From Escherichia coli (GTDB lineage Bacteria > Pseudomonadota > Gammaproteobacteria > Enterobacterales > Enterobacteriaceae), in assembly GCF_044324875.1 (NCBI RefSeq), contig NZ_CP172185.1: DNA of 64,000 nt. The stretch is one strand, 5' to 3'. This document shows, piece by piece, positions 1 to 64,000 of the stretch. A model generated the notes under the pieces. It made no database searches and was not told where the DNA came from. It was given only the letters and a program-made list of their open reading frames with translations. How positions within the stretch are numbered: position 1 is the stretch's first letter; each line of letters opens with the position of its first letter. A program made the translations under genes and the position numbers.

Positions 1-108
1 TATCCTGGCGAAGCCGCGTCAGTAACATATGCTGAATAGTGTTAGGCGTTAATTTTAGCCTGTTAATCAATACTATTAAGATTTATTAATCGCTTTAAGG
101 AGAAGATG

Positions 109-336
109 ATGAAAAAGACTGCCGCAATTATTTCTGCCTGTATGCTGACTTTTGCCCTGAGCGCCTGTTCCGGTTCGAACTATGTGATGCACACCAATGA
201 CGGACGTACCATCGTCTCTGACGGCAAACCACAGACTGATAACGATACCGGTATGATTTCGTATAAAGACGCTAATGGCAACAAACAGCAGATCAACCGT
301 ACTGACGTGAAAGAGATGGTCGAACTGGATCAGTAA
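109..336 (+). CDS. ygdI: small lipoprotein YgdI (DUF903 family)
   Basis: 75-76 aa ORF with lipoprotein-type signal (LSAC lipobox); AGGAG at 98-102; ATG at 106 is an alternative start; lies next to gcvB as in K-12. Confidence 0.8.
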
Positions 337-352
337 TTCGCGATCGCAAGGT

Positions 353-558
353 AAAAAAAAGCACCGCAATTAGGCGGTGCTACATTAATCACTATGGACA
401 GACAGGGTAAATGTACAGGAAGTGAAAAAAGGTAGCTTTGCTACCATGGTCTGAATCGCAGACCAATTGCAAACACAACAACACAACATCACAACCGTAA
501 GCCAAAAGTTCACCAGAACACGCATTCCGATAAAACTTTTCGTTCCGGCTCAGGAAGT
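353..558 (-). ncRNA. gcvB: GcvB small regulatory RNA
   Basis: Reverse complement of 353-558 reads ACTTCCTGAGCCGGAACGAAAAGTTTTATCGGAATGCGTGTTCTGGTG...GCACCGCCTAATTGCGGTGCTTTTTTTT, which I recognise as GcvB including the GU-rich region and terminal hairpin plus U-run; divergent from gcvA. Confidence 0.9.
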
Positions 559-686
559 GCCGCCACTATAGGTATTTGCTGGTAGAAGCTCAACGGACAA
601 TTTATAATGGCTCAGATTAAAAAAACTAATAGGTTACACAGTGTGATCTAATTGTTAAATTCATTTAACATCAAAGTTTAAAAGCC
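559..686. promoter_or_regulatory. divergent gcvA/gcvB promoter region
   Basis: AT-rich 128-bp spacer between the gcvB 5' end (558) and the gcvA start (687); role inferred from position. Confidence 0.5.
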
Positions 687-1604
687 ATGTCTAAACGATT
701 ACCACCGCTAAATGCCTTACGAGTTTTTGATGCCGCAGCACGCCATTTAAGTTTCACTCGCGCAGCAGAAGAGCTTTTTGTGACCCAGGCCGCAGTAAGT
801 CATCAAATCAAGTCTCTTGAGGATTTTTTGGGGCTAAAACTGTTCCGCCGCCGTAATCGTTCACTCCTGCTGACCGAGGAAGGGCAAAGCTATTTCCTCG
901 ATATCAAAGAGATATTTTCGCAATTAACCGAAGCGACGCGTAAACTCCAGGCCCGTAGCGCCAAGGGGGCGTTGACGGTCAGTTTACTCCCCAGTTTCGC
1001 CATTCATTGGTTGGTTCCGCGACTTTCCAGCTTTAATTCAGCTTATCCGGGAATTGACGTTCGAATCCAGGCGGTTGATCGTCAGGAAGATAAGCTGGCG
1101 GATGATGTTGATGTGGCGATATTTTATGGTCGGGGCAACTGGCCGGGGCTACGGGTGGAAAAACTTTACGCCGAATATTTATTGCCGGTGTGTTCGCCGC
1201 TACTGCTGACTGGCGAAAAACCCTTGAAGACCCCGGAAGATCTGGCTAAACATACGTTATTACATGATGCGTCACGCCGTGACTGGCAGACATATACTCG
1301 CCAATTGGGGTTAAATCATATCAACGTTCAGCAAGGGCCAATTTTTAGCCATAGCGCCATGGTGCTGCAAGCGGCTATTCACGGGCAGGGAGTGGCGCTG
1401 GCAAATAACGTGATGGCGCAATCTGAAATCGAGGCCGGACGTCTTGTTTGCCCGTTTAATGATGTTTTGGTCAGTAAAAATGCTTTTTATCTGGTTTGTC
1501 ATGACAGTCAGGCAGAACTGGGTAAAATAGCCGCCTTTCGCCAATGGATCCTGGCGAAAGCCGCTGCTGAACAAGAAAAATTCCGCTTTCGTTATGAACA
1601 ATAA
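687..1604 (+). CDS. gcvA: LysR-family glycine cleavage system transcriptional activator GcvA
   Basis: 305-aa ORF; N-terminal HTH MSKRLPPLNALRVFDAAARHLSFTRAAEELFVTQAAVSHQIKSLE matches GcvA. Confidence 0.95.
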   Translation: MSKRLPPLNALRVFDAAARHLSFTRAAEELFVTQAAVSHQIKSLEDFLGLKLFRRRNRSLLLTEEGQSYFLDIKEIFSQLTEATRKLQARSAKGALTVSLLPSFAIHWLVPRLSSFNSAYPGIDVRIQAVDRQEDKLADDVDVAIFYGRGNWPGLRVEKLYAEYLLPVCSPLLLTGEKPLKTPEDLAKHTLLHDASRRDWQTYTRQLGLNHINVQQGPIFSHSAMVLQAAIHGQGVALANNVMAQSEIEAGRLVCPFNDVLVSKNAFYLVCHDSQAELGKIAAFRQWILAKAAAEQEKFRFRYEQ

Positions 1605-1622
1605 TTTACGTAGGGTACGACC

Positions 1623-2018
1623 ATGACCAGCCGTTTTATGCTGATTTTCGCCGCCATTAGCGGCTTCATTTTTGTGGCTCTGGGCGCTTTTGGCGCGCAT
1701 GTGTTAAGTAAAACCATGGGGGCCGTTGAGATGGGCTGGATCCAGACCGGTCTCGAATACCAGGCGTTCCACACGCTGGCGATCTTAGGTCTGGCGGTGG
1801 CAATGCAGCGTCGCATCAGTATCTGGTTTTACTGGAGTAGCGTTTTCCTCGCGTTAGGCACGGTGCTGTTCAGCGGCAGCCTTTATTGCCTGGCACTGTC
1901 CCATCTGCGTTTGTGGGCGTTTGTCACTCCGGTTGGCGGCGTGAGCTTCCTTGCGGGCTGGGCGTTAATGTTAGTTGGTGCTATCCGTTTAAAACGCAAG
2001 GGCGTAAGTCATGAATAA
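1623..2018 (+). CDS. ygdD: DUF423 inner-membrane protein YgdD
   Basis: 131-aa hydrophobic ORF; overlaps the rlmM start by 8 bp; synteny. Confidence 0.85.
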
Positions 2019-3111
2019 GGTTGTATTGCTGTGCCGTCCGGGCTTTGAAAAAGAGTGCGCCGCAGAAATTACCGATAAAGCCGGCCAGCGGGAAATTTTC
2101 GGTTTTGCCCGCGTGAAAGAGAATGCGGGTTATGTGATTTATGAATGTTATCAACCTGATGATGGCGATAAGTTAATCCGTGAGCTGCCGTTCAGTTCAT
2201 TAATTTTTGCCCGCCAGTGGTTTGTAGTGGGGGAACTCCTGCAGCATTTGCCGCCAGAAGATCGTATTACTCCCATTGTCGGCATGTTACAGGGCGTAGT
2301 AGAGAAGGGCGGTGAACTGCGTGTTGAAGTTGCCGATACCAACGAAAGCAAAGAGTTGCTGAAATTCTGCCGTAAATTCACCGTGCCGCTACGCGCTGCC
2401 TTGCGCGATGCGGGTGTGCTGGCGAACTATGAAACGCCGAAGCGTCCGGTTGTGCATGTATTCTTTATTGCACCAGGCTGCTGCTATACCGGTTACTCAT
2501 ACAGCAACAATAATTCGCCGTTCTATATGGGCATTCCGCGCCTGAAATTTCCGGCAGATGCGCCGAGTCGTTCCACGCTCAAACTGGAAGAGGCATTTCA
2601 TGTGTTTATTCCTGCGGATGAGTGGGATGAACGCCTGGCGAACGGGATGTGGGCGGTGGATTTAGGCGCTTGCCCAGGCGGCTGGACCTACCAACTGGTG
2701 AAGCGCAACATGTGGGTTTATTCCGTCGACAACGGCCCGATGGCGCAAAGTCTGATGGATACCGGACAGGTGACGTGGCTGCGGGAAGACGGTTTCAAAT
2801 TCCGTCCGACACGCAGCAATATCTCCTGGATGGTATGCGATATGGTTGAAAAACCGGCGAAAGTTGCGGCATTGATGGCGCAGTGGCTGGTTAATGGCTG
2901 GTGCCGTGAAACCATTTTCAACCTCAAACTGCCGATGAAAAAACGCTACGAAGAAGTGTCACACAATCTGGCGTATATTCAGGCACAGCTTGATGAACAT
3001 GGCATAAATGCTCAGATCCAGGCGCGGCAGTTGTATCACGATCGCGAAGAAGTGACGGTGCACGTCCGCCGTATCTGGGCTGCGGTGGGTGGTCGTCGCG
3101 ACGAGCGATAA
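2011..3111 (+). CDS. rlmM: 23S rRNA 2'-O-ribose C2498 methyltransferase RlmM
   Basis: 366-aa ORF beginning [16 protein letters not shown]; length and synteny match RlmM (YgdE). Confidence 0.9.
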
Positions 3112-3154
3112 CAGGCAAGGCCGGGGCGTCGTCTCCGGCCTGCTACCCTTTCCG

Positions 3155-3886
3155 TCAGGCTGTTACCAAAGAAGTTGCAACCTGGCGCTCATCAGAAATA
3201 ATGTGCGTTACCTCATCCAGATGCCCGATGCGGGCTTCCCCTGAACGATTAAATTTACTTTTATCAATCAATAACAACGATTGCGCGGCGCGTTTTAATA
3301 GCATTGATTTGTAATCAGCGTTGATGGCATTGGAGTCCCACAGTGCGCCGCTGCTATCGATCCCTTCACAAGAAAAAATAAACAGATCGATTTCCAGCGA
3401 TTTAAGTTGAGAAATCAGCGAGGGATTGACGTAACAGCCATATTTGCGCTCAAGTGTGCCGCCGGAACTGATCAGTTGAATGCGTTCGCGTTTACCGAGT
3501 TCATGGCAAATCGGATGGCTATTGGTGAAGACCTGGATGTTGATGTCAGGCAACTGGCGTGCCAGATACCAGCAGGTTGAACTTGCGTCTAAGGCTATTA
3601 CCATCCCTTCTTCAATCCACGCGAGCGCCTCGCGCGCGATATCTGCTTTATGCGCATAATGGCTTTTCAGCCGGATGTGAAAGGGATCGCCACTGTCTTG
3701 ATTTTGACGGTGGATATATTTAGCGCGCCCATGATTGCGCAGAATTTTACCCTGCGTCTGTAATTCATTGAGATCGCGACGAATGGTTTCTTTACTGACC
3801 TTTAGCTGTTCAGAGAGAGCTTCCGTGGTCAGGCTGGTATGGTTCAGCAGCAGGTCGACTATCGCTTGCTGGCGTGCCGCTTTCAT
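3155..3886 (-). CDS. fucR: DeoR-family L-fucose operon activator FucR
   Basis: ORF runs to 3895 (MKNMKAARQQ...); K-12 FucR begins MKAARQQAIVDLLLNHTSL, so start at 3886 is preferred; DeoR HTH plus sugar-binding domain. Confidence 0.9.
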   Translation of the reverse strand: MKAARQQAIVDLLLNHTSLTTEALSEQLKVSKETIRRDLNELQTQGKILRNHGRAKYIHRQNQDSGDPFHIRLKSHYAHKADIAREALAWIEEGMVIALDASSTCWYLARQLPDINIQVFTNSHPICHELGKRERIQLISSGGTLERKYGCYVNPSLISQLKSLEIDLFIFSCEGIDSSGALWDSNAINADYKSMLLKRAAQSLLLIDKSKFNRSGEARIGHLDEVTHIISDERQVATSLVTA

Positions 3887-3943
3887 ATTTTTCACCCCAT
3901 CATTCGATAACCGCCCGCGTCATGCGGGCGTACCGGTATGAGA

Positions 3944-4366
3944 TTACGGTGTTACCCCTTTTTTTAAAAGAATATTCCCGTACTTCGCTCGTTCGCCTGT
4001 GATAACGATCGCAAAGGCTTTTTGTGCCCGTTCATAAAACGCAAAACGATTGATGCGGATGATGTCAGGACACGGGGCTTGTAGTGAAAGCGCATTACGG
4101 TAACGTCGTTCTACTTCAGGATCGAGAGTGTCACCTTCTACCGCCGCCATCATCACCAGCGGCGGTGCATAACTGTCCAGTTCAAATAACGGGATAATCG
4201 CCTGGAGCAAGTCGCTCACCAACAGGCCATCAGCGCGGATCACCTGCGGTCCCATCGAATGGGCGGGAAAGTGAGCATCGGAAAAAATAATTTCATCTCC
4301 ATGCCCCATCTCTGCCAGCACTTTCAATAGTTCGGGAGAAATTAACGGCGAAATTGTTTTCAGCAT
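3944..4366 (-). CDS. fucU: L-fucose mutarotase FucU
   Basis: 140-aa ORF in the fucPIKUR operon; RbsD/FucU family. Confidence 0.9.
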
Positions 4367-4367
4367 T

Positions 4368-5786
4368 TCACACTTCCTCTATAAATTCAGGTTCAGTTTG
4401 CGGGTAGAAATAACGGTACTGATAATGAATCTGCGCGCGGGCTTCTTCCGGGCTGTTAAATTCCCCTACGCCATACCAACCGAACAGCGCAGCTCCTGCG
4501 ACGGTCGTTTCTGCGTCGTCGAGAACTTTTACCGGAATATCAAGCATATTGGCTTTAATCTGATTCCACAAAGTGTTGCGACTTCCTCCGCCGACTAACA
4601 ATAATTCAGAGGCTTTAAAGTGCCCGATTTTTTCCAGCATCTGTAGATTGCGCTGTAATTGCTCAGTTAACCCTTCCAGCGCCGCGCGATAGAAATGCCC
4701 CCGCGTGGTATTAAGCGTCACTCCTTGCCAGCCAGCGTTCTGACACGACAATAAATCACACTGCATTTTCACACCATCCGCGCCAGGTGCGATCAGACGA
4801 GCCTCTTCAATCAACATTTGCCAGGGAGTTTCAGCCGTCCAGAACAGTTTTCTCACCCATTCCAGCACGCCGGATGCCAGCCATTGCATACCTGGGTTAT
4901 ACAACCCTGCCTGACTATCCAGTTCGCAGGTGGAACCGGCATACTGACTTAACAGCGAAGTATCAACCTGGGCGCTACGGACCATTAAAATTTCCCATGT
5001 ACCGGAAGAGAGCACGGGTTCATTTTGTTCAGCACCAGCGCCAAAAAGGGCGAACTGGGTATCGTGACCTGCGGAAATCACCGGTATGCCAACGGGTAAG
5101 CCGAGCATTGCTGCGGCGCTGTTCTGTAACGTACCAATCTGTTCACCCGCTTCCACCAGACGAGGGAAGAGGCGGCGTGGAATACCGGTGGCGTGTAAAA
5201 TTTGCGGACTGAAATCGCGTTGCTGGATATCCAGCATCTGGCTGGTTCCGGCCATCGTGATATCAGTAGTGAATTCGCCGGTTAAACGGTGGTTAATCAG
5301 CGACGAAATAAAGAGCCAGGCGTGCGCGCGTTCCAGCAGTTGTGGATGATTTTCTTTCAACCACACCAACTTATATAACGTATTGAAACTAAAGGCTCCG
5401 ACGCCAGAAATAGCCTGCAACTGCTGTGCGGAGATCAACCGTTCAATATTGTCCATTACCGCTGCTGTTCGCGGACATTTCCAGCTAATGATCGGATAGA
5501 GCAGATTGCCTTGCTTATCTACCAGAGCGCCATCCACACCAAAGGTGGTGACGGCGATACCGCGGATGTGGCATTCAGTCAGTTCACTATTGATTTGCCG
5601 ACAGCAATCAGCAAAGCGTTGCAAAATGGCGTCTAAAGACCACTGGTGCCAGGTGGTGTTTTCCATCGCGATATCGCTGGCATTAGGCGTTGAGGCGCGG
5701 GCAACAATTTTTCCCTGCCGATTAACCGCGATGGCCCTGACATTGGTCGCGCCACAGTCGAGTACCAGGATAACTTCTTGTTTCAT
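4368..5786 (-). CDS. fucK: L-fuculokinase FucK
   Basis: FGGY kinase; ORF runs to 5816 but [21 protein letters not shown] at 5786 with an upstream AGGAG is the likely start. Confidence 0.9.
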
Positions 5787-5804
5787 AATCGCTCCTGCAA
5801 TATA

Positions 5805-5872
5805 GCCGGATAACATTGCTTATCCGGCTAACCACTCTTGCTTGTTCAGGCCCGGTAGCCGGAGCGACCGGG
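5805..5872. repeat. REP-like palindromic elements in the fucI-fucK spacer
   Basis: GCCGGATAACATTGCTTATCCGGC at 5805-5828 and CCCGGTAGCCGGAGCGACCGGG at 5851-5872. Confidence 0.6.
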
Positions 5873-5894
5873 CATCACATCAGGGAGTAATGTA

Positions 5895-7670
5895 TTAACG
5901 CTTGTACAACGGGCCGTAGTTCTGGCAAGCGCGGTAATCCTGGCCTTCAATATCCATGCCGTGCGCGGCCCAGGCAGAAGGACGATACACTTTGGTCTCT
6001 TCAACGTTGTGCATACATACCGGGATACGCAGCATGGAGGCAAGAGTGATAAAGTCTGCGCCAACGTGGCCGATGGTTAGAACCCCGTGGTTAGCGCCCC
6101 AGTTCGCCATTACCGAGTACACATCCGTAAACGGCCCTTTACCGGTGAGGCGCGGTGCAAACCAGGTGGTTGGCCAGGTTGAGTTGGTGCGTTTGTTGAG
6201 GATGTCATGCACATCCTTCGGCAATTCCACGCTCCAGCCTTCCGCGATTTGCAGTACCGGTCCCAGGCCTTTGATGATGTTGACACGAGTCATGGTGAAC
6301 GGGACGCCGCCTTCGGTAAGGAAGCGGGAAGAGTAACCGCCGCCACGGAAGTATTCGTGGATCGCCGGGCACCATTCGGTAGCGGCGAGGCAAGCGTCAG
6401 CCTCTTGCTGAGAGATTTCCCAGTGTGGCTTCATCGTCGGGTTACCTTCGCTGTCGCGTTGTTTACAGGAACCGTCCAGCGCAGCAGAACCGGAGTTGAT
6501 CAAATGGATGATGCCGTGTTCTGCCAGTCCATCGAGTTTATGCCCCGTTACACGTTCAATTGCTTCTGGTGACCAGTAGGTACGCACATCGGCAAATACC
6601 TGAGCGGTGCCGGTGAGCTGGTGACCCATTAGCATTGCCACGCCGTTAAGACTGTCGTTTTCGGTCGCCACGACAAAGGGTTCGCGCACGCCATTCCAGT
6701 CAAATGAACTGTTAAGGATCGCTTCGGCGGTGTCGCCATTGGGATATTGATCGGTCCAGTGGCGTTGTCCCTGGAAGCCCGCAGCGATGGCGTTGTAGCC
6801 AAGTGATTCTTCTACGCGACCAATATCGGCCAGTTTGCTGTTGCCTTGCATCATGTCGCGGATACACATCGCCATCAGTAAACTTTCGCGCAGAACTGCG
6901 CGGCTTTGCTCGGCATTGCGTTGATACTGTTTGTTATTTTCATCTTCGCCATAGCGGAAGTTTTTATCAGCCCAGGCCAGCGCCATTTCCAGTTCGGCTT
7001 CGTCGTAAATCTTCTGATCGATACGGCGACGAAGTTCGGTCATATCCACCGCCTGGACTTTCATTCCCAGCCAGGATTCAAAGAAGTTGTGATCAACAAT
7101 AGAACCGGCGATACCCATCGAAACGCCACCCAGCGACAGATAGCTTTTACCTTTCATGCTGGCGACGGCCAAACCGGCGCGGGCAAAGCGCAGCAGTTTT
7201 TCTTCAACATCAGCAGGAATCGATGTGTCATCGGCATCCTGAACGTCATGACCGTAAATGGAGAATGCCGGGATGCCTTTCTGGCTGTGAGCTGCCAAAG
7301 CCGCAGCCAGGTAAACAGCGCCGGGGCGTTCAGTGCCGTTAAAGCCCCAAATGGCTTTCGGGCGGGTTGGATCCATGTCGATAGTTTCACTGCCATAGCA
7401 CCAGCAAGGCGTTACCGTAATGGTGAGGCCTACATTCTGACTGCTGAATTTTTCTTCGCAAGCAGCGGCTTCAGCCATACCCGCGATACAGGTATCGGAA
7501 ATGACACACTCGACGGCAGCTCCGCAGGCATGGCGCAGTTTCTCGGTCAGCAGTGCGGCCGTAGCTTTCGCCATATTCATTGTTTGTTCTTCAAGCGACT
7601 CACGAACACCCATGCGACGACCGTCAATAACCGGGCGGATACCAATTTTCGGTAAGCTGATTTTTTTCAT
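5895..7670 (-). CDS. fucI: L-fucose isomerase FucI
   Basis: 591-aa ORF beginning [19 protein letters not shown]. Confidence 0.95.
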
Positions 7671-7702
7671 TACAGATTCCTCACTTTATTCGGAAAATAT
7701 GT

Positions 7703-9019
7703 TCAGTTAGTTGCCGTTTGAGAACGGAAACGGGCAAAGATAAAGATGACCGCGAAGCAGAGTGCGGGGATCAGTTCAGCAGTGGGGATGTTGCCCGCCG
7801 CGTCACTGACAAAACCCATGACCGGAGTGACAATACCGCCGCCAATAATGGTCATAACGATGAAGGACGAACCGTATTTGGTGTCCTGGCCGAGATTCTT
7901 AATGCCCAGCGAGAAGATTGTTGGGTACTGAATCGACATAAAGGCACTGCATAATGTCAGGGCTATTAAGCCCACATGACCGCCAGCGAAGGCTGAGATC
8001 AGGCACAGTGCCATAGCGATTAATGCGTAGGCTGCCAGGACTTTGTGTGGTGCGAAGCGACTGATGAGCCAGGTACCGGTGAAACGACCAATAAAGAAGC
8101 ACACCATGGTTCCGGTTAAATAGTTAGCGGCAAAGCCTGCGGTCATACCTGGAATTTCTTCTACAGCGTAGCGAATCAAATAGCTCCAGCAGGCCGTTTG
8201 CGCGCCGACATAGCAGAATTGCGCTAATACCGCCCAGCGCCAGTGACGAATACGCGCCAGACGAGAAAGCGATGCGGAGAACGATCCTTGTTTGGCGTCA
8301 CTGTGATTATCACTCTGCAATGCCGGGAATTTCGTCAGCATGATCAGCAGGGCGACCAGTAACACGATAGCCACGATGATCATATAAGGTGTCTGTACCG
8401 ATAATACCAGGCTGTGTTTATACGCACTCAATTGCTCTGGAGACATTTTATCGAGAACGTCTTGCGATTGATGTGGCACGTTAGACAAAATAAGACTTTG
8501 CCCAAAGACAACCGCGATAATTGCGCCAAACGAGTTAAATGTTTGCGCAAGATTTAAGCGGAAGTGACCACTGCTTTCCGGCCCTAATACCGTAACAAAA
8601 GGGTTTGCGGCAGTTTCCAGACAACCTAATCCGGCTGCAATAATAAATAGGCCAACTAAAAATAAGGTGTAGTTCATTATTTCTGCAGCGGGCCAGAATA
8701 ATGCAGCGCCCAAGGCATATAAAAATAATCCGGTAATAATCCCTGCTTTATAACTGAGTTTTTTCATCAATATCCCAGCAGGGATTGGGATAATGAAATA
8801 ACCAAAGTAAAAGGCCGATTGGATCAGGCCAGCCTGGAAATTTGTCAGCGTAAAAGCCTGCTGGAATTGAGGTAATAAAATGTCGTTAAGGTTATTGGCT
8901 ACCGCCCAAAGAAAAAACAGTGAGCACAGCAGCGCGAATGGAATAATGTAACTTCTGCTTTGCCCTGCATCTTTATCTACCGCACGGTAACTCTGCGTTT
9001 GTATTGATGTGTTTCCCAT
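7703..9019 (-). CDS. fucP: L-fucose:H+ symporter FucP (MFS)
   Basis: 438-aa polytopic membrane ORF; synteny. Confidence 0.95.
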   Translation of the reverse strand: MGNTSIQTQSYRAVDKDAGQSRSYIIPFALLCSLFFLWAVANNLNDILLPQFQQAFTLTNFQAGLIQSAFYFGYFIIPIPAGILMKKLSYKAGIITGLFLYALGAALFWPAAEIMNYTLFLVGLFIIAAGLGCLETAANPFVTVLGPESSGHFRLNLAQTFNSFGAIIAVVFGQSLILSNVPHQSQDVLDKMSPEQLSAYKHSLVLSVQTPYMIIVAIVLLVALLIMLTKFPALQSDNHSDAKQGSFSASLSRLARIRHWRWAVLAQFCYVGAQTACWSYLIRYAVEEIPGMTAGFAANYLTGTMVCFFIGRFTGTWLISRFAPHKVLAAYALIAMALCLISAFAGGHVGLIALTLCSAFMSIQYPTIFSLGIKNLGQDTKYGSSFIVMTIIGGGIVTPVMGFVSDAAGNIPTAELIPALCFAVIFIFARFRSQTATN

Positions 9020-9565
9020 AGCATCCTCTTAGGTTCAGAAGCTTAAGCACGTAATCGGTTATGTTTTCAAAAGTGCAAAACCAGCGAGTTCGGGCTTCAT
9101 ATCAGTGAATATTTGCCTGTCAGAAATGAACTCATGGATTCATTTTCAAATAAAAAACGCTCTGTAATATGACGGCGGTCACACTTATTAGCTGGGAGGT
9201 GACTTTATGTGACTACCATCACTTTAATAATCGAAATTTCATGCCCGTTTCAGAAAATAAATCATAAAAAACACAAACCCGATGACCGTATTAATTGTTT
9301 GTGCCGAAAACGGGCATTTCTGGCGAGGGGGAATGGAAAAATGACCGTTTTGATAAATATTTTTAAGAGCGGTCATTTTTAATAGGGTTATAAAAAGAGA
9401 ACTTGCAGTTATTTACTGTGATTAGTTGAACCAGGTCACAAAATATAAGCTTGTGAATTTCTTTCTGGTTAATCAGGAAGAAGATGGTGGGTAATTAAAC
9501 GGCTAATTCAATAGTGTGAAAGGAACAACATTATTGCCCTGTTTTGAATCAGAGAGAGGTAGCTA
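9020..9565. promoter_or_regulatory. divergent fucPIK / fucAO control region
   Basis: 546-bp AT-rich spacer between divergent operons; repeated TGACCG/CGGTCA motifs (9170-9183, 9282-9289, inverted pair 9341-9347 and 9370-9376) and inverted repeat ATGCCCGTTT (9241-9250) / AAACGGGCAT (9309-9318). Confidence 0.6.
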
Positions 9566-10213
9566 ATGGAACGAAATAAACTTGCTCGTCAGATTATTGA
9601 CACTTGCCTGGAAATGACCCGCCTGGGACTGAACCAGGGGACAGCGGGTAACGTCAGTGTACGTTATCAGGATGGGATGCTGATTACGCCTACAGGTATT
9701 CCATATGAAAAACTGACGGAGTCGCATATTGTCTTTATTGATGGCAACGGTAAACATGAGGAAGGAAAACTCCCCTCAAGCGAATGGCGTTTCCATATGG
9801 CGGCCTATCAAAGCAGACCGGATGCCAACGCGGTTGTTCACAATCATGCCGTTCATTGCACAGCAGTTTCCATTCTTAACCGACCGATCCCCGCTATTCA
9901 CTACATGATTGCGGCGGCTGGCGGTAATTCTATTCCTTGCGCGCGTTATGCGACCTTTGGAACACGCGAACTTTCTGAACATGTTGCGCTGGCTCTCAAA
10001 AATCGTAAGGCAACTTTGTTACAACATCATGGGCTTATCGCTTGTGAGGTGAATCTGGAAAAAGCGTTATGGCTGGCGCATGAAGTTGAAGTGCTGGCGC
10101 AACTTTACCTGACGACCCTGGCGATTACGGACCCGGTGCCAGTGCTGAGCGATGAAGAGATTGCCGTAGTGCTGGAGAAATTCAAAACCTACGGGTTACG
10201 GATTGAAGAGTAA
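9566..10213 (+). CDS. fucA: L-fuculose-1-phosphate aldolase FucA
   Basis: 215-aa class II aldolase ORF beginning MERNKLARQIIDTCLEMTRLGLNQGTAGNVS. Confidence 0.95.
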   Translation: MERNKLARQIIDTCLEMTRLGLNQGTAGNVSVRYQDGMLITPTGIPYEKLTESHIVFIDGNGKHEEGKLPSSEWRFHMAAYQSRPDANAVVHNHAVHCTAVSILNRPIPAIHYMIAAAGGNSIPCARYATFGTRELSEHVALALKNRKATLLQHHGLIACEVNLEKALWLAHEVEVLAQLYLTTLAITDPVPVLSDEEIAVVLEKFKTYGLRIEE

Positions 10214-10237
10214 TTTCGTAAAGCAACAAGGAGAAGG

Positions 10238-11389
10238 ATGATGGCTAACAGAATGATTCTGAACGAAACGGCATGGTTTGGTCGGGGTGCTGTTGGGGCT
10301 TTAACCGATGAGGTGAAACGCCGTGGTTATCAGAAGGCGCTGATCGTCACCGATAAAACGCTGGTGCAATGCGGCGTGGTGGCGAAAGTGACCGATAAGA
10401 TGGATGCTGCAGGGCTGGCATGGGCGATTTACGACGGCGTAGTGCCCAACCCAACAATTACTGTCGTCAAAGAAGGGCTCGGTGTATTCCAGAATAGCGG
10501 TGCGGATTACCTGATCGCTATTGGTGGTGGTTCTCCACAGGATACTTGTAAAGCGATTGGCATTATCAGCAACAACCCGGAGTTTGCCGATGTGCGTAGC
10601 CTGGAAGGACTTTCCCCGACCAATAAACCCAGTGTACCGATTCTGGCAATCCCCACCACAGCAGGCACTGCGGCAGAAGTGACCATTAACTACGTGATCA
10701 CTGACGAAGAAAAACGGCGCAAGTTTGTTTGCGTTGATCCGCATGATATCCCGCAGGTGGCGTTTATTGACGCTGACATGATGGATGGTATGCCTCCAGC
10801 GCTGAAAGCTGCGACGGGTGTCGATGCGCTCACTCATGCTATTGAGGGGTATATTACCCGTGGCGCGTGGGCGCTAACCGATGCACTGCACATTAAAGCG
10901 ATTGAAATCATTGCTGGGGCGCTGCGAGGATCGGTTGCTGGTGATAAGGATGCCGGAGAAGAAATGGCGCTCGGGCAGTATGTTGCGGGTATGGGCTTCT
11001 CGAATGTTGGGTTAGGGTTGGTGCATGGTATGGCGCATCCACTGGGCGCGTTTTATAACACTCCACACGGTGTTGCGAACGCCATCCTGTTACCGCATGT
11101 CATGCGCTATAACGCTGACTTTACCGGTGAGAAGTACCGCGATATCGCGCGCGTTATGGGCGTGAAAGTGGAAGGTATGAGCCTGGAAGAGGCGCGTAAT
11201 GCCGCTGTTGAAGCGGTGTTTGCTCTCAACCGTGATGTCGGTATTCCGCCACATTTGCGTGACGTTGGTGTACGCAAGGAAGACATTCCGGCACTGGCGC
11301 AGGCGGCGCTTGATGACGTTTGTACCGGTGGCAACCCGCGCGAAGCAACGCTTGAGGATATTGTAGAGCTTTACCATACCGCCTGGTAA
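10238..11389 (+). CDS. fucO: L-1,2-propanediol oxidoreductase (lactaldehyde reductase) FucO
   Basis: Iron-containing alcohol dehydrogenase family; MMANRMILNETAWFGRGAVGAL (second ATG at 10241 may be the true start). Confidence 0.95.
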   Translation: MMANRMILNETAWFGRGAVGALTDEVKRRGYQKALIVTDKTLVQCGVVAKVTDKMDAAGLAWAIYDGVVPNPTITVVKEGLGVFQNSGADYLIAIGGGSPQDTCKAIGIISNNPEFADVRSLEGLSPTNKPSVPILAIPTTAGTAAEVTINYVITDEEKRRKFVCVDPHDIPQVAFIDADMMDGMPPALKAATGVDALTHAIEGYITRGAWALTDALHIKAIEIIAGALRGSVAGDKDAGEEMALGQYVAGMGFSNVGLGLVHGMAHPLGAFYNTPHGVANAILLPHVMRYNADFTGEKYRDIARVMGVKVEGMSLEEARNAAVEAVFALNRDVGIPPHLRDVGVRKEDIPALAQAALDDVCTGGNPREATLEDIVELYHTAW

Positions 11390-11407
11390 ATGCGCTGATG
11401 TGATAAT

Positions 11408-11440
11408 GCCGGATGCGACGCTAGCTGCGTCTTATCCGGC
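11408..11440. repeat. REP element between convergent fucO and xni
   Basis: GCCGGATGCGACGCTAGCTGCGTCTTATCCGGC imperfect palindrome. Confidence 0.7.
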
Positions 11441-11493
11441 GTATAAGTTCATTAAATTCAATGTGTTGATAATCGTTTGCATCCGGCACGCCG

Positions 11494-13727
<2,234 letters not shown>

Positions 13728-13784
13728 AGGAAATACATCGCGTTAAAACGGAGGAAGCGCCGCCCGAAAGCGGCGCGAAAGGAC

Positions 13785-15074
13785 TTAGCTGAACAGAGAG
13801 TAGAAGATTGCGGAGATTGCAATCAGACCCATCACGACAACGAATACGTTGCTGATGTGACCGCTGTACTTACGCATTGCCGGTACTTTCTGAATTGCGT
13901 ACATCGGCATCAGGAACAGGATCATCGCGATGATTGGGCCGCCCAGGGTTTCAATCATACCCAGGATGCTCGGGTTCAGGGTGGCAACAATCCAGGTCGT
14001 TACCAGCATGAACAGCGCAGTAATACGGTTCAGCTTGTTGATTTCGATAGACTTACCTTTACCACGCAGAGATTTAATCACCATACCGTTGAAGCCTTCA
14101 CGTGCGCCCAGGTAGTGGCCGAGGAAGGATTTGGTGATAGCGATAATCGCGATAATCGGTGCCATCCACGCGATAACCGGTGCGTTAAAGTGGTTAGCCA
14201 GGTAAGACAGAATCGAGATGTTCTGCTCTTTAGCCGCAGCCAGGTCTGCCGGAGTCAGGCTCAGTACGCAGCTGAATACGAAGAACATTACGGTCAGCAC
14301 CATCATGATGTGTGCGAATGCCAGGATCTTCGAGCATTTCTGTTCTGCCATATCGCCGTACTCTTCACGCTTCGCAACAGCGAAAGAAGAGATGATCGGA
14401 GAGTGGTTGAACGAGAACACCATTACCGGAATTGCCAGCCACAGGGTCATCCACAGACCGTTTCCGGTTGCCGATGCAGTGTCCAGAGACAGCGTTTCCA
14501 GTGCTGCGCCGTTCCACTGCGGGATCAGGTACAGAGCCAGCAGCATCAGTACGCCAACAAACGGGAATACCAGAATACTCATCGCTTTAACGATCATCTG
14601 CTCACCGAAGCGAACGATGGTCATCATACCCACGATCAGGATCAGCGACAGAATCGCACGCGGCGGTGGTGTCATACCCAGCTGGTGAGACATGAAGCTT
14701 TCAACTGTATTGGTGATTGCCACGCTATAAACCAGCAGGATCGGGTAGATAGCGAAGAAGTAGAGCAGGGTAATCAGTTTACCTGCGCCAATACCAAAGT
14801 GTTCTTCTACAACCTCGGTGATGTCTTCGCCCGGGTTTTTACCAGACAGTACGAAGCGAGTCAGACCGCGGTGAGCAAAAAATGTCATCGGGAACGCAAG
14901 GATAGCCATGATGATCAGCGGGATCATACCGCCAACACCGGCGTTGATTGGCAGGAACAGCACGCCCGCGCCGATTGCCGTGCCGTAAAGGCCCAGCATC
15001 CACATGGTGTCTGTCTTGCGCCAGGCACTACGAGAGTCTTTCGACGCAATCGTGCTGGTTTGAGTCGTTTCCAT
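13785..15074 (-). CDS. sdaC: serine:H+ symporter SdaC
   Basis: 429-aa polytopic HAAAP-family transporter ORF; synteny with sdaB. Confidence 0.95.
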
Positions 15075-15629
15075 CTATTTCTCCTGGAGGAATGCAAATA
15101 ATTCAGCTTTTAGCCAGTTCAGCCCGGGAAGGTGCCTGACCGTAAAAATGAAATCTGTCTATCGGCGATGGCTTAATCATTTACCGCCGTAATAATTTGA
15201 GGGCGGAAAGATACACACAAGTTATGTATCTATCAGTGATCTTGATCCCAAATACAATAATCTACTTGGAAGATAGATTATCCCAACGCTTTACTCTGTA
15301 AATCAAAAGTAAAAGAGAATTTAAGGGCAATATTTGCCCATTAAACGACATCTGACTTCTTCCGGGGCGCGCAATATATGTAGGTTGAACTGAAAAAATC
15401 AATACTTTTAGTTAATCATGGCGATAATTTCTTTTTCATAGCGATAAAATGTGGTTTATGAAAATAGGTAAACGTTTGCGTTACAACATAAATTGTATGA
15501 CATATTAACTGTAATGATATTTATCGCGTGAGGGTGGTAAGAAACATTCATATAACAAATGAAATAAATTGATGGGTATGTGACCAAAAACGAGAAAACC
15601 CGGCAACAAACGTCACCGGGGGAGGGAGA

Positions 15630-16994
15630 TTACGTGCAGATTTCGTAGCAAGGGATGTAGGCTGAGCCTGGCAACTTCATACGATGCTGGGCAACAAAAC
15701 CCTGTAGCAGGTCATCCATACGACGCATAATCTCTTTATCGCCGTTGATTTTATAAGGACCAAACTCTTCAATGGCGCGAATACCGACTTCTTTTACGTT
15801 ACCCGCCACAATACCGGAGAACGCACGGCGCAGGTCGGCAGCCAGCACTTCAACGGGTTGATCCGGGTAAAGCTTCAGATTAGCCATATTCTCGTGAGAC
15901 GGCTCAAACGGCATTTGCAAATCTGGCGCAATGCGCATTGACCAGTTAAAGCTGTAGGCATCGCCTGTGTCGCGGCGATTTTCTTTCACCAGCGGCATCG
16001 ATTTTTTCATCTGACGAGCGACTTCAGCGGCGTCATCAATGATGATGCGGTAATGGCGGCGCGCGTTTTCACCCAACGTATGCACGACAAACTCGTCCAG
16101 TACGCGGAAGTAGTCGGCGCTCTCTTTCGGGCCGGTGAGGATCAATGGTAAAACCTGATCTTTGTTGGCCGGGTTCATTAAAATTCCCAGCAAATACAGC
16201 AACTCTTCTGCCGTACCCACACCGCCAGGGAAGATAATGATACCGTGAGCGATACGGACAAACGCTTCCAGACGTTTTTCGATATCTGGCATGATGATCA
16301 ATTCGTTGACCAGCGGGTTAGGCGGTTCAGCGGCGATAATCGACGGCTCTGTCATACCAATAAAACGACTGTCTTTGTAACGCTGCTGTGCGTGTCCGAC
16401 CGCAGCGCCTTTCATCGGCGCTTCCATCGCTCCCGGACCACAGCCGGTGCAGATATTCAGCTCACGCAGGCCCAGCTGATTCCCGACGCGACGGGCATAC
16501 AAATACTCGTTTTCGTTAATTGAGTGCCCGCCCCAGCAGACCACCATATTTGGCGCTTCACCGACATGCAGTGCGCGAGCGTTACGCAAGATGGAAAAGA
16601 CCAGGTTAGTGATGTGGACGGAGTTGTCGAGATTCAGGTTGGGAAAACGAACGGTGTTATGGATTTGCCCGTAAACGAAGAGAATGTCACGCAGAACCGC
16701 GAACAAGTTGGCCTGCAAAGCGCGAATAATTCGCCCATCGACAAAAGCCTCTTCCGGGGGATTAATCAGTTCCAGCTTTACGCCGCGTTCACGGCGCAGG
16801 ACGTTAATATCGAAATTTTCAAAACGAGACAGCAATTCTTTGCTGTTATCGGTCAAACTACCGGAGTTCAGTACGGCAAGTGAACAGTTGCGAAACAGTT
16901 GATAGAGGTCGCTGCTGGCGGTGCGTTTAAGCATATCCACTTCCAGCTGCGACAACATATCCATGGAGCCAAGCGGGCTAATATGTGTAATCAA
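15630..16994 (-). CDS. ppnN: nucleotide 5'-monophosphate nucleosidase PpnN (YgdH, LOG family)
   Basis: 454-aa ORF with a LOG/lysine-decarboxylase-like domain; synteny. Confidence 0.9.
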
Positions 16995-17105
16995 GAAAAA
17001 CTCCTTATGGGACGAATATCGTCATTCCCTTTGATTACAATAGCCCTGCCTGATGACCTTTCACAACCTTCTGCGTGAATCCAGCACGCAAAATTGAGAA
17101 AAAAT

Positions 17106-17954
17106 TTATTGCCGAACCAGTCTTGTGGTCGATGGGACAAAATCGCTATTACTGCGCCACGGGTTAATGTCCAGACCGCCACGACGGGTATAACGTGCGT
17201 AAACGCTCAATTTCTCTGGCTGGCAGAAGCGTAACAGGTCATTAAAGATGCGTTCCACGCACTGTTCGTGGAACTCGTTGTGATGACGGAAAGAAACCAG
17301 GTAACGCAGCAGTTTTTCTCTGTCAATTTGGCGTCCACGATACTGAATTTGGATCGATCCCCAATCTGGTTGATGGGTGATCAGGCAATTTGATTTCAGC
17401 AGGTGGCTGACGAGCGTCTCTTCTACTACTTTTTCGCCACTGGTGGCATTCTCCAGATAGTCAGTAGTGAATTCATAGTTATCGATAGTGATATCCTGGT
17501 CATCAATGCAAGTGCCATTGAAATGACCTATCGGTTGGCCTTCCAGTTCATCAAGACGATATAACGCCACGCTAACCTTACCCTGAGCGCAAGTGCTTAA
17601 GTCGCGCTCCAGCGTCTGGCGCACCTCATCCCAGTTATTAAAACGCGTCTGGTTAAAACTGTTGAGATAGAGCTTAAAACTCTTCGACTCAATCAGATTT
17701 GCGCTGGTGTAATCAAGTTCAACATGACCGACGGCGACCTGCGGCAAACCTTTCGCATTCAGCCAGGAAAGTTCATATAGCGTCCAGATATCCGTACCGT
17801 GAAAAGGCAGGTTATCCGCTTTCAGACCCAGCGGATCGCGATTCAGACTACGCGGAACGCCTTGCAGTAGGCTGGCGTCATAGGTATCCCGGTAATCGGT
17901 TGATTTTCCAAGAGTCAGGCCCGCAAGTGCCTGATGGTTTGCATAAGAAGACAT
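17106..17954 (-). CDS. queF: NADPH-dependent 7-cyano-7-deazaguanine reductase QueF
   Basis: 282-aa ORF; two-domain QueF type. Confidence 0.9.
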
Positions 17955-18021
17955 GTTTCACCGTCATAAACCAGATAAACTAAACGACAAGTGTATCTGG
18001 TTTAAGTGAAGAGAGAAATTA

Positions 18022-18567
18022 GTGGACGATTTGACCGCACAAGCCCTGAAAGATTTTACTGCACGCTACTGCGATGCGTGGCATGAAGAGCATAAAAGCT
18101 GGCCGTTGAGTGAGGAACTGTACGGCGTTCCTTCACCGTGCATTATTTCAACCACCGAAGACGCCGTATACTGGCAACCCCAGCCGTTTACCGGGGAACA
18201 AAATGTAAACGCGGTTGAACGCGCTTTTGATATTGTGATACAACCCACAATTCATACCTTTTATACGACTCAGTTTGCCGGGGATATGCACGCGCAGTTT
18301 AGCGATATTAAACTGACATTGCTGCAAACCTGGAGTGAAGACGACTTCCGTCGGGTGCAGGAAAATCTGATTGGTCATCTGGTGACTCAGAAAAGGCTAA
18401 AATTGCCGCCCACGCTATTTATCGCGACGCTGGAAGAAGAGTTAGAGGTGATCTCGGTGTGTAATCTCTCCGGTGAAGTGTGTAAAGAGACGCTGGGAAC
18501 ACGTAAACGGGCGCATTTAGCCTCAAATCTTGCGGAATTCCTTAATCAACTTAAGCCTCTTCTGTAA
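18022..18567 (+). CDS. syd: SecY-interacting protein Syd
   Basis: 181-aa ORF; synteny upstream of csrB. Confidence 0.9.
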
Positions 18568-18586
18568 TCCAAATACCCCATCTGGT

Positions 18587-18604
18587 TGTGAGAGATCTCT
18601 TACA
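18587..18604. promoter_or_regulatory. UvrY (BarA-UvrY) binding inverted repeat upstream of csrB
   Basis: TGTGAGAGATCTCTTACA, a 16/18 palindrome about 175-190 bp upstream of the csrB 5' end. Confidence 0.75.
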
Positions 18605-18777
18605 GACTCTGTAGGAGATCGCCAGGAAATAAGCGAATACTTAAAAAGATAAGAATCGTTATTTTCATTTAAAATCAATATATTGCTTGTTAATCCTTAA
18701 CTTTCATATTAAATTTTCCTTAAGGCATTGTCTGTAAGCGCCTTGTAAGACTTCGCGAAAAAGACGATTCTATCTTC

Positions 18778-19143
18778 GTCGACAGGGAGTCAGACAACGA
18801 AGTGAACATCAGGATGATGACACTTCTGAAGGACACACCAGGATGGTGTTTCAGGGAAAGGCTTCTGGATGAAGCGAAGAGGATGACGCAGGACGCGTTA
18901 AAGGACACCTCCAGGATGGAGAATGAGAACCGGTCAGGATGATTCGGTGGGTCAGGAAGGCCAGGGACACTTCAGGATGAAGTATCACATCGGGGTGGTG
19001 TGAGCAGGAAGCAATAGTTCAGGATGAACGATTGGCCGCAAGGCCAGAGGAAAAGTTGTCAAGGATGAGCAGGGAGCAACAAAAGTAGCTGGAATGCTGC
19101 GAAACGAACCGGGAGCACTGTGAATACAGTGCTCCCTTTTTTT
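18778..19143 (+). ncRNA. csrB: CsrB, CsrA-sequestering sRNA
   Basis: Begins GTCGACAGGGAGTCAGACAACGAAG; about 20 CAGGA(U)G / GGA motifs across 366 nt; ends with GC hairpin GGGAGCACTGT-GAAT-ACAGTGCTCCC plus T-run (19110-19143); between syd and yqcC as in K-12. Confidence 0.9.
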
Positions 19144-19188
19144 ATTCCTGCTATTCTTCGCGGCAGTTTTTCTTATTGAGGTTGCTTT

Positions 19189-19518
19189 ATGACCACTCAT
19201 GACCGCGTTCGTCTCCAGTTGCAGGCGCTTGAAGCGTTACTGCGTGAACATCAGCACTGGCGAAACGATGAACCCCAGCCGCATCAATTTAATAGTACCC
19301 AACCGTTCTTTATGGACACCATGGAACCACTGGAGTGGTTGCAGTGGGTGCTGATCCCGCGAATGCACGATTTGTTAGAAAACAACCAGCCGTTACCGGG
19401 CGCTTTTGCCGTTGCTCCCTATTATGAAATGGCGCTGGCGACGGACCACCCGCAACGCGCGCTTATTCTGGCTGAGCTGGAAAAACTGGATGCTCTTTTT
19501 GCGGATGATGCGAGCTAA
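19189..19518 (+). CDS. yqcC: DUF446 protein YqcC
   Basis: 109-aa ORF; stop overlaps truC start (TAATG). Confidence 0.85.
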   Translation: MTTHDRVRLQLQALEALLREHQHWRNDEPQPHQFNSTQPFFMDTMEPLEWLQWVLIPRMHDLLENNQPLPGAFAVAPYYEMALATDHPQRALILAELEKLDALFADDAS

Positions 19519-20300
19519 TGCTGGAAATACTCTATCAGGATGAATGGCTGGTTGCGGTAAATAAACCCTCCGGCTGGCTGGTTCACCGCAGCTGGCTGGA
19601 TCGCGACGAGAAAGTAGTGGTCATGCAAACCGTGCGTGACCAGATAGGCCAGCATGTGTTTACTGCTCATCGTCTGGACCGACCAACTTCTGGTGTGTTG
19701 TTGATGGGATTATCCAGCGAGGCCGGACGGCTGCTGGCACAACAGTTTGAACAGCACCAAATCCAGAAACGTTACCATGCGATTGTGCGCGGCTGGTTGA
19801 TGGAAGAAGCAGTTCTGGATTATCCACTGGTGGAAGAACTGGACAAAATCGCTGATAAATTTGCCCGCGAAGATAAAGGCCCACAGCCAGCAGTGACGCA
19901 TTATCGCGGTCTGGCGACCGTAGAAATGCCGGTAGCGACCGGACGTTACCCGACCACGCGCTACGGCCTGGTGGAACTGGAGCCGAAAACCGGACGCAAG
20001 CACCAGCTCCGTCGCCATCTTGCCCATTTGCGCCACCCGATTATTGGCGACAGCAAACATGGTGATTTACGCCAGAATCGCAGCGGTGCTGAGCATTTTG
20101 GCCTTCAGCGGTTAATGTTGCATGCCAGTCAGTTGTCATTGACGCATCCTTTTACTGGCGAGCCGCTGACTATTCACGCGGGCCTGGACGACACCTGGAT
20201 GCAGGCGTTATCACAATTTGGCTGGCGCGGTCTGCTTCCTGAAAATGAAAGGGTTGAGTTCAGTGCGCCATCGGGTCAGGATGGAGAGATAAGTTCCTAA
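19518..20300 (+). CDS. truC: tRNA pseudouridine(65) synthase TruC
   Basis: 260-aa RluA-family ORF with [12 protein letters not shown] catalytic motif. Confidence 0.9.
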
Positions 20301-20317
20301 TCCAGGGAGAAAACGGT

Positions 20318-20767
20318 ATGGCGGAAATTGGTATTTTTGTCGGCACCATGTACGGAAATTCGCTGTTAGTGGCGGAAGAAGCAGAAGCAATTCTGACCGC
20401 ACAGGGCCACAAAGCAACGGTATTTGAAGATCCTGAATTAAGCGACTGGCTGCCCTATCAGGATAAGTATGTTCTGGTGGTTACGTCCACGACCGGGCAG
20501 GGCGACCTTCCTGATAGCATTGTGCCGCTCTTTCAGGGAATCAAAGATACCCTGGGCTTCCAGCCGAATCTGCGTTATGGCGTGATTGCGCTCGGCGACA
20601 GTAGTTATGTGAATTTCTGCAATGGCGGCAAACAGTTCGATGCCTTGTTGCAGGAACAGAGCGCTCAGCGAGTGGGAGAAATGCTGTTGATTGACGCCAG
20701 TGAGAACCCGGAACCGGAAACGGAATCAAATCCGTGGGTCGAACATTGGGGCACGCTGTTGTCCTGA
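20318..20767 (+). CDS. yqcA: flavodoxin-like protein YqcA
   Basis: 149-aa ORF with flavodoxin fold motifs (VGTMYGNS ... [10 protein letters not shown]). Confidence 0.85.
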
Positions 20768-21201
20768 TACGTTCAGCGAGCGGTAAATGCCGTTTTAGCG
20801 GTGCTGAATCGAATCTTTTCAGGCAAATGCCAGTAAAAACTGCTTCATAGCGCGGATTTTTACTGGCGTTTGCCTGGAGTCAAGCGATCCATTTCATACT
20901 CTTCTTTATTTCTTCGTTTTAACCCTTCCTTTCTTGTTCTTGTTTTCATTTCCGTGAAGTGGATTCCACCGTCCAGGGCTAATGCCAAAATCGGGCCTCA
21001 TTGAACGCATTAATGTTGTGTTGTTGCACGGTGAGCCACTATGGCGCGCTTTTTATACTGCTATTGCCAGATATAAACACGCGCCGTATTCGGCGAACGA
21101 CCTATAAAAACGGCAAAAAACACCCTACGTCACCTCTGATTTCCTGGCGATGTCGCAGTCCAGAGTGAGCGTGGCTAACGCGAATTTTCAGGAGTGCAAC
21201 A

Positions 21202-22554
21202 ATGAGTTCTTTAAGTCAGGCTGCGAGCAGTGTGGAAAAACGCACAAATGCTCGTTACTGGATAGTGGTGATGTTGTTTATCGTCACATCCTTCAACTAC
21301 GGCGACCGCGCTACGCTTTCTATTGCCGGTTCGGAAATGGCCAAAGATATCGGCCTTGATCCCGTGGGAATGGGCTATGTGTTCTCTGCTTTCTCATGGG
21401 CTTATGTTATCGGACAGATCCCTGGTGGTTGGTTGCTGGATCGTTTTGGTTCAAAACGCGTCTACTTCTGGTCGATCTTTATCTGGTCGATGTTTACCTT
21501 GCTGCAAGGCTTCGTCGATATTTTTAGTGGATTCGGCATTATCGTTGCCCTGTTTACGCTGCGCTTCCTGGTCGGGCTTGCTGAAGCGCCATCTTTCCCC
21601 GGCAACAGTCGCATTGTTGCGGCCTGGTTTCCGGCGCAGGAAAGGGGAACGGCGGTGTCGATTTTTAACTCCGCTCAATACTTCGCAACGGTGATCTTCG
21701 CGCCGATTATGGGCTGGCTGACGCATGAAGTGGGCTGGTCACACGTCTTCTTCTTTATGGGCGGTCTGGGCATTGTCATCAGCTTTATCTGGTTGAAAGT
21801 CATCCACGAGCCAAATCAACATCCGGGTGTAAATCAGAAAGAGCTGGAGTACATCGCCGCGGGTGGCGCGCTGATCAATATGGATCAGCAAAATACCAAA
21901 GTTAAAGTGCCGTTCAGCGTGAAGTGGGGGCAGATCAAACAGCTGCTCGGGTCACGGATGATGATCGGCGTTTATATCGGTCAGTACTGTATCAACGCCC
22001 TGACTTACTTTTTCATTACCTGGTTTCCGGTTTATCTGGTGCAGGCGCGTGGGATGTCGATCCTGAAAGCGGGCTTTGTGGCTTCCGTTCCGGCGGTTTG
22101 CGGTTTTATCGGCGGTGTGCTGGGTGGGATTATTTCCGACTGGCTGATGCGCCGCACGGGATCGCTGAACATTGCGCGTAAAACACCGATCGTAATGGGC
22201 ATGTTGCTGTCGATGGTGATGGTGTTCTGCAACTACGTCAACGTTGAGTGGATGATCATCGGTTTTATGGCGCTGGCCTTCTTCGGTAAGGGCATCGGGG
22301 CGCTGGGTTGGGCAGTAATGGCAGATACCGCGCCAAAAGAGATCAGCGGTCTTTCCGGTGGCCTGTTCAACATGTTCGGTAACATTTCTGGCATCGTCAC
22401 GCCAATCGCAATTGGTTATATCGTTGGCACGACTGGCTCGTTTAATGGGGCGCTGATTTATGTTGGTGTTCATGCCTTAATCGCGGTGCTGAGCTACCTG
22501 GTGCTGGTGGGCGATATCAAGCGTATCGAGCTGAAACCTGTCGCGGGGCAATAA
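21202..22554 (+). CDS. gudP: glucarate/galactarate MFS transporter GudP
   Basis: 450-aa MFS ORF at the head of gudPXD. Confidence 0.9.
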
Positions 22555-22555
22555 G

Positions 22556-23896
22556 ATGACGACACAATCCAGTCCTGTTATTACTGATATGAAAGTCATT
22601 CCGGTCGCCGGGCACGATAGCATGTTGCTTAATATTGGTGGGGCGCATAACGCATATTTCACTCGCAATATTGTGGTACTCACCGATAACGCCGGGCATA
22701 CCGGCATTGGTGAAGCGCCAGGCGGAGAGGTGATTTATCAGACACTGGTCGATGCTATTCCGATGGTGTTGGGCCAGGAAGTTGCGCGCCTGAATAAAGT
22801 GGTTCAGCAGGTGCATAAAGGTAATCAGGCAGCCGATTTTGATACCTTCGGCAAAGGTGCCTGGACTTTTGAATTGCGCGTTAATGCCGTGGCGGCGCTG
22901 GAAGCCGCCTTGCTTGACCTGCTAGGTAAGGCGCTGAATGTTCCGGTCTGCGAACTGTTGGGGCCAGGCAAGCAACGCGAGGCTATTACCGTCCTCGGTT
23001 ATCTGTTTTATATCGGTGATCGGACCAAAACCGATCTTCCTTATCTGGAAAATACGCCGGGCAACCATGAGTGGTATCAATTGCGGCATCAGAAAGCGAT
23101 GAACAGCGAAGCCGTTGTGCGTCTGGCGGAAGCCTCACAGGATCGCTACGGCTTTAAAGATTTCAAACTTAAGGGCGGCGTGTTACCTGGCGAGCAAGAA
23201 ATCGACACTGTTCGTGCATTGAAGAAACGCTTCCCGGATGCGCGGATTACCGTTGATCCCAACGGTGCATGGCTGCTTGATGAAGCTATTTCTCTGTGCA
23301 AAGGGCTGAATGATGTTCTTACCTATGCTGAAGATCCATGCGGAGCAGAACAGGGGTTCTCCGGACGTGAAGTGATGGCGGAGTTTCGACGGGCGACCGG
23401 CTTGCCCGTCGCGACTAACATGATCGCCACCAACTGGCGCGAAATGGGCCATGCGGTGATGCTCAATGCGGTAGATATTCCACTTGCCGATCCGCATTTC
23501 TGGACGCTTTCCGGTGCAGTCCGCGTAGCGCAGCTTTGCGACGACTGGGGGCTGACCTGGGGCTGCCATTCCAATAATCACTTCGATATCTCTCTGGCGA
23601 TGTTTACCCATGTGGGTGCGGCGGCACCGGGTAATCCTACCGCTATCGATACCCACTGGATTTGGCAGGAGGGCGATTGTCGCCTGACCAAAAATCCGCT
23701 GGAGATTAAAAACGGAAAAATTGCCGTTCCTGATGCGCCCGGTCTGGGCGTGGAACTGGACTGGGAGCAGGTACATAAGGCGCATGAGGCCTATAAACGT
23801 CTGCCTGGCGGTGCGCGTAACGACGCGGGCCCGATGCAGTACCTGATCCCCGGCTGGACCTTTGACCGTAAACGTCCCGTTTTCGGCCGTCATTGA
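22556..23896 (+). CDS. gudX: glucarate dehydratase-related protein GudX (enolase superfamily)
   Basis: 446-aa paralog of the downstream gudD. Confidence 0.9.
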
Positions 23897-23916
23897 TTTT
23901 GAAAAAGGACATAAAT

Positions 23917-25257
23917 ATGAGTTCTCAATTTACGACGCCTGTTGTTACTGAAATGCAGGTCATCCCGGTGGCGGGCCATGACAGTATGCTGATGAATCTG
24001 AGTGGTGCACACGCACCGTTCTTCACGCGTAATATTGTGATTATCAAAGATAATTCTGGTCACACCGGGGTAGGGGAAATTCCCGGCGGCGAGAAAATCC
24101 GTAAAACGCTGGAAGATGCGATTCCGCTAGTGGTGGGTAAAACGCTGGGTGAATACAAAAACGTTCTGACGCTGGTGCGTAATACATTTGCCGATCGTGA
24201 TGCCGGCGGGCGCGGTTTGCAGACATTTGATTTGCGGACCACTATTCATGTGGTTACCGGGATAGAAGCGGCAATGCTGGATCTGCTGGGGCAACATCTG
24301 GGGGTTAACGTGGCATCGCTGCTGGGCGATGGTCAACAGCGTAGCGAAGTCGAAATGCTCGGTTATCTGTTCTTCGTCGGTAATCGCAAAGCCACACCGC
24401 TGCCGTATCAAAGCCAGCCGGATGATAAATGTGACTGGTATCGCCTGCGTCACGAAGAAGCGATGACGCCGGATGCGGTGGTGCGCCTGGCGGAAGCGGC
24501 ATATGAAAAATATGGCTTCAACGATTTCAAACTGAAGGGCGGTGTACTGGCCGGGGAAGAAGAAGCAGAATCTATTGTGGCACTGGCGCAACGCTTCCCA
24601 CAGGCGCGTATTACCCTCGATCCTAACGGTGCCTGGTCGCTGAACGAAGCGATTAAAATTGGTAAATACCTGAAAGGTTCGCTGGCTTATGCAGAAGATC
24701 CGTGTGGTGCGGAGCAAGGTTTCTCCGGGCGTGAAGTGATGGCAGAGTTCCGTCGCGCGACTGGCCTGCCGACCGCAACCAATATGATCGCCACCGACTG
24801 GCGGCAGATGGGCCATACGCTCTCGTTACAATCCGTTGATATCCCGCTGGCGGATCCGCATTTCTGGACGATGCAAGGTTCGGTACGTGTGGCGCAAATG
24901 TGCCATGAATTTGGCCTGACCTGGGGTTCGCACTCTAACAACCACTTCGATATTTCCCTGGCGATGTTTACCCATGTAGCCGCTGCTGCACCGGGTAAAA
25001 TTACTGCTATTGATACGCACTGGATCTGGCAGGAAGGCAATCAGCGTCTGACCAAAGAACCGTTTGAGATCAAAGGCGGGCTGGTACAGGTGCCGCAAAA
25101 ACCAGGATTGGGCGTAGAAATCGATATGGATCAGGTGATGAAAGCCCACGAGCTGTATCAGAAACATGGGCTTGGTGCGCGAGACGATGCGATGGGAATG
25201 CAGTATCTGATTCCTGGCTGGACGTTTGATAACAAGCGCCCGTGCATGGTGCGTTAA
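23917..25257 (+). CDS. gudD: D-glucarate dehydratase GudD
   Basis: ORF from 23893, but [24 protein letters not shown] at 23917 with an AAAAAGGA RBS is the likely start. Confidence 0.9.
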
Positions 25258-25331
25258 GACAGAAAACCAAAACCGGCTTCATAAGAAGTCGGTTTGAGAT
25301 TACTGACGAAGTGGTTTACGGGGCCGGTTTT

Positions 25332-25433
25332 CCCCCTCGCCCTTTCAGGGAGAGGGGCGGGGTGAGGGTAATCATTCGCACTTGCGTTGGCCTGTTCCCC
25401 TCACCCTAACCCTCTCCCCGGAGGGGCGAGGGG
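25332..25433. repeat. GC-rich composite palindromic repeat between gudD and barA
   Basis: Two ~37-bp units in inverted orientation (25332-25368 and 25397-25433), each internally palindromic (CCCCTCGCCC...GGGTGAGGG type). Confidence 0.6.
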
Positions 25434-25497
25434 ACTGTCTGTGCTGCTCCCAGCATTGGCATTGGACGGAACCTATTTTGACTCGACAAGACGTCCA

Positions 25498-28254
25498 TTA
25501 CCCGAGAATTTTGCTGGCTTCGCGCGCGACATTATCCATCTCGTCCAACAGTTCCAGCAGCTCCGGCTCCAAATCTTCTTCTTTAGTACCGCTACGTAGC
25601 TGTTGTTCGATCAGCTGGCAGAGATTCTTCATACGCGGCACACCGCTATAGCCGCAACTGCCATGCAGTTTATGAATCAAATCAACCAGGCCTTCCGGGT
25701 TTTCTCCAACCAGCTGTTCCTCAACTTTGTTGCGAACTTCAGGCAGGAAATCGAGTAACATTTGCAGCATATCGCGCGCTAAATCGGTTTTTCCTGCTGC
25801 CTGGCGTAGTGCCAGTTGCCAGTCGAGGGTCGCATTCGGGTTCACCACAATTTCGTTGACTTCGGGCGTCACGACGCGAGACGAAATACCGCTGCCAGGC
25901 TTGTAGCGCAACAACAAATTATGCAATCGCTCTTCTTCAATCGGTTTCGCCAGATAATCGCTCATCCCTGCGCCAAGCAGCTTCTCTTTTTGCCCGGCCA
26001 TTGCATGCGCCGTTACCGCGATAACTGGCGTTTGTTGCTGATGGGGGAGCTGGTGGATGAGTTCGCAGGCCCGAATGCCGTCCATGTCCGGCATTTGAAT
26101 ATCCATTAAGATCAAATCGAACGGCATCTGTTTCGCCCGTTCAACCGCCTGATGCCCGCTATCGCAAAGTTCCACATGTTGCACCATATCTTCCAGCAAT
26201 GCGCCGATAAGTTTCAGGTTAGCGGGGTTGTCATCAACCGCCATGACTGTCATTGCCAGCTTACTTTCATCGGTTACAGGCAAAAGCGTGTTTTGTTTGT
26301 GATGACAAAATTCCGTCAGGGCAGGTAACAGGCGCGTAGGTGTTAATGGTTTCAGCAGACACGCGCCGATACCATCTTGCTTAAGTTTTTCAGCATTGAC
26401 TTGTGCATGGCAAGGAAGTGCCAGCATCAGGAAATCGGTCATCGATACCGCTTTCGCTAATCGCTCATGTTGCATTGTTAGCGGCTCGCGGAAGGTCACC
26501 GCAATGCCTAATAACATCATGTCGTAATGCGCGGGAGGCAGCGCGGAGAACGTTGGGCTATAAACCACTTCCAGCGGCGTTTCACTTAAAATATCCAGCG
26601 TGCATTGCGCTGCTGCGGAGTTTGGTTCGACATAGGCCAGGCGCTTGCCGGCGAGGCACTGGGTGGATGGCCCTTCGATAATAATGTTCGGGTTCAGATC
26701 GAGATTAATGTGGAACCAGAAAGTTGAACCGCGATTCGGCTGGCTATGGAACGAAATATCGCCGCCCATTTCATTAACCAGTTTTTGTGTAATCACCAGC
26801 CCCAGCCCGGTGCCACCATGACGGCGGGAAATACTGGCATCAGCCTGTCGGAAGGCCTGGAATAAGCGCGATTGATCGCGTTCAGGAATACCAATGCCGG
26901 TATCCCGAATCTGCACTTCAATCTGCACTTTAGTATTACTCAGCGCACGTTTTTCTACCAGAATATCAATGTTGCCATTCTCGGTGAATTTAATTGCATT
27001 CCCTACCAGGTTAGTGATGATTTGCTGTAATCGCAGTGGGTCGCCAATTACGTTATCGGGCACGTCGCTCTTAATATTGAGCGTCAGTTCCAGCCCTTTA
27101 TCGTGAGAAGAATGTGCCAGCAGGGTAACGACTTCATCCAGCGTGCTGCGTAGTGGGAATGGAATACTTTCCAGAATCAGCTTACCTGCTTCCAGTTTCG
27201 AGAAGTCGAGAACATCATTAATAATTGCCAGCAAATTATTTGCCGAACGTTCAATCGTATTCAGGTGATCGCGCTGCGTTGGTGTTAATTCTGTTTTCAG
27301 CGTCAGGCGGGTAAAGCCAATAACACCATTCAGTGGTGTACGCAGCTCGTGTGACATATTTGCCAAAAACTCGGATTTAATACGCGCCGCTTCCTGGGCG
27401 CGCTTTTTCGCCAGATCCAACTCAACGTTCTGAATTTCCATCTGCTCCAGCGTTTCACGCAGATCGGACGTCGCCTGGTCGATATTGTGCTGCATCTCTT
27501 CGTGATAAGCAGCCAGCGACATTGCCATCGAGTTGATACCGTTTTTCAGCATATCCAGCTCGCCGAGCATAAATCCTTCCACCCGGCTGTCGAGTTGCCC
27601 GCGACGGATGCGGTCGACGGTATTCACCATGTTGCGAATCGGACCGGTTACATCGCGCATTAAGCGCCAGCCAAAAATAAGCGCAATACCGATACAAAAC
27701 AGCATCATCACGCTGGAAATAAAGATCTCTTTATATTGCTGCAAGCGAACCGATTTAAGATCCAGCTCCAGCGCAATATATCCCAGCATATTTTGACTAT
27801 TTTTGGCATCGCTACTGGGCGATTCGTCGGGGGAGTAACTCTCAGAAATAATCGGCGTGCGGAGGATCATAATATCGCCGTCACGAGTGACAGTGAGCTG
27901 GCGAGGAAACGGCACGTTGCTGCCGAGCTGCATTGATGAAGGATCAAGATGAAAATTGGAGGTGACAAAGAGTCGGTTATTTTCATCATAAACCGAAATC
28001 GCGCGAACAATATCGGAATGGCGACGATGCAGTACGCTTATTAACTGACCGATAGATTCGCGATTTTGCAGGCTCATGCCATATTCAGTAGAAACTGCAA
28101 GCGGCTCAATAATGCTGGCTCCGGCATCTTCCAGTTGACGCTGCAAGTCGTTATAGCGATGCACAACGAAAAAGATACTCAGCAATAAACCAATAAGGAC
28201 GGTCGGTGCCAGGATCAGAATCATCATGCGTGCGCGCAGGCTGTAGTTGGTCAT
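25498..28254 (-). CDS. barA: hybrid sensor histidine kinase BarA
   Basis: 918-aa ORF with HAMP, HisKA/HATPase, receiver and HPt domains. Confidence 0.95.
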
Positions 28255-28310
28255 GGAGTTCCGTTATGGGACAATTAAGGTCACACTGTTAAATTGAGAA
28301 AGTCTCGCCA

Positions 28311-29612
28311 ATGGCGCAATTCTACTCTGCAAAACGACGCACGACGACGCGTCAGATCATAACTGTTTCAGTCAACGACCTCGACTCTTTTGGTCAGGGC
28401 GTGGCGCGACATAACGGCAAAGCGTTATTTATTCCTGGATTACTGCCACAGGAAAACGCGGAAGTTACTGTTACTGAAGATAAAAAACAGTATGCCCGCG
28501 CTAAAGTCGTGCGCCGGTTAAGCGATAGCCCGGAACGCGAAACGCCACGCTGCCCTCATTTTGGCGTATGCGGTGGCTGTCAGCAACAACACGCCAGCGT
28601 GGATTTACAGCAGCGAAGCAAAAGTGCGGCACTCGCCCGATTAATGAAACACGAAGTCTCTGAAGTGATCGCCGATGTTCCCTGGGGCTATCGCCGTCGC
28701 GCGCGTTTAAGTTTGAACTACTTACCGAAAACACAGCAACTTCAGATGGGGTTTCGCAAAGCGGGCTCCAGTGACATTGTCGACGTTAAACAATGCCCCA
28801 TTTTAGTGCCCCAACTTGAAGCATTGCTGCCCAAAGTCAGGGCATGCCTGGACAGCTTACAAGCTATGCGCCATCTTGGTCATGTTGAACTGGTACAGGC
28901 AACCAGCGGCACGCTGATGATTTTGCGCCATACCGCACCGCTAAGTTCGGCTGATCGCGAAAAACTGGAACGCTTTTCGCATTCTGAAGGCCTGGATCTG
29001 TATCTCGCCCCCGATAGTGAGATACTCGAAACCGTCGCTGGTGAGATGCCCTGGTATGACTCAAACAGGTTGCGCTTAACTTTTAGCCCGCGCGATTTTA
29101 TTCAGGTCAATGCGGGTGTGAACCAAAAAATGGTAGCGCGTGCGTTGGAATGGCTGGATGTGCAACCTGAAGATCGCGTACTGGATTTGTTCTGCGGTAT
29201 GGGCAACTTTACACTGCCATTAGCGACACAAGCTGCCAGTGTGGTGGGTGTAGAAGGTGTTCCGGCGCTGGTGGAAAAAGGCCAGCAGAATGCGCGTCTT
29301 AATGGCTTACACAATGTGACGTTTTATCACGAAAATCTTGAAGAAGATGTCACAAAGCAGCCGTGGGCGAAAAACGGCTTCGATAAAGTGTTGCTGGACC
29401 CGGCGCGAGCAGGTGCCGCAGGTGTTATGCAGCAAATTATAAAACTGGAACCTATTCGTATAGTTTATGTATCCTGTAACCCTGCAACGCTGGCTCGGGA
29501 TAGCGAAGCGTTATTAAAAGCAGGATATACCATTGCGCGACTGGCGATGCTGGATATGTTCCCACACACGGGACATCTGGAATCGATGGTACTTTTCTCG
29601 CGCGTTAAATAG
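28311..29612 (+). CDS. rlmD: 23S rRNA (uracil1939-C5)-methyltransferase RlmD (RumA)
   Basis: 433-aa ORF with TRAM domain, Fe-S cysteines and SAM-MTase domain. Confidence 0.9.
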
Positions 29613-29659
29613 TTGCGATTTGCCGATTTCGGCAGGTCTGGTCCCTAAAGGAGAGGACG

Positions 29660-31894
29660 ATGGTTGCGGTAAGAAGTGCACATATCAATAAGGCTGGTGA
29701 ATTTGATCCGGAAAAATGGATCGCAAGTCTGGGTATTACCAGCCAGAAGTCGTGTGAGTGCTTAGCCGAAACCTGGGCGTATTGTCTGCAACAGACGCAG
29801 GGGCATCCGGATGCCAGTCTGTTATTGTGGCGTGGTGTTGAGATGGTGGAGATCCTCTCGACATTAAGTATGGACATTGACACGCTGCGGGCGGCGCTGC
29901 TGTTCCCTCTGGCGGATGCCAACGTAGTCAGCGAAGATGTGCTGCGTGAGAGCGTCGGTAAGTCGGTCGTTAACCTTATTCACGGCGTGCGTGATATGGC
30001 GGCGATCCGCCAGCTGAAAGCGACGCATACCGATTCTGTTTCCTCCGAACAGGTCGATAACGTTCGCCGGATGTTATTGGCGATGGTCGATGATTTTCGC
30101 TGCGTGGTCATCAAACTGGCAGAGCGTATTGCTCATCTGCGCGAAGTAAAAGACGCGCCGGAAGATGAACGCGTACTGGCGGCAAAAGAGTGCACCAATA
30201 TCTACGCGCCGTTGGCGAACCGTCTTGGGATTGGACAACTGAAATGGGAGCTGGAAGATTACTGCTTCCGTTATCTCCACCCGACCGAATACAAACGCAT
30301 CGCAAAACTGCTGCATGAACGCCGTCTCGACCGCGAACACTATATCGAAGAGTTTGTCGGCCATCTGCGCGCTGAGATGAAAGCTGAAGGCGTTAAAGCT
30401 GAAGTGTATGGTCGTCCGAAACACATCTACAGCATCTGGCGCAAAATGCAGAAAAAGAACCTCGCCTTCGATGAGCTGTTTGATGTGCGTGCGGTACGTA
30501 TTGTCGCCGAGCGTTTACAGGATTGTTATGCCGCACTGGGGATAGTGCACACTCACTATCGCCACCTGCCGGATGAGTTTGACGATTACGTCGCTAACCC
30601 GAAACCAAACGGTTATCAGTCTATTCATACCGTGGTTCTGGGACCAGGTGGCAAAACCGTTGAGATCCAAATCCGCACTAAACAGATGCATGAAGATGCA
30701 GAGTTGGGTGTTGCTGCGCACTGGAAATATAAAGAGGGCGCGGCAGCTGGCGGCGCACGTTCGGGACATGAAGACCGGATTGCCTGGCTGCGTAAACTGA
30801 TTGCGTGGCAGGAAGAGATGGCTGATTCCGGCGAAATGCTCGACGAAGTACGCAGCCAGGTATTTGACGACCGGGTGTATGTCTTTACGCCGAAAGGTGA
30901 TGTCATTGATTTGCCTGCGGGATCAACACCGCTGGACTTCGCTTACCACATCCACAGTGATGTCGGACACCGCTGCATCGGGGCAAAAATTGGCGGGCGC
31001 ATTGTGCCGTTCACCTACCAGCTGCAGATGGGCGACCAGATTGAAATTATCACCCAGAAACAGCCGAACCCCAGCCGTGACTGGTTAAACCCAAACCTCG
31101 GTTACGTCACAACCAGCCGTGGGCGTTCGAAAATTCACGCCTGGTTCCGTAAACAGGACCGTGACAAAAACGTTCTGGCTGGGCGGCAAATCCTTGACGA
31201 CGAGCTGGAACATCTGGGGATCAGCCTGAAAGAAGCAGAAAAACATCTGCTGCCGCGTTACAACTTCAATGATGTCGACGAGTTGCTGGCGGCGATTGGT
31301 GGCGGGGATATCCGTCTCAATCAGATGGTGAACTTCCTGCAATCGCAATTTAATAAGCCGAGTGCCGAAGAGCAGGACGCCGCCGCGCTGAAGCAACTTC
31401 AGCAAAAAAGCTACACGCCGCAAAACCGCAGTAAAGATAACGGTCGTGTGGTGGTTGAAGGTGTCGGTAACCTGATGCACCACATCGCGCGCTGCTGCCA
31501 GCCGATTCCTGGAGATGAGATTGTCGGCTTCATTACCCAGGGACGCGGTATTTCAGTACACCGCGCCGATTGCGAACAACTGGCGGAACTGCGCTCCCAT
31601 GCGCCAGAACGCATTGTTGACGCGGTATGGGGTGAGAGCTACTCCGCCGGATATTCGCTGGTGGTCCGCGTGGTGGCTAATGATCGTAGTGGGTTGTTAC
31701 GTGATATCACGACCATTCTTGCCAACGAGAAGGTGAACGTACTTGGCGTTGCCAGCCGTAGCGACACCAAACAGCAACTGGCGACCATCGACATGACCAT
31801 TGAGATTTACAACCTGCAAGTGCTGGGGCGCGTGCTGGGTAAACTCAACCAGGTGCCGGATGTTATCGACGCGCGTCGGTTGCACGGGAGTTAG
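29660..31894 (+). CDS. relA: GTP pyrophosphokinase RelA, (p)ppGpp synthetase I
   Basis: 744-aa ORF ending DVIDARRLHGS. Confidence 0.95.
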   Translation: MVAVRSAHINKAGEFDPEKWIASLGITSQKSCECLAETWAYCLQQTQGHPDASLLLWRGVEMVEILSTLSMDIDTLRAALLFPLADANVVSEDVLRESVGKSVVNLIHGVRDMAAIRQLKATHTDSVSSEQVDNVRRMLLAMVDDFRCVVIKLAERIAHLREVKDAPEDERVLAAKECTNIYAPLANRLGIGQLKWELEDYCFRYLHPTEYKRIAKLLHERRLDREHYIEEFVGHLRAEMKAEGVKAEVYGRPKHIYSIWRKMQKKNLAFDELFDVRAVRIVAERLQDCYAALGIVHTHYRHLPDEFDDYVANPKPNGYQSIHTVVLGPGGKTVEIQIRTKQMHEDAELGVAAHWKYKEGAAAGGARSGHEDRIAWLRKLIAWQEEMADSGEMLDEVRSQVFDDRVYVFTPKGDVIDLPAGSTPLDFAYHIHSDVGHRCIGAKIGGRIVPFTYQLQMGDQIEIITQKQPNPSRDWLNPNLGYVTTSRGRSKIHAWFRKQDRDKNVLAGRQILDDELEHLGISLKEAEKHLLPRYNFNDVDELLAAIGGGDIRLNQMVNFLQSQFNKPSAEEQDAAALKQLQQKSYTPQNRSKDNGRVVVEGVGNLMHHIARCCQPIPGDEIVGFITQGRGISVHRADCEQLAELRSHAPERIVDAVWGESYSAGYSLVVRVVANDRSGLLRDITTILANEKVNVLGVASRSDTKQQLATIDMTIEIYNLQVLGRVLGKLNQVPDVIDARRLHGS

Positions 31895-31989
31895 TCTTAC
31901 ATAGCTGGATATGGCGTCAGCCGTATCCAGCGATATCTTTTACTCGAAGGTATTACACCTGACAGACCCGCAATTTTCAGGACAATTCA

Positions 31990-32781
31990 ATGAATCAAAT
32001 CGACCGTTTGCTCACTATTATGCAGCGCCTGCGCGACCCGGAAAACGGCTGCCCGTGGGATAAAGAGCAGACATTTGCCACCATTGCGCCTTACACCCTT
32101 GAAGAAACCTACGAAGTGCTGGACGCCATCGCCCGTGAAGATTTTGACGATCTTCGCGGTGAACTGGGCGATCTGCTATTCCAGGTGGTGTTTTACGCGC
32201 AAATGGCTCAGGAAGAAGGGCGCTTTGACTTTAATGATATTTGCGCTGCTATTAGCGATAAATTAGAGCGTCGCCATCCGCATGTTTTTGCTGACAGTTC
32301 TGCCGAAAACAGTAGTGAAGTGCTTACCCGTTGGGAGCAAATCAAAACCGAAGAGCGCGCGCAGAAAGCGCAGCATTCAGCGCTGGACGATATTCCTCGT
32401 AGTTTACCGGCTTTAATGCGTGCGCAAAAAATCCAGAAACGTTGCGCCAACGTTGGTTTCGACTGGACGACGCTTGGTCCGGTAGTCGATAAAGTCTACG
32501 AAGAGATCGACGAGGTGATGTACGAGGCGCGGCAGGCTGTTATCGACCAGGCTAAACTGGAGGAGGAAATGGGTGACCTGCTGTTTGCCACGGTCAACAT
32601 GGCACGCCATTTAGGGACAAAAGCAGAGATTGCACTACAAAAAGCCAATGAAAAATTCGAGCGCCGTTTTCGCGAAGTGGAGCGTATTGTTGCCGCGCGT
32701 GGACTGGAAATGACAGGTGTTGACCTCGAAACAATGGAAGAAGTCTGGCAACAGGTAAAACGGCAGGAAATTGATCTCTAA
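31990..32781 (+). CDS. mazG: nucleoside triphosphate pyrophosphohydrolase MazG
   Basis: 263-aa ORF beginning MNQIDRLLTIMQRLRDPENGCPWDKEQTF. Confidence 0.95.
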   Translation: MNQIDRLLTIMQRLRDPENGCPWDKEQTFATIAPYTLEETYEVLDAIAREDFDDLRGELGDLLFQVVFYAQMAQEEGRFDFNDICAAISDKLERRHPHVFADSSAENSSEVLTRWEQIKTEERAQKAQHSALDDIPRSLPALMRAQKIQKRCANVGFDWTTLGPVVDKVYEEIDEVMYEARQAVIDQAKLEEEMGDLLFATVNMARHLGTKAEIALQKANEKFERRFREVERIVAARGLEMTGVDLETMEEVWQQVKRQEIDL

Positions 32782-32993
32782 GGGAATTACGTGGTCAAGC
32801 GCGATTTGTGTCATTTTTTAAATGACAAGCGCTTGATTTGCGTCAAAAACATTTACCCCAAAGGGGCTATTTTCTCACTCCTGATTTCAATAGTGCGCTG
32901 GCGAAGAGGAGGGATAATGAAAGTTTGTGGCACAGGTCATGTTCGGGTATACTGCTTTCCCGTCCTGGTTATTCCATCGTCTTTTCAACCTAA

Positions 32994-34646
<1,653 letters not shown>

Positions 34647-34718
34647 GTAAAAAAGTTAGAACGGCAACGCGTACCCTGGGTACGCGTTGTTTGTCTGGAG
34701 TTTCAGTTTAACTAGTGA

Positions 34719-36032
<1,314 letters not shown>

Positions 36033-36050
36033 GTCTGACTTTATCTGATT

Positions 36051-36082
36051 AAAAAATGCCAGCCTTCGGGCTGGCATTTTTT
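36051..36082. terminator. bidirectional intrinsic terminator between convergent eno and the TPM operon
   Basis: AAAAAATGCCAGCC-TTCG-GGCTGGCATTTTTT hairpin flanked by A-run and T-run. Confidence 0.8.
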
Positions 36083-36091
36083 ATGGTTGAG

Positions 36092-36985
36092 TTACCAGCG
36101 ACCGGACGCGCCGCCACCGCCAGAAGAACCGCCCCCGCCGCTAAATCCGCCGCCACTTGAGCCGCCACCGGAAGAGGATGAAGAAGAACCTTTTCTTGAA
36201 GCTCTTTCTTTACTGAGTTTTTTGTATTTGGCGCGTAGCTTTTTATTAACGATAAGCCAAAAAATAACCAGTGGTACGATAGCAAAAGGCGTGAGCATAC
36301 CGCAGGCAACGATTAAATTCGTCCATGGTCCTGGCTCGGCAACATAGAGGAATACCATCCCATAAATTCCGCCAGTCAGTGCTATCCAGGGTAAATTCGA
36401 CGGATCGGTAAAAACAATAAAATATGAAAGTACCGCCAGCAATATAATTACAGCAAGCGATAATGGAATAGGGGGATTGATACTGTAATAATCCCCCCTG
36501 TCTTCCGGTAATTCACCATTCAACAGAAGCGCTCCGATATTTTCGCTTGCCAGTGTTAACCCACCCATCAAGTCATCACTTTTGAAGGCTGGGATTAATA
36601 TATTACGGATAATCTTCGCTGCTTGCAGATCGGTAACCACCCCTTCCAGCCCGTAGCCCACTTCTATACGGACAGCATGATCTTCCCAGGCAACCAGCAG
36701 TAAAATACCATCGTTTCGCTGCTTATCTCCCAGTTTCCAGCTATCAAAAACGCGTGTTGCATATTGTTCAATGGTATCGTCTCCGGTGGATGGCACTATT
36801 AATACGGCGACCTGGGCCCGTGTTTTTTGTGTGATATCCTGCAGCTGTTGTGTCAGTGATTGTTGTTCAGACGTGCTTAACGTACCAGTAATATCGGTCA
36901 CCTGTTGGCGCAGCTCCGGCACAGCAATTTGCTGGGCAAGCCCAGGAAGGCACCATAAAGTAAGTAGAAAAAAGATTAAGCGCAT
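36092..36985 (-). CDS. ygcG: TPM-domain membrane protein (YgcG-like), paralog C
   Basis: 297-aa ORF: signal peptide, TPM/DUF477-like domain, hydrophobic segments, Gly/Ser-rich tail ending GRW; symbol assigned by position next to eno only. Confidence 0.7.
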   Translation of the reverse strand: MRLIFFLLTLWCLPGLAQQIAVPELRQQVTDITGTLSTSEQQSLTQQLQDITQKTRAQVAVLIVPSTGDDTIEQYATRVFDSWKLGDKQRNDGILLLVAWEDHAVRIEVGYGLEGVVTDLQAAKIIRNILIPAFKSDDLMGGLTLASENIGALLLNGELPEDRGDYYSINPPIPLSLAVIILLAVLSYFIVFTDPSNLPWIALTGGIYGMVFLYVAEPGPWTNLIVACGMLTPFAIVPLVIFWLIVNKKLRAKYKKLSKERASRKGSSSSSSGGGSSGGGFSGGGGSSGGGGASGRW

Positions 36986-36990
36986 AATGA

Positions 36991-38139
36991 TTACCAGCGT
37001 CCGGATGAACCGCCGCCTCCTGAAGAACCACCACCACCGCGGAAAGAATTTCTCGACGAAGAGCGAGAATGAGCATTACGATTCCCCGTTTTCCTGTTGC
37101 TTTTTTCTCCTGACCCCAGTTTAAGATTGCCAGTAAATTTGGCCACAATGATCAGCAGAACTATGCCAGCAATGGTTATTGGGCCGATAAAATGATCAAT
37201 TAGCCCAATAATTGTTGAGATGAATGCAATATCTTTATTACTGGCGAACACCAGGCACCATCCCACAATAATTATCAGCATCACGACAAACAATGAATTT
37301 CGTCCTGATTCACGAACCTGCGGAGTCTTCTTTTGTTTTTTCACTTTAGTGTTTTTATTTTTGGGGGCCAGCATCATAGGAAATGCGCGGCACATATTAA
37401 AAACTACCGCGAGACGCTGCCAGCAGGTTGTTGCTAACAATAAACTAAAACAAACGACCGATACCCGCCGAATGATGACATCGTCCTGAAAGGAGAAAAA
37501 CCAGACCATAGGGGTAATCATCGATATCATCCATATGCCACGCCCTGGGCGGCTGGCAAATCGCCAGAGGACAACGATGGCAACGATCATCAGCAGTGTC
37601 CAGGCAAGACAAGGCAGCGAACGTTGCGGATTAGCAAACAGATGATTGGCTAAAGCATCCAAAGGGCTAAGGTTCGCTTTGATATGGGTAAACTGTGCGA
37701 TGCTTTCAATTCCGCCCGTTAATCCAGCAAAGAGATTGTTTTTTTCGAATTCTGGCTGCATATGGTAACGAACAATTTGCGCAGCTTGTTCCGGCGGCAA
37801 CATCTGTTCCAGTCCATGTCCAATCTTCATTGACGCCAGCCCTTCCGGCCATACGACGAGAATTAAGATACCTTCGCCATATCGCTTCTCTCCAACGGGT
37901 TTCCAGTGATATACCCCGTATCTCTGCGAGGCTGCAAGTTTAATGTTTTTGCCCCCTGTGGTCGGCGTGACCAACACGGCCACCTGGAAGTGGTTTTGCT
38001 GCACGAGAGTCTGTAATTGTTGAGTTAAAGCAGTTTGTTCTTCTGTCGTTAATGTCCCGGTTAAGTCAGTTACTGAAGGCAATTGTTCAGCGAATACCTG
38101 AAAACCGCATAGCATCAGAAGTAAGAGAAAAATACGCAT
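36991..38139 (-). CDS. TPM-domain membrane protein, divergent paralog B
   Basis: 382-aa ORF: signal peptide, TPM-like N-domain, several hydrophobic segments, Lys-rich linker, Gly/Ser tail ending GRW; 5 bp upstream of paralog C. Confidence 0.7.
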   Translation of the reverse strand: MRIFLLLLMLCGFQVFAEQLPSVTDLTGTLTTEEQTALTQQLQTLVQQNHFQVAVLVTPTTGGKNIKLAASQRYGVYHWKPVGEKRYGEGILILVVWPEGLASMKIGHGLEQMLPPEQAAQIVRYHMQPEFEKNNLFAGLTGGIESIAQFTHIKANLSPLDALANHLFANPQRSLPCLAWTLLMIVAIVVLWRFASRPGRGIWMISMITPMVWFFSFQDDVIIRRVSVVCFSLLLATTCWQRLAVVFNMCRAFPMMLAPKNKNTKVKKQKKTPQVRESGRNSLFVVMLIIIVGWCLVFASNKDIAFISTIIGLIDHFIGPITIAGIVLLIIVAKFTGNLKLGSGEKSNRKTGNRNAHSRSSSRNSFRGGGGSSGGGGSSGRW

Positions 38140-38153
38140 ATCAATTCCTTTTG

Positions 38154-39047
38154 TTACCAGCGCCCGGAAGCGCCACCGCCACCAGATGAACCGCCACCAC
38201 CGCTGAAATTGTCATTGTTGAATGAAGAGGATGACGATGATGAATAGTGGGAGGAAGAATTGCTTCTTGTATGGCGTGATGGCTGGTTGGCATCACGCAT
38301 CGAATCCCGAACCTTTTTGCCGAAGGGGGTAAAAGCGATGGCGACAGCCAGGAACGGTGTGGCGAAGCAGAGTAATGTTGCGAGTACTCCCCAGCTTCCG
38401 CTGAAGCCTGCTATAGGTAAAACAAAGGCCAGTACAATAGCTGCGAAGCAAATTACTCCCAGCGTTTTGATATATCCTCTGGCAGAAATAAACGTCAGTA
38501 CTATCGCCCAGACTAACAAAGCCCACCAACCGCTAAAAGGCAAAGGGTGATCGGTCGGTGTTATCGTTGCTAAATTATTCCCCGTCAGACGACTTTCAAT
38601 ATCGCTGATTCCCTTTTGCAAACCACCAGCCAGGTCCCCTTTTTTAAATGCCGGAATAATACTGTTGCGAATAATTTTCCCGGACTGTGCATCCGTAATA
38701 ATACCTTCCAGTCCGTAACCGATTTCAATACGCACGGTATGATCCTGCCAGGCGACTAACAGTAGAACGCCATCATCGTGGTCTTTATCACCCGGTTTCC
38801 AGCTATCGAATACCCGCGTTGCGTACTGCTCGATGGTTTCATCGCCTGTTGTTTCAACCACTAACACGACCAACTGTGCGTTGTTTTTTTGCGTCAGGGC
38901 TTTAATCTGGTTGGTCAGGGTGTTTACTTCACTGTTTGTCAATGTGCCGGTTAAGTCATTCACATACCTGGGTGATTCAGGTACTGGAATTTGTGTGGCA
39001 AACACAGATGAACAGAAGAAAGCCATAAGGAAGATAAAATTTCGCAT
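38154..39047 (-). CDS. TPM-domain membrane protein, paralog A
   Basis: Close paralog of 36092-36985; ORF runs to 39077, but the start at 39047 (MRNFIFLMAFFCSSVFA signal peptide, GGAAG RBS) avoids overlapping lemA. Confidence 0.7.
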   Translation of the reverse strand: MRNFIFLMAFFCSSVFATQIPVPESPRYVNDLTGTLTNSEVNTLTNQIKALTQKNNAQLVVLVVETTGDETIEQYATRVFDSWKPGDKDHDDGVLLLVAWQDHTVRIEIGYGLEGIITDAQSGKIIRNSIIPAFKKGDLAGGLQKGISDIESRLTGNNLATITPTDHPLPFSGWWALLVWAIVLTFISARGYIKTLGVICFAAIVLAFVLPIAGFSGSWGVLATLLCFATPFLAVAIAFTPFGKKVRDSMRDANQPSRHTRSNSSSHYSSSSSSSFNNDNFSGGGGSSGGGGASGRW

Positions 39048-39060
39048 ATAACTTCCCCGC

Positions 39061-39663
39061 TTAATGCGCATTAGCATTCTGGCTAAAATCTATTATTGGT
39101 GCTTTACTCACAGCTGCGACGTCATCCGGCAAATAATTTTTCTTCGGTGTGTAATCCATGACCTTTGCGGTTAATACAGCGGGGAATTTGCGGATAGTGA
39201 CATTATATTGTTCAATGGCTTTAATATATCTTCCTCGCGCAACGGCAATTCTATTTTCACTTCCTTCGAGCTGTACCATTAAATTTTGATAGAGTTCCTG
39301 AGCTTTTAAATCAGGGTAACGTTCACTAATTATCGTTAACTGACCGAGAGTGCGAGACACCTGCGCCTGGGCTTGTTGCCAGGCTTGTAATTTTTGCGCA
39401 TCTCCCGGAGCTTGCTGAAGATCGCTACTGGCGCGATTAGCCTGGCTACGTGCCAATGTTACGGCTTCCAGTACCTCTTGTTCATGGCTGGAATAACCTT
39501 TAATACTGGCGACAAGATTAGGAATAAGATCGGCGCGACGTTGATATTGATTCAATACCTCAGACCAGGAGGCGTTAACCTGCTCATCATAGGTTTGAAT
39601 ATCGTTATATCCACAGCCTGATAAATTGGCAATAAATATAATTACGATGAATATCCTGAGCAT
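39061..39663 (-). CDS. lemA: LemA-family lipoprotein
   Basis: 200-aa ORF with lipoprotein signal (LSGC lipobox) and LemA-like helical body; first gene of a four-gene minus-strand operon. Confidence 0.75.
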   Translation of the reverse strand: MLRIFIVIIFIANLSGCGYNDIQTYDEQVNASWSEVLNQYQRRADLIPNLVASIKGYSSHEQEVLEAVTLARSQANRASSDLQQAPGDAQKLQAWQQAQAQVSRTLGQLTIISERYPDLKAQELYQNLMVQLEGSENRIAVARGRYIKAIEQYNVTIRKFPAVLTAKVMDYTPKKNYLPDDVAAVSKAPIIDFSQNANAH

Positions 39664-39835
39664 GTCTATGTCCCTTTTAATTAATTCCTTAAAACATAAT
39701 ACGCCGCTTCATTTTATTCTTTATGATCTCATCCACTTTTTGCCTTAAACCTGCCTGTAACAGAATGTTAATAAGACATGATTGTTGTGGCAGGATCTGC
39801 AATAATTAACAATTATCCACTTCACAGAGAATGCT

Positions 39836-40507
39836 ATGCAGTACCCGATTAACGAGATGTTCCAGACCCTGCAAGGTGAGGGTTACTTTACCGGCGTCCC
39901 CGCCATTTTTATTCGTTTACAGGGATGCCCGGTTGGCTGTGCCTGGTGCGACACCAAACACACCTGGGAAAAGCTTGAGGATCGGGAAGTCTCCCTTTTC
40001 AGCATTCTGGCGAAGACCAAAGAGAGTGATAAGTGGGGGGCGGCGAGCAGTGAAGACTTGCTGGCTGTCATTGGTCGCCAGGGATACACCGCGCGGCATG
40101 TGGTGATTACGGGTGGTGAGCCTTGCATTCATGATTTGCTGCCACTGACTGACCTGCTCGAAAAGAACGGTTTTAGCTGCCAGATCGAAACCAGTGGTAC
40201 TCATGAGGTACGCTGCACACCGAATACCTGGGTTACCGTATCGCCAAAGCTGAACATGCGCGGCGGCTATGAAGTGTTGTCACAGGCACTGGAGCGAGCC
40301 AACGAAATCAAGCATCCAGTGGGACGCGTACGTGATATTGAAGCACTGGATGAACTACTGGCAACACTGACCGATGATAAACCGCGAGTCATTGCACTGC
40401 AGCCGATTAGCCAAAAGGATGATGCTACTCGTTTATGTATCGATACGTGCATTGCGCGCAACTGGCGTTTGTCGATGCAAACGCATAAATATTTAAATAT
40501 TGCCTGA
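39836..40507 (+). CDS. queE: 7-carboxy-7-deazaguanine synthase QueE (radical SAM)
   Basis: 223-aa ORF; MQYPINEMFQTLQGEGYFTGVPAIFIRLQGCPVGCAWCDTKHTW with CxxxCxxC-type radical-SAM cluster motif. Confidence 0.9.
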   Translation: MQYPINEMFQTLQGEGYFTGVPAIFIRLQGCPVGCAWCDTKHTWEKLEDREVSLFSILAKTKESDKWGAASSEDLLAVIGRQGYTARHVVITGGEPCIHDLLPLTDLLEKNGFSCQIETSGTHEVRCTPNTWVTVSPKLNMRGGYEVLSQALERANEIKHPVGRVRDIEALDELLATLTDDKPRVIALQPISQKDDATRLCIDTCIARNWRLSMQTHKYLNIA

Positions 40508-40559
40508 TTAAACATTTATAAGCGTTATAAATGGGTGGAACCTGTAAAGACTTCTACTC

Positions 40560-40845
40560 ATTTATATTCTTTGTCGCCTCTGAAAAACCTCCATTTTGCC
40601 CATCCTGAACTAATCATTATCATTCTCTACAAATTTTATGGCGTTAATTTTTCGTTGGAGTGAAAATTATTGCGGTGAAATTTGGTAGATTTTAGTTTGA
40701 ATAGAGTTATTTCAAATATTTATCTTTTTAATCAATGGATTAAATGCTCTTTAACATAATGGATGTGTTGTTTGTGTGATACTGTAAAGTTGGTAGATTG
40801 TGACTGGCTTAAAAAATCATTAATTAATAATAGGTTATGTTTAGA
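40560..40845 (+). promoter_or_regulatory. CRISPR leader (AT-rich)
   Basis: About 285 bp of AT-rich sequence ending ...TAGGTTATGTTTAGA immediately before the first repeat. Confidence 0.7.
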
Positions 40846-41118
40846 GAGTTCCCCGCGCCAGCGGGGATAAACCGCTTCATCTGTCGGGCTAACTGGACAA
40901 AGAAACGAGTTCCCCGCGCCAGCGGGGATAAACCGTCGGTTTGACATCAAAGAAGCCATCAATCAGGGAGTTCCCCGCGCCAGCGGGGATAAACCGGTCT
41001 GGCCATAGGAACAAAGAAATTTGTCTTTGAGTTCCCCACGTCAGCGGGGATAAACCGGACACAGAGCGCCGCTATAGCGCCTATGCCAAGAGTTCCCCGC
41101 GCCAGCGGGGATAAACCA
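40846..41118 (+). CRISPR. type I-E CRISPR array (CRISPR2.1 position), 5 repeats and 4 spacers
   Basis: 29-bp repeats GAGTTCCCCGCGCCAGCGGGGATAAACCG at 40846, 40907, 40968, 41029 (variant CCCCACGTCAG) and 41090 (terminal, ends A); 32-bp spacers at 40875-40906, 40936-40967, 40997-41028, 41058-41089. Confidence 0.95.
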
Positions 41119-41571
41119 CCATATAACCCGTTATCTCTTTCTCAAGTTTTTATATTAGCAGTACTTGTAATAAGCAACATATCCACGTAACACCTCATGT
41201 TCAAAATAGTTCTCCATGCCAGAGAAGTTCACAATTATCGATACAAAAAATTAAATTTAATCAAAGTGTTATTTGTATGATTCTTAAATCGTTAAGAAAT
41301 TTTAATATATTATTTTTTTAATATTAATTAATGCCTGTTAATTTTTTCTTTAGAATAACAGTGTATTTTTTAAGCTTATTATTCATTGATTAAGTAATAA
41401 ATCTGGAAATTTGTCTTTGTTTTGAGGCTAATGAGTGATTTTACATAATCGCCTCTATACGCTGTTGATGAATAGTTCTTATGAATAAAGATATCCAGTT
41501 CATACTTTAAGTGAAAATTGATAAAGTGCGATTCGTATTGTCTTTTATTCTAAAGACATCGAGTGTAGTTA

Positions 41572-41709
41572 ATATTCCTTGTAAAAACAGGGATAAACCG
41601 AACTAGTTAAAGTTTTTATTATGTTCCCTGCATCAGCGGGGATAAACCGGACTTGTTATCATTTTTTAAGTTGTCGAACTTATGTTCCCCGCGTCAGCGG
41701 GGATAACCA
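41572..41709 (+). CRISPR. degenerate CRISPR remnant (CRISPR2.2-3-like)
   Basis: Three decayed repeat-like units ending GGGGATAAACCG (41572-41600, 41621-41649, 41682-41709, the last with a 1-bp deletion); intervening segments of 20 and 32 bp; AT-rich leader-like region upstream. Confidence 0.6.
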
Positions 41710-41755
41710 TTCAGGTATGTTCAGGCCGGGCAGTTTCCCGCCCGGTCTTCCTCAC

Positions 41756-43234
41756 TTACGCATTCGACCAGCTCTGGATCGAATCTTCATTCCCCAGCTC
41801 ACCATGCATCACTTCATACGATTTTTTCAGGATCACATCAGTGTGTTTGGTTAGGTCTTTGAAAATGCCTTTATTCATCGCGTTGTAGCGTTTGGCGTTG
41901 CTCTCAACAGGCATAAAGATATCTTTCACGCGAACCATTTTGTCGACAGCCGTTGCGTAATCCGGGTATAGCCCCAGACCTACCGCCGTATTAATCGCTG
42001 CCCCCAGGCTTGCACAACCATTAATGGCGTTACGGCGTGCCGGAAGGTTGAACACGTCGGCAAAAATCTGCATAAACAGATCGCTGTTCGAACCGCCGCC
42101 AGTAATGATCACATGCTTTGCAAAGTGATTCATTTCATTACACATATTGTCGTAATTGTTCTTCAGCGTCAGCGCCACGCTTTCCAGTATCGAACGATAT
42201 ATCCATGCGTAATCCATGCTGGAATCAAAGCCAATCATAATCCCGCGTTTGTACGGTTCCCACGGATTGGTCAGCCAGTCCAGCACCGTCATCAGACCAT
42301 TACAGCCTGGCGGCACACAAGAAGCTTTTTTGTTGAGTAAATCTTCCGGTGAAAGATCCTGCGCCCTGGCATCCTGAATTAACGACTCGCCTAGCATGTC
42401 GCGCAGCCAGCTCACCGTCCACATGCCTTTGCGAATACCGTAACCTTCATACAGCAAGGTTTGCGGAATAGAAGACATAATCGGCCAGTACGCTACCGGA
42501 TCTTTCGGCAGTACTTTGCCGTTCATCATCAACGCGATGTAAGTGCCAAGAGAAATTACCGCAGTTTCATCATCCAGTAACCCGGCTCCCAGTGCTTCTA
42601 CCGGTTTATCACTGGTGGTACAAACAACCGGCAGCCCAGCCGGGAAATGTGTCGCCAGCGCGGCTTGAGGAGTGATATGCCCAAGAACAGTGCCCGGCAT
42701 TTGCACATCAAACAGCATATGACGGGGGATATTAAACTTCTCCATGACTGCGGCATCTTCACTCCATGCCCAGGTCTTATAATCCACCGGCCACTGACCA
42801 AAATAGTTGGCGATATTGTCTTTAAACTCGCCGGTTAAGCGATGCGTCAGATAACCCGAAAAAGAGGTGACATATGCCACGTCAGGATTCGTATGTTCGT
42901 AAGGGCGTGTAACGCGTGCATCCTGCCAGCTAATCAACGGCGCAGCTGGCGTGCCATCGGCTTTCAATAACGCACGGCAGCAACGGATGGATCCCAGACC
43001 AATACCGACAATATCTTCTTTATTTCCGGCAAACTGACTCATCAAATCGTGACCGGCAAAGCATAATGATGCCCATAAATCGTCGTCAGGATGTTCTGCG
43101 GTATCGGCATCTGGCGTGTGCATCGGCTGCAATAAGCCTTTGCCTTCGCAAACCACATTACCTTCCAGATCGTACATCACCACTTTTGTGCTCTGACTTC
43201 CACCATCAATCCCTATGATGTATTTTTTCGACAT
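41756..43234 (-). CDS. ygcE: FGGY-family carbohydrate kinase YgcE
   Basis: 492-aa ORF beginning MSKKYIIGIDGGSQSTKVVMYD. Confidence 0.85.
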   Translation of the reverse strand: MSKKYIIGIDGGSQSTKVVMYDLEGNVVCEGKGLLQPMHTPDADTAEHPDDDLWASLCFAGHDLMSQFAGNKEDIVGIGLGSIRCCRALLKADGTPAAPLISWQDARVTRPYEHTNPDVAYVTSFSGYLTHRLTGEFKDNIANYFGQWPVDYKTWAWSEDAAVMEKFNIPRHMLFDVQMPGTVLGHITPQAALATHFPAGLPVVCTTSDKPVEALGAGLLDDETAVISLGTYIALMMNGKVLPKDPVAYWPIMSSIPQTLLYEGYGIRKGMWTVSWLRDMLGESLIQDARAQDLSPEDLLNKKASCVPPGCNGLMTVLDWLTNPWEPYKRGIMIGFDSSMDYAWIYRSILESVALTLKNNYDNMCNEMNHFAKHVIITGGGSNSDLFMQIFADVFNLPARRNAINGCASLGAAINTAVGLGLYPDYATAVDKMVRVKDIFMPVESNAKRYNAMNKGIFKDLTKHTDVILKKSYEVMHGELGNEDSIQSWSNA

Positions 43235-43260
43235 GATTTTTCTCCTGTAATTTTCTGGAC

Positions 43261-44538
43261 TTACTTGCTGCTAGCCATAGCAGGGGCGCTATCAGCAGTA
43301 CGAATTTTTTGGAACAGCAAAAAGGTAAAGACGATCACCATGGCAAGCGCCGCCATGCCCATCAGCCACATATTGCGGTAGGCTTCTGCAGCGGGCAGGG
43401 TGTCTTGCCAGTAGCCGATAATCGGGTAAACGAAGACATCCGGCAGGAATCCAATCACCGAACAAATACCTACCGTGGTGCCCATAATGTAAGACGGTGT
43501 TCTCGCTTCGCCAGGGCAGGCCCAGTACAGCCCGCGTGAGGCGTAACAGGTGAATCCCAGCAGTAAAATCAGGCCAATCCCCATCGCGACCGATTGCGGG
43601 TTAGAGTTCGTGACGAGCAGGGCAGTTAACGCCAGCAAGCCGAGTACGGAAAGGATTTGGATCACGCGGGTAGGGGATTTCACTTTGCTGTAGGTGGTGA
43701 TAATGCCACCAAGTGGGCCGCACAGTGCGCGGAAGATTTTGTTGATCACAATCCCCATGTAGCTCGCCGCCACCAGCGACATGCCGTACATTTCGGTCAG
43801 ATAGTTGGTGGAGTAACTCAGAATGGCGTAGATGGTGAAGACACCAAAAATCACCATGCTGCAATACCAGGTGGTGCTGATGCGCAAAACAGCCAGGATG
43901 TCGCTAAGCTGGAATGACTGTTTTTCTTCGTTATTGGTATTGCACAGGTTGTTGTTATCGCTAACAAAAAACCAACACAAAATGCCCAGCAGAATGTAAA
44001 CCACACTATAGATAATAATGACCGTTTTCAGGCTGGCGCTGTCATCCGGTGCAAAGCGAGAAAAGACCCACATGGTAAACACCGCCAGCGACATTACACC
44101 GACGCCGCGCAGCCCTTCCATCCAGCCCATAATTTTCCCTTGCTCGCTATGATCGCCCAGCAACGAGGCGGCTTTAATCGACACCGACCACAGCATTAAA
44201 ATAGTGGTTATCGCAAAGGCGACCTGAATACAGAGCATTACCCACAGCGGTGGATATGTTGCCATTAACAGACCCAGTAATCCGGTAATGATCATCGCGG
44301 AAGTAATCATTTTGCGGTGTGAAAATTTATCGGCAATAACGCCGCTGGGGGCATAAAGAATAATAGCCGCAATACCAAAGGTACTCATTATTAAACCTAT
44401 CTCGGTATTGCTGAATCCCATAAATTTCGCCATGGGAATTTGATAAATATAACGTAAATAAGCCAGGTCGAAACTAACGCCGCCGCTAAAACTAATTATC
44501 GCGAGGGTTATCCAACGGCGATATGAGTTGTGTTGCAT
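43261..44538 (-). CDS. yqcE: MFS transporter YqcE
   Basis: 425-aa polytopic MFS ORF; synteny. Confidence 0.8.
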   Translation of the reverse strand: MQHNSYRRWITLAIISFSGGVSFDLAYLRYIYQIPMAKFMGFSNTEIGLIMSTFGIAAIILYAPSGVIADKFSHRKMITSAMIITGLLGLLMATYPPLWVMLCIQVAFAITTILMLWSVSIKAASLLGDHSEQGKIMGWMEGLRGVGVMSLAVFTMWVFSRFAPDDSASLKTVIIIYSVVYILLGILCWFFVSDNNNLCNTNNEEKQSFQLSDILAVLRISTTWYCSMVIFGVFTIYAILSYSTNYLTEMYGMSLVAASYMGIVINKIFRALCGPLGGIITTYSKVKSPTRVIQILSVLGLLALTALLVTNSNPQSVAMGIGLILLLGFTCYASRGLYWACPGEARTPSYIMGTTVGICSVIGFLPDVFVYPIIGYWQDTLPAAEAYRNMWLMGMAALAMVIVFTFLLFQKIRTADSAPAMASSK

Positions 44539-44856
44539 ATCGTATTCCCATTTGTAATAGACAAAAAAAAGAGAAAAGTAAGCCGCCCTTTCAGGTGGAT
44601 TACTTTTCTCAGGTCTCTAGTAATTGCAATAAGAAATAACATGGAAAGCAGTGGTGTTGTGTGAGAGTAATCACGCTTCTGCTTTTTAAAATTATTTGAC
44701 AATTCGAATATCACACTGTGATTACGATCACATTAGCGATTATGCCCTTATGATAAAAATTATCTCCAGTTACCAGAGATAATGAGAAAGGTAACTTCCC
44801 TCTCGCGGGGGAAGTTACCTTTCTTTTTTTTTGCCTTACGGAAATTGGAGCTAACT

Positions 44857-45642
44857 ATGTCAATCGAATCTCTCAATGCGTTCTCAATGGATTTTTTCTC
44901 CCTGAAAGGCAAAACCGCAATTGTTACCGGCGGGAATAGCGGTTTAGGCCAGGCATTTGCCATGGCGCTGGCCAAAGCAGGCGCAAATATCTTTATTCCA
45001 AGCTTCGTTAAAGATAACGGCGAAACAAAGGAAATGATTGAAAAACAGGGTGTTGAGGTGGACTTCATGCAGGTGGATATCACCGCAGAAGGCGCGCCGC
45101 AGAAGATAATCGCCGCCTGTTGCGAACGTTTCGGTACCGTCGATATTCTGATTAACAATGCCGGTATTTGTAAGCTGAATAAGGTGCTGGACTTCGGTCG
45201 TGCCGACTGGGACCCGATGATTGATGTGAACCTGACCGCCGCATTCGAGTTAAGCTATGAAGCTGCAAAAATTATGATCCCGCAGAAAAGCGGTAAAATC
45301 ATTAATATCTGTTCATTATTCTCTTACTTAGGTGGACAATGGTCACCTGCATATTCTGCCACTAAACATGCTCTTGCCGGATTCACCAAAGCTTATTGTG
45401 ATGAACTAGGTCAATATAATATTCAGGTAAATGGTATTGCCCCTGGCTATTATGCAACAGATATTACGCTGGCGACACGCAGTAATCCAGAAACTAATCA
45501 GCGCGTTCTTGATCATATTCCGGCAAACCGTTGGGGCGATACTCAGGATTTAATGGGCGCAGCCGTATTCCTCGCAAGTCCGGCTTCAAATTATGTTAAC
45601 GGGCATTTATTAGTGGTCGATGGCGGTTATTTAGTGCGCTAA
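44857..45642 (+). CDS. ygcW: short-chain dehydrogenase/reductase YgcW (KduD-like)
   Basis: ORF from 44782, but MSIESLNAF at 44857 with a GGAG RBS is preferred; TGGNSGLG Rossmann motif and YxxxK. Confidence 0.85.
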   Translation: MSIESLNAFSMDFFSLKGKTAIVTGGNSGLGQAFAMALAKAGANIFIPSFVKDNGETKEMIEKQGVEVDFMQVDITAEGAPQKIIAACCERFGTVDILINNAGICKLNKVLDFGRADWDPMIDVNLTAAFELSYEAAKIMIPQKSGKIINICSLFSYLGGQWSPAYSATKHALAGFTKAYCDELGQYNIQVNGIAPGYYATDITLATRSNPETNQRVLDHIPANRWGDTQDLMGAAVFLASPASNYVNGHLLVVDGGYLVR

Positions 45643-45711
45643 TCCATAACGGTGGTTTCTGTTTTCTCTTATTAATGATTATTCCATTTTTATTATCAGG
45701 AAGGAATTACT

Positions 45712-47166
45712 ATGTCTTTATCTCGCGCAGCGATTGTCGACCAGCTAAAGAAAATTGTTGGTGCAGATCGCGTAATTACCGATGAAACAGTATTAAAGAA
45801 GAACAGTATTGACCGTTTTCGCAAATTTCCGGATATTCATGGCATTTATACTTTGCCGATTCCGGCAGCGGTCGTAAAACTCGGTTCCACAGAACAAGTA
45901 TCCCGTGTGCTGAATTTTATGAATGCGCACAAAATTAACGGTGTGCCGCGTACCGGTGCTTCCGCTACCGAAGGTGGGCTGGAAACCGTTGTGGAAAACT
46001 CGGTGGTGCTCGACGGCTCTGCCATGAATCAAATCATTAATATTGATATTGAGAATATGCAGGCCACGGCGCAATGCGGAGTTCCGCTGGAAGTGCTGGA
46101 AAACGCGTTGCGTGAAAAAGGTTACACCACGGGGCATTCTCCGCAGTCAAAGCCGCTGGCGCAGATGGGCGGCCTGGTAGCAACCCGCAGTATCGGGCAG
46201 TTCTCCACACTCTACGGCGCAATCGAAGATATGGTCGTTGGTCTGGAAGCAGTATTGGCTGATGGCACCGTAACACGCATTAAAAACGTACCACGCCGCG
46301 CGGCAGGCCCGGACATTCGTCACATCATCATCGGCAACGAAGGTGCATTGTGCTATATCACTGAAGTAACAGTGAAAATCTTTAAGTTCACCCCGGAAAA
46401 CAACCTCTTCTACGGCTATATCCTGGAAGACATGAAAACCGGCTTCAACATCCTACGTGAAATCATGGTGGAAGGGTATCGTCCGTCGATCGCTCGTTTG
46501 TATGACGCTGAAGATGGCACCCAACACTTCACCCATTTTGCCGACGGAAAATGCGTGCTGATCTTTATGGCTGAAGGTAACCCTCGCATTGCGAAGGCGA
46601 CGGGCGAAGGGATTGCTGAAATCGTGGCACGTTACCCGCAATGCCAGCGAGTGGACAGCAAGCTGATCGAAACCTGGTTTAACAACCTGAACTGGGGACC
46701 GGATAAAGTAGCTGCCGAACGTGTGCAGATCCTCAAAACCGGCAACATGGGCTTTACCACCGAAGTGTCCGGCTGCTGGAGCTGCATTCACGAAATCTAC
46801 GAAAGCGTTATTAACCGTATTCGTACCGAGTTCCCGCACGCCGACGACATCACCATGCTGGGCGGTCACTCCTCTCATAGCTATCAGAACGGCACCAACA
46901 TGTACTTCGTCTACGACTACAACGTCGTTGACTGTAAGCCGGAAGAGGAAATCGACAAGTACCACAATCCGCTCAACAAAATCATCTGCGAAGAAACCAT
47001 TCGCCTCGGTGGTTCGATGGTGCACCACCACGGTATCGGTAAACATCGCGTTCACTGGAGCAAACTGGAACACGGCAGCGCGTGGGCGTTGCTGGAAGGG
47101 CTGAAAAAGCAGTTCGATCCTAACGGCATTATGAATACGGGTACTATCTATCCGATTGAAAAATAA
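45712..47166 (+). CDS. ygcU: FAD-linked oxidoreductase YgcU (GlcD / alkyl-DHAP synthase-like)
   Basis: 484-aa ORF with FAD-binding PCMH domain. Confidence 0.85.
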   Translation: MSLSRAAIVDQLKKIVGADRVITDETVLKKNSIDRFRKFPDIHGIYTLPIPAAVVKLGSTEQVSRVLNFMNAHKINGVPRTGASATEGGLETVVENSVVLDGSAMNQIINIDIENMQATAQCGVPLEVLENALREKGYTTGHSPQSKPLAQMGGLVATRSIGQFSTLYGAIEDMVVGLEAVLADGTVTRIKNVPRRAAGPDIRHIIIGNEGALCYITEVTVKIFKFTPENNLFYGYILEDMKTGFNILREIMVEGYRPSIARLYDAEDGTQHFTHFADGKCVLIFMAEGNPRIAKATGEGIAEIVARYPQCQRVDSKLIETWFNNLNWGPDKVAAERVQILKTGNMGFTTEVSGCWSCIHEIYESVINRIRTEFPHADDITMLGGHSSHSYQNGTNMYFVYDYNVVDCKPEEEIDKYHNPLNKIICEETIRLGGSMVHHHGIGKHRVHWSKLEHGSAWALLEGLKKQFDPNGIMNTGTIYPIEK

Positions 47167-47259
47167 TGTGTCAGGCAGCGTTCCGCGATGACGGAGCGTT
47201 GCCTTTTCGGCTTCTCAGGCGAGAAGCCGTTCTTATTACCGGACAATGAAGGGGTAAAG

Positions 47260-48597
47260 ATGAACACTTCACCGGTGCGAATGGATGATTTACCGCTTAA
47301 CCGTTTTCACTGTCGAATTGCTGCGCTCACTTTCGGCGCACACCTGACCGACGGTTATGTTCTAGGCGTCATTGGTTACGCCATTATTCAGCTTACGCCC
47401 GCCATGCAACTGACGCCGTTTATGGCGGGTATGATCGGCGGCTCGGCGCTCCTTGGTTTGTTTCTTGGCAGCCTGGTTCTTGGGTGGATCTCCGACCATA
47501 TTGGTCGGCAAAAAATCTTCACCTTCAGCTTTTTGCTGATTACGCTCGCTTCGTTCTTGCAATTTTTTGCCACCACGCCAGAGCATCTTATTGGATTGCG
47601 CATTTTGATCGGCATTGGTCTGGGAGGCGATTACTCAGTCGGTCACACCTTGCTGGCTGAATTTTCCCCGCGCCGCCATCGCGGTATTTTGCTGGGCGCA
47701 TTCAGTGTGGTGTGGACCGTAGGCTATGTGCTGGCAAGTATTGCCGGACATCACTTTATTACCGAAAGCCCGGAGGCCTGGCGCTGGCTGCTGGCATCAG
47801 CGGCGTTACCAGCCTTGCTGATTACGCTGCTACGTTGGGGCACGCCGGAATCGCCACGCTGGCTACTGCGCCAGGGGCGTTTTGCTGAAGCTCACGCTAT
47901 CGTGCATCGCTACTTTGGTCCCCATGTTTTACTGGGCGATGAAGTGGCAACGGCGACCCATAAACACATCAAAACATTGTTCTCTTCGCGCTACTGGCGG
48001 CGCACAGCGTTTAACAGCGTCTTCTTTGTCTGCCTCGTAATCCCATGGTTTGTGATTTATACCTGGCTGCCAACTATCGCCCAAACTATTGGTCTGGAAG
48101 ATGCGCTGACAGCCAGCCTGATGCTTAATGCGTTGTTAATTGTGGGCGCGCTGCTGGGATTAGTTCTGACGCACCTGCTGGCACATCGCAAATTTTTGCT
48201 GGGAAGTTTTTTGCTGCTGGCGGCAACGCTGGTCGTGATGGCCTGTTTGCCTTCCGGCAGTTCATTAACGCTGCTGCTTTTTGTTCTCTTCAGCACCACC
48301 ATTTCGGCAGTCAGTAATCTGGTGGGCATTTTGCCTGCGGAAAGTTTTCCTACTGACATTCGCTCGCTGGGCGTCGGTTTTGCCACCGCCATGAGTCGGT
48401 TGGGCGCGGCAGTAAGTACGGGCCTGCTGCCGTGGGTGCTGGCGCAGTGGGGAATGCAAGTCACCTTATTGCTCCTGGCGGCAGTGTTGTTGGTTGGTTT
48501 TGTCGTGACCTGGCTATGGGCACCAGAAACCAAAGCACTCCCGCTGGTGGCGGCGGGAAATGTAGGAGGTGCGAATGAACATTCTGTTAGCGTTTAA
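47260..48597 (+). CDS. ygcS: MFS sugar transporter YgcS
   Basis: ORF from 47188; start at MNTSPVRMDDLPLNRF (47260) preferred; 12-TM MFS. Confidence 0.8.
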   Translation: MNTSPVRMDDLPLNRFHCRIAALTFGAHLTDGYVLGVIGYAIIQLTPAMQLTPFMAGMIGGSALLGLFLGSLVLGWISDHIGRQKIFTFSFLLITLASFLQFFATTPEHLIGLRILIGIGLGGDYSVGHTLLAEFSPRRHRGILLGAFSVVWTVGYVLASIAGHHFITESPEAWRWLLASAALPALLITLLRWGTPESPRWLLRQGRFAEAHAIVHRYFGPHVLLGDEVATATHKHIKTLFSSRYWRRTAFNSVFFVCLVIPWFVIYTWLPTIAQTIGLEDALTASLMLNALLIVGALLGLVLTHLLAHRKFLLGSFLLLAATLVVMACLPSGSSLTLLLFVLFSTTISAVSNLVGILPAESFPTDIRSLGVGFATAMSRLGAAVSTGLLPWVLAQWGMQVTLLLLAAVLLVGFVVTWLWAPETKALPLVAAGNVGGANEHSVSV

Positions 48598-49354
48598 AGC
48601 CGAACCGGATGTCGGAATGCTGGCGGAAAAAGAGTGGCAGGCGGCGGCTCAGGGTAATAGCGGACCGGATGTTTCGCTTCTGCGAAGTTTACTCGGTGCT
48701 GATGAACAGGCTGCCGCCGCGCTGCTGTTGGCGCAGAGAAAAAACGGTACGTCGATGTCTTTAACCGCGTTGAGCATGGGGGATGAACGGGCGTTGCACT
48801 GGCTGCGCTATCTCATGGCTCTTGGGTTTGAGGAAGCTGTATTGCTGGAGACGGTGGCAGATCTGCGCTTTGCGCCGGAATTTGTCGCTCGCCATATTGC
48901 CGAATGGCAGCGTCAGAATCCGCTGGATCTGATAATTACCGGCTGCCAAAGCAGCGAAGGGCAGAATGGGCAAACGCCATTTTTGCTGGCGGAAATGCTG
49001 GGCTGGCCCTGCTTCACCCAGGTGGAGCGTTTTACTCTCGACGCGCCGTTTATCACCCTTGAACAGCGTACTGAAAACGGGCTGCGCTGTTGCCGGGTTC
49101 GCTTGCCTGCGGTGATTGCCGTGCGTCAGTGCGGTGAAGTGGCCTTGCCAGTACCGGGAATGCGTCAGCGAATGGCGGCGGGGAAAGCAGCAATTATCCG
49201 TAAAACTGTTGCTGCCGAATTGCCAGCGATGCTGTGTCTGCAACTGGCAAGAGCAGAGCAACAACGCGGAGCGACGCTGATTGATGGGCAAACGGTAGCA
49301 GAAAAAGCGCAAAAGCTATGGCAGGACTATTTACGCCAAAGGATGCAGCCATGA
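48575..49354 (+). CDS. ygcR: electron-transfer flavoprotein beta-subunit-like YgcR (FixA-like)
   Basis: ETF-beta-like ORF; overlaps the ygcS 3' end by 23 bp. Confidence 0.8.
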   Translation: MNILLAFKAEPDVGMLAEKEWQAAAQGNSGPDVSLLRSLLGADEQAAAALLLAQRKNGTSMSLTALSMGDERALHWLRYLMALGFEEAVLLETVADLRFAPEFVARHIAEWQRQNPLDLIITGCQSSEGQNGQTPFLLAEMLGWPCFTQVERFTLDAPFITLEQRTENGLRCCRVRLPAVIAVRQCGEVALPVPGMRQRMAAGKAAIIRKTVAAELPAMLCLQLARAEQQRGATLIDGQTVAEKAQKLWQDYLRQRMQP

Positions 49355-50211
49355 ATATCGCAATTGTGACAATAAATCAGGAGAATGCCGCAATAGCGAG
49401 CTGGCAGGCGGCGCAGGATTTCAGCGGTTGTACCCTGGCGCACTGGAAGATTGAACCTCAGCCCGCTGTGGCGGAACAGGTGCTGGATGCGCTGGTGGAA
49501 CAGTGGCAGCGAACGCCTGCGGACGTTGTTCTCTTTCCGCCGGGAACGTTTGGCGATGAACTGTCGACCCGGCTGGCCTGGCGTTTACATGGTGCAAGCA
49601 TCTGCCAGGTGACTTCGTTAGATATTCCAACCGTAAGCGTGCGCAAATCCCACTGGGGAAATGCGCTAACGGCGACGCTGCAAACAGAAAAACGCCCGCT
49701 ATGCCTTTCCCTGGCGCGTCAGGCGGGAGCAGCGAAAAACGCCACGTTGCCCTCTGGTATGCAGCAACTGAACATTGTCCCAGGTGCGCTTCCCGACTGG
49801 CTGGTTAGCATAGAGAATCTGAAAAATGTTAGCCGCGACCCATTAGCTGAAGCCAGACGGGTGCTGGTGGTGGGGCAGGGCGGAGAGGCAGATAACCAGG
49901 AAATCGCTATGCTGGCAGAAAAGCTGGGAGCCGAAGTGGGCTACAGTCGGGCACGAGTGATGAACGGTGGCGTTGATGCCGAAAAAGTGATTGGTATTTC
50001 TGGACATCTGCTGGCACCTGAGGTGTGTATTGTTGTTGGCGCTTCCGGCGCAGCAGCGTTAATGGCGGGCGTACGCAATAGCAAGTTTGTGGTGGCGATT
50101 AATCATGACGCCAGCGCGGCGGTATTTTCACAGGCAGATGTTGGCGTGGTTGATGACTGGAAAGCGGTGCTGGAGGCTCTGGTGACAAACATTCACGCAG
50201 ATTGCCAATAA
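49351..50211 (+). CDS. ygcQ: electron-transfer flavoprotein alpha-subunit-like YgcQ (FixB-like)
   Basis: 286-aa ORF starting MNIAIVTINQ; ATGA start/stop overlap with ygcR. Confidence 0.8.
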   Translation: MNIAIVTINQENAAIASWQAAQDFSGCTLAHWKIEPQPAVAEQVLDALVEQWQRTPADVVLFPPGTFGDELSTRLAWRLHGASICQVTSLDIPTVSVRKSHWGNALTATLQTEKRPLCLSLARQAGAAKNATLPSGMQQLNIVPGALPDWLVSIENLKNVSRDPLAEARRVLVVGQGGEADNQEIAMLAEKLGAEVGYSRARVMNGGVDAEKVIGISGHLLAPEVCIVVGASGAAALMAGVRNSKFVVAINHDASAAVFSQADVGVVDDWKAVLEALVTNIHADCQ

Positions 50212-50325
50212 CGTGCTGCCGGATGATCCTGCCTACGGTTCTGGGCTGGGGACTTGTAAGCCTGATAAGACGCGTCAAGCGTCGTATCAGGCGCTGAATG
50301 TCGGATGTGGCGTGCAGCCTACAAA
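50212..50325. repeat. BIME-like cluster of REP elements between convergent ygcQ and ygcP
   Basis: Canonical REP GCCTGATAAGACGCGTCAAGCGTCGTATCAGGC at 50260-50292, flanked by partial GCCGGATG...CCTAC units. Confidence 0.75.
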
Positions 50326-50357
50326 TCACACAAATTCAACTCGTTACGAGTATCCCG

Positions 50358-50933
50358 TCAAAGCAATTTTTTCGCTAACGTCCAGACCCCGGTATTCGTG
50401 GTGGAAAGCGCCACAACACCCGCGTTAATCGCATTACGCGCATCTTCTTCATCGCACACCAGCCCGCCGGCAATCAGCGGTTGGCGGATTTTCTCCGTCA
50501 CCCAGCCTAGCACTTTAGGCATACAGCCTGGCAGGATCTCAATACAATCCGGATTCGATTGCGCAACTTGCTTATCAATGTTGTGAAACGAAATCGAATC
50601 AACAATAAACAGGCGATGAATACAGAAAAAACCTTCCGCTCTTGCCGCTTTTAGCATCGATGCTTTCGTGCTGATAATGCCGTCCGCCTCGGTCACCAGT
50701 TTCAGAAACTGAATCACCACTTCTTTGTTCGATGCGCCTTCCAGCAAATCAACATGAATAAAGGCATATTTTCCGGCGTTTTTAATCTTTTTAACGATAT
50801 TACTGATGGTGCAGATATTGCCGTACAACACGGAAATAAACTGGCATTCAGAGTCGATTGCCAGTTGCAGGCTGGCATTATCTTTAACGGCAGCAATCAC
50901 CGGATTCTGGCGGAGCAGGTGTAAGAGGGGCAT
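50358..50933 (-). CDS. ygcP: GlpP-like glycerol-3-phosphate-responsive antiterminator family protein YgcP
   Basis: 191-aa ORF; synteny. Confidence 0.75.
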   Translation of the reverse strand: MPLLHLLRQNPVIAAVKDNASLQLAIDSECQFISVLYGNICTISNIVKKIKNAGKYAFIHVDLLEGASNKEVVIQFLKLVTEADGIISTKASMLKAARAEGFFCIHRLFIVDSISFHNIDKQVAQSNPDCIEILPGCMPKVLGWVTEKIRQPLIAGGLVCDEEDARNAINAGVVALSTTNTGVWTLAKKLL

Positions 50934-50949
50934 AAATTATCCTTATTAT

Positions 50950-51210
50950 TTATCCAAAGCGGTAGGTGATGCCGAATCCGGAAGGCGGATAGTGCCACTG
51001 TTGTAGCGTTTTTTCATCGCACAGCAAACGGCAGGTGCCGCACTCCAGACAATTACGATAATCAACGTGCAAATCACCCTCCGGTGTGAGCGAAAAAAGA
51101 CCAGCCGGACAAGCGTTAATCAACTGTTGTGCCGTCTGGCGCTCAACGGAGTCTGCCGGAACAATATGTGGCGCATCAGCAGCGCGCCAGAGATTACGGG
51201 CTACAGACAT
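50950..51210 (-). CDS. ygcO: ferredoxin-like protein YgcO (FixX-like)
   Basis: 86-aa form starting MSVARNLW with Cys cluster CLECGTCRLLC; ORF extends to 51246. Confidence 0.8.
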   Translation of the reverse strand: MSVARNLWRAADAPHIVPADSVERQTAQQLINACPAGLFSLTPEGDLHVDYRNCLECGTCRLLCDEKTLQQWHYPPSGFGITYRFG

Positions 51211-52472
51211 CGAATACTCCTGACAACATCGCCCGCCAGATGCCACAGGCCATGACGACGTAAATGACGCCAGAATAACTGGCGCAGCGGTGGAACAGGT
51301 TTATCACCCTGATCCCATAAATCACGGGAAATATCCTGCATTAACGCAGGCCACGCCCGATACCAGCCAGGGCGTTGCAAAAGCGCCGGAACATGCTGAT
51401 AACGCTGTAAAACATCCCACAGCAGGCTGCGCTCTACGTTGTGATGATAAAGCGGAAACAGATTTTGCGGCTCGCGGTGCTGGCAGGCGCTTATTAGCGT
51501 TTGTGCCGCCGCCTGCGCGCCAGTTAGCGCCATATCCATGCCGCGCACGGAAATTCCGGTATTGACGCAACTGCGCAACGCATCGCCCACCAGCAGTCAG
51601 CCGTTACCGGCGTATTGCATCGGCATACTGTGTAAGCCACCTTCTGGCACCAGATGCGCACCATACTCCAGTGATTCCGTGTTTTTGATAAGCGGGCGCA
51701 CTGCCGGATGCGTTTTAAAGCGAGCCAGCAGCTCGCTTGCCGGAACACGACTTTGCGTAAGGGAAGAGAGCGGGCAAACAATCCCTAACGAGAGCGTTTG
51801 TTGATTAGTATAAAGAAATGCGCCGCCGGGTAAGTCATCACAGATCCCGCCGCTGAACAGCAACGCTGCGCCTTCGTTATTCTCCAGATGAAAACGTTCT
51901 TCAATAGCGGATGTTTCCAGCGACAGCACTTCTTTGATCCCCAACGCCATCGCTTCGCCAGCAGGACGAGTCACTAACCCGTGACGTTCAGCCAGGACGC
52001 TGTTGGCACCTTCTGCCAGCACCACATAACGGGCGCGGAGAATATCGTCACCACAAATGACACCACACACCCTGCCGTTTTCTTCATACAGCGCATCCAC
52101 CGTCGCACCGGGGATGCATTCGACACCTTCTTTTTCGGCTTCGGCAACCAGCCACGGATCGAACCGTGCACGTAATACACTCCAGGATTCACCGCCGGGC
52201 TGTAAGCTGGAAAACGTCGTTGCGCCATCCGGCGTTAGCAGAGAAAGGCTTTCGTGAGTGATGCGTCGTTCAAGAGGCGCGGTCAGATGAAATTGCGGGA
52301 GGAGTTCCGCGAGCGCATGGGTGTATAAACGCCCGCCGGAAAGATTTTTGCTGCCGGGGATTTCAGCGCGTTCCAGTAACAGAACGGACAAACCTGCCCG
52401 CGCGCAGCGTAAAGCACAAGCGGTACCTGCTATACCCGCACCAATAATAATAATGTCGCAGTTGTCTTCCAT
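51201..52472 (-). pseudogene. ygcN: FixC-like FAD-dependent oxidoreductase YgcN interrupted by an in-frame TGA
   Basis: N-part MEDNCDIIIIGAGIAGTACAL... ends at TGA (51597-51599); the same frame continues LLVGDALRS... to 51201; combined length 423 codons. Confidence 0.7.
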
Positions 52473-52549
52473 GTCATGCCCCAGATATCCAGAACACAAC
52501 ACCCTAACATGGCGTTACTTAAGGGAAATTGACCGCCGACACACTCTTA

Positions 52550-52915
52550 TCATTCGCCGCGATAGATACAGCCTGCAGTACAGGTTTCTTTTACCATCAC
52601 CGCACTTAACAGCGGCACAACGGGTTTAACCTGATCCCAAATCCATTTTGCTAAAACTTCGCTGGTTGGGTTTTCCAGACCTGGAATATCATTGAGATAA
52701 TGGTGATCGAGGCGCTCATAAGTTGGCTTAAACGCCGCTTTCAGTTCAGCGAAATCGATAATCCAGCCCGTATGCGGATCGACCTCCCCGGTAATTTCCA
52801 GTCGCACCATAAAGGAATGCCCGTGCAGGCGACCACATTTATGCCCTTCCGGGACGTGTGGTAAGCGGTGAGCGGCTTCGAAGGTGAAATCTTTAAATAA
52901 CGTGGTGGACATCAT
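52550..52915 (-). CDS. queD: 6-carboxy-5,6,7,8-tetrahydropterin synthase QueD
   Basis: 121-aa form [35 protein letters not shown]; ORF extends upstream to 52999. Confidence 0.9.
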
Positions 52916-53230
52916 AATTTCTCTACAGGACGATAAAACCGCCGTAGAGTACCGGAAAGGCTGTTTTTTCGCATTATCTAAAACGACTTTGTTGCGCAAA
53001 ATCGCTGATTTATCTTATTGATGGGCAATATTCATTTGTTTTTCATTGGGTTGGTTAATCTATTTTGTTGTTAAAGACTATTGCTAAAACAGGTTAGTCG
53101 ATTTGGTTATTAGTTATCGCTATCCCGTCTTTAATCCACACCGTTCACCCCGTTAACCTTACCTTCTCTTCTGTTTTATGGGCGCTGACAGGGCGCAGAA
53201 ACAGCTTTGCTTACTGGAACATAACGACGC

Positions 53231-55030
53231 ATGACGACACAGGTCCCACCTTCCGCGTTGCTTCCGTTGAACCCGGAGCAACTGGCACGCCTTCAGGCGG
53301 CCACGACCGATTTAACTCCCACCCAGCTTGCCTGGGTTTCTGGCTATTTCTGGGGCGTGCTCAACCAGCAGCCAGCTGCGCTTGCAGCGACGCCAGCGCC
53401 CGCCGCAGAAATGCCGGATATAACTATTATCTCCGCTTCGCAAACCGGCAATGCGCGCCGGGTTGCTGAAGCATTACGCGATGATTTATTGGCGGCAAAA
53501 CTGAACGTTAAGCTGGTGAACGCGGGCGACTATAAATTCAAACAAATCGCCAGCGAAAAACTGCTTATCGTGGTGACGTCAACGCAAGGGGAAGGGGAAC
53601 CGCCGGAAGAAGCCGTCGCGCTGCATAAGTTCCTGTTCTCCAAAAAAGCGCCAAAGCTGGAAAACACTGCATTTGCCGTGTTTAGCCTCGGCGATAGCTC
53701 TTATGAATTTTTCTGCCAGTCCGGGAAAGATTTTGACAGCAAGCTGGCGGAACTGGGCGGTGAACGCCTGCTCGACCGTGTCGATGCCGACGTTGAATAC
53801 CAGGCTGCTGCCATCGAGTGGCGCGCCCGCGTGGTTGATATTCTGAAGTCCCGTGCGCCTGTCGCGGCACCTTCGCAATCCGTCGCTACTGGCGCGGTAA
53901 ATGAAATCCACACCAGCCCGTACAGCAAAGACGCGCCGCTGGTGGCGAGCCTCTCTGTTAACCAGAAAATTACCGGGCGTAACTCTGAAAAAGACGTTCG
54001 CCATATCGAAATTGACTTAGGTGACTCGGGCCTGCGTTACCAGCCGGGTGACGCGCTGGGCGTCTGGTATCAGAACGATCCGGCACTGGTGAAAGAACTT
54101 GTCGAACTGCTGTGGCTGAAAGGCGATGAAACTGTCACCGTTGACGGCAAAACGCTGACCCTGAGCGAAGCGCTCCAGTGGCACTTTGAACTCACCGTCA
54201 ACACCGCGAATATTGTTGAGAACTACGCCACGCTTACCCGCAGCGAAACGCTGCTGCCGCTGGTGGGCGATAAAGCGAAGTTACAGCATTACGCCGCGAC
54301 CACGCCGATTGTTGACATGGTGCGTTTCTCTCCGGCGCAACTGGATGCCGAAGCGCTGATTAACCTGTTGCGCCCGCTGACCCCGCGCCTGTATTCCATC
54401 GCCTCCTCGCAGGCGGAAGTCGAGAACGAAGTGCACGTTACCGTTGGTGTGGTGCGTTACGACGTGGAAGGCCGCGCCCGTGCCGGTGGTGCCTCCAGCT
54501 TCCTCGCGGATCGTGTGGAAGAAGAGGGTGAAGTCCGCGTCTTTATCGAACATAACGACAACTTCCGCCTGCCCGCTAACCCGGAAACCCCGGTGATCAT
54601 GATTGGCCCTGGCACCGGCATCGCGCCGTTCCGTGCCTTTATGCAGCAGCGTGCTGCCGACGAAGCGCCGGGTAAAAACTGGCTATTCTTTGGCAACCCA
54701 CACTTTACGGAAGATTTCCTCTACCAGGTGGAGTGGCAGCGCTACGTGAAAGAAGGCGTATTGAGCCGCATCGATCTTGCCTGGTCGCGCGACCAAAAAG
54801 AAAAAGTTTATGTACAAGACAAACTGCGCGAACAGGGCGCGGAGCTGTGGCGCTGGATCAATGACGGTGCCCACATTTATGTCTGCGGCGACGCTAATCG
54901 CATGGCGAAAGACGTTGAGCAGGCACTTCTGGAAGTGATTGCCGAATTTGGTGGCATGGACACCGAAGCGGCGGATGAATTTTTAAGTGAGCTGCGCGTA
55001 GAGCGCCGTTATCAGCGAGATGTCTACTAA
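53231..55030 (+). CDS. cysJ: sulfite reductase (NADPH) flavoprotein alpha subunit CysJ
   Basis: 599-aa ORF with flavodoxin and FNR-like domains. Confidence 0.95.
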
Positions 55031-56742
55031 TGAGCGAAAAACATCCAGGGCCTTTAGTGGTCGAAGGAAAACTGACAGACGCCGAGCGCATGAAGCTTGA
55101 AAGCAACTACCTGCGCGGCACCATTGCGGAAGATTTAAACGACGGTCTGACCGGTGGTTTTAAGGGCGACAACTTCCTGCTGATCCGCTTCCACGGCATG
55201 TATCAGCAGGATGACCGCGACATCCGCGCTGAACGTGCTGAACAGAAGCTGGAGCCGCGTCATGCGATGCTGCTGCGCTGTCGTCTGCCGGGTGGGGTGA
55301 TTACCACCAAACAGTGGCAGGCGATCGATAAATTTGCCGGTGAAAACACCATTTATGGCAGCATTCGCCTGACCAACCGCCAGACGTTCCAGTTCCATGG
55401 CATTCTGAAAAAGAACGTCAAACCGGTGCACCAGATGCTGCACTCAGTCGGTCTTGATGCGCTGGCGACCGCCAACGACATGAACCGTAACGTACTCTGT
55501 ACCTCGAACCCTTACGAGTCGCAGCTGCACGCGGAATCCTATGAATGGGCGAAGAAAATATCTGAACATCTGCTGCCGCGTACCCGCGCGTATGCGGAGA
55601 TCTGGCTCGATCAGGAAAAAGTCGCCACCACCGATGAAGAACCGATCCTCGGTCAGACTTATTTGCCGCGTAAATTCAAAACCACGGTAGTGATCCCGCC
55701 GCAGAACGATATCGATCTGCACGCCAACGACATGAACTTCGTGGCGATCGCCGAAAACGGCAAGCTGGTGGGCTTTAACCTGCTGGTGGGCGGTGGGCTT
55801 TCCATCGAGCACGGCAACAAGAAAACCTACGCCCGCACGGCGAGTGAGTTTGGTTATCTGCCGCTGGAGCATACGCTGGCGGTGGCAGAAGCCGTCGTGA
55901 CGACTCAGCGCGACTGGGGTAACCGTACCGATCGTAAAAATGCCAAAACCAAATACACGCTGGAGCGCGTGGGGGTTGAGACGTTTAAAGCGGAAGTGGA
56001 GCGTCGCGCGGGGATCAAATTTGAACCGATCCGTCCGTATGAGTTTACCGGACGCGGCGATCGTATTGGTTGGGTTAAGGGCATTGATGATAACTGGCAC
56101 CTGACGCTGTTTATCGAAAATGGTCGCATCCTTGATTATCCGGGGCGTCCGCTGAAAACTGGCCTGCTGGAGATCGCGAAGATCCACAAAGGTGATTTCC
56201 GCATTACGGCGAACCAGAATCTGATCATCGCCGGTGTGCCGGAAAGCGAGAAAGCGAAGATCGAGAAGATCGCCAAAGAGAGCGGGTTAATGAATGCCGT
56301 CACGCCGCAGCGTGAAAACTCAATGGCCTGCGTGTCATTCCCGACTTGCCCGCTGGCGATGGCCGAAGCCGAGCGTTTCCTGCCGTCTTTTATCGACAAC
56401 ATCGATAATTTAATGGCGAAACATGGTGTCAGCGATGAGCATATCGTGATGCGTGTAACAGGCTGCCCGAACGGTTGTGGTCGCGCGATGCTGGCGGAAG
56501 TGGGCCTGGTGGGTAAAGCGCCGGGTCGCTACAACCTGCATCTTGGCGGCAACCGCATTGGGACACGTATCCCACGGATGTATAAAGAAAACATCACCGA
56601 GCCGGAAATCCTGGCGTCGCTTGATGAACTGATAGGGCGCTGGGCGAAAGAGCGCGAAGCGGGTGAAGGCTTCGGCGACTTTACGGTGCGTGCGGGCATC
56701 ATTCGCCCGGTGCTCGATCCGGCGCGCGATTTGTGGGATTAA
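55030..56742 (+). CDS. cysI: sulfite reductase hemoprotein beta subunit CysI
   Basis: 570-aa ORF; TAATG overlap with cysJ. Confidence 0.95.
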
Positions 56743-56762
56743 CCATCAGCCCGGTCTTGTAG

Positions 56763-56794
56763 GCCTGATAAGACGCGTGAGCGTCGCATCAGGC
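56763..56794. repeat. REP element between cysI and cysH
   Basis: GCCTGATAAGACGCGTGAGCGTCGCATCAGGC palindrome. Confidence 0.8.
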
Positions 56795-56815
56795 AAGGCA
56801 AACAGTGAGGAATCT

Positions 56816-57550
56816 ATGTCCAAACTCGATCTAAACGCCCTGAACGAACTGCCGAAGGTAGATCGCATTCTGGCGCTGGCAGAAACTAACGCCGAACTGG
56901 AAAAACTGGATGCTGAAGGCCGCGTTGCCTGGGCGCTGGATAATCTGCCCGGTGAATATGTACTTTCTTCCAGTTTCGGCATTCAGGCGGCGGTGAGCCT
57001 GCATCTGGTGAATCAGATTCACCCGGATATCCCGGTGATCCTGACCGATACGGGTTATCTGTTCCCGGAAACCTACCGCTTTATTGACGAGTTAACGGAC
57101 AAACTCAAGCTCAACCTGAAAGTGTACCGCGCTACCGAAAGCGCCGCCTGGCAGGAAGCGCGCTACGGCAAACTGTGGGAGCAGGGTGTTGAAGGCATTG
57201 AAAAGTACAATGACATCAACAAAGTCGAACCGATGAACCGGGCGCTGAAAGAACTGAATGCGCAAACGTGGTTTGCTGGCCTGCGCCGCGAACAATCCGG
57301 CAGTCGCGCCAATTTACCGGTGCTGGCAATTCAGCGTGGCGTATTTAAAGTGCTGCCGATTATCGACTGGGATAACCGAACGATATATCAGTATCTGCAA
57401 AAACATGGCCTGAAATATCATCCATTATGGGACGAAGGATATTTATCCGTCGGTGATACCCATACAACCCGTAAATGGGAACCCGGCATGGCGGAAGAAG
57501 AAACGCGTTTCTTTGGCTTAAAAAGGGAATGTGGGCTGCACGAAGGGTAA
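56816..57550 (+). CDS. cysH: phosphoadenosine phosphosulfate (PAPS) reductase CysH
   Basis: 244-aa form [23 protein letters not shown] with GAGGA RBS; ORF-track start at 56663 runs through the REP and is rejected. Confidence 0.95.
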
Positions 57551-57815
57551 AATATCGTACCGCTTAATAAACGTCTCTGTCTGAAAAGATGGGGGCGTTT
57601 TTATTTTGCGAGCAGCATTCCTGATTTTAAACGTGAACGCCGCTGGAAGAATTATCAAGTATAGAATGGCGTTGGGTGCTTGAGGCTGTCTGGCGTTAAG
57701 CATTCGCGAGGTTCCAGATGGACAAAAGCCCCAGGCGATATTTCTATCAACCTGAGGCCAGCGTTCGAACCTAAGCAATTCGAATGTTAGTCTCTTCTTT
57801 GCAGGGAGGCAAGAC

Positions 57816-57968
57816 ATGCTGACAAAATATGCCCTTGTGGCAATCATCGTACTGTGTTGTACAGTACTGGGATTCACGCTGATGGTAGGCGACTCGTTGT
57901 GTGAGTTGAGTATCAGAGAACGTGGTATGGAGTTTAAGGCAGTTCTCGCTTACGAATCGAAGAAGTAG
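57816..57968 (+). CDS. Hok/Gef-family type I toxin (50 aa), possibly the hokX/sokX locus
   Basis: [50 protein letters not shown]: one TM helix, conserved LCE...AYES Hok signature, GGGAGG RBS 6 bp upstream, GC hairpin 57974-57995 after the stop; missing from the ORF track because it is under 60 aa. Confidence 0.7.
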
Positions 57969-58319
57969 CCACCACGCGGGGGTAAAACCCCGCGTATTGA
58001 ATTGTGATGGTTTGGTCTCCTGCACCCTTTTTTAATTTATATTGTTTATGTGAATATTATGCCTATGTTTATTATTCATATATATTACGGATGAAAATTA
58101 TTTGATTATTCATAATGTGCAAAATGGCATCTGAATCGATCGCAGTTTGGCATTCGAATCGATCATGATTTGGCATCCATCTCCGATCACAGTTTGGCAT
58201 CACAATCGATCACGATTTGGCATGCTTCCGATCATTGATTGGCATCCTGCCAGTCACTCCGGGAATTAACTCTTTTCACCACAGTCTCCATTGCCGTGTT
58301 TAAACCAGTGGAGACGTCA

Positions 58320-59885
58320 ATGTCCAGAAAGAGAAAATCCAGGAGCACTATGGAAACCTGTTTTAAGATCCTTCAGCTCAAGTTCGACAAGAAGCTGACT
58401 AACCGTTGTATCGGACTGACGTTACACATCAGCGCCTCAACCGTTTTTGAGGTTCTTGCCCGCTTCAAAGCCTCTTCTCTGTCATGGCCATTACCTGCTG
58501 ATATATCCCATGACACGCTGGAGAAACTCATTTTTCCGCCCAAAGACACCTTTGCATCAGAGCTTGTAATGCCTGACATGTTGTACTTCGATACGGAAAT
58601 GAGAAAACCAGGTGTGACGCGGCAACTGTTGTGGATGGAATACAAGGCACAGGCGGGTAACAAAGCGATGGGATACTCGCACTTCTGCCGTTGCTACCGG
58701 GAGTGGAAAAAAACGCGACGTCTCTCCATGCGCCAGGAGCATCGTGCCGGCGAAAAGCTTTTTATCGACTTCTGTGGTCCTACGGTTCCTGTTATTAATC
58801 CGGACACCGGTGAGATACGCCGCGTGGCAATCTTCGTGGCCGTAATGGGGGCGTCCAACTATACCTACGTTGAAGCGTGCGAAGGTCAGGACATGATGTC
58901 ATGGTTAAATGCCCACAGCCGTTGCCTGACCTTCCTGGGCGGCGTACCGAAGCTGCTCATCCCCGATAACCTCAGAAGCGCAGTGAAAAAGGCCGATCGA
59001 TATGAGCCTGTCATCAACGACAGTTATCAGGCACTGGCTGAGCACTATGGCACGGTTATCATCCCGGCCCGACCACGCAAACCTAAAGATAAACCAAAAG
59101 CAGAAAACGGCGTCCTCATCGTTGAACGATGGCTTCTTGCCCGCATCCGTAATGAAACCTTCCACACGCTCAGGGCGCTGAATGCGCGCCTTAGGGAGTT
59201 ACTGACAGACATGAATAACCGGCCAATGAAGGGGTACGGCAATCAAACCCGTGCAGAACGCTTCCGCATACTGGATGCGCCAGCACTCTCTCCGCTGCCT
59301 CTGGCACCTTATGAATACACGGAATACAAAGCTGTGAAGGTTGGCCCTGACTACCACGTTGAATATGCCCGTCACTGGTACTCCGTTCCACACGAACTGG
59401 TCGGTCAGCGTCTGTCACTGAAGGCGGGGCAGTCGGTGGTACAGCTCTGGCACAAGGGGCAGTGTGTGGCGCAACATCCGCGCAGCACACATGAATATAA
59501 ACACACAACCAATCCGCTTCACATGCCAGAGCGCCACCGGCAGCACGGGACATGGACACCGGAACGCCTGATCGAGCAGGGAAAACGTACGGGCCCGTCC
59601 ACAGGCCGGGTGGTTGAATCCATGCTGAAGGCAAAACCCCATCCGGAACTGGCTTATCGTGCAGTTCTGGGGCTGCTGGCACTTCAGAAAAAATACGGCC
59701 CGGAACGGCTGGAAAAGGCCTGTTACGTTGCCCTGCACTATAACGCCCCTGACAGACGCTTTATCGACAATCTGCTGCGTCACCATCGGGAGAACCTGGA
59801 GCTTCCATTATCCCGCCAGGGCGAACAACATCCGGCATATGCTTCAGAGCATGAAAACCTGCGTGGTCCGGGCTACTACCACTGA
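58320..59885 (+). CDS. istA: IS21-family transposase IstA
   Basis: N-terminal HTH and DDE integrase core; start at MSRKRKSRS (58320) with GGAG RBS preferred over the ORF-track start 58239. Confidence 0.8.
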   Translation: MSRKRKSRSTMETCFKILQLKFDKKLTNRCIGLTLHISASTVFEVLARFKASSLSWPLPADISHDTLEKLIFPPKDTFASELVMPDMLYFDTEMRKPGVTRQLLWMEYKAQAGNKAMGYSHFCRCYREWKKTRRLSMRQEHRAGEKLFIDFCGPTVPVINPDTGEIRRVAIFVAVMGASNYTYVEACEGQDMMSWLNAHSRCLTFLGGVPKLLIPDNLRSAVKKADRYEPVINDSYQALAEHYGTVIIPARPRKPKDKPKAENGVLIVERWLLARIRNETFHTLRALNARLRELLTDMNNRPMKGYGNQTRAERFRILDAPALSPLPLAPYEYTEYKAVKVGPDYHVEYARHWYSVPHELVGQRLSLKAGQSVVQLWHKGQCVAQHPRSTHEYKHTTNPLHMPERHRQHGTWTPERLIEQGKRTGPSTGRVVESMLKAKPHPELAYRAVLGLLALQKKYGPERLEKACYVALHYNAPDRRFIDNLLRHHRENLELPLSRQGEQHPAYASEHENLRGPGYYH

Positions 59886-59901
59886 CAGAAGGAACAACAG
59901 T

Positions 59902-60657
59902 ATGAGTGATAACCTGTTAAACAAACTGACCCAACTGAAACTCCCGGCGATGGCCGGGAGCCTGATACGGCAGCGGGAAACGCCTCAGACCTACGACGAA
60001 CTGTCGTTCGAGGAAAGGCTGACGCTGCTGGTTGATGACGAGCTTCTGAGCAGGGAAAACAGCCGTGTGGCACGGTTGAGAAAAAATGCCGGCCTGAAAT
60101 ACCAGGCAACACCGGAAGGGCTGCGCTATCCGGCCTCAAGAGGTCTGCGGGCTGAACAGATGAGAGAACTGCTGAACGGCCACTACATAACCCACAGGAA
60201 AAACCTGCTGATAACCGGTCCGACAGGATGTGGCAAGAGCTGGATAGCCAATGCGCTGGGCGAACAGGCATGTCGACAGAAACACAGCGTCCGGTACTGT
60301 AGAACCGGGCGATTACTGGAACAACTGGCTCAGGGACGTGTTGATGGCAGCTGGCTGAAATATCTGAAACAGTTGCAAAAAATACAGGTTCTAATCCTGG
60401 ACGATCTGGGGCTGGAACAGTTAAGTAACGCCCAGTGTAATGACCTTCTGGAGCTCATAGAGGATCGTTACGGACAAAGCAGCACGATAGTGGTAAGCCA
60501 GTTCCCGGTAGATAAATGGCATGGTCTGATGGAGAACCCAACAACAGCAGATGCCATCCTGGACAGACTGGTACATAACTCACACCGAGTGGTCCTTCAG
60601 GGAGAGTCACTGAGGAAAAATCCCCCGGTAGTGGAAAGCAGCGAAAAAACGCGTTAA
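59902..60657 (+). CDS. istB: IS21-family ATP-binding helper IstB
   Basis: 251-aa form MSDNLLNKL... with Walker A GPTGCGKSW and Walker B LILDDLG; ORF-track start 59659 overlaps istA. Confidence 0.85.
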   Translation: MSDNLLNKLTQLKLPAMAGSLIRQRETPQTYDELSFEERLTLLVDDELLSRENSRVARLRKNAGLKYQATPEGLRYPASRGLRAEQMRELLNGHYITHRKNLLITGPTGCGKSWIANALGEQACRQKHSVRYCRTGRLLEQLAQGRVDGSWLKYLKQLQKIQVLILDDLGLEQLSNAQCNDLLELIEDRYGQSSTIVVSQFPVDKWHGLMENPTTADAILDRLVHNSHRVVLQGESLRKNPPVVESSEKTR

Positions 60658-60808
60658 AAAGCGGTAGAAAAAGTTAAGTTCCCGGTTGATCGAATGGATG
60701 CGAATCGCTGATCGGACTTCGATGCCAATCCGTGATCGAATAGAGCGGAATACGCACATAATGTAAATATTTTATTGAACGATATATATCACAGATAATT
60801 TTTAATAT

Positions 60809-63508
60809 ATGCGTAAATATCCTTTAAGTTTACTGAAGGATAAAAATATTGTGACTTTTTTTGATTTCTGGGGAAAAACCCGACGCGGCGAGAAAGACGG
60901 GGGCGACGACTATCACCTTCTTTGCTGGCATTCGCTGGATGTAGCCGCGATGGGCTATTTAATGGTTAAAAGCAATTGCTTCGGGCTGACTGACTATTTT
61001 CGTCAACTAGGTTTCGCTGATACGGAGCAGGCAGCACAATTTTTCGCCTGGCTATTGTGCTGGCACGATACTGGAAAATTTGCCCGCTCTTTTCAGCAAC
61101 TTTACCTGCACCCACAACTCAAGGTTCCGGAAGGCGCAAGAAAGAATTACGAAAAGATCTCTCATTCAACGCTGGGCTACTGGCTGTGGCATCATTATTT
61201 AAGTGAATACGAAGAATTGCTTCCTTCATCTTCACTCTCTCCGCGCAAACTTAAACGGGTGATGGAGATGTGGATGCCCATAACTACCGGGCATCATGGT
61301 CGCCCGCCTGACCGTATTGATGAACTGGATAATTTTCTGCCTGAAGACAAAGCTGCCGCGCGAGATTTTCTTCTTGAAATCAAACCACTGTTTCCGCTCA
61401 TAGAGATCCCCGCATTCTGGGATGATGATGAGGGCATTGAACTTATAAAACACCTTTCCTGGTATATCTCTGCAACCGTCGTGCTCGCAGACTGGACGGG
61501 TTCGTCAACGCGATTTTTTCCACGCGTCGCACACCCAATGGATATTAAAGGTTACTGGCAGAAAACTTTAGTTCAGGCTCAAAACGCCTTAACCGTCTTT
61601 CCTCTAAAAGCAAAAGTCGCGCCTTTCACCGGAATTAATACGCTGTTTCCTTTTATTGAGAATCCGACACCGTTACAGCAAAAGGTGCTGGATCTGGATA
61701 TCAGCCAGCCAGGGCCACAGTTATTTATTCTGGAAGATGTGACTGGCGCAGGTAAAACGGAAGCGGCGCTTATCCTGGCGCACAGGTTGATGGCTGCGGG
61801 TAAAGCGCAGGGTTTGTTTTTTGGCCTGCCAACAATGGCAACGGCCAATGCCATGTACGATCGACTGGTCAAAACCTGGCTTGCTTTCTATTCGCCAGAG
61901 TCCCGCCCCAGCCTGGTGCTGGCACACAGTGCCCGAACATTAATGGACCGCTTTAATGAATCACTCTGGTCCGGTGATTTAGTCGGGTCAGAAGAACCGG
62001 ATGAACAAACGTTCAGTCAGGGATGTGCGGCCTGGTTTGCCGACAGTAACAAGAAGGCGCTACTGGCTGAAATTGGCGTCGGCACGCTGGATCAGGCGAT
62101 GATGGCTGTGATGCCGTTCAAACATAATAATCTGCGGCTTCTGGGACTGAGTAACAAAATCCTGCTGGCTGATGAGATCCATGCCTGTGACGCTTACATG
62201 TCATGCATTCTTGAAGGGCTGATCGAGCGGCAGGCGCGTGGCGGAAACAGCGTCATTTTGCTTTCTGCCACGTTATCTCAACAGCAGTGCGACAAACTCG
62301 TTGCTGCCTTTGCGCGTGGTACAGAGGGCCAGCAAGAAGCTCCGTTCCTGGAAAAGGATGATTACCCCTGGCTGACGCACGTTACGAAATCCGATGTGCA
62401 TTCACACCGGGTAGCGACGCGCAAAGACGTTGAGCGTAGCGTGAGCGTGGGTTGGCTTCATAGCGAACAAGAATGTATTGCGCGTATCGAATCGGCAGTA
62501 AGTCAGGGGAAATGCATCGCCTGGATCCGGAATTCTGTCGATGACGCTATTAAGGTTTATCGTCAGTTGCTTGCCCGCGGCGTCATTCCTGCTTCCAGCC
62601 TTTCTCTGTTTCATAGCCGCTTTGCTTTTAGCGATCGCCAGCGAATTGAAACGGAAACGCTGGCACGCTTCGGTAAAGAAGATAGCTCACAGCGTGCCGG
62701 AAAAGTCCTCATTTGTACTCAGGTCTTAGAGTCGAGCGTTGATTGCGATATGGACGAAATGATTTCCGACCTGGCCCCTGTTGATTTGCTGATCCAGCGA
62801 GCGGGGCGATTACAGCGGCATATCCGCGATATTAATGGTCAGTTAAAGCGTGACGGAAAAGACGAGCGTTCCCCTCCTGAATTGCTGATTCTGGCCCCCG
62901 TCTGGGACGACGCTCCAGGTGACGAATGGTTCGGCAGTGCCATGCGTAACAGTGCATATGTCTATCCCGATCATGGACGAATCTGGCTGACGCAGCGTGT
63001 ACTGCGTGAGCAAGGCGCTATTCAAATGCCACACGCAGCCCGCCTTCTTATTGAATCAGTCTACGGTGAGGACGTGGTAATGCCGGAAGGATTTGCCCGC
63101 AGCGAGCAGGAGCAAGTGGGCAAATATTACTGCGATCGCGCAATGGCTAAAAAGTTTGTGCTGAACTTCAGGCCTGGCTATGCCGCCAATATCAACGATT
63201 ACCTTCCGGAAAAGCTGTCGACACGTCTGGCGGAGGAGTCTGTTTCCCTGTGGCTGGCTACCTGTATTGCCAGTGTGGTGAAGCCTTATGCCAACGGTGC
63301 TCACGCATGGGAAATGAGCGTTGTCAGAGTGCGTCGAAGCTGGTGGAAAAAACATCGGGATGAGTTTTCTTTACTGGAAGGGGAAGCGTTCAGGCAGTGG
63401 TGCATTGAACAGCGGAAAGATCCGGAGATGGCAAACGTGATTTTAGTTACCGATGACGAAAGTTGCGGGTATTCGGCTATGGAAGGATTGACTGGCAAGG
63501 TTGGTTGA
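60809..63508 (+). CDS. cas3: CRISPR-associated helicase/nuclease Cas3 (type I-E, non-K-12 sequence variant)
   Basis: 899-aa ORF: N-terminal HD domain (HSLDVAAMGYL, CWHDTGK), DEAD/DEAH helicase (Walker A GAGKTEA, LADEIHA); clearly diverged from the K-12 Cas3 sequence I recall. Confidence 0.85.
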   Translation: MRKYPLSLLKDKNIVTFFDFWGKTRRGEKDGGDDYHLLCWHSLDVAAMGYLMVKSNCFGLTDYFRQLGFADTEQAAQFFAWLLCWHDTGKFARSFQQLYLHPQLKVPEGARKNYEKISHSTLGYWLWHHYLSEYEELLPSSSLSPRKLKRVMEMWMPITTGHHGRPPDRIDELDNFLPEDKAAARDFLLEIKPLFPLIEIPAFWDDDEGIELIKHLSWYISATVVLADWTGSSTRFFPRVAHPMDIKGYWQKTLVQAQNALTVFPLKAKVAPFTGINTLFPFIENPTPLQQKVLDLDISQPGPQLFILEDVTGAGKTEAALILAHRLMAAGKAQGLFFGLPTMATANAMYDRLVKTWLAFYSPESRPSLVLAHSARTLMDRFNESLWSGDLVGSEEPDEQTFSQGCAAWFADSNKKALLAEIGVGTLDQAMMAVMPFKHNNLRLLGLSNKILLADEIHACDAYMSCILEGLIERQARGGNSVILLSATLSQQQCDKLVAAFARGTEGQQEAPFLEKDDYPWLTHVTKSDVHSHRVATRKDVERSVSVGWLHSEQECIARIESAVSQGKCIAWIRNSVDDAIKVYRQLLARGVIPASSLSLFHSRFAFSDRQRIETETLARFGKEDSSQRAGKVLICTQVLESSVDCDMDEMISDLAPVDLLIQRAGRLQRHIRDINGQLKRDGKDERSPPELLILAPVWDDAPGDEWFGSAMRNSAYVYPDHGRIWLTQRVLREQGAIQMPHAARLLIESVYGEDVVMPEGFARSEQEQVGKYYCDRAMAKKFVLNFRPGYAANINDYLPEKLSTRLAEESVSLWLATCIASVVKPYANGAHAWEMSVVRVRRSWWKKHRDEFSLLEGEAFRQWCIEQRKDPEMANVILVTDDESCGYSAMEGLTGKVG

Positions 63509-63605
63509 GATGCCTGCGACAGGGCTCTCTGAATAGTTGATACACCGAAAAGGATGGAATGATGGACAACCGACCTGGGATGGTCTTTTTTACGAGAGGA
63601 TGCGT

Positions 63606-64000
63606 ATGAACTCGTTTTCACTTCTGACAACCCCGTGGTTGCCCGTTCGTTATAAAGACGGAACGACAGGCAAACTGGCGCCTGTCGATCTGGCGGATGA
63701 AAATGTTGTCGATATTGCTGCGCCACGGGCAGATCTCCAGGGAGCGGCATGGCAGTTTTTGCTGGGGCTACTACAAACCAGCTTTGCGCCAAAAGATCAT
63801 CGTCGTTGGGATGATATCTGGGAAGACGGACTGGAATCTGAAAAGCTACGGGAAGCATTGCTGTCCTTAGAACACGCTTTCCAGTTTGGGCCAGATTCCC
63901 CTTCATTTATGCAGGATTTCGAGGCGCTCACAGGAGATAAAGTTCAGGTCGCTTCGCTACTGCCTGAGATTCCCGGCGCTCAAACAACGAAGTTTAATAA
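63606..64000 (+). CDS. casA: Cse1/CasA (Cascade large subunit), N-terminal fragment truncated by the window edge
   Basis: ATG at 63606 after a GAGAGGA RBS; open frame to the window end (MNSFSLLTTPWLPVRYKDG...); W-x-PVR N-terminal motif resembles Cse1; directly downstream of cas3. Confidence 0.65.
   Translation, partial: MNSFSLLTTPWLPVRYKDGTTGKLAPVDLADENVVDIAAPRADLQGAAWQFLLGLLQTSFAPKDHRRWDDIWEDGLESEKLREALLSLEHAFQFGPDSPSFMQDFEALTGDKVQVASLLPEIPGAQTTKFN

Follow-up and report, generated by a model that had tools for sequence, protein, structure and literature searches.

Does the in-frame TGA that interrupts ygcN in this Escherichia coli chromosome mark a pseudogene, a site of partial readthrough or a sequencing error? 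These three options were set side by side in an earlier note on the same DNA, and they are weighed here together with further readings that the locus brings to mind. The window, that is, the whole stretch of DNA that was analysed (64,000 nucleotides), runs in the order gcvA–fuc–sda–gud–barA–relA–pyrG–eno–queE–ygc cluster–cysJIH–cas3. The gene order is largely that of K-12 BW25113, and protein identities to that strain are mostly 98-100%.

Translation of the minus strand gives a frame that begins at an ATG at 52472 and ends at a natural stop at 51203..51201. It comprises 423 codons plus the stop and reads ...SMPMQYAGNG-TGA-LLVGDALRS... around its single internal stop, both halves of the gene sharing one frame across the 423 codons. 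K-12 YgcN is likewise 423 aa long, and the window gene aligns with it over its full length at 97.4% identity with one internal stop (tblastn); RefSeq labels the orthologues ygcN, FAD-dependent oxidoreductase. The earlier note had described an in-frame TGA followed directly by C in a FixC-type ygcN whose combined length equals that of the intact gene. All of this proved correct, the TGA lying exactly where it had been placed (Table 1), and the identity of the gene being borne out both by the K-12 alignment and by a match to FixC of T. maritima.

Table 1. Positions of ygcN, its internal stop and other features of the window.
Feature	Position	Strand	Description
ygcN	51201..52472	minus	423-codon FixC/ETF-quinone-oxidoreductase-type FAD flavoprotein gene; pseudogene allele, broken at codon 292
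Premature stop TGA, codon 292	51597..51599	minus	plus strand reads 'tca'; from TGG (Trp)
Base after the stop	51596..51596	minus	C (UGA-C tetranucleotide), from the sequence
N-terminal ORF, 291 codons	51600..52472	minus	predicted truncated product
Remnant, codons 293-423 and natural stop	51201..51596	minus	untranslated; GD motif and C-terminal domain
Readthrough peptide spanning YgcN residue 292			…MQYAGNGWLLVGDALR
Chi site	51587..51594	minus	ygcN coding strand, codons 293-296
ygcO	50950..51210	minus	FixX-like ferredoxin, 86 aa; intact; 89.5% identity to K-12
ygcP	50358..50933	minus	glycerol-3-phosphate-responsive antiterminator family; intact; 100% identity to K-12; last of the ygcNOP unit
ygcR and ygcQ	48575..50211	plus	ETF beta/FixA and ETF alpha/FixB; both intact
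Site of absent mazE-mazF	31894..31990		relA ends at 31894, mazG starts at 31990
Four genes in place of K-12 yqcG/ygcG	36092..39663	minus	
Type I-E CRISPR array	40846..41121		between queE and ygcE
Two degenerate CRISPR repeats	41621..41710		
IS21-family element	58119..60756		2,638 bp, istA/istB
Direct duplication flanking the IS21-family element	58111..58118, 60757..60764		8 bp, CATAATGT
cas3	60809..63508		899 aa

A true G misread as A during sequencing or assembly would also produce such a stop: errors of this kind typically show up as one changed base in a lone assembly, and the allele is without a match in any complete RefSeq E. coli genome. Nevertheless, an error is scarcely credible. The exact 291-aa truncated product recurs on 118 contigs (121 collection blocks), most of them assembled from independent runs, and in NCBI record SRB26725.1. 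Three contigs from different runs (L003, L004 and L006, from SRR31121768, SRR31140334 and SRR18073228) were independently assembled, carry the TGA and, over 7-17 kb, agree with the window at 99.99-100%. The remaining genes of the window are clean, all 48 other K-12 orthologues being full length and without internal stops, which indicates that the stop is isolated and does not reflect general decay or poor sequence. The sequencing-error option of the earlier note is thus effectively refuted by the recurrence of the same truncated product on many independent contigs. General genome decay of the kind expected on a Shigella-like background was also considered and rejected, given the 48 intact orthologues and the presence of just one IS in the window.

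One public 5.28-Mb NCTC assembly (LR134238.1, L005) shares the C-terminal fragment and has TGG at codon 292. Its cas3, cysH, cysI, ygcN, ygcW and yqcE genes are all fragmented by indels, with 26 gap openings in 17 kb relative to the window. This fragmentation looks like assembly indel error rather than biology, and for that reason the assembly was not counted as evidence.

The origin of the stop can be read from intact alleles. Alignment with intact orthologues, the check that the earlier note had named, gave TGG at codon 292 in K-12 BW25113 and in E. coli 7/2, the strain with the nearest ygcN allele among complete genomes, the change being a G>A transition at nt 876 of ygcN (window base 51597). 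Six independent assemblies (L011-L015 and L017) carry a ygcN identical to that of the window across 1,272 nt except at nt 876, where they have G instead of A, and a seventh assembly with the intact allele (L016) shows one extra synonymous difference. The proposal that the stop had replaced a Trp codon by a TGG to TGA change is therefore confirmed by K-12, by 7/2 and by six otherwise identical copies of the gene, and only one G>A transition separates the ygcN of the window from an intact allele still in circulation. An exact-sequence lookup found the Trp292-restored YgcN (P0031) on 36 contigs in 74 collection blocks and under several NCBI accessions, all of them E. coli.

The TGA allele is genuine, clonal and rare. 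A 59-mer bearing the TGA had no exact match in the 4,948 complete RefSeq E. coli genomes that contain the segment, all of which differ from it by at least one base. The window alleles of YgcR and YgcQ occur on 176 and 187 contigs respectively, numbers close to those of the TGA and TGG carriers taken together, which fits an origin of the mutation within a single lineage. Beyond the stop, the remnant of ygcN has no further difference from the intact allele, as would follow from an event so recent that decay cannot yet be seen. Among the 5,426 complete RefSeq E. coli genomes, the nearest does not exceed 99.5% identity over positions 1-25000 of the window or about 98% over 40000-64000, indicating that the source clone is not represented among the complete genomes of the species.

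The reading frames on either side of the stop could, alternatively, be expressed as two polypeptides that reassemble into an active enzyme, with translation restarting at a GTG at 51590 or at a later ATG and the coupling to ygcO being kept. Termination-reinitiation is common in bacteria, and candidate in-frame restarts do exist in the remnant: the GTG stands two codons past the stop (9 nt downstream), while the ATG opens a 112-aa downstream product (P0016) that gene callers predict on the same contigs as the 291-aa product. However, the few bases that precede the GTG show nothing resembling a Shine-Dalgarno sequence, and the break would fall inside the strand-GD motif that contacts FAD. Moreover, in 5,121 complete genomes ygcN matched as one contiguous stretch over 80% or more of its length, and every match listed is annotated as one ygcN gene. 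The earlier note had allowed for a natural protein end at this point with a separately initiated gene downstream; no such two-gene arrangement was found among the 5,121 near-full-length orthologues. A functional split gene is accordingly rated as highly improbable.

What the truncation would remove can be judged from solved relatives of the protein. The best of these is T. maritima FixC (7KOE_C; E=5.5e-57, residues 4-418), followed by ETF-QO (2GMH; E=7e-18), and the Pfam matches in intact YgcN are to DAO, to FAD_binding families (FAD_binding_3) and to ETFQO_UQ-bd. Intact YgcN resembles the FixC of T. maritima FixABCX (7KOE chain C) from end to end, with an N-terminal GxGxxG, a ubiquinone-binding-like region and a GD motif; FixC and YdiS are its E. 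coli paralogues. As in other modules of the FixC/ETF-QO type, ygcN adjoins genes for a FixX-like ferredoxin (ygcO) and for FixA/FixB-like ETF subunits (ygcR/ygcQ), the last two encoding the presumed electron-donor partners of YgcN.

In contrast with these relatives, the window allele encodes only residues 1-291. The sequence GNGWLLVGDA, with the stop at W, aligns with 'GDRVLVCGDAAM' in T. maritima FixC, which places the stop in the strand that runs up to the GD FAD-binding motif. The earlier description of a stop within a conserved FixC-type motif therefore stands as regards the GD motif and fails as regards the Trp, which is not invariant, being Val in T. maritima FixC. The 291-aa product keeps the Rossmann FAD-binding start (GAGIAG) and the ETF-QO ubiquinone-binding-like region and is without the GD motif. 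The 131 residues lost make up the C-terminal third, and all of them align to 7KOE_C. With the GD motif and this third missing, the enzyme would be expected to be inactive, and a loss of YgcN activity is inferred from the sequence. A literature search on ygcN and the ygc module returned essentially nothing relevant to function and no biochemical data on YgcN.

Disruption of ygcN is not peculiar to this clone. In an unrelated lineage (L009/L010, ygcN at 6001..7272), which differs from the window at 58 of the 1,272 nt and is without adjacent cas genes, codon 292 is TAG. To judge from this divergence it is an independent nonsense mutation at the same codon, and it argues against any special role for UGA. 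A 385-aa YgcN product ending just before Trp386 was found on 146 contigs, frameshifted products of 311, 315 and 316 aa were also encountered, and E. albertii has fusion products of 364/373 aa that diverge right after Gly291 (variant proteins examined: P0036, P0003, P0004, P0007, P0002 and P0011). The tail of the E. albertii fusions, which we take to resemble the C-terminus of an FGGY sugar kinase, suggests that a deletion took out a large part of the ygc cluster. In 299 of the 5,426 complete genomes ygcN had no match whatever. The variety of these disruptions indicates that loss of the gene is tolerated.

A mutational hotspot at codon 292 was considered and rejected. Only 36 transitions, in 27 codons, can create a stop in ygcN; half are supplied by nine Trp codons, and Trp292 itself accounts for two of the 36. 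The second codon-292 allele surfaced because the protein cluster in which it was found groups products of similar length. Given so few routes to a stop and this ascertainment, the coincidence is not significant. A perfect Chi site (5'-GCTGGTGG-3') lies close by on the coding strand, with two bases between it and the stop; K-12 has the same site, which strain 7/2 has lost (CTGCTGCTG). Chi sites abound in E. coli and are not, to our knowledge, a cause of point mutations, and no link between this site and the ygcN mutation was established.

Since the ancestral codon was TGG, readthrough of the UGA by Trp-tRNA would indeed restore the original residue, as the earlier note had proposed; this is a general property of UGA rather than a feature of the locus. 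According to work reported by Poole et al. in 1995, UGA-C terminates translation only weakly in E. coli and is the weakest of the tetranucleotide signals, so that leakage could exceed the average. The C itself opens the ancestral CTG codon for Leu293 and is shared by every aligned allele, which means that it was inherited and not selected as a stop context.

At UGA codons of E. coli, Trp-tRNA and RF2 compete, and the outcome sets the level of readthrough; with K-12 reporters it reaches about 2% at 37 C and 4% at 25 C, and in that strain it varies between single cells in a cAMP-driven manner (PMC10570021). The RF2 of K-12 is unusually weak (PMC10570021; PMC5373646), and a K-12 strain given the more active E. 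coli B form of the factor yielded no detectable readthrough product from nudL or pheL (PMC5373646). The UGA of ygcN is open to the same competition, and here misreading would restore the native residue; cases such as nudL and pheL, however, involve natural stops or reporters, whereas the ygcN UGA is a new mutation that is not conserved and shows no evidence of selection. The window does not extend to the RF2 gene of the source strain. Background readthrough by Trp-tRNA at the ygcN stop would be at most a few percent, and probably one percent or less.

A stronger version of this idea would have the UGA-C sustain a low, possibly condition-dependent supply of active YgcN (at low temperature or high cAMP) that is maintained by selection. 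The ancestral Trp at the stop, the reportedly weak context, the documented K-12 readthrough of 2-4%, the undamaged remnant and the intact partners ygcO/P/Q/R are all compatible with such a leaky pseudogene. However, the C is merely the base of an ancestral Leu codon, and an intact remnant is equally expected from recency alone. A stimulatory RNA structure was sought in the 63 nt from the UGA, whose folding energy of -17.2 kcal/mol is weaker than the -21.5 averaged by shuffled sequences (z=+1.5), and a permissive Rfam scan of 51100-52600 gave only a chance snoRNA match. Nor is the stop conserved in the manner of programmed readthrough, as none of the 4,948 complete genomes contains its 59-mer and the intact allele, identical in all else, lacks it. 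The UAG at the same codon in an unrelated lineage, the frameshifts, W386 stop and deletions elsewhere, and the failure to detect nudL and pheL readthrough products in K-12 with the E. coli B RF2 also weigh against it. No sign of selection for readthrough was found, and a functionally meaningful form of the partial readthrough entertained in the earlier note is unsupported; a selected leak is considered very unlikely. Less likely again is a down-tuned, phenotypically heterogeneous ygcN, in which a small, condition-dependent pool of wild-type YgcN would be formed and the repeated stops at Trp codons (W292 twice, W386) would reflect selection for reduced expression of the module.

An in-frame UGA in a redox enzyme also raises the thought of selenocysteine or some other programmed recoding, for which the probability is practically nil. 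TGG is the ancestral and near-universal codon, homologues carry Trp or Val and neither Cys nor Sec, and the parallel allele has TAG. A SECIS or other stimulatory structure was found neither by folding nor by the Rfam scan. With TGG as the ancestral codon and neither a downstream hairpin nor an RNA-family match, selenocysteine is ruled out.

The stop may also be felt beyond ygcN. The start of ygcO and the natural end of ygcN share 10 nt (annotated overlap at 5263-5272), so that ygcO is probably translationally coupled to ygcN and exposed to polarity from the stop. The approximately 390 nt left untranslated would probably lower ygcO expression too, through polarity and the lost coupling. With regard to sequence variation, YgcO and YgcR (48575..49351) are 89.5% and 95.4% identical to their K-12 counterparts, most flanking proteins being 98-100% identical, and the segment from ygcN to ygcR forms a noticeably more polymorphic block than its flanks.

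Several other features of the window were recorded. The IS21-family element lies between a hok-like gene downstream of cysH and cas3, and RefSeq places the istB of near-identical copies in the ISSso4 family. In L004, a sister contig of the same clone, the site is empty, so that the element either inserted after the ygcN stop arose or varies within the clone. The mazEF toxin-antitoxin pair that K-12 has between relA and mazG is absent. The four genes found in place of K-12 yqcG/ygcG encode a 200-aa protein, presumably LemA-like, whose sole NCBIfam match is to MamQ and far below the curated cutoff, and three proteins of 297, 382 and 307 aa that are 31-44% identical to the TPM-domain protein YgcG. 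The CRISPR array is short, with five 29-nt repeats (GAGTTCCCCGCGCCAGCGGGGATAAACCG) at a spacing of 61 nt. The short-read contigs L004 and L006 of the clone end at 41201, about 80 nt beyond the last full repeat, and the array may be the cause of these breaks. The cas3 gene appears intact and its product is only 29% identical to that of K-12, from which it follows that the strain carries an alternative E. coli type I-E cas variant.

Taken together, the evidence favours a real, recent and clone-confined loss-of-function mutation, W292* (TGG>TGA), which makes ygcN a young pseudogene of a dispensable gene; we put the probability of this reading at about 0.9. It is the pseudogene option of the earlier note, and it is supported by the restriction to one clone, the single nucleotide that separates the allele from an intact one, the destruction of the GD motif and the repeated disruption of the gene in other lineages. 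A single G>A change turned the Trp292 codon TGG into TGA in one E. coli clone. Translation would then stop after 291 residues, giving a presumably inactive product that has lost the GD motif along with the C-terminal third. Background misreading of the UGA by Trp-tRNA may yield some wild-type protein, as incidental leakage that would be neither programmed nor selected. The mutation would persist because the ygcNOPQR electron-transfer module is dispensable and has been repeatedly lost in Escherichia.

The event is an ordinary gene-inactivating mutation. With other lineage-specific nonsense pseudogenes of E. coli it shares a stop made by one transition, a circulating intact allele, restriction to a clone and independent disruption elsewhere. 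The ygcN case is unusually well delimited, since exactly one of 1,272 nt differs and the surrounding 64 kb is without other decay. If readthrough were substantial, the locus would exemplify, in nature, a nonsense allele whose effect is softened by near-cognate decoding back to the native residue, and nothing found points in that direction. The correct annotation in this clone is a ygcN pseudogene (nonsense, W292*), neither two genes nor a recoding site. W292* also provides a clean, datable marker SNP for the clone. More broadly, the finding adds evidence that the uncharacterised FixABCX-like ygcNOPQR module is dispensable and has been lost repeatedly in Escherichia.

Follow-up and report, generated by a model that had tools for sequence, protein, structure and literature searches.

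Loci of the hok/sok family are known from both plasmids and the E. coli chromosome. In the hok/sok system of R1 (parB), translation of mok is needed only as far as the hok Shine-Dalgarno (SD) sequence (PMC9841398). On the chromosome, the names hokX and sokX are used for a locus adjoining cysH in papers that describe K-12 as carrying sokX only (PMC7232551, PMC12736100, PMC3903273). The hok-5 gene of strain NRG857c, which lies in the cysH-iap region, is a homolog of hokX of E. coli B (PMC7232551). The chromosomal hok loci of K-12 have been described as inactive (PMC7232551). Among 237 urinary isolates, 90 % carry hok together with sokX beside cysH, and the remainder have sokX only, like K-12 (PMC12736100). 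The hokX/sokX locus is thus already known, in that it is named in the literature and its toxin gene is annotated, and an intact gene is the common state in E. coli.

The window examined here, a stretch of 64,000 nucleotides of E. coli DNA, carries such a locus at positions 57551-58040. We consider it highly probable that this is the chromosomal hokX/sokX, a structurally complete type I toxin-antitoxin locus of the hok/sok family that would, by analogy, work like that of R1. A megablast comparison found a match to 57551-58040 in 5,425 of 5,426 complete E. coli genomes, and 4,145 of the 5,426 contain 80 % of it or more, always on the chromosome and always adjoining cysH. Identity of the region to the window is 93.8-100 % across thousands of E. 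coli genomes, in which the toxin ORF is annotated as 'Hok/Gef family protein'. The best genome match, at 100 %, is strain AF40, where the gene order is cysJIH, hok (WP_000956458.1) and cas3. The original prediction had proposed a hok/sok-type locus with an intact toxin gene of the Hok family, and the Pfam, Rfam and genome matches, together with comparison of the ORF, agree with it. It had also placed the gene between cysH, which ends at 57550 and has a terminator of its own (57569-57600) with a T-run behind it, and cas3, which starts (ATG) at 60809. This placement is right as to the flanking genes, but it overlooked a 2,638-bp IS21-family element between hok and cas3. The suggestion that an intact frame is noteworthy at this position did not hold, as the gene is intact in 4,145 of the 5,426 genomes, hokX is in the literature and it is K-12 that is exceptional. 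A functional link between hokX and cas3 was set aside because the same locus adjoins iap in strains that lack cas genes. The hokX/sokX locus belongs to the ordinary make-up of the E. coli chromosome, beside the CRISPR-Cas I-E region, and its presence here matters little past correct annotation. The window also contains two ordinary E. coli small RNA genes, csrB on the plus strand (18787-19146; CsrB, Rfam 382.9 bits) and gcvB on the minus strand (353-558; GcvB, Rfam 199 bits).

The hokX toxin ORF occupies 57816-57968 on the plus strand and encodes 50 amino acids from an ATG start, followed by a stop codon. Its SD sequence, GGGAGG (57804-57809, plus strand), lies 6 nt before the ATG, so that the predicted 50-codon ORF with a GGGAGG ribosome-binding site (RBS) and a Hok/Gef product was found where it had been placed. 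The peptide matches the Pfam HOK_GEF model (PF01848) with an E value of 6.3e-10, residues 5-46 covering model positions 1-42 of 42, and is identical to WP_000956458.1, the RefSeq 'Hok/Gef family protein'. It has an N-terminal hydrophobic helix followed by the motifs DSLCEL and LAYESKK, of which SLCE and LAYE are invariant in related peptides. Homologs occur by the hundred across the Enterobacteriaceae, 318 of them with a PF01848 match. An assignment to particular subfamilies fared less well. The peptide scored 53 bits against the NCBIfam HokA model (NF007290; cut-off 89) and 39.5 bits against the Hok subfamily model (NF007279; cut-off 73), and because both scores fall below the curated cut-offs, we rejected the idea that the peptide is a HokA ortholog.

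The ORF appears to have been maintained as a coding sequence. All six of the E. coli loci sampled, namely L004 and L006-L009 (five genomes, 93.8-97.2 % identical to the window in this region) and the metagenomic contig L010, showed no non-synonymous and only one or two synonymous differences from the window. Against loci of Klebsiella, Citrobacter and Enterobacter and the E. coli hokE-type paralogs, pN/pS ranged from 0.14 to 0.37. Judged from these patterns of substitution, the hokX ORF is under purifying selection. Inactivating changes in the ORF, which had been named as grounds for abandoning the original prediction, were looked for and none was found; the gene is intact in this respect.

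The region upstream of the ORF corresponds to a complete hok mRNA leader. Positions 57674-57831 match Rfam family RF01794 with 111.7 bits (gathering score 59) over model positions 1-157 of 157, and since what this model describes is the leader of the hok mRNA, between the 5' end and the hok AUG, the match falls on the plus strand. A putative -10 hexamer of the hok promoter, TAGAAT (57662-57667, plus strand), was recognized by conservation, the pattern TAnnAT being kept in the 11 aligned loci that reach the site, 6-7 nt before the conserved GGGTGC 5' end; no convincing -35 element was found for this promoter. The 5' end of the mRNA was taken as 57674 (GGGUGCUUGAGG), where both the Rfam model and the conservation begin, and the 3' end as the U-run at 58028-58033. 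The full-length transcript would therefore run on the plus strand for about 360 nt (57674-58033), from the conserved GGGUGC to the T-run after the fbi element. A weak Rfam match to ctRNA_p42d at 57567-57609, just downstream of cysH, was dismissed with 26 bits against a threshold of 50; it coincides with the cysH terminator hairpin, and the resemblance is due to chance.

Folding of the hok mRNA for tac and fbi elements had been suggested as a check, and the predicted minimum free energy (MFE) fold of 57674-58033 (-128.9 kcal/mol, z = -3.6) has its 5' and 3' ends paired. The tac element at the 5' end (GGGUGCUUGAGGCU, 57674-57687, plus strand) pairs with 58014-58027, which belongs to the fbi element (GGUCUCCUGCACCC followed by the U6 run of the putative 3' end; 58014-58033, plus strand). 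The tac/fbi duplex has a predicted energy of -20.6 kcal/mol, which none of 300 shuffled sequences equaled, and comparable duplexes are formed in Klebsiella, Citrobacter, Enterobacter and hokE-type loci although the sequences of both partners differ. In the full-length fold, 57997-58013 pairs with 57767-57783, the hok SD with 57794-57800, and the plus-strand GAGG at 57754-57757 with 57729-57732. This GAGG is an SD sequence at the position of the mok SD and aligns to GaGGC of the Rfam consensus.

A GC hairpin with an 8-bp stem follows the hok stop codon on the plus strand (ACGCGGGG-GTAAAA-CCCCGCGT, 57974-57995), as the original prediction had it. The hairpin is conserved in relatives, with changes in both loop and stem, and is the probable stop point for 3' trimming of the hok mRNA. 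An RNA truncated at this point (57674-57997) is predicted to refold into the shape of the Rfam consensus, in which the 5' end folds locally (57674-57705) and GAGGC (57754-57758) pairs with GUCUC (57790-57794). Both the truncated fold and the Rfam consensus structure contain a Sok-target hairpin at 57760-57788 (plus strand), with a 10-bp stem and the loop CCUAAGCAA.

Complementary to this leader is the SokX antisense RNA, 59 nt on the minus strand from 57776 to 57718, which was placed by homology to the annotated MG1655 noncoding RNA sokX (b4701). The MG1655 RNA and the window agree at 57 of 59 positions; nucleotides 6-59 correspond exactly to 57771-57718, and the two SNPs lie within the first 5 nt. 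The predicted fold of SokX (-22.7 kcal/mol, z = -3.6) leaves a 5' tail single-stranded, with a terminator-like hairpin and a U-run behind it, and the 5' end of SokX, GCUUAGG, is complementary to the loop of the Sok-target hairpin. A putative sok promoter spans 57784-57812 on the minus strand, with a -35 box TTGCCT (57812-57807), a 17-nt spacer, a -10 box TAACAT (57789-57784) and 7 nt to the start of SokX. Its hexamers and their spacing are conserved in 12 aligned related loci, and sokE/hokE of K-12 is annotated with a homologous promoter layout. A scan of 57500-58150 for sigma-70 promoter and terminator consensus sequences reported neither the hok nor the sok promoter and gave one chance site within the ORF plus the cysH terminator. 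The cut-off of the scan was 9 of 12 consensus positions, and the sok promoter was missed because it matches 8 of 12; for this reason its position was deduced from conservation and from where SokX is annotated to start. Taken together, the locus appears to encode in cis an antisense Sok RNA that has its own promoter and is complementary to the leader. The expectation that Sok would lie on the minus strand around the hok RBS was right about the strand, but the body of the RNA is 40 nt upstream of the hok ATG. The sok promoter alone, and not the SokX RNA, overlaps the hok RBS (with its -35 box) and the ATG of an upstream ORF (with its -10 box).

By analogy to R1, these elements, their homology and the predicted pairings suggest how transcripts, processing, translational coupling and toxicity might be connected at this locus. 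A weak promoter would give rise to the full-length hok mRNA, in which tac pairs with fbi, and the resulting fold would bury the GAGG SD, the Sok target and the hok RBS. We propose that, with these sites buried, the full-length RNA would be neither translated nor bound by Sok. Slow 3' trimming to the hairpin at 57974-57995 would remove fbi and allow the RNA to refold, so that a local hairpin forms at the 5' end and the loop CCUAAGCAA presents the Sok target. SokX, transcribed from the promoter over the hok RBS, may then bind this loop by its free 5' end and pair across 57718-57776, which would block upstream translation and mark the hok mRNA for decay. Once SokX is exhausted, ribosomes that start upstream would open the hok RBS, the sole candidate for such a start being a 12-codon ORF at 57784. 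The 50-aa membrane peptide Hok would then be made and would damage the inner membrane.

The single step at which the locus departs from the R1 scheme is the start of upstream translation. The classical in-frame mok start position (57765-57767, plus strand) is 7 nt after GAGG and inside the Sok target, and it reads TCG in the window, which is not a start codon. The window thus has no mok frame that starts in the Sok-covered region just after GAGG and overlaps hok. The same TCG is found in seven other inspected E. coli loci (L001, L002, L004, L007, L008, L009 and MG1655, the last read through its identity with L001). The mok position is ATG only in L010, an Escherichia-like metagenomic contig, and in L011 from Klebsiella and L014 from Enterobacter; for these three loci, gene callers give N-extended Hok proteins of 67 aa that begin at this ATG. 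The ATG haplotype of L010 had no match in the 5,426 E. coli genomes when searched as a 40-mer whose 28-nt seeds all span the allele, and over its full length L010 is at most 93.7 % identical to E. coli.

A candidate substitute for mok is the 12-codon upstream ORF at 57784-57822 (plus strand), which crosses the hok SD and whose TGA overlaps the hok ATG in the string ATGCTGA. The original prediction had called this ORF mok-like. It does lie at these positions and does overlap the hok start, but it is not a homolog of R1 mok, whose classical start corresponds to the TCG. Its ATG (57784) is invariant in 12 of 12 aligned related loci, is preceded by a weak SD-like sequence (AAG), and lies 8 nt outside the Sok duplex, coinciding with the sok -10 box. 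Since this ATG is the CAT of the -10 box read from the other strand, the -10 box by itself could explain its conservation. In R1, mok need only reach the hok SD, and a 12-codon ORF that ends at the hok start could therefore suffice. The AUG equivalent to 57784 opens the 12-codon ORF in hokX and an in-frame extension of 12 residues in hokE. As a tentative explanation, it is possible that the hokX and hokE-type loci of E. coli have lost the Sok-covered mok start and that coupling has moved to the conserved AUG 19 nt downstream, or else that the peptide is conserved for a reason besides its expression from the native locus. If coupling has moved to an AUG that the Sok duplex does not cover and that falls within the sok -10 box, the locus would represent a variant control logic within the hok/sok family. 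The occurrence of TCG in E. coli versus ATG in Klebsiella and Enterobacter poses a simple, testable question about translation coupling at chromosomal hok loci.

It is also conceivable, but in our judgment unlikely, that the locus is intact in sequence and translationally silent, such that loss of the mok start means Hok is never made natively and what persists is a SokX/hok-leader pair or a relic. The TCG in the window and the seven other E. coli loci fits this explanation, as do the ATG of Klebsiella, Enterobacter and a single metagenomic contig and the lack of its haplotype among the 5,426 E. coli genomes. Toxicity is lost in R1 when the mok start codon is mutated (PMC9841398), and the sokX/hok-leader region of EHEC is low in RNA and ribosome coverage (PMC5331693). 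A silent gene would not be expected, however, to specify an identical peptide in sampled E. coli loci of 94-100 % DNA identity that differ by synonymous changes only, and pN/pS values of 0.14-0.37 are hard to explain if the ORF is not translated, though constraints on RNA structure also act on it. Silence is likewise at odds with the upstream ATG, which opens a frame reading through the hok SD and is invariant in the 12 aligned loci, and with the recurrence in other strains of IS insertions that cut off fbi or the leader, which are expected if an intact locus has a cost. We therefore favor a hokX/sokX locus that is structurally complete and would operate in the manner of R1.

The insertion in the window bears on a different question, namely whether this particular copy has been disrupted. 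The element is an ISSso4-like member of the IS21 family of 2,638 bp with istA and istB (58119-60756), flanked by direct repeats of 8 bp (CATAATGT) at 58111-58118 and 60757-60764. Elsewhere in E. coli there are elements 100 % identical to the inserted 2,638 bp, with the annotation 'IS21 family transposase / ISSso4 family IstB', but the junction at this position between hokX and cas3 occurs in none of the 5,426 complete E. coli genomes, so that the insertion is private to the strain. Compared with AF40, which lacks the IS, positions 57500-58118 are 99.8 % identical, with one mismatch in 619 nt at about 58089, outside the hok/sok elements; beyond the element, AF40 aligns again from 60757, the two aligned blocks overlapping by 8 bp. 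The insertion point is 85 bp past the T-run of hok, which leaves hokX/sokX whole. At its other end the element stops 52 bp upstream of the cas3 ATG, and cas3 may have been cut off by it from control sequences further upstream. In the left end of the element (58125-58250), the pattern GATC(N)nTTTGGCAT recurs several times as imperfect direct repeats, presumably the multiple terminal repeats typical of IS21-family elements. An Rfam match to snR67 in these terminal repeats (E = 0.87) was dismissed as chance.

Insertions at other points of the same locus are found in other strains. An IS421 at about 57990, some 22 bp after the hokX stop, cuts fbi off (L004, from about 2923 onward), and in strain VTB97432v, which has this IS421, fbi was not found within 120 nt of the hok stop. 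One strain also has an IS150 at about 57748, inside the hok leader and SokX region (L005, insertions at 1107-2476 and 2914-4026). Loci of the hokX type are evidently a recurrent target of IS elements, like hokE of K-12 with its IS186. Given this record, it might be supposed that the IS21-family element just downstream (58119-60756) inactivates the locus of the window, as IS elements do at hokA, hokC and hokE of K-12; the IS186 of K-12 hokE, whose annotation begins 19 bp past the hok stop, and the IS421 insertions in the same locus of other strains would be parallels. We regard this as very improbable and rejected it on the position of the insertion, which is 85 bp beyond fbi and the T-run, while every hok/sok element is the same as in the IS-free AF40. 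The locus is thus best read as a structurally complete hokX/sokX that has an IS element as its neighbor.

Relatives of hokX also occur in other arrangements. Two copies stand in tandem in an Enterobacter contig (L014, 972-1653), and three in an E. coli hokE-type locus (L015, 997-2156) between a gene of the GCS2 family and one for a phosphopantetheinyl transferase. A Klebsiella relative (L011, 1501-1704) adjoins mutS, and relatives are found in unrelated chromosomal contexts. The tandem copies and varied contexts suggest duplication and movement of the hok module.

The statement in the original prediction that sokX alone is annotated at this position in K-12 was accurate, as the noncoding RNA sokX (b4701) is the only feature annotated in the cysH-cas3 interval of MG1655. 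The alignment to the K-12 cysH-cas3 spacer that had been recommended accounts for this. The K-12 match ends at 57818, the G of the hok ATG, with the breakpoint at 57818/57819 of the window (L001, 2751/2752), and only sokX is annotated there because K-12 matches no further than the hok ATG. Past the breakpoint, K-12 has the upstream region of its own type (E2) of cas3, so that the leader and sokX are left without a toxin gene. Replacement of the DNA beyond the ATG is the reason that K-12 lacks the hokX ORF, and the absence of hokX from K-12 is a known consequence of replacement by the cas-E2 module. The locus of the window looks unusual only because K-12 lost the toxin gene. That the ORF is open by chance and the small RNA alone is real, as the annotation of sokX alone in K-12 might suggest, is hardly credible given the full-length Pfam Hok/Gef match, the 78 % identity to annotated HokE, the hundreds of homologs in Enterobacteriaceae, the evidence for purifying selection and the replacement of the K-12 DNA after the ATG. 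In practice, annotation pipelines that take K-12 as their reference miss the toxin gene, and pipelines that consider only ORFs miss SokX.

Compared with the described systems, the hokX/sokX of the window resembles R1 hok/sok (parB) in having a Hok/Gef peptide, an RF01794 leader, tac/fbi pairing, a Sok RNA directed against the leader and a sok promoter over the hok initiation region, as well as a refolding switch after 3' trimming, which here is predicted (mechanism: PMC9841398). It differs in that R1 has a mok of 70 codons, whereas hokX has no start codon at the classical mok position and only the 12-codon upstream ORF. The hokX peptide also shares no more than about 42-44 % identity with Hok/Gef proteins encoded by E. 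coli plasmids, and since the locus is chromosomal, the plasmid-maintenance role of the R1 type does not apply to it.

The closest paralog is hokE/sokE of K-12, in the ybdK-entD region, whose peptide is 78 % identical to that of hokX. Alignment of hokE with hokX extends to the leader, the position of Sok, the boxes of the sok promoter, the conserved upstream ATG and the hairpin after the stop codon. In hokE-type loci, an insertion of 4 nt before the hok ATG, which hokX lacks, puts the conserved upstream ATG in frame. The alignment of K-12 hokE with the window breaks off within the post-stop hairpin, 2 bp short of where IS186B is annotated to begin, and fbi has been removed; hokX in the window, unlike K-12 hokE, keeps its fbi. 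The hokX/sokX of E. coli in the cysH-cas3/iap region is the same locus with the same flanking cysH, and the locus in the window itself differs from it in nothing. What sets the window apart from other hokX/sokX loci is the private ISSso4-like insertion 85 bp downstream, between hokX and cas3.

Follow-up and report, generated by a model that had tools for sequence, protein, structure and literature searches.

Does an insertion sequence that lies between a toxin–antitoxin locus and a cas gene change the expression of its neighbors, and how long has it been there? In the 64-kb stretch of Escherichia coli DNA analyzed here (the window), an IS21-family element separates the type I toxin–antitoxin locus hok/sok from the type I-E gene cas3. 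The explanation that we favor, and consider probable, is the recent insertion of a known IS21-family element into the 16%-GC spacer between hok/sok and cas3, with a nearly neutral outcome. An ISSso4-type element has transposed into this spacer and duplicated the heptamer CATAATG, and it would leave the core promoter of cas3 usable.

The element spans positions 58118–60756 (plus strand; 2,639 bp, 52.6% G+C) and is a complete ISSso4-type insertion sequence, the name ISSso4 being taken from the NCBI (PGAP) label on identical copies. By BLAST, the window holds no second copy. Its istA gene (58350–59885, plus strand) encodes a transposase of 511 amino acids; the start is that of the PGAP annotation of identical copies, and a further in-frame ATG lies upstream at 58320. 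The family model NF033546 (transpos_IS21; 284.6 bits, cut-off 160) identifies IstA as an IS21-type DDE transposase, and the Pfam domains rve and Mu-transpos_C_2 are recorded for a protein identical to IstA. The istB gene (59902–60657, plus strand) begins 16 nt past the istA stop codon and encodes an AAA+ helper ATPase of 251 amino acids, which matches the model NF038214 (IS21_help_AAA; 257.8 bits, cut-off 200) and also Pfam IstB_IS21. Both scores confirm the IS21 assignment made in the first-pass annotation of this DNA.

The left terminal region (58118–58246, plus strand) holds an imperfect inverted repeat starting with 5′-TGC, and the motif GATC-N-(T)TTGGCAT is directly repeated there five times (at 58138, 58161, 58185, 58208, and 58230; spacing 22–24 bp). 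The right terminal region (60658–60756, plus strand) carries at least two inverted GATC...TTGGCAT repeats and terminates in ...CGCA-3′. The GATC-N-(T)TTGGCAT repeats are presumed binding sites of IstA, and the element copy is apparently active, as suggested indirectly by identical copies on many replicons and at many sites and by the polymorphism of the present site.

The terminal sequences of the element are TGCAAAATGG on the left and GGAATACGCA on the right, and the imperfect terminal inverted repeats (5′-TG...CA-3′) read TGCAAAATGG...GAATACGCA. The element is flanked by two perfectly matching copies of CATAATG (58111–58117 and 60757–60763), a heptamer that is present as a single copy at the empty site; the IS–flank junction string is GGAATACGCACATAATGTAAATATTTTATTG. 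Because 16 further copies from unrelated contexts begin and end on the same bases, every one of them 2,639 bp long, the ends of the element are set independently of the CATAATG repeat. The concern that the flanking 7-mers might be coincidental, with the true ends located elsewhere, is thereby removed. Since the other copies fix the TG start of the element, an eighth matching base (T) is attributed to chance. CATAATG itself occurs nine times in the window, and the chance agreement of two specified positions is ∼6e-5. Because the empty-site matches described below are ungapped and 100% identical, we regard CATAATG as a true target duplication and not as a chance repeat.

Target-site duplications in the IS21 family measure 4–8 bp. 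Those of the 16 other copies range from 4 to 7 bp, with 6 bp the commonest length, and the present copy has 7 bp; exchanged flanks with 6-bp halves were seen in 2 of the 16. No clear target-site consensus was found among the 17 sites. CATAATG recurs once among the sites of the other copies, in a sample that is too small to judge preference.

A synthetic empty site was constructed by joining 400 nt from the left side, with a single CATAATG at the end, to 400 nt from the right side. It matched many complete E. coli genomes as one ungapped piece with 100% identity, exactly the sequence that the first-pass annotation had predicted, and it was matched at ten further loci as well. Among 5,426 complete E. 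coli genomes, not one carries the element at the hok–cas3 site, and exact-protein look-ups with Cas3 and CysH for other carriers of the insertion gave only empty or IS186-occupied sites. Three short contig ends 5′ of cas3 were inspected; in two of these (L014 and L015) the assembly breaks off where IS186 interrupts the hok hairpin, and the third (L016), which stops 5 nt before the annotated cas3 ATG, is uninformative.

At 2639/2639 positions the element agrees with copies found in chromosomes and in plasmids, most of the latter conjugative, from Escherichia, Salmonella, Shigella, and Klebsiella; the genes of identical copies bear the annotations IS21 family transposase and “IS21-like element ISSso4 family helper ATPase IstB.” The element is multicopy in many strains, occupying up to 23 places per genome. 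Outside the element, positions 60757–64000 are 100% identical to another locus (L010). By these matches, the element is a known IS, already annotated and widespread in enterobacteria, and relative to the 5,426 complete E. coli genomes the novelty is confined to the insertion site. The perfect duplication with its exact coordinates, the identical copies elsewhere, the 100% identical empty-site flanks, and the 0/5,426 occupancy together argue for a recent simple transposition, as had been proposed from the repeats, and the insertion looks strain-specific.

On the left side, the hok/sok locus (57674–58033, plus strand) is uncut by the insertion. It comprises a conserved leader and Sok region (Rfam RF01794, 111.7 bits at 57674–57831; gathering score 59) and a Hok/Gef toxin ORF of 50 amino acids (57816–57968), which bears the PGAP label Hok/Gef family protein and a recorded Pfam HOK_GEF domain, and which matches the NCBIfam HokA and Hok models below their cut-offs. 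The predicted hok mRNA runs from the 5′ end GGGUGC (57674–57679) to its fold-back partner GCACCC (58022–58027), followed by a T-run. The minimum-free-energy fold pairs these two segments (z = −3.28), a prediction that is consistent with fold-back inhibition. From the hok stop codon at 57968 to the first base of the element there are 149 nt, in agreement with the ∼150 bp given previously, and ∼85 nt separate the predicted 3′ end of the mRNA from the element. The insertion would therefore be expected to be largely neutral for hok.

On the right side, the gene is cas3 of the cas-E1 variant of type I-E (60851–63508, plus strand; 885 amino acids from a conserved GTG start). Its product scores 218 bits for cas3_core and 88.7 bits for cas3_HD, both above the cut-offs, whereas the score of 420.7 for the K-12-type equivalog PRK09694 falls under the cut-off of 569. 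In loci with identical Cas3, the genes cse1, cse2, cas7, cas5, cas6e, and cas1 come after cas3. The reverse complement of primer cas3E1-R (PMC3903273) is found at 60890–60909. The assignment to cas-E1 is thus borne out by a Cas3 that has both the HD nuclease and the helicase core, by the E1-specific 5′ sequence of cas3, and by the adjacency to hok/sok.

The distance between the element and cas3 depends on where the gene is taken to start. The public annotation begins at ATG 60809 (899 amino acids), 45 nt from the right duplication, and the previous estimate of ∼50 bp rests on this codon. The conserved GTG 60851, however, lies 87 nt from the right duplication and 94 nt from the end of the element, so that this estimate has to be revised. 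Of 9 other genomes, 8 start cas3 with GTG or TTG. The annotated ATG falls in another reading frame in the E. coli alleles L039 and L048, and other species either lack it or have it out of frame. Probably, the public annotation starts cas-E1 cas3 14 codons too early.

The native hok–cas3 spacer, reconstructed from 58034–58117 and 60764–60808, has a G+C content of 16.3%, and in all empty-site genomes it joins position 60764 onwards directly. Its AT-rich left part (58034–58110), natively located 5′ of cas3, is now 2.6 kb away. What remains on the cas3 side is a promoter-proximal block of 87 nt (60764–60850, plus strand), of which 60775–60850 is conserved in cross-species alignments. This block contains a candidate degenerate FNR/CRP-type box (TTGAAcgatATATA at 60775–60788, overlapping ACGATatatATCAC at 60779–60792), a conserved −10-like TAAATAT (60814–60820), and the Shine–Dalgarno sequence AGGA (60836–60839), and we infer from this conservation that it has a promoter role. 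The insertion point lies 11–15 nt upstream of the conserved box, and only sequence beyond about −88, i.e. the 16%-GC tract, is displaced. The proposal that cas3 has been cut off from its native upstream sequence therefore holds for the AT-rich tract but not for the conserved block 60775–60850, which stays attached. A search of the accessible literature library for a published transcription start of cas-E1 or Salmonella cas3 yielded none.

Both E. coli candidates for the box have 3/10 mismatches to TTGATN4ATCAA, at −69.5 and −65.5 from GTG 60851, whereas the FNR/CRP-type sites of relatives have 1–2 mismatches and are located at −64.5 to −66.5. The TTGAT-N4-ATCAA site at about −69.5 that marks the Fnr-activated cas3 promoter is not present here. 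Because it is degenerate with three mismatches, the E. coli box may be non-functional. We also considered an Fnr/CRP site that is split or displaced by the insertion, and rejected it: the best site has three mismatches in occupied and empty sites alike, and the positional homologue of the box has stayed with cas3.

The search for an outward-reading or hybrid promoter, which the first-pass annotation had envisaged, was likewise unconvincing: a consensus scan of the junction gave no promoter, and a σ70 weight matrix returned only weak candidates. This matrix was home-made and was not relied upon; its candidates are no better than background in 16%-GC DNA, and equally weak ones occur on both sides of the insertion point. 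Because the DNA has a G+C content of 16%, such promoter scans are uninformative.

How does a nearly neutral, recent insertion compare with other explanations of this locus? That the junctions are an artefact, with a repeated IS misplaced by the assembler, might be suspected from the high copy number of the element and from draft assemblies, which often break at the element or at IS186. However, a perfect 7-bp duplication of a single-copy empty-site sequence is expected from transposition and not from mis-joining, and both flanks are collinear with the native locus, which makes an assembly error extremely improbable. A biologically richer reading holds that the insertion raises cas3 expression through istAB read-through, a hybrid junction promoter, or disruption of an H-NS-bound AT-rich tract. 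Read-through into cas3 is possible because no plus-strand intrinsic terminator is predicted between istB and cas3, and the three genes are co-directional, but the istAB promoters of IS21 are weak outside tandem copies. The junction offers the weak candidate TCGAAT-17-TAATGT, with only 3/6 and 3/6 hexamer matches and a score no better than that of native candidates; the stricter scan finds no promoter there. With respect to H-NS, the low G+C content of the displaced spacer is typical of H-NS targets, and IS1 and IS5 offer a precedent at the H-NS-silenced bgl operon, whose activation by IS elements is established (PMC9678765), whereas the AT-rich 87 nt beside cas3 are kept and H-NS binding at cas-E1 cas3 is putative. 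Increased expression is therefore unlikely in our assessment.

The opposite effect, in which cas3 is lowered or deregulated because activator sites or AT tracts resembling UP elements, farther out than about −60 from the transcription start, have been lost or because the promoter is split, draws on the short distance between the insertion point and the FNR/CRP-type box. At class II promoters, the C-terminal domain of the polymerase α subunit contacts the DNA just upstream of the box. In addition, the insertion splits a candidate promoter, TTGATT(58102)-17-TTTATT(60776), but its −10 hexamer does not have the key A in second position, and the candidate is unconserved in other species. The conserved box, the −10-like element, and the Shine–Dalgarno sequence are all kept, and the degenerate E. 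coli box makes activator dependence doubtful. We hold such an impairment to be quite unlikely. Very doubtful, finally, is the more far-reaching idea that the insertion makes the normally silent cas3-E1 constitutive, by istAB read-through or lost H-NS nucleation, or that it starts IS-mediated excision of the hok-proximal cas module. Cas3 is reported to be limiting for type I-E immunity in K-12, and if the constitutive reading were true, this would be a natural strain in which Cas3 is no longer limiting.

On the preferred reading of a recent and nearly neutral insertion, the possible effects on cas3 would be confined to two, replacement of the AT-rich tract, which may be a site for H-NS or the RNA polymerase α subunit, and co-directional istAB read-through. 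As a repeat beside the cas module, the element is also a potential substrate for the deletion or replacement of cas genes by IS elements, which have earlier been proposed to drive loss and exchange of the cas module at this locus. Beyond strain typing, the insertion has little significance, the IS being known and widespread and IS insertions between cysH/hok and cas3 having been described already as a force that shapes the locus. Nonetheless, the block conserved across species 5′ of cas3 provides a testable position for the cas-E1 promoter, and a comparison that nature has set up, between this strain and relatives with the empty site such as strain 7/2 (NZ_CP023820), could be used to address the upstream-sequence needs of cas3.

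Compared with the copies labeled ISSso4 by PGAP on E. coli, Shigella, and Salmonella chromosomes and plasmids, the element shows no difference: the 2,639 bp are 100% identical with the same ends, the IstA and IstB proteins (WP_045147483.1 and WP_001282653.1) are shared, and the insertion site alone is new. Literature mentioning ISSso4 was searched for a length or duplication and gave neither. With the IS21 prototype, the element shares the order of istA followed by the AAA+ helper istB, the TG...CA termini, multiple terminal repeats, and short target duplications. IS21 measures ∼2.1 kb and usually generates a 4-bp duplication, whereas the element described here has 2,639 bp, duplicates 4–7 bp, and has no recognizable IS21-style junction promoter.

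Several enterobacteria with this kind of cas3 have a palindromic FNR/CRP-type box around −65 to −70 relative to the start of the gene, and its positional homologue is at 60775–60792 in the present sequence. In Citrobacter rodentium, cas3 has an Fnr-activated promoter, and the Fnr box is needed for anoxic induction of cas3 (Campbell et al. 2025, PMC12669028). The same study predicts an Fnr site at −67.5 in Intestinirhabdus alba (named “Escherichia alba” in the source data) and does not list E. coli as a species for which such a site is predicted (PMC12669028). In contrast to C. rodentium, the half-sites of E. coli cas-E1 are degenerate or spread (TTGA-N10-TCAC, or three mismatches at the correct spacing), and the insertion lies upstream of the box and not within it.

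IS elements adjoining chromosomal hok loci were reportedly noted by Pedersen and Gerdes in 1999, and the first-pass annotation had drawn this parallel. IS186 and an uncharacterized IS have been found in the cysH–cas3 region, and IS-mediated replacement of cas-E has been described (Almendros et al. 2014, PMC3903273). In line with the IS186-bearing arrangements of the CRISPR-I locus in that study, natural E. coli isolates related to the present strain have IS186/IS421 or IS1 in the interval from hok to cas3 (cas-E1), the IS186 junction occurring in up to 1,732 of 5,426 genomes. These elements insert in a GC-rich hairpin 11–26 nt past the hok stop codon, with the duplications GGGGTAAAACCC and AACCCCGCG, and thereby sever the hok 3′ untranslated region from its fold-back element. 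The parallel is thus superficial: whereas IS186 and IS1 sit inside the 3′ hairpin of hok, the present element belongs to another family, occupies an AT-rich target 150 nt past hok and beyond the predicted end of the mRNA, and leaves the hok transcript whole.

The inserted element lies within the gene order cysI, cysH, hok/sok, insertion, cas3, with all genes on the + strand. It spans 2,639 bp (58118–60756) and comprises two consecutive ORFs, which encode an IS21 transposase (58350–59885, with the start codon as in the public annotation of identical copies; NCBIfam, 284.6 bits, cut-off 160) and the IstB helper ATPase (59902–60657; 257.8 bits, cut-off 200). The termini read TGCAAAATGG at the start and GGAATACGCA at the end. 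Five GATC-N-TTTGGCAT repeats with a spacing of 22–24 bp occupy the left end and recur in inverted orientation at the right end, which is the usual end structure of the family. Both protein models and these repeats bear out the IS21-family assignment that the first-pass annotation had made from the sequence alone. Several E. coli chromosomes and plasmids carry copies with 2639/2639 identity to the element. Of 5,426 complete genomes, 1,778 contain some match to it and 225 a full-length copy; the element also matches 506 plasmids, mostly conjugative ones from Escherichia, Salmonella, Shigella, and Klebsiella. The name “IS21-like element ISSso4 family” is the NCBI PGAP label of its IstB. The element is thus already known, and its position here is new but unremarkable. 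A 2,636-bp contig of strain ESDR8 (NZ_JBXSPU010000008.1, hit H20) consists of nothing but this IS and is probably the leftover of a collapsed repeat in the assembly.

The element is directly flanked by the 7-bp sequence CATAATG (58111–58117 and 60757–60763). Three independent lines demonstrate that this duplication is real. Sixteen other copies from other chromosomal contexts, all of 2,639 bp, have identical first and last bases, so that the element ends are not defined by the 7-mer. A synthetic empty site of 800 nt, in which a single CATAATG joins the two flanks, is found at 100% identity and in one piece in many complete E. coli genomes, exactly as the first reading had predicted, and the uninterrupted sequence is also present in further loci. 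Finally, the duplications around the other copies measure 4–7 bp (most commonly 6), which places 7 bp within the normal range of the element. At this site, the element is found in none of 5,426 complete genomes. The perfect duplication, the zero divergence from other copies, and the ubiquitous empty sites indicate that the transposition is recent and strain-specific, and the simple event proposed earlier (58111–60763) is supported.

An independent copy of the IS (2631/2639 identical) occupies an unrelated intergenic site in strain TUM1881 (NZ_CP128979.1), where both the CATAATG duplication and the 9 nt of left context, TTCATAATG, agree with those found here. The agreement hints at a preferred target of the element, but it is absent from the other 15 sites of IS copies. 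Two copies within one genome (GCA_027278235.1, loci L018 and L021) show swapped flanks: CACAGG lies left of one copy and right of its counterpart, and GTCATT has the opposite placement. Such an exchange is the hallmark of IS copies having recombined with each other, here probably by an inversion that followed two insertions with 6-bp duplications.

On the left, the insertion is preceded by the hok leader and Sok region (57674–57831; Rfam, 111.7 bits) and the hok ORF (57816–57968). In the predicted fold, the 5′ GGGUGC (57674–57679) pairs with GCACCC (58022–58027), directly followed by a T-run, which corresponds to the typical fold-back arrangement of hok mRNAs. Given this predicted pairing before the T-run, the hok transcript should end near 58033, ∼85 nt before the insertion. 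In relatives with an identical Cas3 protein, IS186/IS421 is found within the GC-rich hairpin after the hok stop codon, with a 12-bp overlap or duplication, GGGGTAAAACCC, equivalent to 57979–57990, and one strain carries IS1A in the same hairpin with a 9-bp duplication, AACCCCGCG (comparison loci L009, L012, and L002; equivalent to 57979–57994). Among 5,426 complete genomes, up to 1,732 contain the hok–IS186 junction, although paralogous hok loci may contribute to this count. These insertions cut the 3′ fold-back element away from the hok ORF, whereas the present one leaves the two joined, so that the suggested echo of IS elements next to hok holds for position only. Farther upstream, a weak Rfam match to ctRNA_p42d (57567–57609), which at 26.4 bits falls short of the gathering score, overlies a hairpin and T-run after cysH and most likely reflects no more than the cysH terminator.

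On the right, cas3 belongs to the cas-E1 variant of the type I-E system (Almendros et al. 2014), as it matches the E1-specific primer at 60890–60909. Public annotation starts the 899-residue protein at ATG 60809. Protein similarity, however, begins at or near residue 15 across eight other genomes, and from residues 4 and 8 in two closer relatives. Of the eight, five have GTG as the residue-15 codon and two have TTG, and in four of the five with GTG an in-frame stop lies just upstream; GTG and upstream stop are likewise present in a ninth locus (L036, labelled Pseudocitrobacter vendiensis, 94% identical to the query). Two further E. coli cas-E1 alleles contain an additional T that shifts the ATG out of frame, and their annotated gene begins at the GTG (885 amino acids); in other species, the corresponding ATG is absent. 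Together, these features indicate that the annotated start is probably 14 codons too early and that GTG 60851, with AGGA upstream of it at 60836–60839, is the conserved start. The distance of ∼50 bp to cas3 given earlier was based on ATG 60809; the conserved GTG lies 94 nt from the element end.

An alignment of upstream regions anchored at the start codon reveals a palindromic box of the FNR/CRP type at about −65 to −67 in Klebsiella grimontii (TTGATgtaaATCAC), Phytobacter ursingii (GTGATttaaATCAC), Salmonella enterica subsp. diarizonae (GTGAGgtgtATCAA), and Intestinirhabdus alba (TTGAGatggCTCAC, centre −67.5). The centre of the last agrees exactly with the value that the source data to Campbell et al. 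2025 (PMC12669028) give for “Escherichia alba”, and in Citrobacter rodentium an Fnr site at −69.5 is reported to be needed for anoxic cas3 induction and CRISPR-Cas immunity (PMC12669028). The positional homologue in the window (60775–60792) consists of TTGAAcgatATATA overlapping ACGATatatATCAC; with three mismatches in each candidate, the E. coli box is degenerate (TTGA-N10-TCAC). Next comes a conserved −10-like TAAATAT (60814–60820), and the block 60775–60820 may mark the cas-E1 cas3 promoter. The putative box, the −10-like element, AGGA, and the GTG all lie on the cas3 side of the insertion. The proposed separation of cas3 from its native upstream sequence therefore applies to the tract 58034–58117 (16% GC), but not to the conserved block.

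The outward-reading or hybrid promoter considered in the first-pass annotation was not recovered: neither the junction nor the native spacer yielded a promoter in a consensus scan, and a rough weight matrix gave an uninformative picture, with many weak candidates on both sides of the insertion, one candidate split by it, and one hybrid no stronger than the native candidates. Because istA, istB, and cas3 are co-directional and the + strand from istB to cas3 lacks a predicted intrinsic terminator, read-through from istAB into cas3 is possible. A functional consequence of the insertion for cas3 is hypothetical. Overall, the initial observation stands, and its interpretation is supported in part.

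Outside the element, 57659–64000 (hok/sok, cas3, and the start of cse1) shows no mismatch to comparison locus L010. Against the same locus, 53162–57658 shows 137 mismatches (2.8%) through cysJ, cysI, cysH, and the spacer after cysH. The step is sharp, with its boundary where the hok/sok module begins (57658/57659), and suggests recombination or module exchange. Among complete E. coli genomes, the best identity to the adjacent 25 kb is only 98.3%. IS elements in the cysH–cas3 region are already documented, namely IS186, an uncharacterised “ISu,” and various others in Shigella, and have been proposed as drivers of cas-E1 loss and replacement by cas-E2 (PMC3903273); loss of immunity via IS insertion into cas genes is likewise a published route (PMC10359306). 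The present insertion extends this set by one arrangement, and differs from those documented in its IS and in its AT-rich rather than GC-rich site.

Follow-up and report, generated by a model that had tools for sequence, protein, structure and literature searches.

An intact cas3 and the 5' part of cse1, lying at the end of the 64,000-nucleotide stretch of Escherichia coli DNA analysed here (the window), almost certainly belong to the published cas-E1 variant of the type I-E system, the resident majority form at the cysH-iap locus, and no evidence contradicts the identification as cas-E1. The preliminary description had proposed that this is the second I-E cas variant of E. coli; the proposal is borne out by an exact E1-specific primer site combined with low identity to the K-12 genes. 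The variant was defined by Almendros et al. (2014, mBio, PMC3903273) and also appears under the names "non-K12 variant" (Diez-Villasenor et al. 2013, PMC3737337) and "var. B-8552" (PMC12736100). Both E. coli I-E variants are already known, having been reported in 2013-2014 and re-described in 2025, and the locus here is the common one; the finding is therefore correct but ordinary and carries little weight as a discovery. The features of the locus are collected in Table 1.

Table 1. Features of the cas-E1 locus and the associated CRISPR-II repeats, in positions of the window.
Feature	Position	Strand	Evidence or remark
CRISPR-II array (CRISPR2.2/2.3 type)	40846..41118	+	5 repeats of 29 nt, 61-nt spacing
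Second, degenerate CRISPR-II repeat cluster	41572..41710	+	~0.5 kb from the first
hok/sok toxin-antitoxin locus	57674..57968	+	sok 57674-57831 (Rfam RF01794, 111.7 bits); hok CDS 57816-57968 (annotation transferred from strain 7/2)
Intact IS21-family element (ISSso4-like), 2,639 bp	58118..60756	+	NCBIfam IS21 transposase and IstB
AT-rich remnant between IS and cas3 ATG, 52 bp, 15.4% GC	60757..60808	+	Starts with the right CATAATG copy
cas3 (cas-E1), 899 aa as annotated	60809..63508 (stop codon included)	+	ORF; NCBIfam, Pfam and PADLOC Cas3e matches
Candidate alternative cas3 start GTG, giving 885 aa	60851..60853	+	GAAGGA before it at 60835-60840
HD nuclease domain, aa 21-237	60869..61519	+	Pfam Cas3_HD
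Target of E1-specific primer cas3E1-R (reverse complement)	60890..60909	+	One exact match, 0 expected by chance; primer from PMC3903273
SF2 helicase core, aa 306-676	61724..62836	+	TIGR01587 cas3_core; motifs in invariant alignment columns
cas3-cse1 spacer, 97 bp, 49.5% GC	63509..63605	+	Shine-Dalgarno GAGG at 63596-63599
cse1/casA/cas8e, 5' part, 131 codons, ending at the window end	63606..64000	+	TIGR02547, 1.4e-46; casA in 100%-identical genomes

The setting of the genes follows the published E1 layout. The gene order, cysH-hok/sok-cas3-cse1, is that of cas-E1, and the cysH-F primer site from the study that defined the variant (PMC3903273) was located at 57596-57616. According to the same study, hok/sok between cysH and cas3 marks cas-E1 loci and is absent from cas-E2 loci; K-12, which carries cas-E2, lacks hok and has kept only sokX, whereas the window has hok/sok. 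An Rfam scan of 57000-64000 returned nothing besides sok. Base composition was also compared: the GC content of cas3 is 50.6% here versus 44.7% in K-12, next to reported values of 50 versus 45 for cas3 of E1 and E2 (PMC12736100) and of 53.5% versus 45.6% as the mean over all cas genes (PMC3903273). For the two variants, PMC12736100 further lists cas3 genes of 2700 versus 2667 bp, a Cas3 protein identity of 29%, and casA genes of 1563 versus 1509 bp; the E1 figures for both gene lengths and the 29% identity agree with the genes described here.

Direct comparison with K-12 revealed divergence along the whole of both proteins. Cas3 shares 29% identity with K-12 Cas3 by BLASTP (812 aa) and 30% by MAFFT, distributed as 26% in the HD domain, 37% in the helicase core and 25% in the C-terminal part, and for Cse1 the identity to K-12 CasA is 21% when the full-length protein is taken from a genome that is 100% identical over the part within the window. 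The statement in the preliminary description that Cas3 differs from K-12 throughout, and that the Cse1 N-terminus differs likewise, thus agrees with the alignments. An ordinary K-12-type cas3/casA is ruled out outright by these MG1655 alignments (29% and 21% protein identity), and it is also contradicted by megablast, in which the K-12 genes were found in 1,182 genomes and the window genes in 2,785. Placing Cas3/Cse1 with K-12 instead of with O157/IAI1 or Salmonella is likewise excluded by the respective identities (29% versus 95% versus 74%). Subtype I-E, gene order, chromosomal site, the 29-nt CRISPR-II repeat and the catalytic motifs are all shared between K-12 and the window.

The architecture of Cas3 was first assigned as HD plus helicase from the letters alone, and domain searches confirmed it. 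NCBIfam places cas3_HD at residues 38-233 and the helicase core cas3_core (TIGR01587) at 306-676, Pfam matches Cas3_HD at 21-237 and Cas3-like_C_2 (with DEAD weak, just under the cut-off), and the best PADLOC models are both Cas3e, at 952 and 667 bits. The Cas3 sequence equals that annotated in strain 7/2 (WP_001521158.1; 100% identity), internal stops are absent, and no inactivating lesions were found in cas3. The putative HD metal ligands (H41, H86, D87, H119, H162, H163 and D228) are conserved when the protein is aligned with its K-12 counterpart, with seven orthologues and with the structures from T. terrenum and T. fusca, and K90 is intact as well. The helicase motifs comprise Walker A GAGKT (K316), DEIH at 455-458, SAT at 486-488 and QRAGRLQR at 663-670 (QRAGR at 663-667), and the K-12 residues H74/D75, K320 and D452 correspond to H86/D87, K316 and D455. 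Lesions in such motifs had been raised at the outset as grounds for doubt; all HD and helicase catalytic residues proved intact. Among structurally characterised proteins, Cas3 of the window aligns with T. terrenum Cas3 (4Q2C) over residues 20-763 (E = 6.5e-77) and with T. fusca Cas3 (4QQW/6C66) over 221-788 (E = 3.7e-65); both come from other phyla and are distant in sequence, yet they combine an HD domain, two RecA-like domains and a C-terminal domain and have the HD ligands and helicase motifs in common with the window protein. The search matches included no solved enterobacterial Cas3 of the E1 type.

The translation start of cas3 may lie downstream of the annotated one, with the GTG at 60851 as a candidate alternative. 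All seven non-E. coli Cas3 orthologues start 14-16 residues downstream of the annotated ATG, and no Shine-Dalgarno sequence was found upstream of the ATG at 60809.

Of the cas genes of the source genome, the window covers cas3 and the first 131 codons of cse1. No lesion is visible in these cse1 codons, and the full-length Cse1 of the identical allele matches PF09481 (2e-110) and PADLOC Cas8e (609 bits). Strain 7/2, whose DNA matches 60757-64000 at 100% identity, carries the complete operon, running cas3-casA-casB-cas7-cas5-cas6-cas1-cas2-CRISPR. For E1, PMC3903273 further describes an L1-type leader beside the CRISPR2.1 array, located past the end of the window. Three of the five repeats in the first CRISPR-II array are exact copies of the K-12 repeat GAGTTCCCCGCGCCAGCGGGGATAAACCG, a 29-mer of which the K-12 CRISPR1 array has 10 copies, which upholds the remark that the nearby array uses the canonical I-E repeat. 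That array has the 29-nt repeats and ~32-nt spacers of the I-E type 2 repeat, and together with the degenerate cluster it matches the two-array CRISPR-II layout described in PMC3903273.

By homology, Cse1 would act as the large subunit of Cascade, and crRNA from the 29-nt-repeat arrays would direct the complex to a PAM-flanked protospacer, where an R-loop would form. Cas3 would then be recruited by Cse1; its HD domain would make a nick in the displaced strand, along which the SF2 helicase of Cas3 would move 3'->5', degrading that strand. As far as its sequence tells, the E1 system of the window may be active.

The frequency of the two variants puts the label "divergent" into perspective. Megablast detected the window variant in 2,785 of 5,426 complete E. 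coli genomes (51%) and the K-12 (E2) variant in 1,182 (22%). The low identity to K-12 on which the label was built stands, but the K-12-centred wording does not, as E1 is the majority form of the species. On sequence evidence K-12 is the outlier, bearing the rarer variant, because the nearest non-E. coli relatives of E1 Cas3 come from Salmonella, Citrobacter and Klebsiella; the closest such proteins (Salmonella, Citrobacter, Raoultella and Klebsiella) are 69-75% identical, and within the same alignment Cas3 reaches 74% to Salmonella versus 30% to K-12, in line with the published grouping of E1 cas genes with those of Salmonella and E. albertii (PMC3903273). K-12 biology may not transfer to most E. 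coli, the E1 carriers; this concerns how the promoters are laid out, the H-NS/LeuO control located between cas3 and casA, and the motif used in spacer acquisition, reported as CTT for K-12 versus CWT (PMC3737337). The window allele itself is a minority E1 sub-allele, found at >=99% identity in 151-188 of the 2,785 carriers; its DNA is 100% identical to strain 7/2 and others and ~94% identical to IAI1, 042 and O55:H7.

The very low identity to the K-12 genes could be read as a recent import of the module from another genus in place of a resident E. coli variant, and the tract 57659-64000 does bear a mark of movement, matching unrelated E. coli lineages at 100% identity, whereas the flanking 24 kb reach at most 98.2% with any complete genome; an identical tract beside such a flank therefore indicates recent lateral exchange of the module. 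An inter-genus source is nevertheless highly improbable and already largely refuted: in 51% of complete E. coli genomes the module occupies this cysH-iap locus with an unchanged gene order, and the best protein matches outside E. coli reach just 69-75% identity. The common position and the distance of these relatives therefore point to exchange within the species, as described in PMC3903273, and the module is best regarded as the resident E1 variant.

The layout of the cas3-cse1 junction differs from that of K-12. A 97-bp spacer had been thought to leave little room for K-12-style control, and the comparison bears this out: the K-12 cas3-casA gap measures 414 bp at 29.5% GC, against 97 bp at 49.5% GC in the window. 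The K-12 gap reportedly holds the H-NS/LeuO-controlled Pcas (Pul 2010; Westra 2010). No consensus promoter or intrinsic terminator was detected in the 97-bp spacer, its RNA fold is no more stable than that of shuffles (z = -0.01), and its last ~45 nt are homologous to the end of the 424-bp Salmonella spacer. An antisense ORF of 201 aa (63301-63906, minus strand) spans the cas3/cse1 junction; it has no Pfam match and was treated as spurious.

Two related enterobacterial systems offer points of comparison. The I-E system of S. Typhi (Salmonella enterica) has a Cas3 that is 70-75% identical and likewise lies downstream of cysH; Salmonella I-E is H-NS-silenced (PMC8039139), and its 424-bp cas3-cse1 gap contains reverse-oriented CRISPR-repeat-like remnants and an AT-rich element. 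An AT-rich element of ~40 nt is common to Salmonella and E1, positioned before cse1 in the former and upstream of cas3 in the latter, and the similarity is significant (reached by 0 of 2000 composition-matched shuffles). In K. pneumoniae (NTUH-K2044 type), a different genus, Cas3 is 69-72% identical and the system comes directly after cysH with an AT-rich region upstream of cas3, and the locus examined resembles E1 in its very short cas3-cse1 gap, 11 bp here. It lacks hok/sok; its likeness to the E1 upstream element is marginal, being reached by 81 of 2000 shuffles. The NTUH-K2044 system is H-NS-repressed, functional, and interferes with plasmids (PMC4987720). According to reviews, transcription of I-E systems in E. 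coli is generally silent under laboratory conditions.

Taken with a GC content of 16-17% in the 100 bp upstream of E1 cas3, these comparisons suggest where control might reside. In E1 the principal region of silencing (H-NS-type) control may be the 17%-GC stretch upstream of cas3 and not the cas3-cse1 gap, a reading that draws on the GC-normal 97-bp spacer without a promoter- or terminator-like site, the 17% GC before cas3, and the Salmonella-like ~40-nt element. With control placed upstream of cas3, co-transcription of cas3 and the Cascade genes would be possible. It cannot simply be assumed for E1, since Salmonella, the nearest relative to have been studied, transcribes cas3 separately from the cse1-cas2-CRISPR operon (PMC8039139). 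Promoter scans found no consensus sigma-70 promoter in 60500-64000, which takes in the right end of the IS, its junction with the cas3 side and the spacer, and in the uninterrupted allele (13380-14100 of its locus) the sole promoter-like match fell inside hok and not in the AT-rich stretch.

In the window this AT-rich stretch is split by the IS21-family element, whose istA (58350-59885) and istB (59902-60657) lie on the same strand as cas3 and are identical to copies in other genomes. The insertion is flanked by a 7-bp target duplication, CATAATG, with the left copy at 58111-58117 and the right at 60757-60763, the IS ends having been set by comparing three copies, and the empty insertion site is present in strain 7/2. 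Without the insertion, the hok-cas3 region of an E1 strain measures 194 bp. Across the 5,426 complete E. coli genomes the IS/cas3 junction never occurs, nor does any GTDB species representative contain the exact 35-mer spanning it. A hybrid promoter at the junction, sought by eye with CATAAT as the -10, was rejected, its -35 candidates agreeing at no more than 2 of 6 positions.

The split may alter the expression of cas3, perhaps of the whole operon. Carried further, it could mean that the locus has become a remnant, decaying or silenced, in which the IS separates cas3 from its promoter and leaves the system non-functional here; an intact IS 52 bp before the cas3 ATG, within the only AT-rich, promoter-like stretch, fits such a state, and IS elements often inactivate or delete cas-E loci of E. 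coli and Shigella (PMC3903273; PMC10359306). We consider this somewhat unlikely, given that cas3 retains its full length and every catalytic motif, the visible cse1 bears no lesion, and both genes are 100% identical to an allele present in more than 150 complete genomes. Moreover, the IS is co-oriented with cas3 and no terminator is predicted between istB and cas3, so read-through is possible, and if the GTG at 60851 is the true start, 94 bp of native upstream sequence are left. A further arrangement, put forward tentatively and judged rather improbable, is that the E1 control region lies upstream of cas3, unlike in K-12 and Salmonella, with cas3-cas2 forming one unit, and that its split by the IS may uncouple the module from silencing, leaving it either off or driven by read-through. 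Set against an otherwise common cas-E1 locus, the IS21-family element before cas3 is the sole unusual local feature and did not figure in the preliminary description; it is also the one strain-specific point of note, as the interference nuclease, or the operon as a whole, could be expressed differently because of it.

The cas3-cse1 genes at the end of the window are the cas-E1 variant of the E. coli type I-E system, a type that is already known and is the usual state in this species. Two "substantially different" cas-E gene sets have been described in E. coli (Almendros et al. 2014, PMC3903273): E1, the primary set, which groups with Salmonella and E. albertii and adjoins hok/sok, and E2, the set of a minor group that includes K-12. 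The preliminary description had proposed the second E. coli I-E cas variant, and this is identified as published cas-E1 by an exact match to the E1-specific primer cas3E1-R at 60890-60909, by the adjoining hok/sok (sok at 57674-57831, 111.7 bits, Rfam), and by gene length. A 2025 survey gives 2700 versus 2667 bp for cas3, with 29% protein identity between the variants, and 1563 versus 1509 bp for casA (PMC12736100); the window allele agrees with the 2700 and 1563 bp figures. Primer cysH-F from the 2014 study also matches, at 57596-57616. The spacer-acquisition motif is unlike between the two variants, a functional difference (PMC3737337).

Direct alignment to the MG1655 locus, taken as the K-12 reference, bore out the reader's statement that both proteins differ from their K-12 counterparts. 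Cas3 shows 29% identity by BLASTP (812 aa) and 30% by global alignment (HD domain 26%, helicase core 37%, C-terminal part 25%), while full-length Cse1 shows 21% identity to CasA; its sequence was taken from strain 7/2, which matches window 60757-64000 at 100% DNA identity. The genes are indeed unlike K-12, but the label "divergent" is K-12-centred, since by megablast they occur in 2,785 of 5,426 complete E. coli genomes, against 1,182 for K-12 cas3-casA, since the nearest Cas3 proteins outside E. coli are far closer (Salmonella 70-75%, Raoultella and Citrobacter 73-74%, Klebsiella 69-72%, Cronobacter 55%), and since the window proteins outscore the K-12 proteins on I-E family models; K-12 is the outlier. 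Within E1, the window allele is found at ≥99% identity in only 151-188 genomes, and most carriers, including IAI1, 042, and O55:H7, are at ~94% DNA identity (Cas3 protein of IAI1 and DEC5D, 94.8%), an allele structure in keeping with the recombination that has been reported for cas-E1 genes (PMC3903273).

Features of the cas-E1 region and the CRISPR arrays (window positions unless a locus is named; L002, strain 7/2; L006, Salmonella)
Feature	Position	Strand	Remarks
CRISPR-II array	40846-41118		5 repeats
Degenerate repeat cluster	41572-41710		2-3 copies, 74-83% identical to consensus
~40-nt element, E1	L002 13934-13973; window ~58096-58117 plus 60757-60781		
~40-nt element, Salmonella	L006 ~5948-5987		upstream of cse1
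7-bp target duplication CATAATG	58111-58117 and 60757-60763		flanks the IS21-family element
IS21-family element	58118-60756		ISSso4-like, intact; directly upstream of cas3
istA	58350-59885	+	cas3 strand
istB	59902-60657	+	cas3 strand
cas3	60809-63508	+	uninterrupted ORF, 899 aa
cse1, 5' part	63606 (ATG) to window end	+	131 residues, cut by window end
Antisense ORF	63301-63906	-	201 aa

The HD-plus-helicase architecture claimed for Cas3 was supported by NCBIfam (HD domain and helicase core), by Pfam (Cas3_HD and Cas3-like_C_2, with DEAD weak and just under cut-off), and by PADLOC, whose top models were subtype I-E Cas3e. The protein can also be aligned to the solved Cas3 structures of T. terrenum (residues 20-763, E = 6.5e-77) and T. 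fusca (E = 3.7e-65), in both of which an ADW motif lines up with D228, the LADW aspartate. Residues H74, D75, K78, K320, and D452-E-V-H455 of K-12 Cas3 correspond to H86, D87, K90, K316, and D455-E-I-H458. In an alignment of the window protein with seven enterobacterial orthologues and K-12, the invariant positions were H41, D44, H86, D87, K90, H119, H162, and H163, together with the Walker A GxGKT, D455, E456, and H458 of the DExH box, SAT 486-488, and Q663-R-x-G-R667. These residues are conserved and cas3 has no internal stops; no inactivating lesion was found.

The 131 in-window Cse1 residues match TIGR02547, the Cse1/CasA equivalog (1.4e-46), and a GAGG at 63596-63599 precedes the start codon. 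An in-frame ATG at 63600 was rejected because it abuts this Shine-Dalgarno sequence and orthologues start MN(S/T)FSLL, so the 63606 start and the 97-bp spacer stand. For cas3, the real start may be GTG 60851 (GAAGGA at 60835-60840), which would give an 885-aa product; in all 7 non-E. coli orthologues the protein begins 14-16 residues downstream of the annotated ATG. Positions ~60780-60870 are nearly invariant across three E1 alleles, against 88-92% identity in the next few hundred cas3 bases, which hints at a constrained 5' leader. The antisense ORF, which runs across the spacer into both genes (3' end of cas3, 5' end of cse1), has no match in Pfam and is probably spurious; antisense transcripts have been reported from the Salmonella cas locus.

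The nearby CRISPR-II array keeps the canonical I-E repeat, as had been stated, with GAGTTCCCC...AAACCG as in K-12. The degenerate cluster ~0.5 kb past it reproduces the two-array CRISPR2.2/2.3 layout. Beyond the window end, the cas-E1-adjacent CRISPR2.1 array of strain 7/2 (L002 22658-23241) has the repeat GTGTTCCCCGCGCCAGCGGGGATAAATCG / ...AAACCG, which differs by 1-2 nt from that of CRISPR-II and K-12. Reverse-oriented I-E repeat-like sequences, CTTATCCCCGCTGGCGCGGGGAAC followed by a degenerate CGGTTTATCCC... copy, open the cas3-cse1 spacers of Salmonella (L006 5649-5760) and C. rodentium (L008 5649-5765) and look like a tiny inverted array remnant; they are absent from the E. coli E1 spacer.

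The short cas3-cse1 spacer remarked on earlier was confirmed at 97 bp and 49.5% GC, compared with 414 bp and 29.5% GC in K-12, where this region holds the H-NS/LeuO-controlled Pcas. Neither a consensus promoter nor a terminator was found in the 97 bp, and its RNA structure is not unusual. The AT-rich DNA of the uninterrupted E1 allele is instead upstream of cas3, in a 194-bp, 28%-GC hok-cas3 region whose final 100 bp are 16-17% GC. Among E1-like systems, the spacer is 11 bp in the K. pneumoniae locus compared, 424 bp in Salmonella, and 495 bp in C. rodentium; the final ~45 nt of the E. coli E1 spacer align to where the Salmonella spacer ends, and some 325 bp present in Salmonella are missing from E. 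coli E1. Directly upstream of E1 cas3 is an AT-rich ~40-nt element, ATTATTTGATTATTCATAATGTAAATATTTTATTGAACG, resembling one directly upstream of Salmonella cse1 (local score 42, reached by 0 of 2000 composition-matched shuffles). The IAI1 and DEC5D alleles do not keep its TTGAAC part, and its resemblance to the sequence upstream of K. pneumoniae cas3 is marginal (score reached by 81 of 2000 shuffles). The element may be a shared regulatory one that precedes a different gene from genus to genus. The E1 layout is consistent with, though no proof of, control from upstream of cas3 and joint transcription of cas3 and the Cascade genes. In S. Typhi, cas3 and the cse1 operon are separate transcription units (PMC8039139); the related system of K. 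pneumoniae NTUH-K2044 is H-NS-repressed and functional (PMC4987720). The position of the E1 control region is a minor, testable lead.

A second such lead is the IS21-family insertion, a strain-specific feature absent from the preliminary description. It lies 52 bp before the cas3 ATG, within a 17%-GC stretch and the ~40-nt element, and the empty site is present in strain 7/2. The IS/cas3 junction was covered in none of the 5,426 complete E. coli genomes, and the junction 35-mer was not in GTDB species representatives. No predicted terminator separates istB from cas3, so read-through into cas3 could occur; silencing of cas3 is just as possible. Insertion of IS elements within or close to cas-E loci has been described before (PMC3903273, PMC10359306).

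With the IS left out, window 57659-64000 agrees with strain 7/2 at 100% identity, and the hok/sok-cas3-cse1 tract does so with about 150 other genomes as well. The chromosome before 57659 is 91-99% identical to strain 7/2, with cysH (56817-57551) a locally divergent patch (91-97%), and the 24-kb backbone at 34000-57658 reaches at best 98.2% identity to any complete E. coli genome. This identical tract beside a diverged backbone, with the last mismatch at 57658, just before the sok match, shows that hok/sok and cas-E1 were recently exchanged between lineages by recombination, as proposed earlier for cas-E (PMC3903273). Elsewhere in the window, the two blocks without a BLAST match in strain 7/2 are 7703-9019 and 36092-39663. 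Strain 7/2 has a sugar ABC-transporter island in place of fucP, and between eno and queE the window carries a four-gene TPM-domain/LemA-like block.
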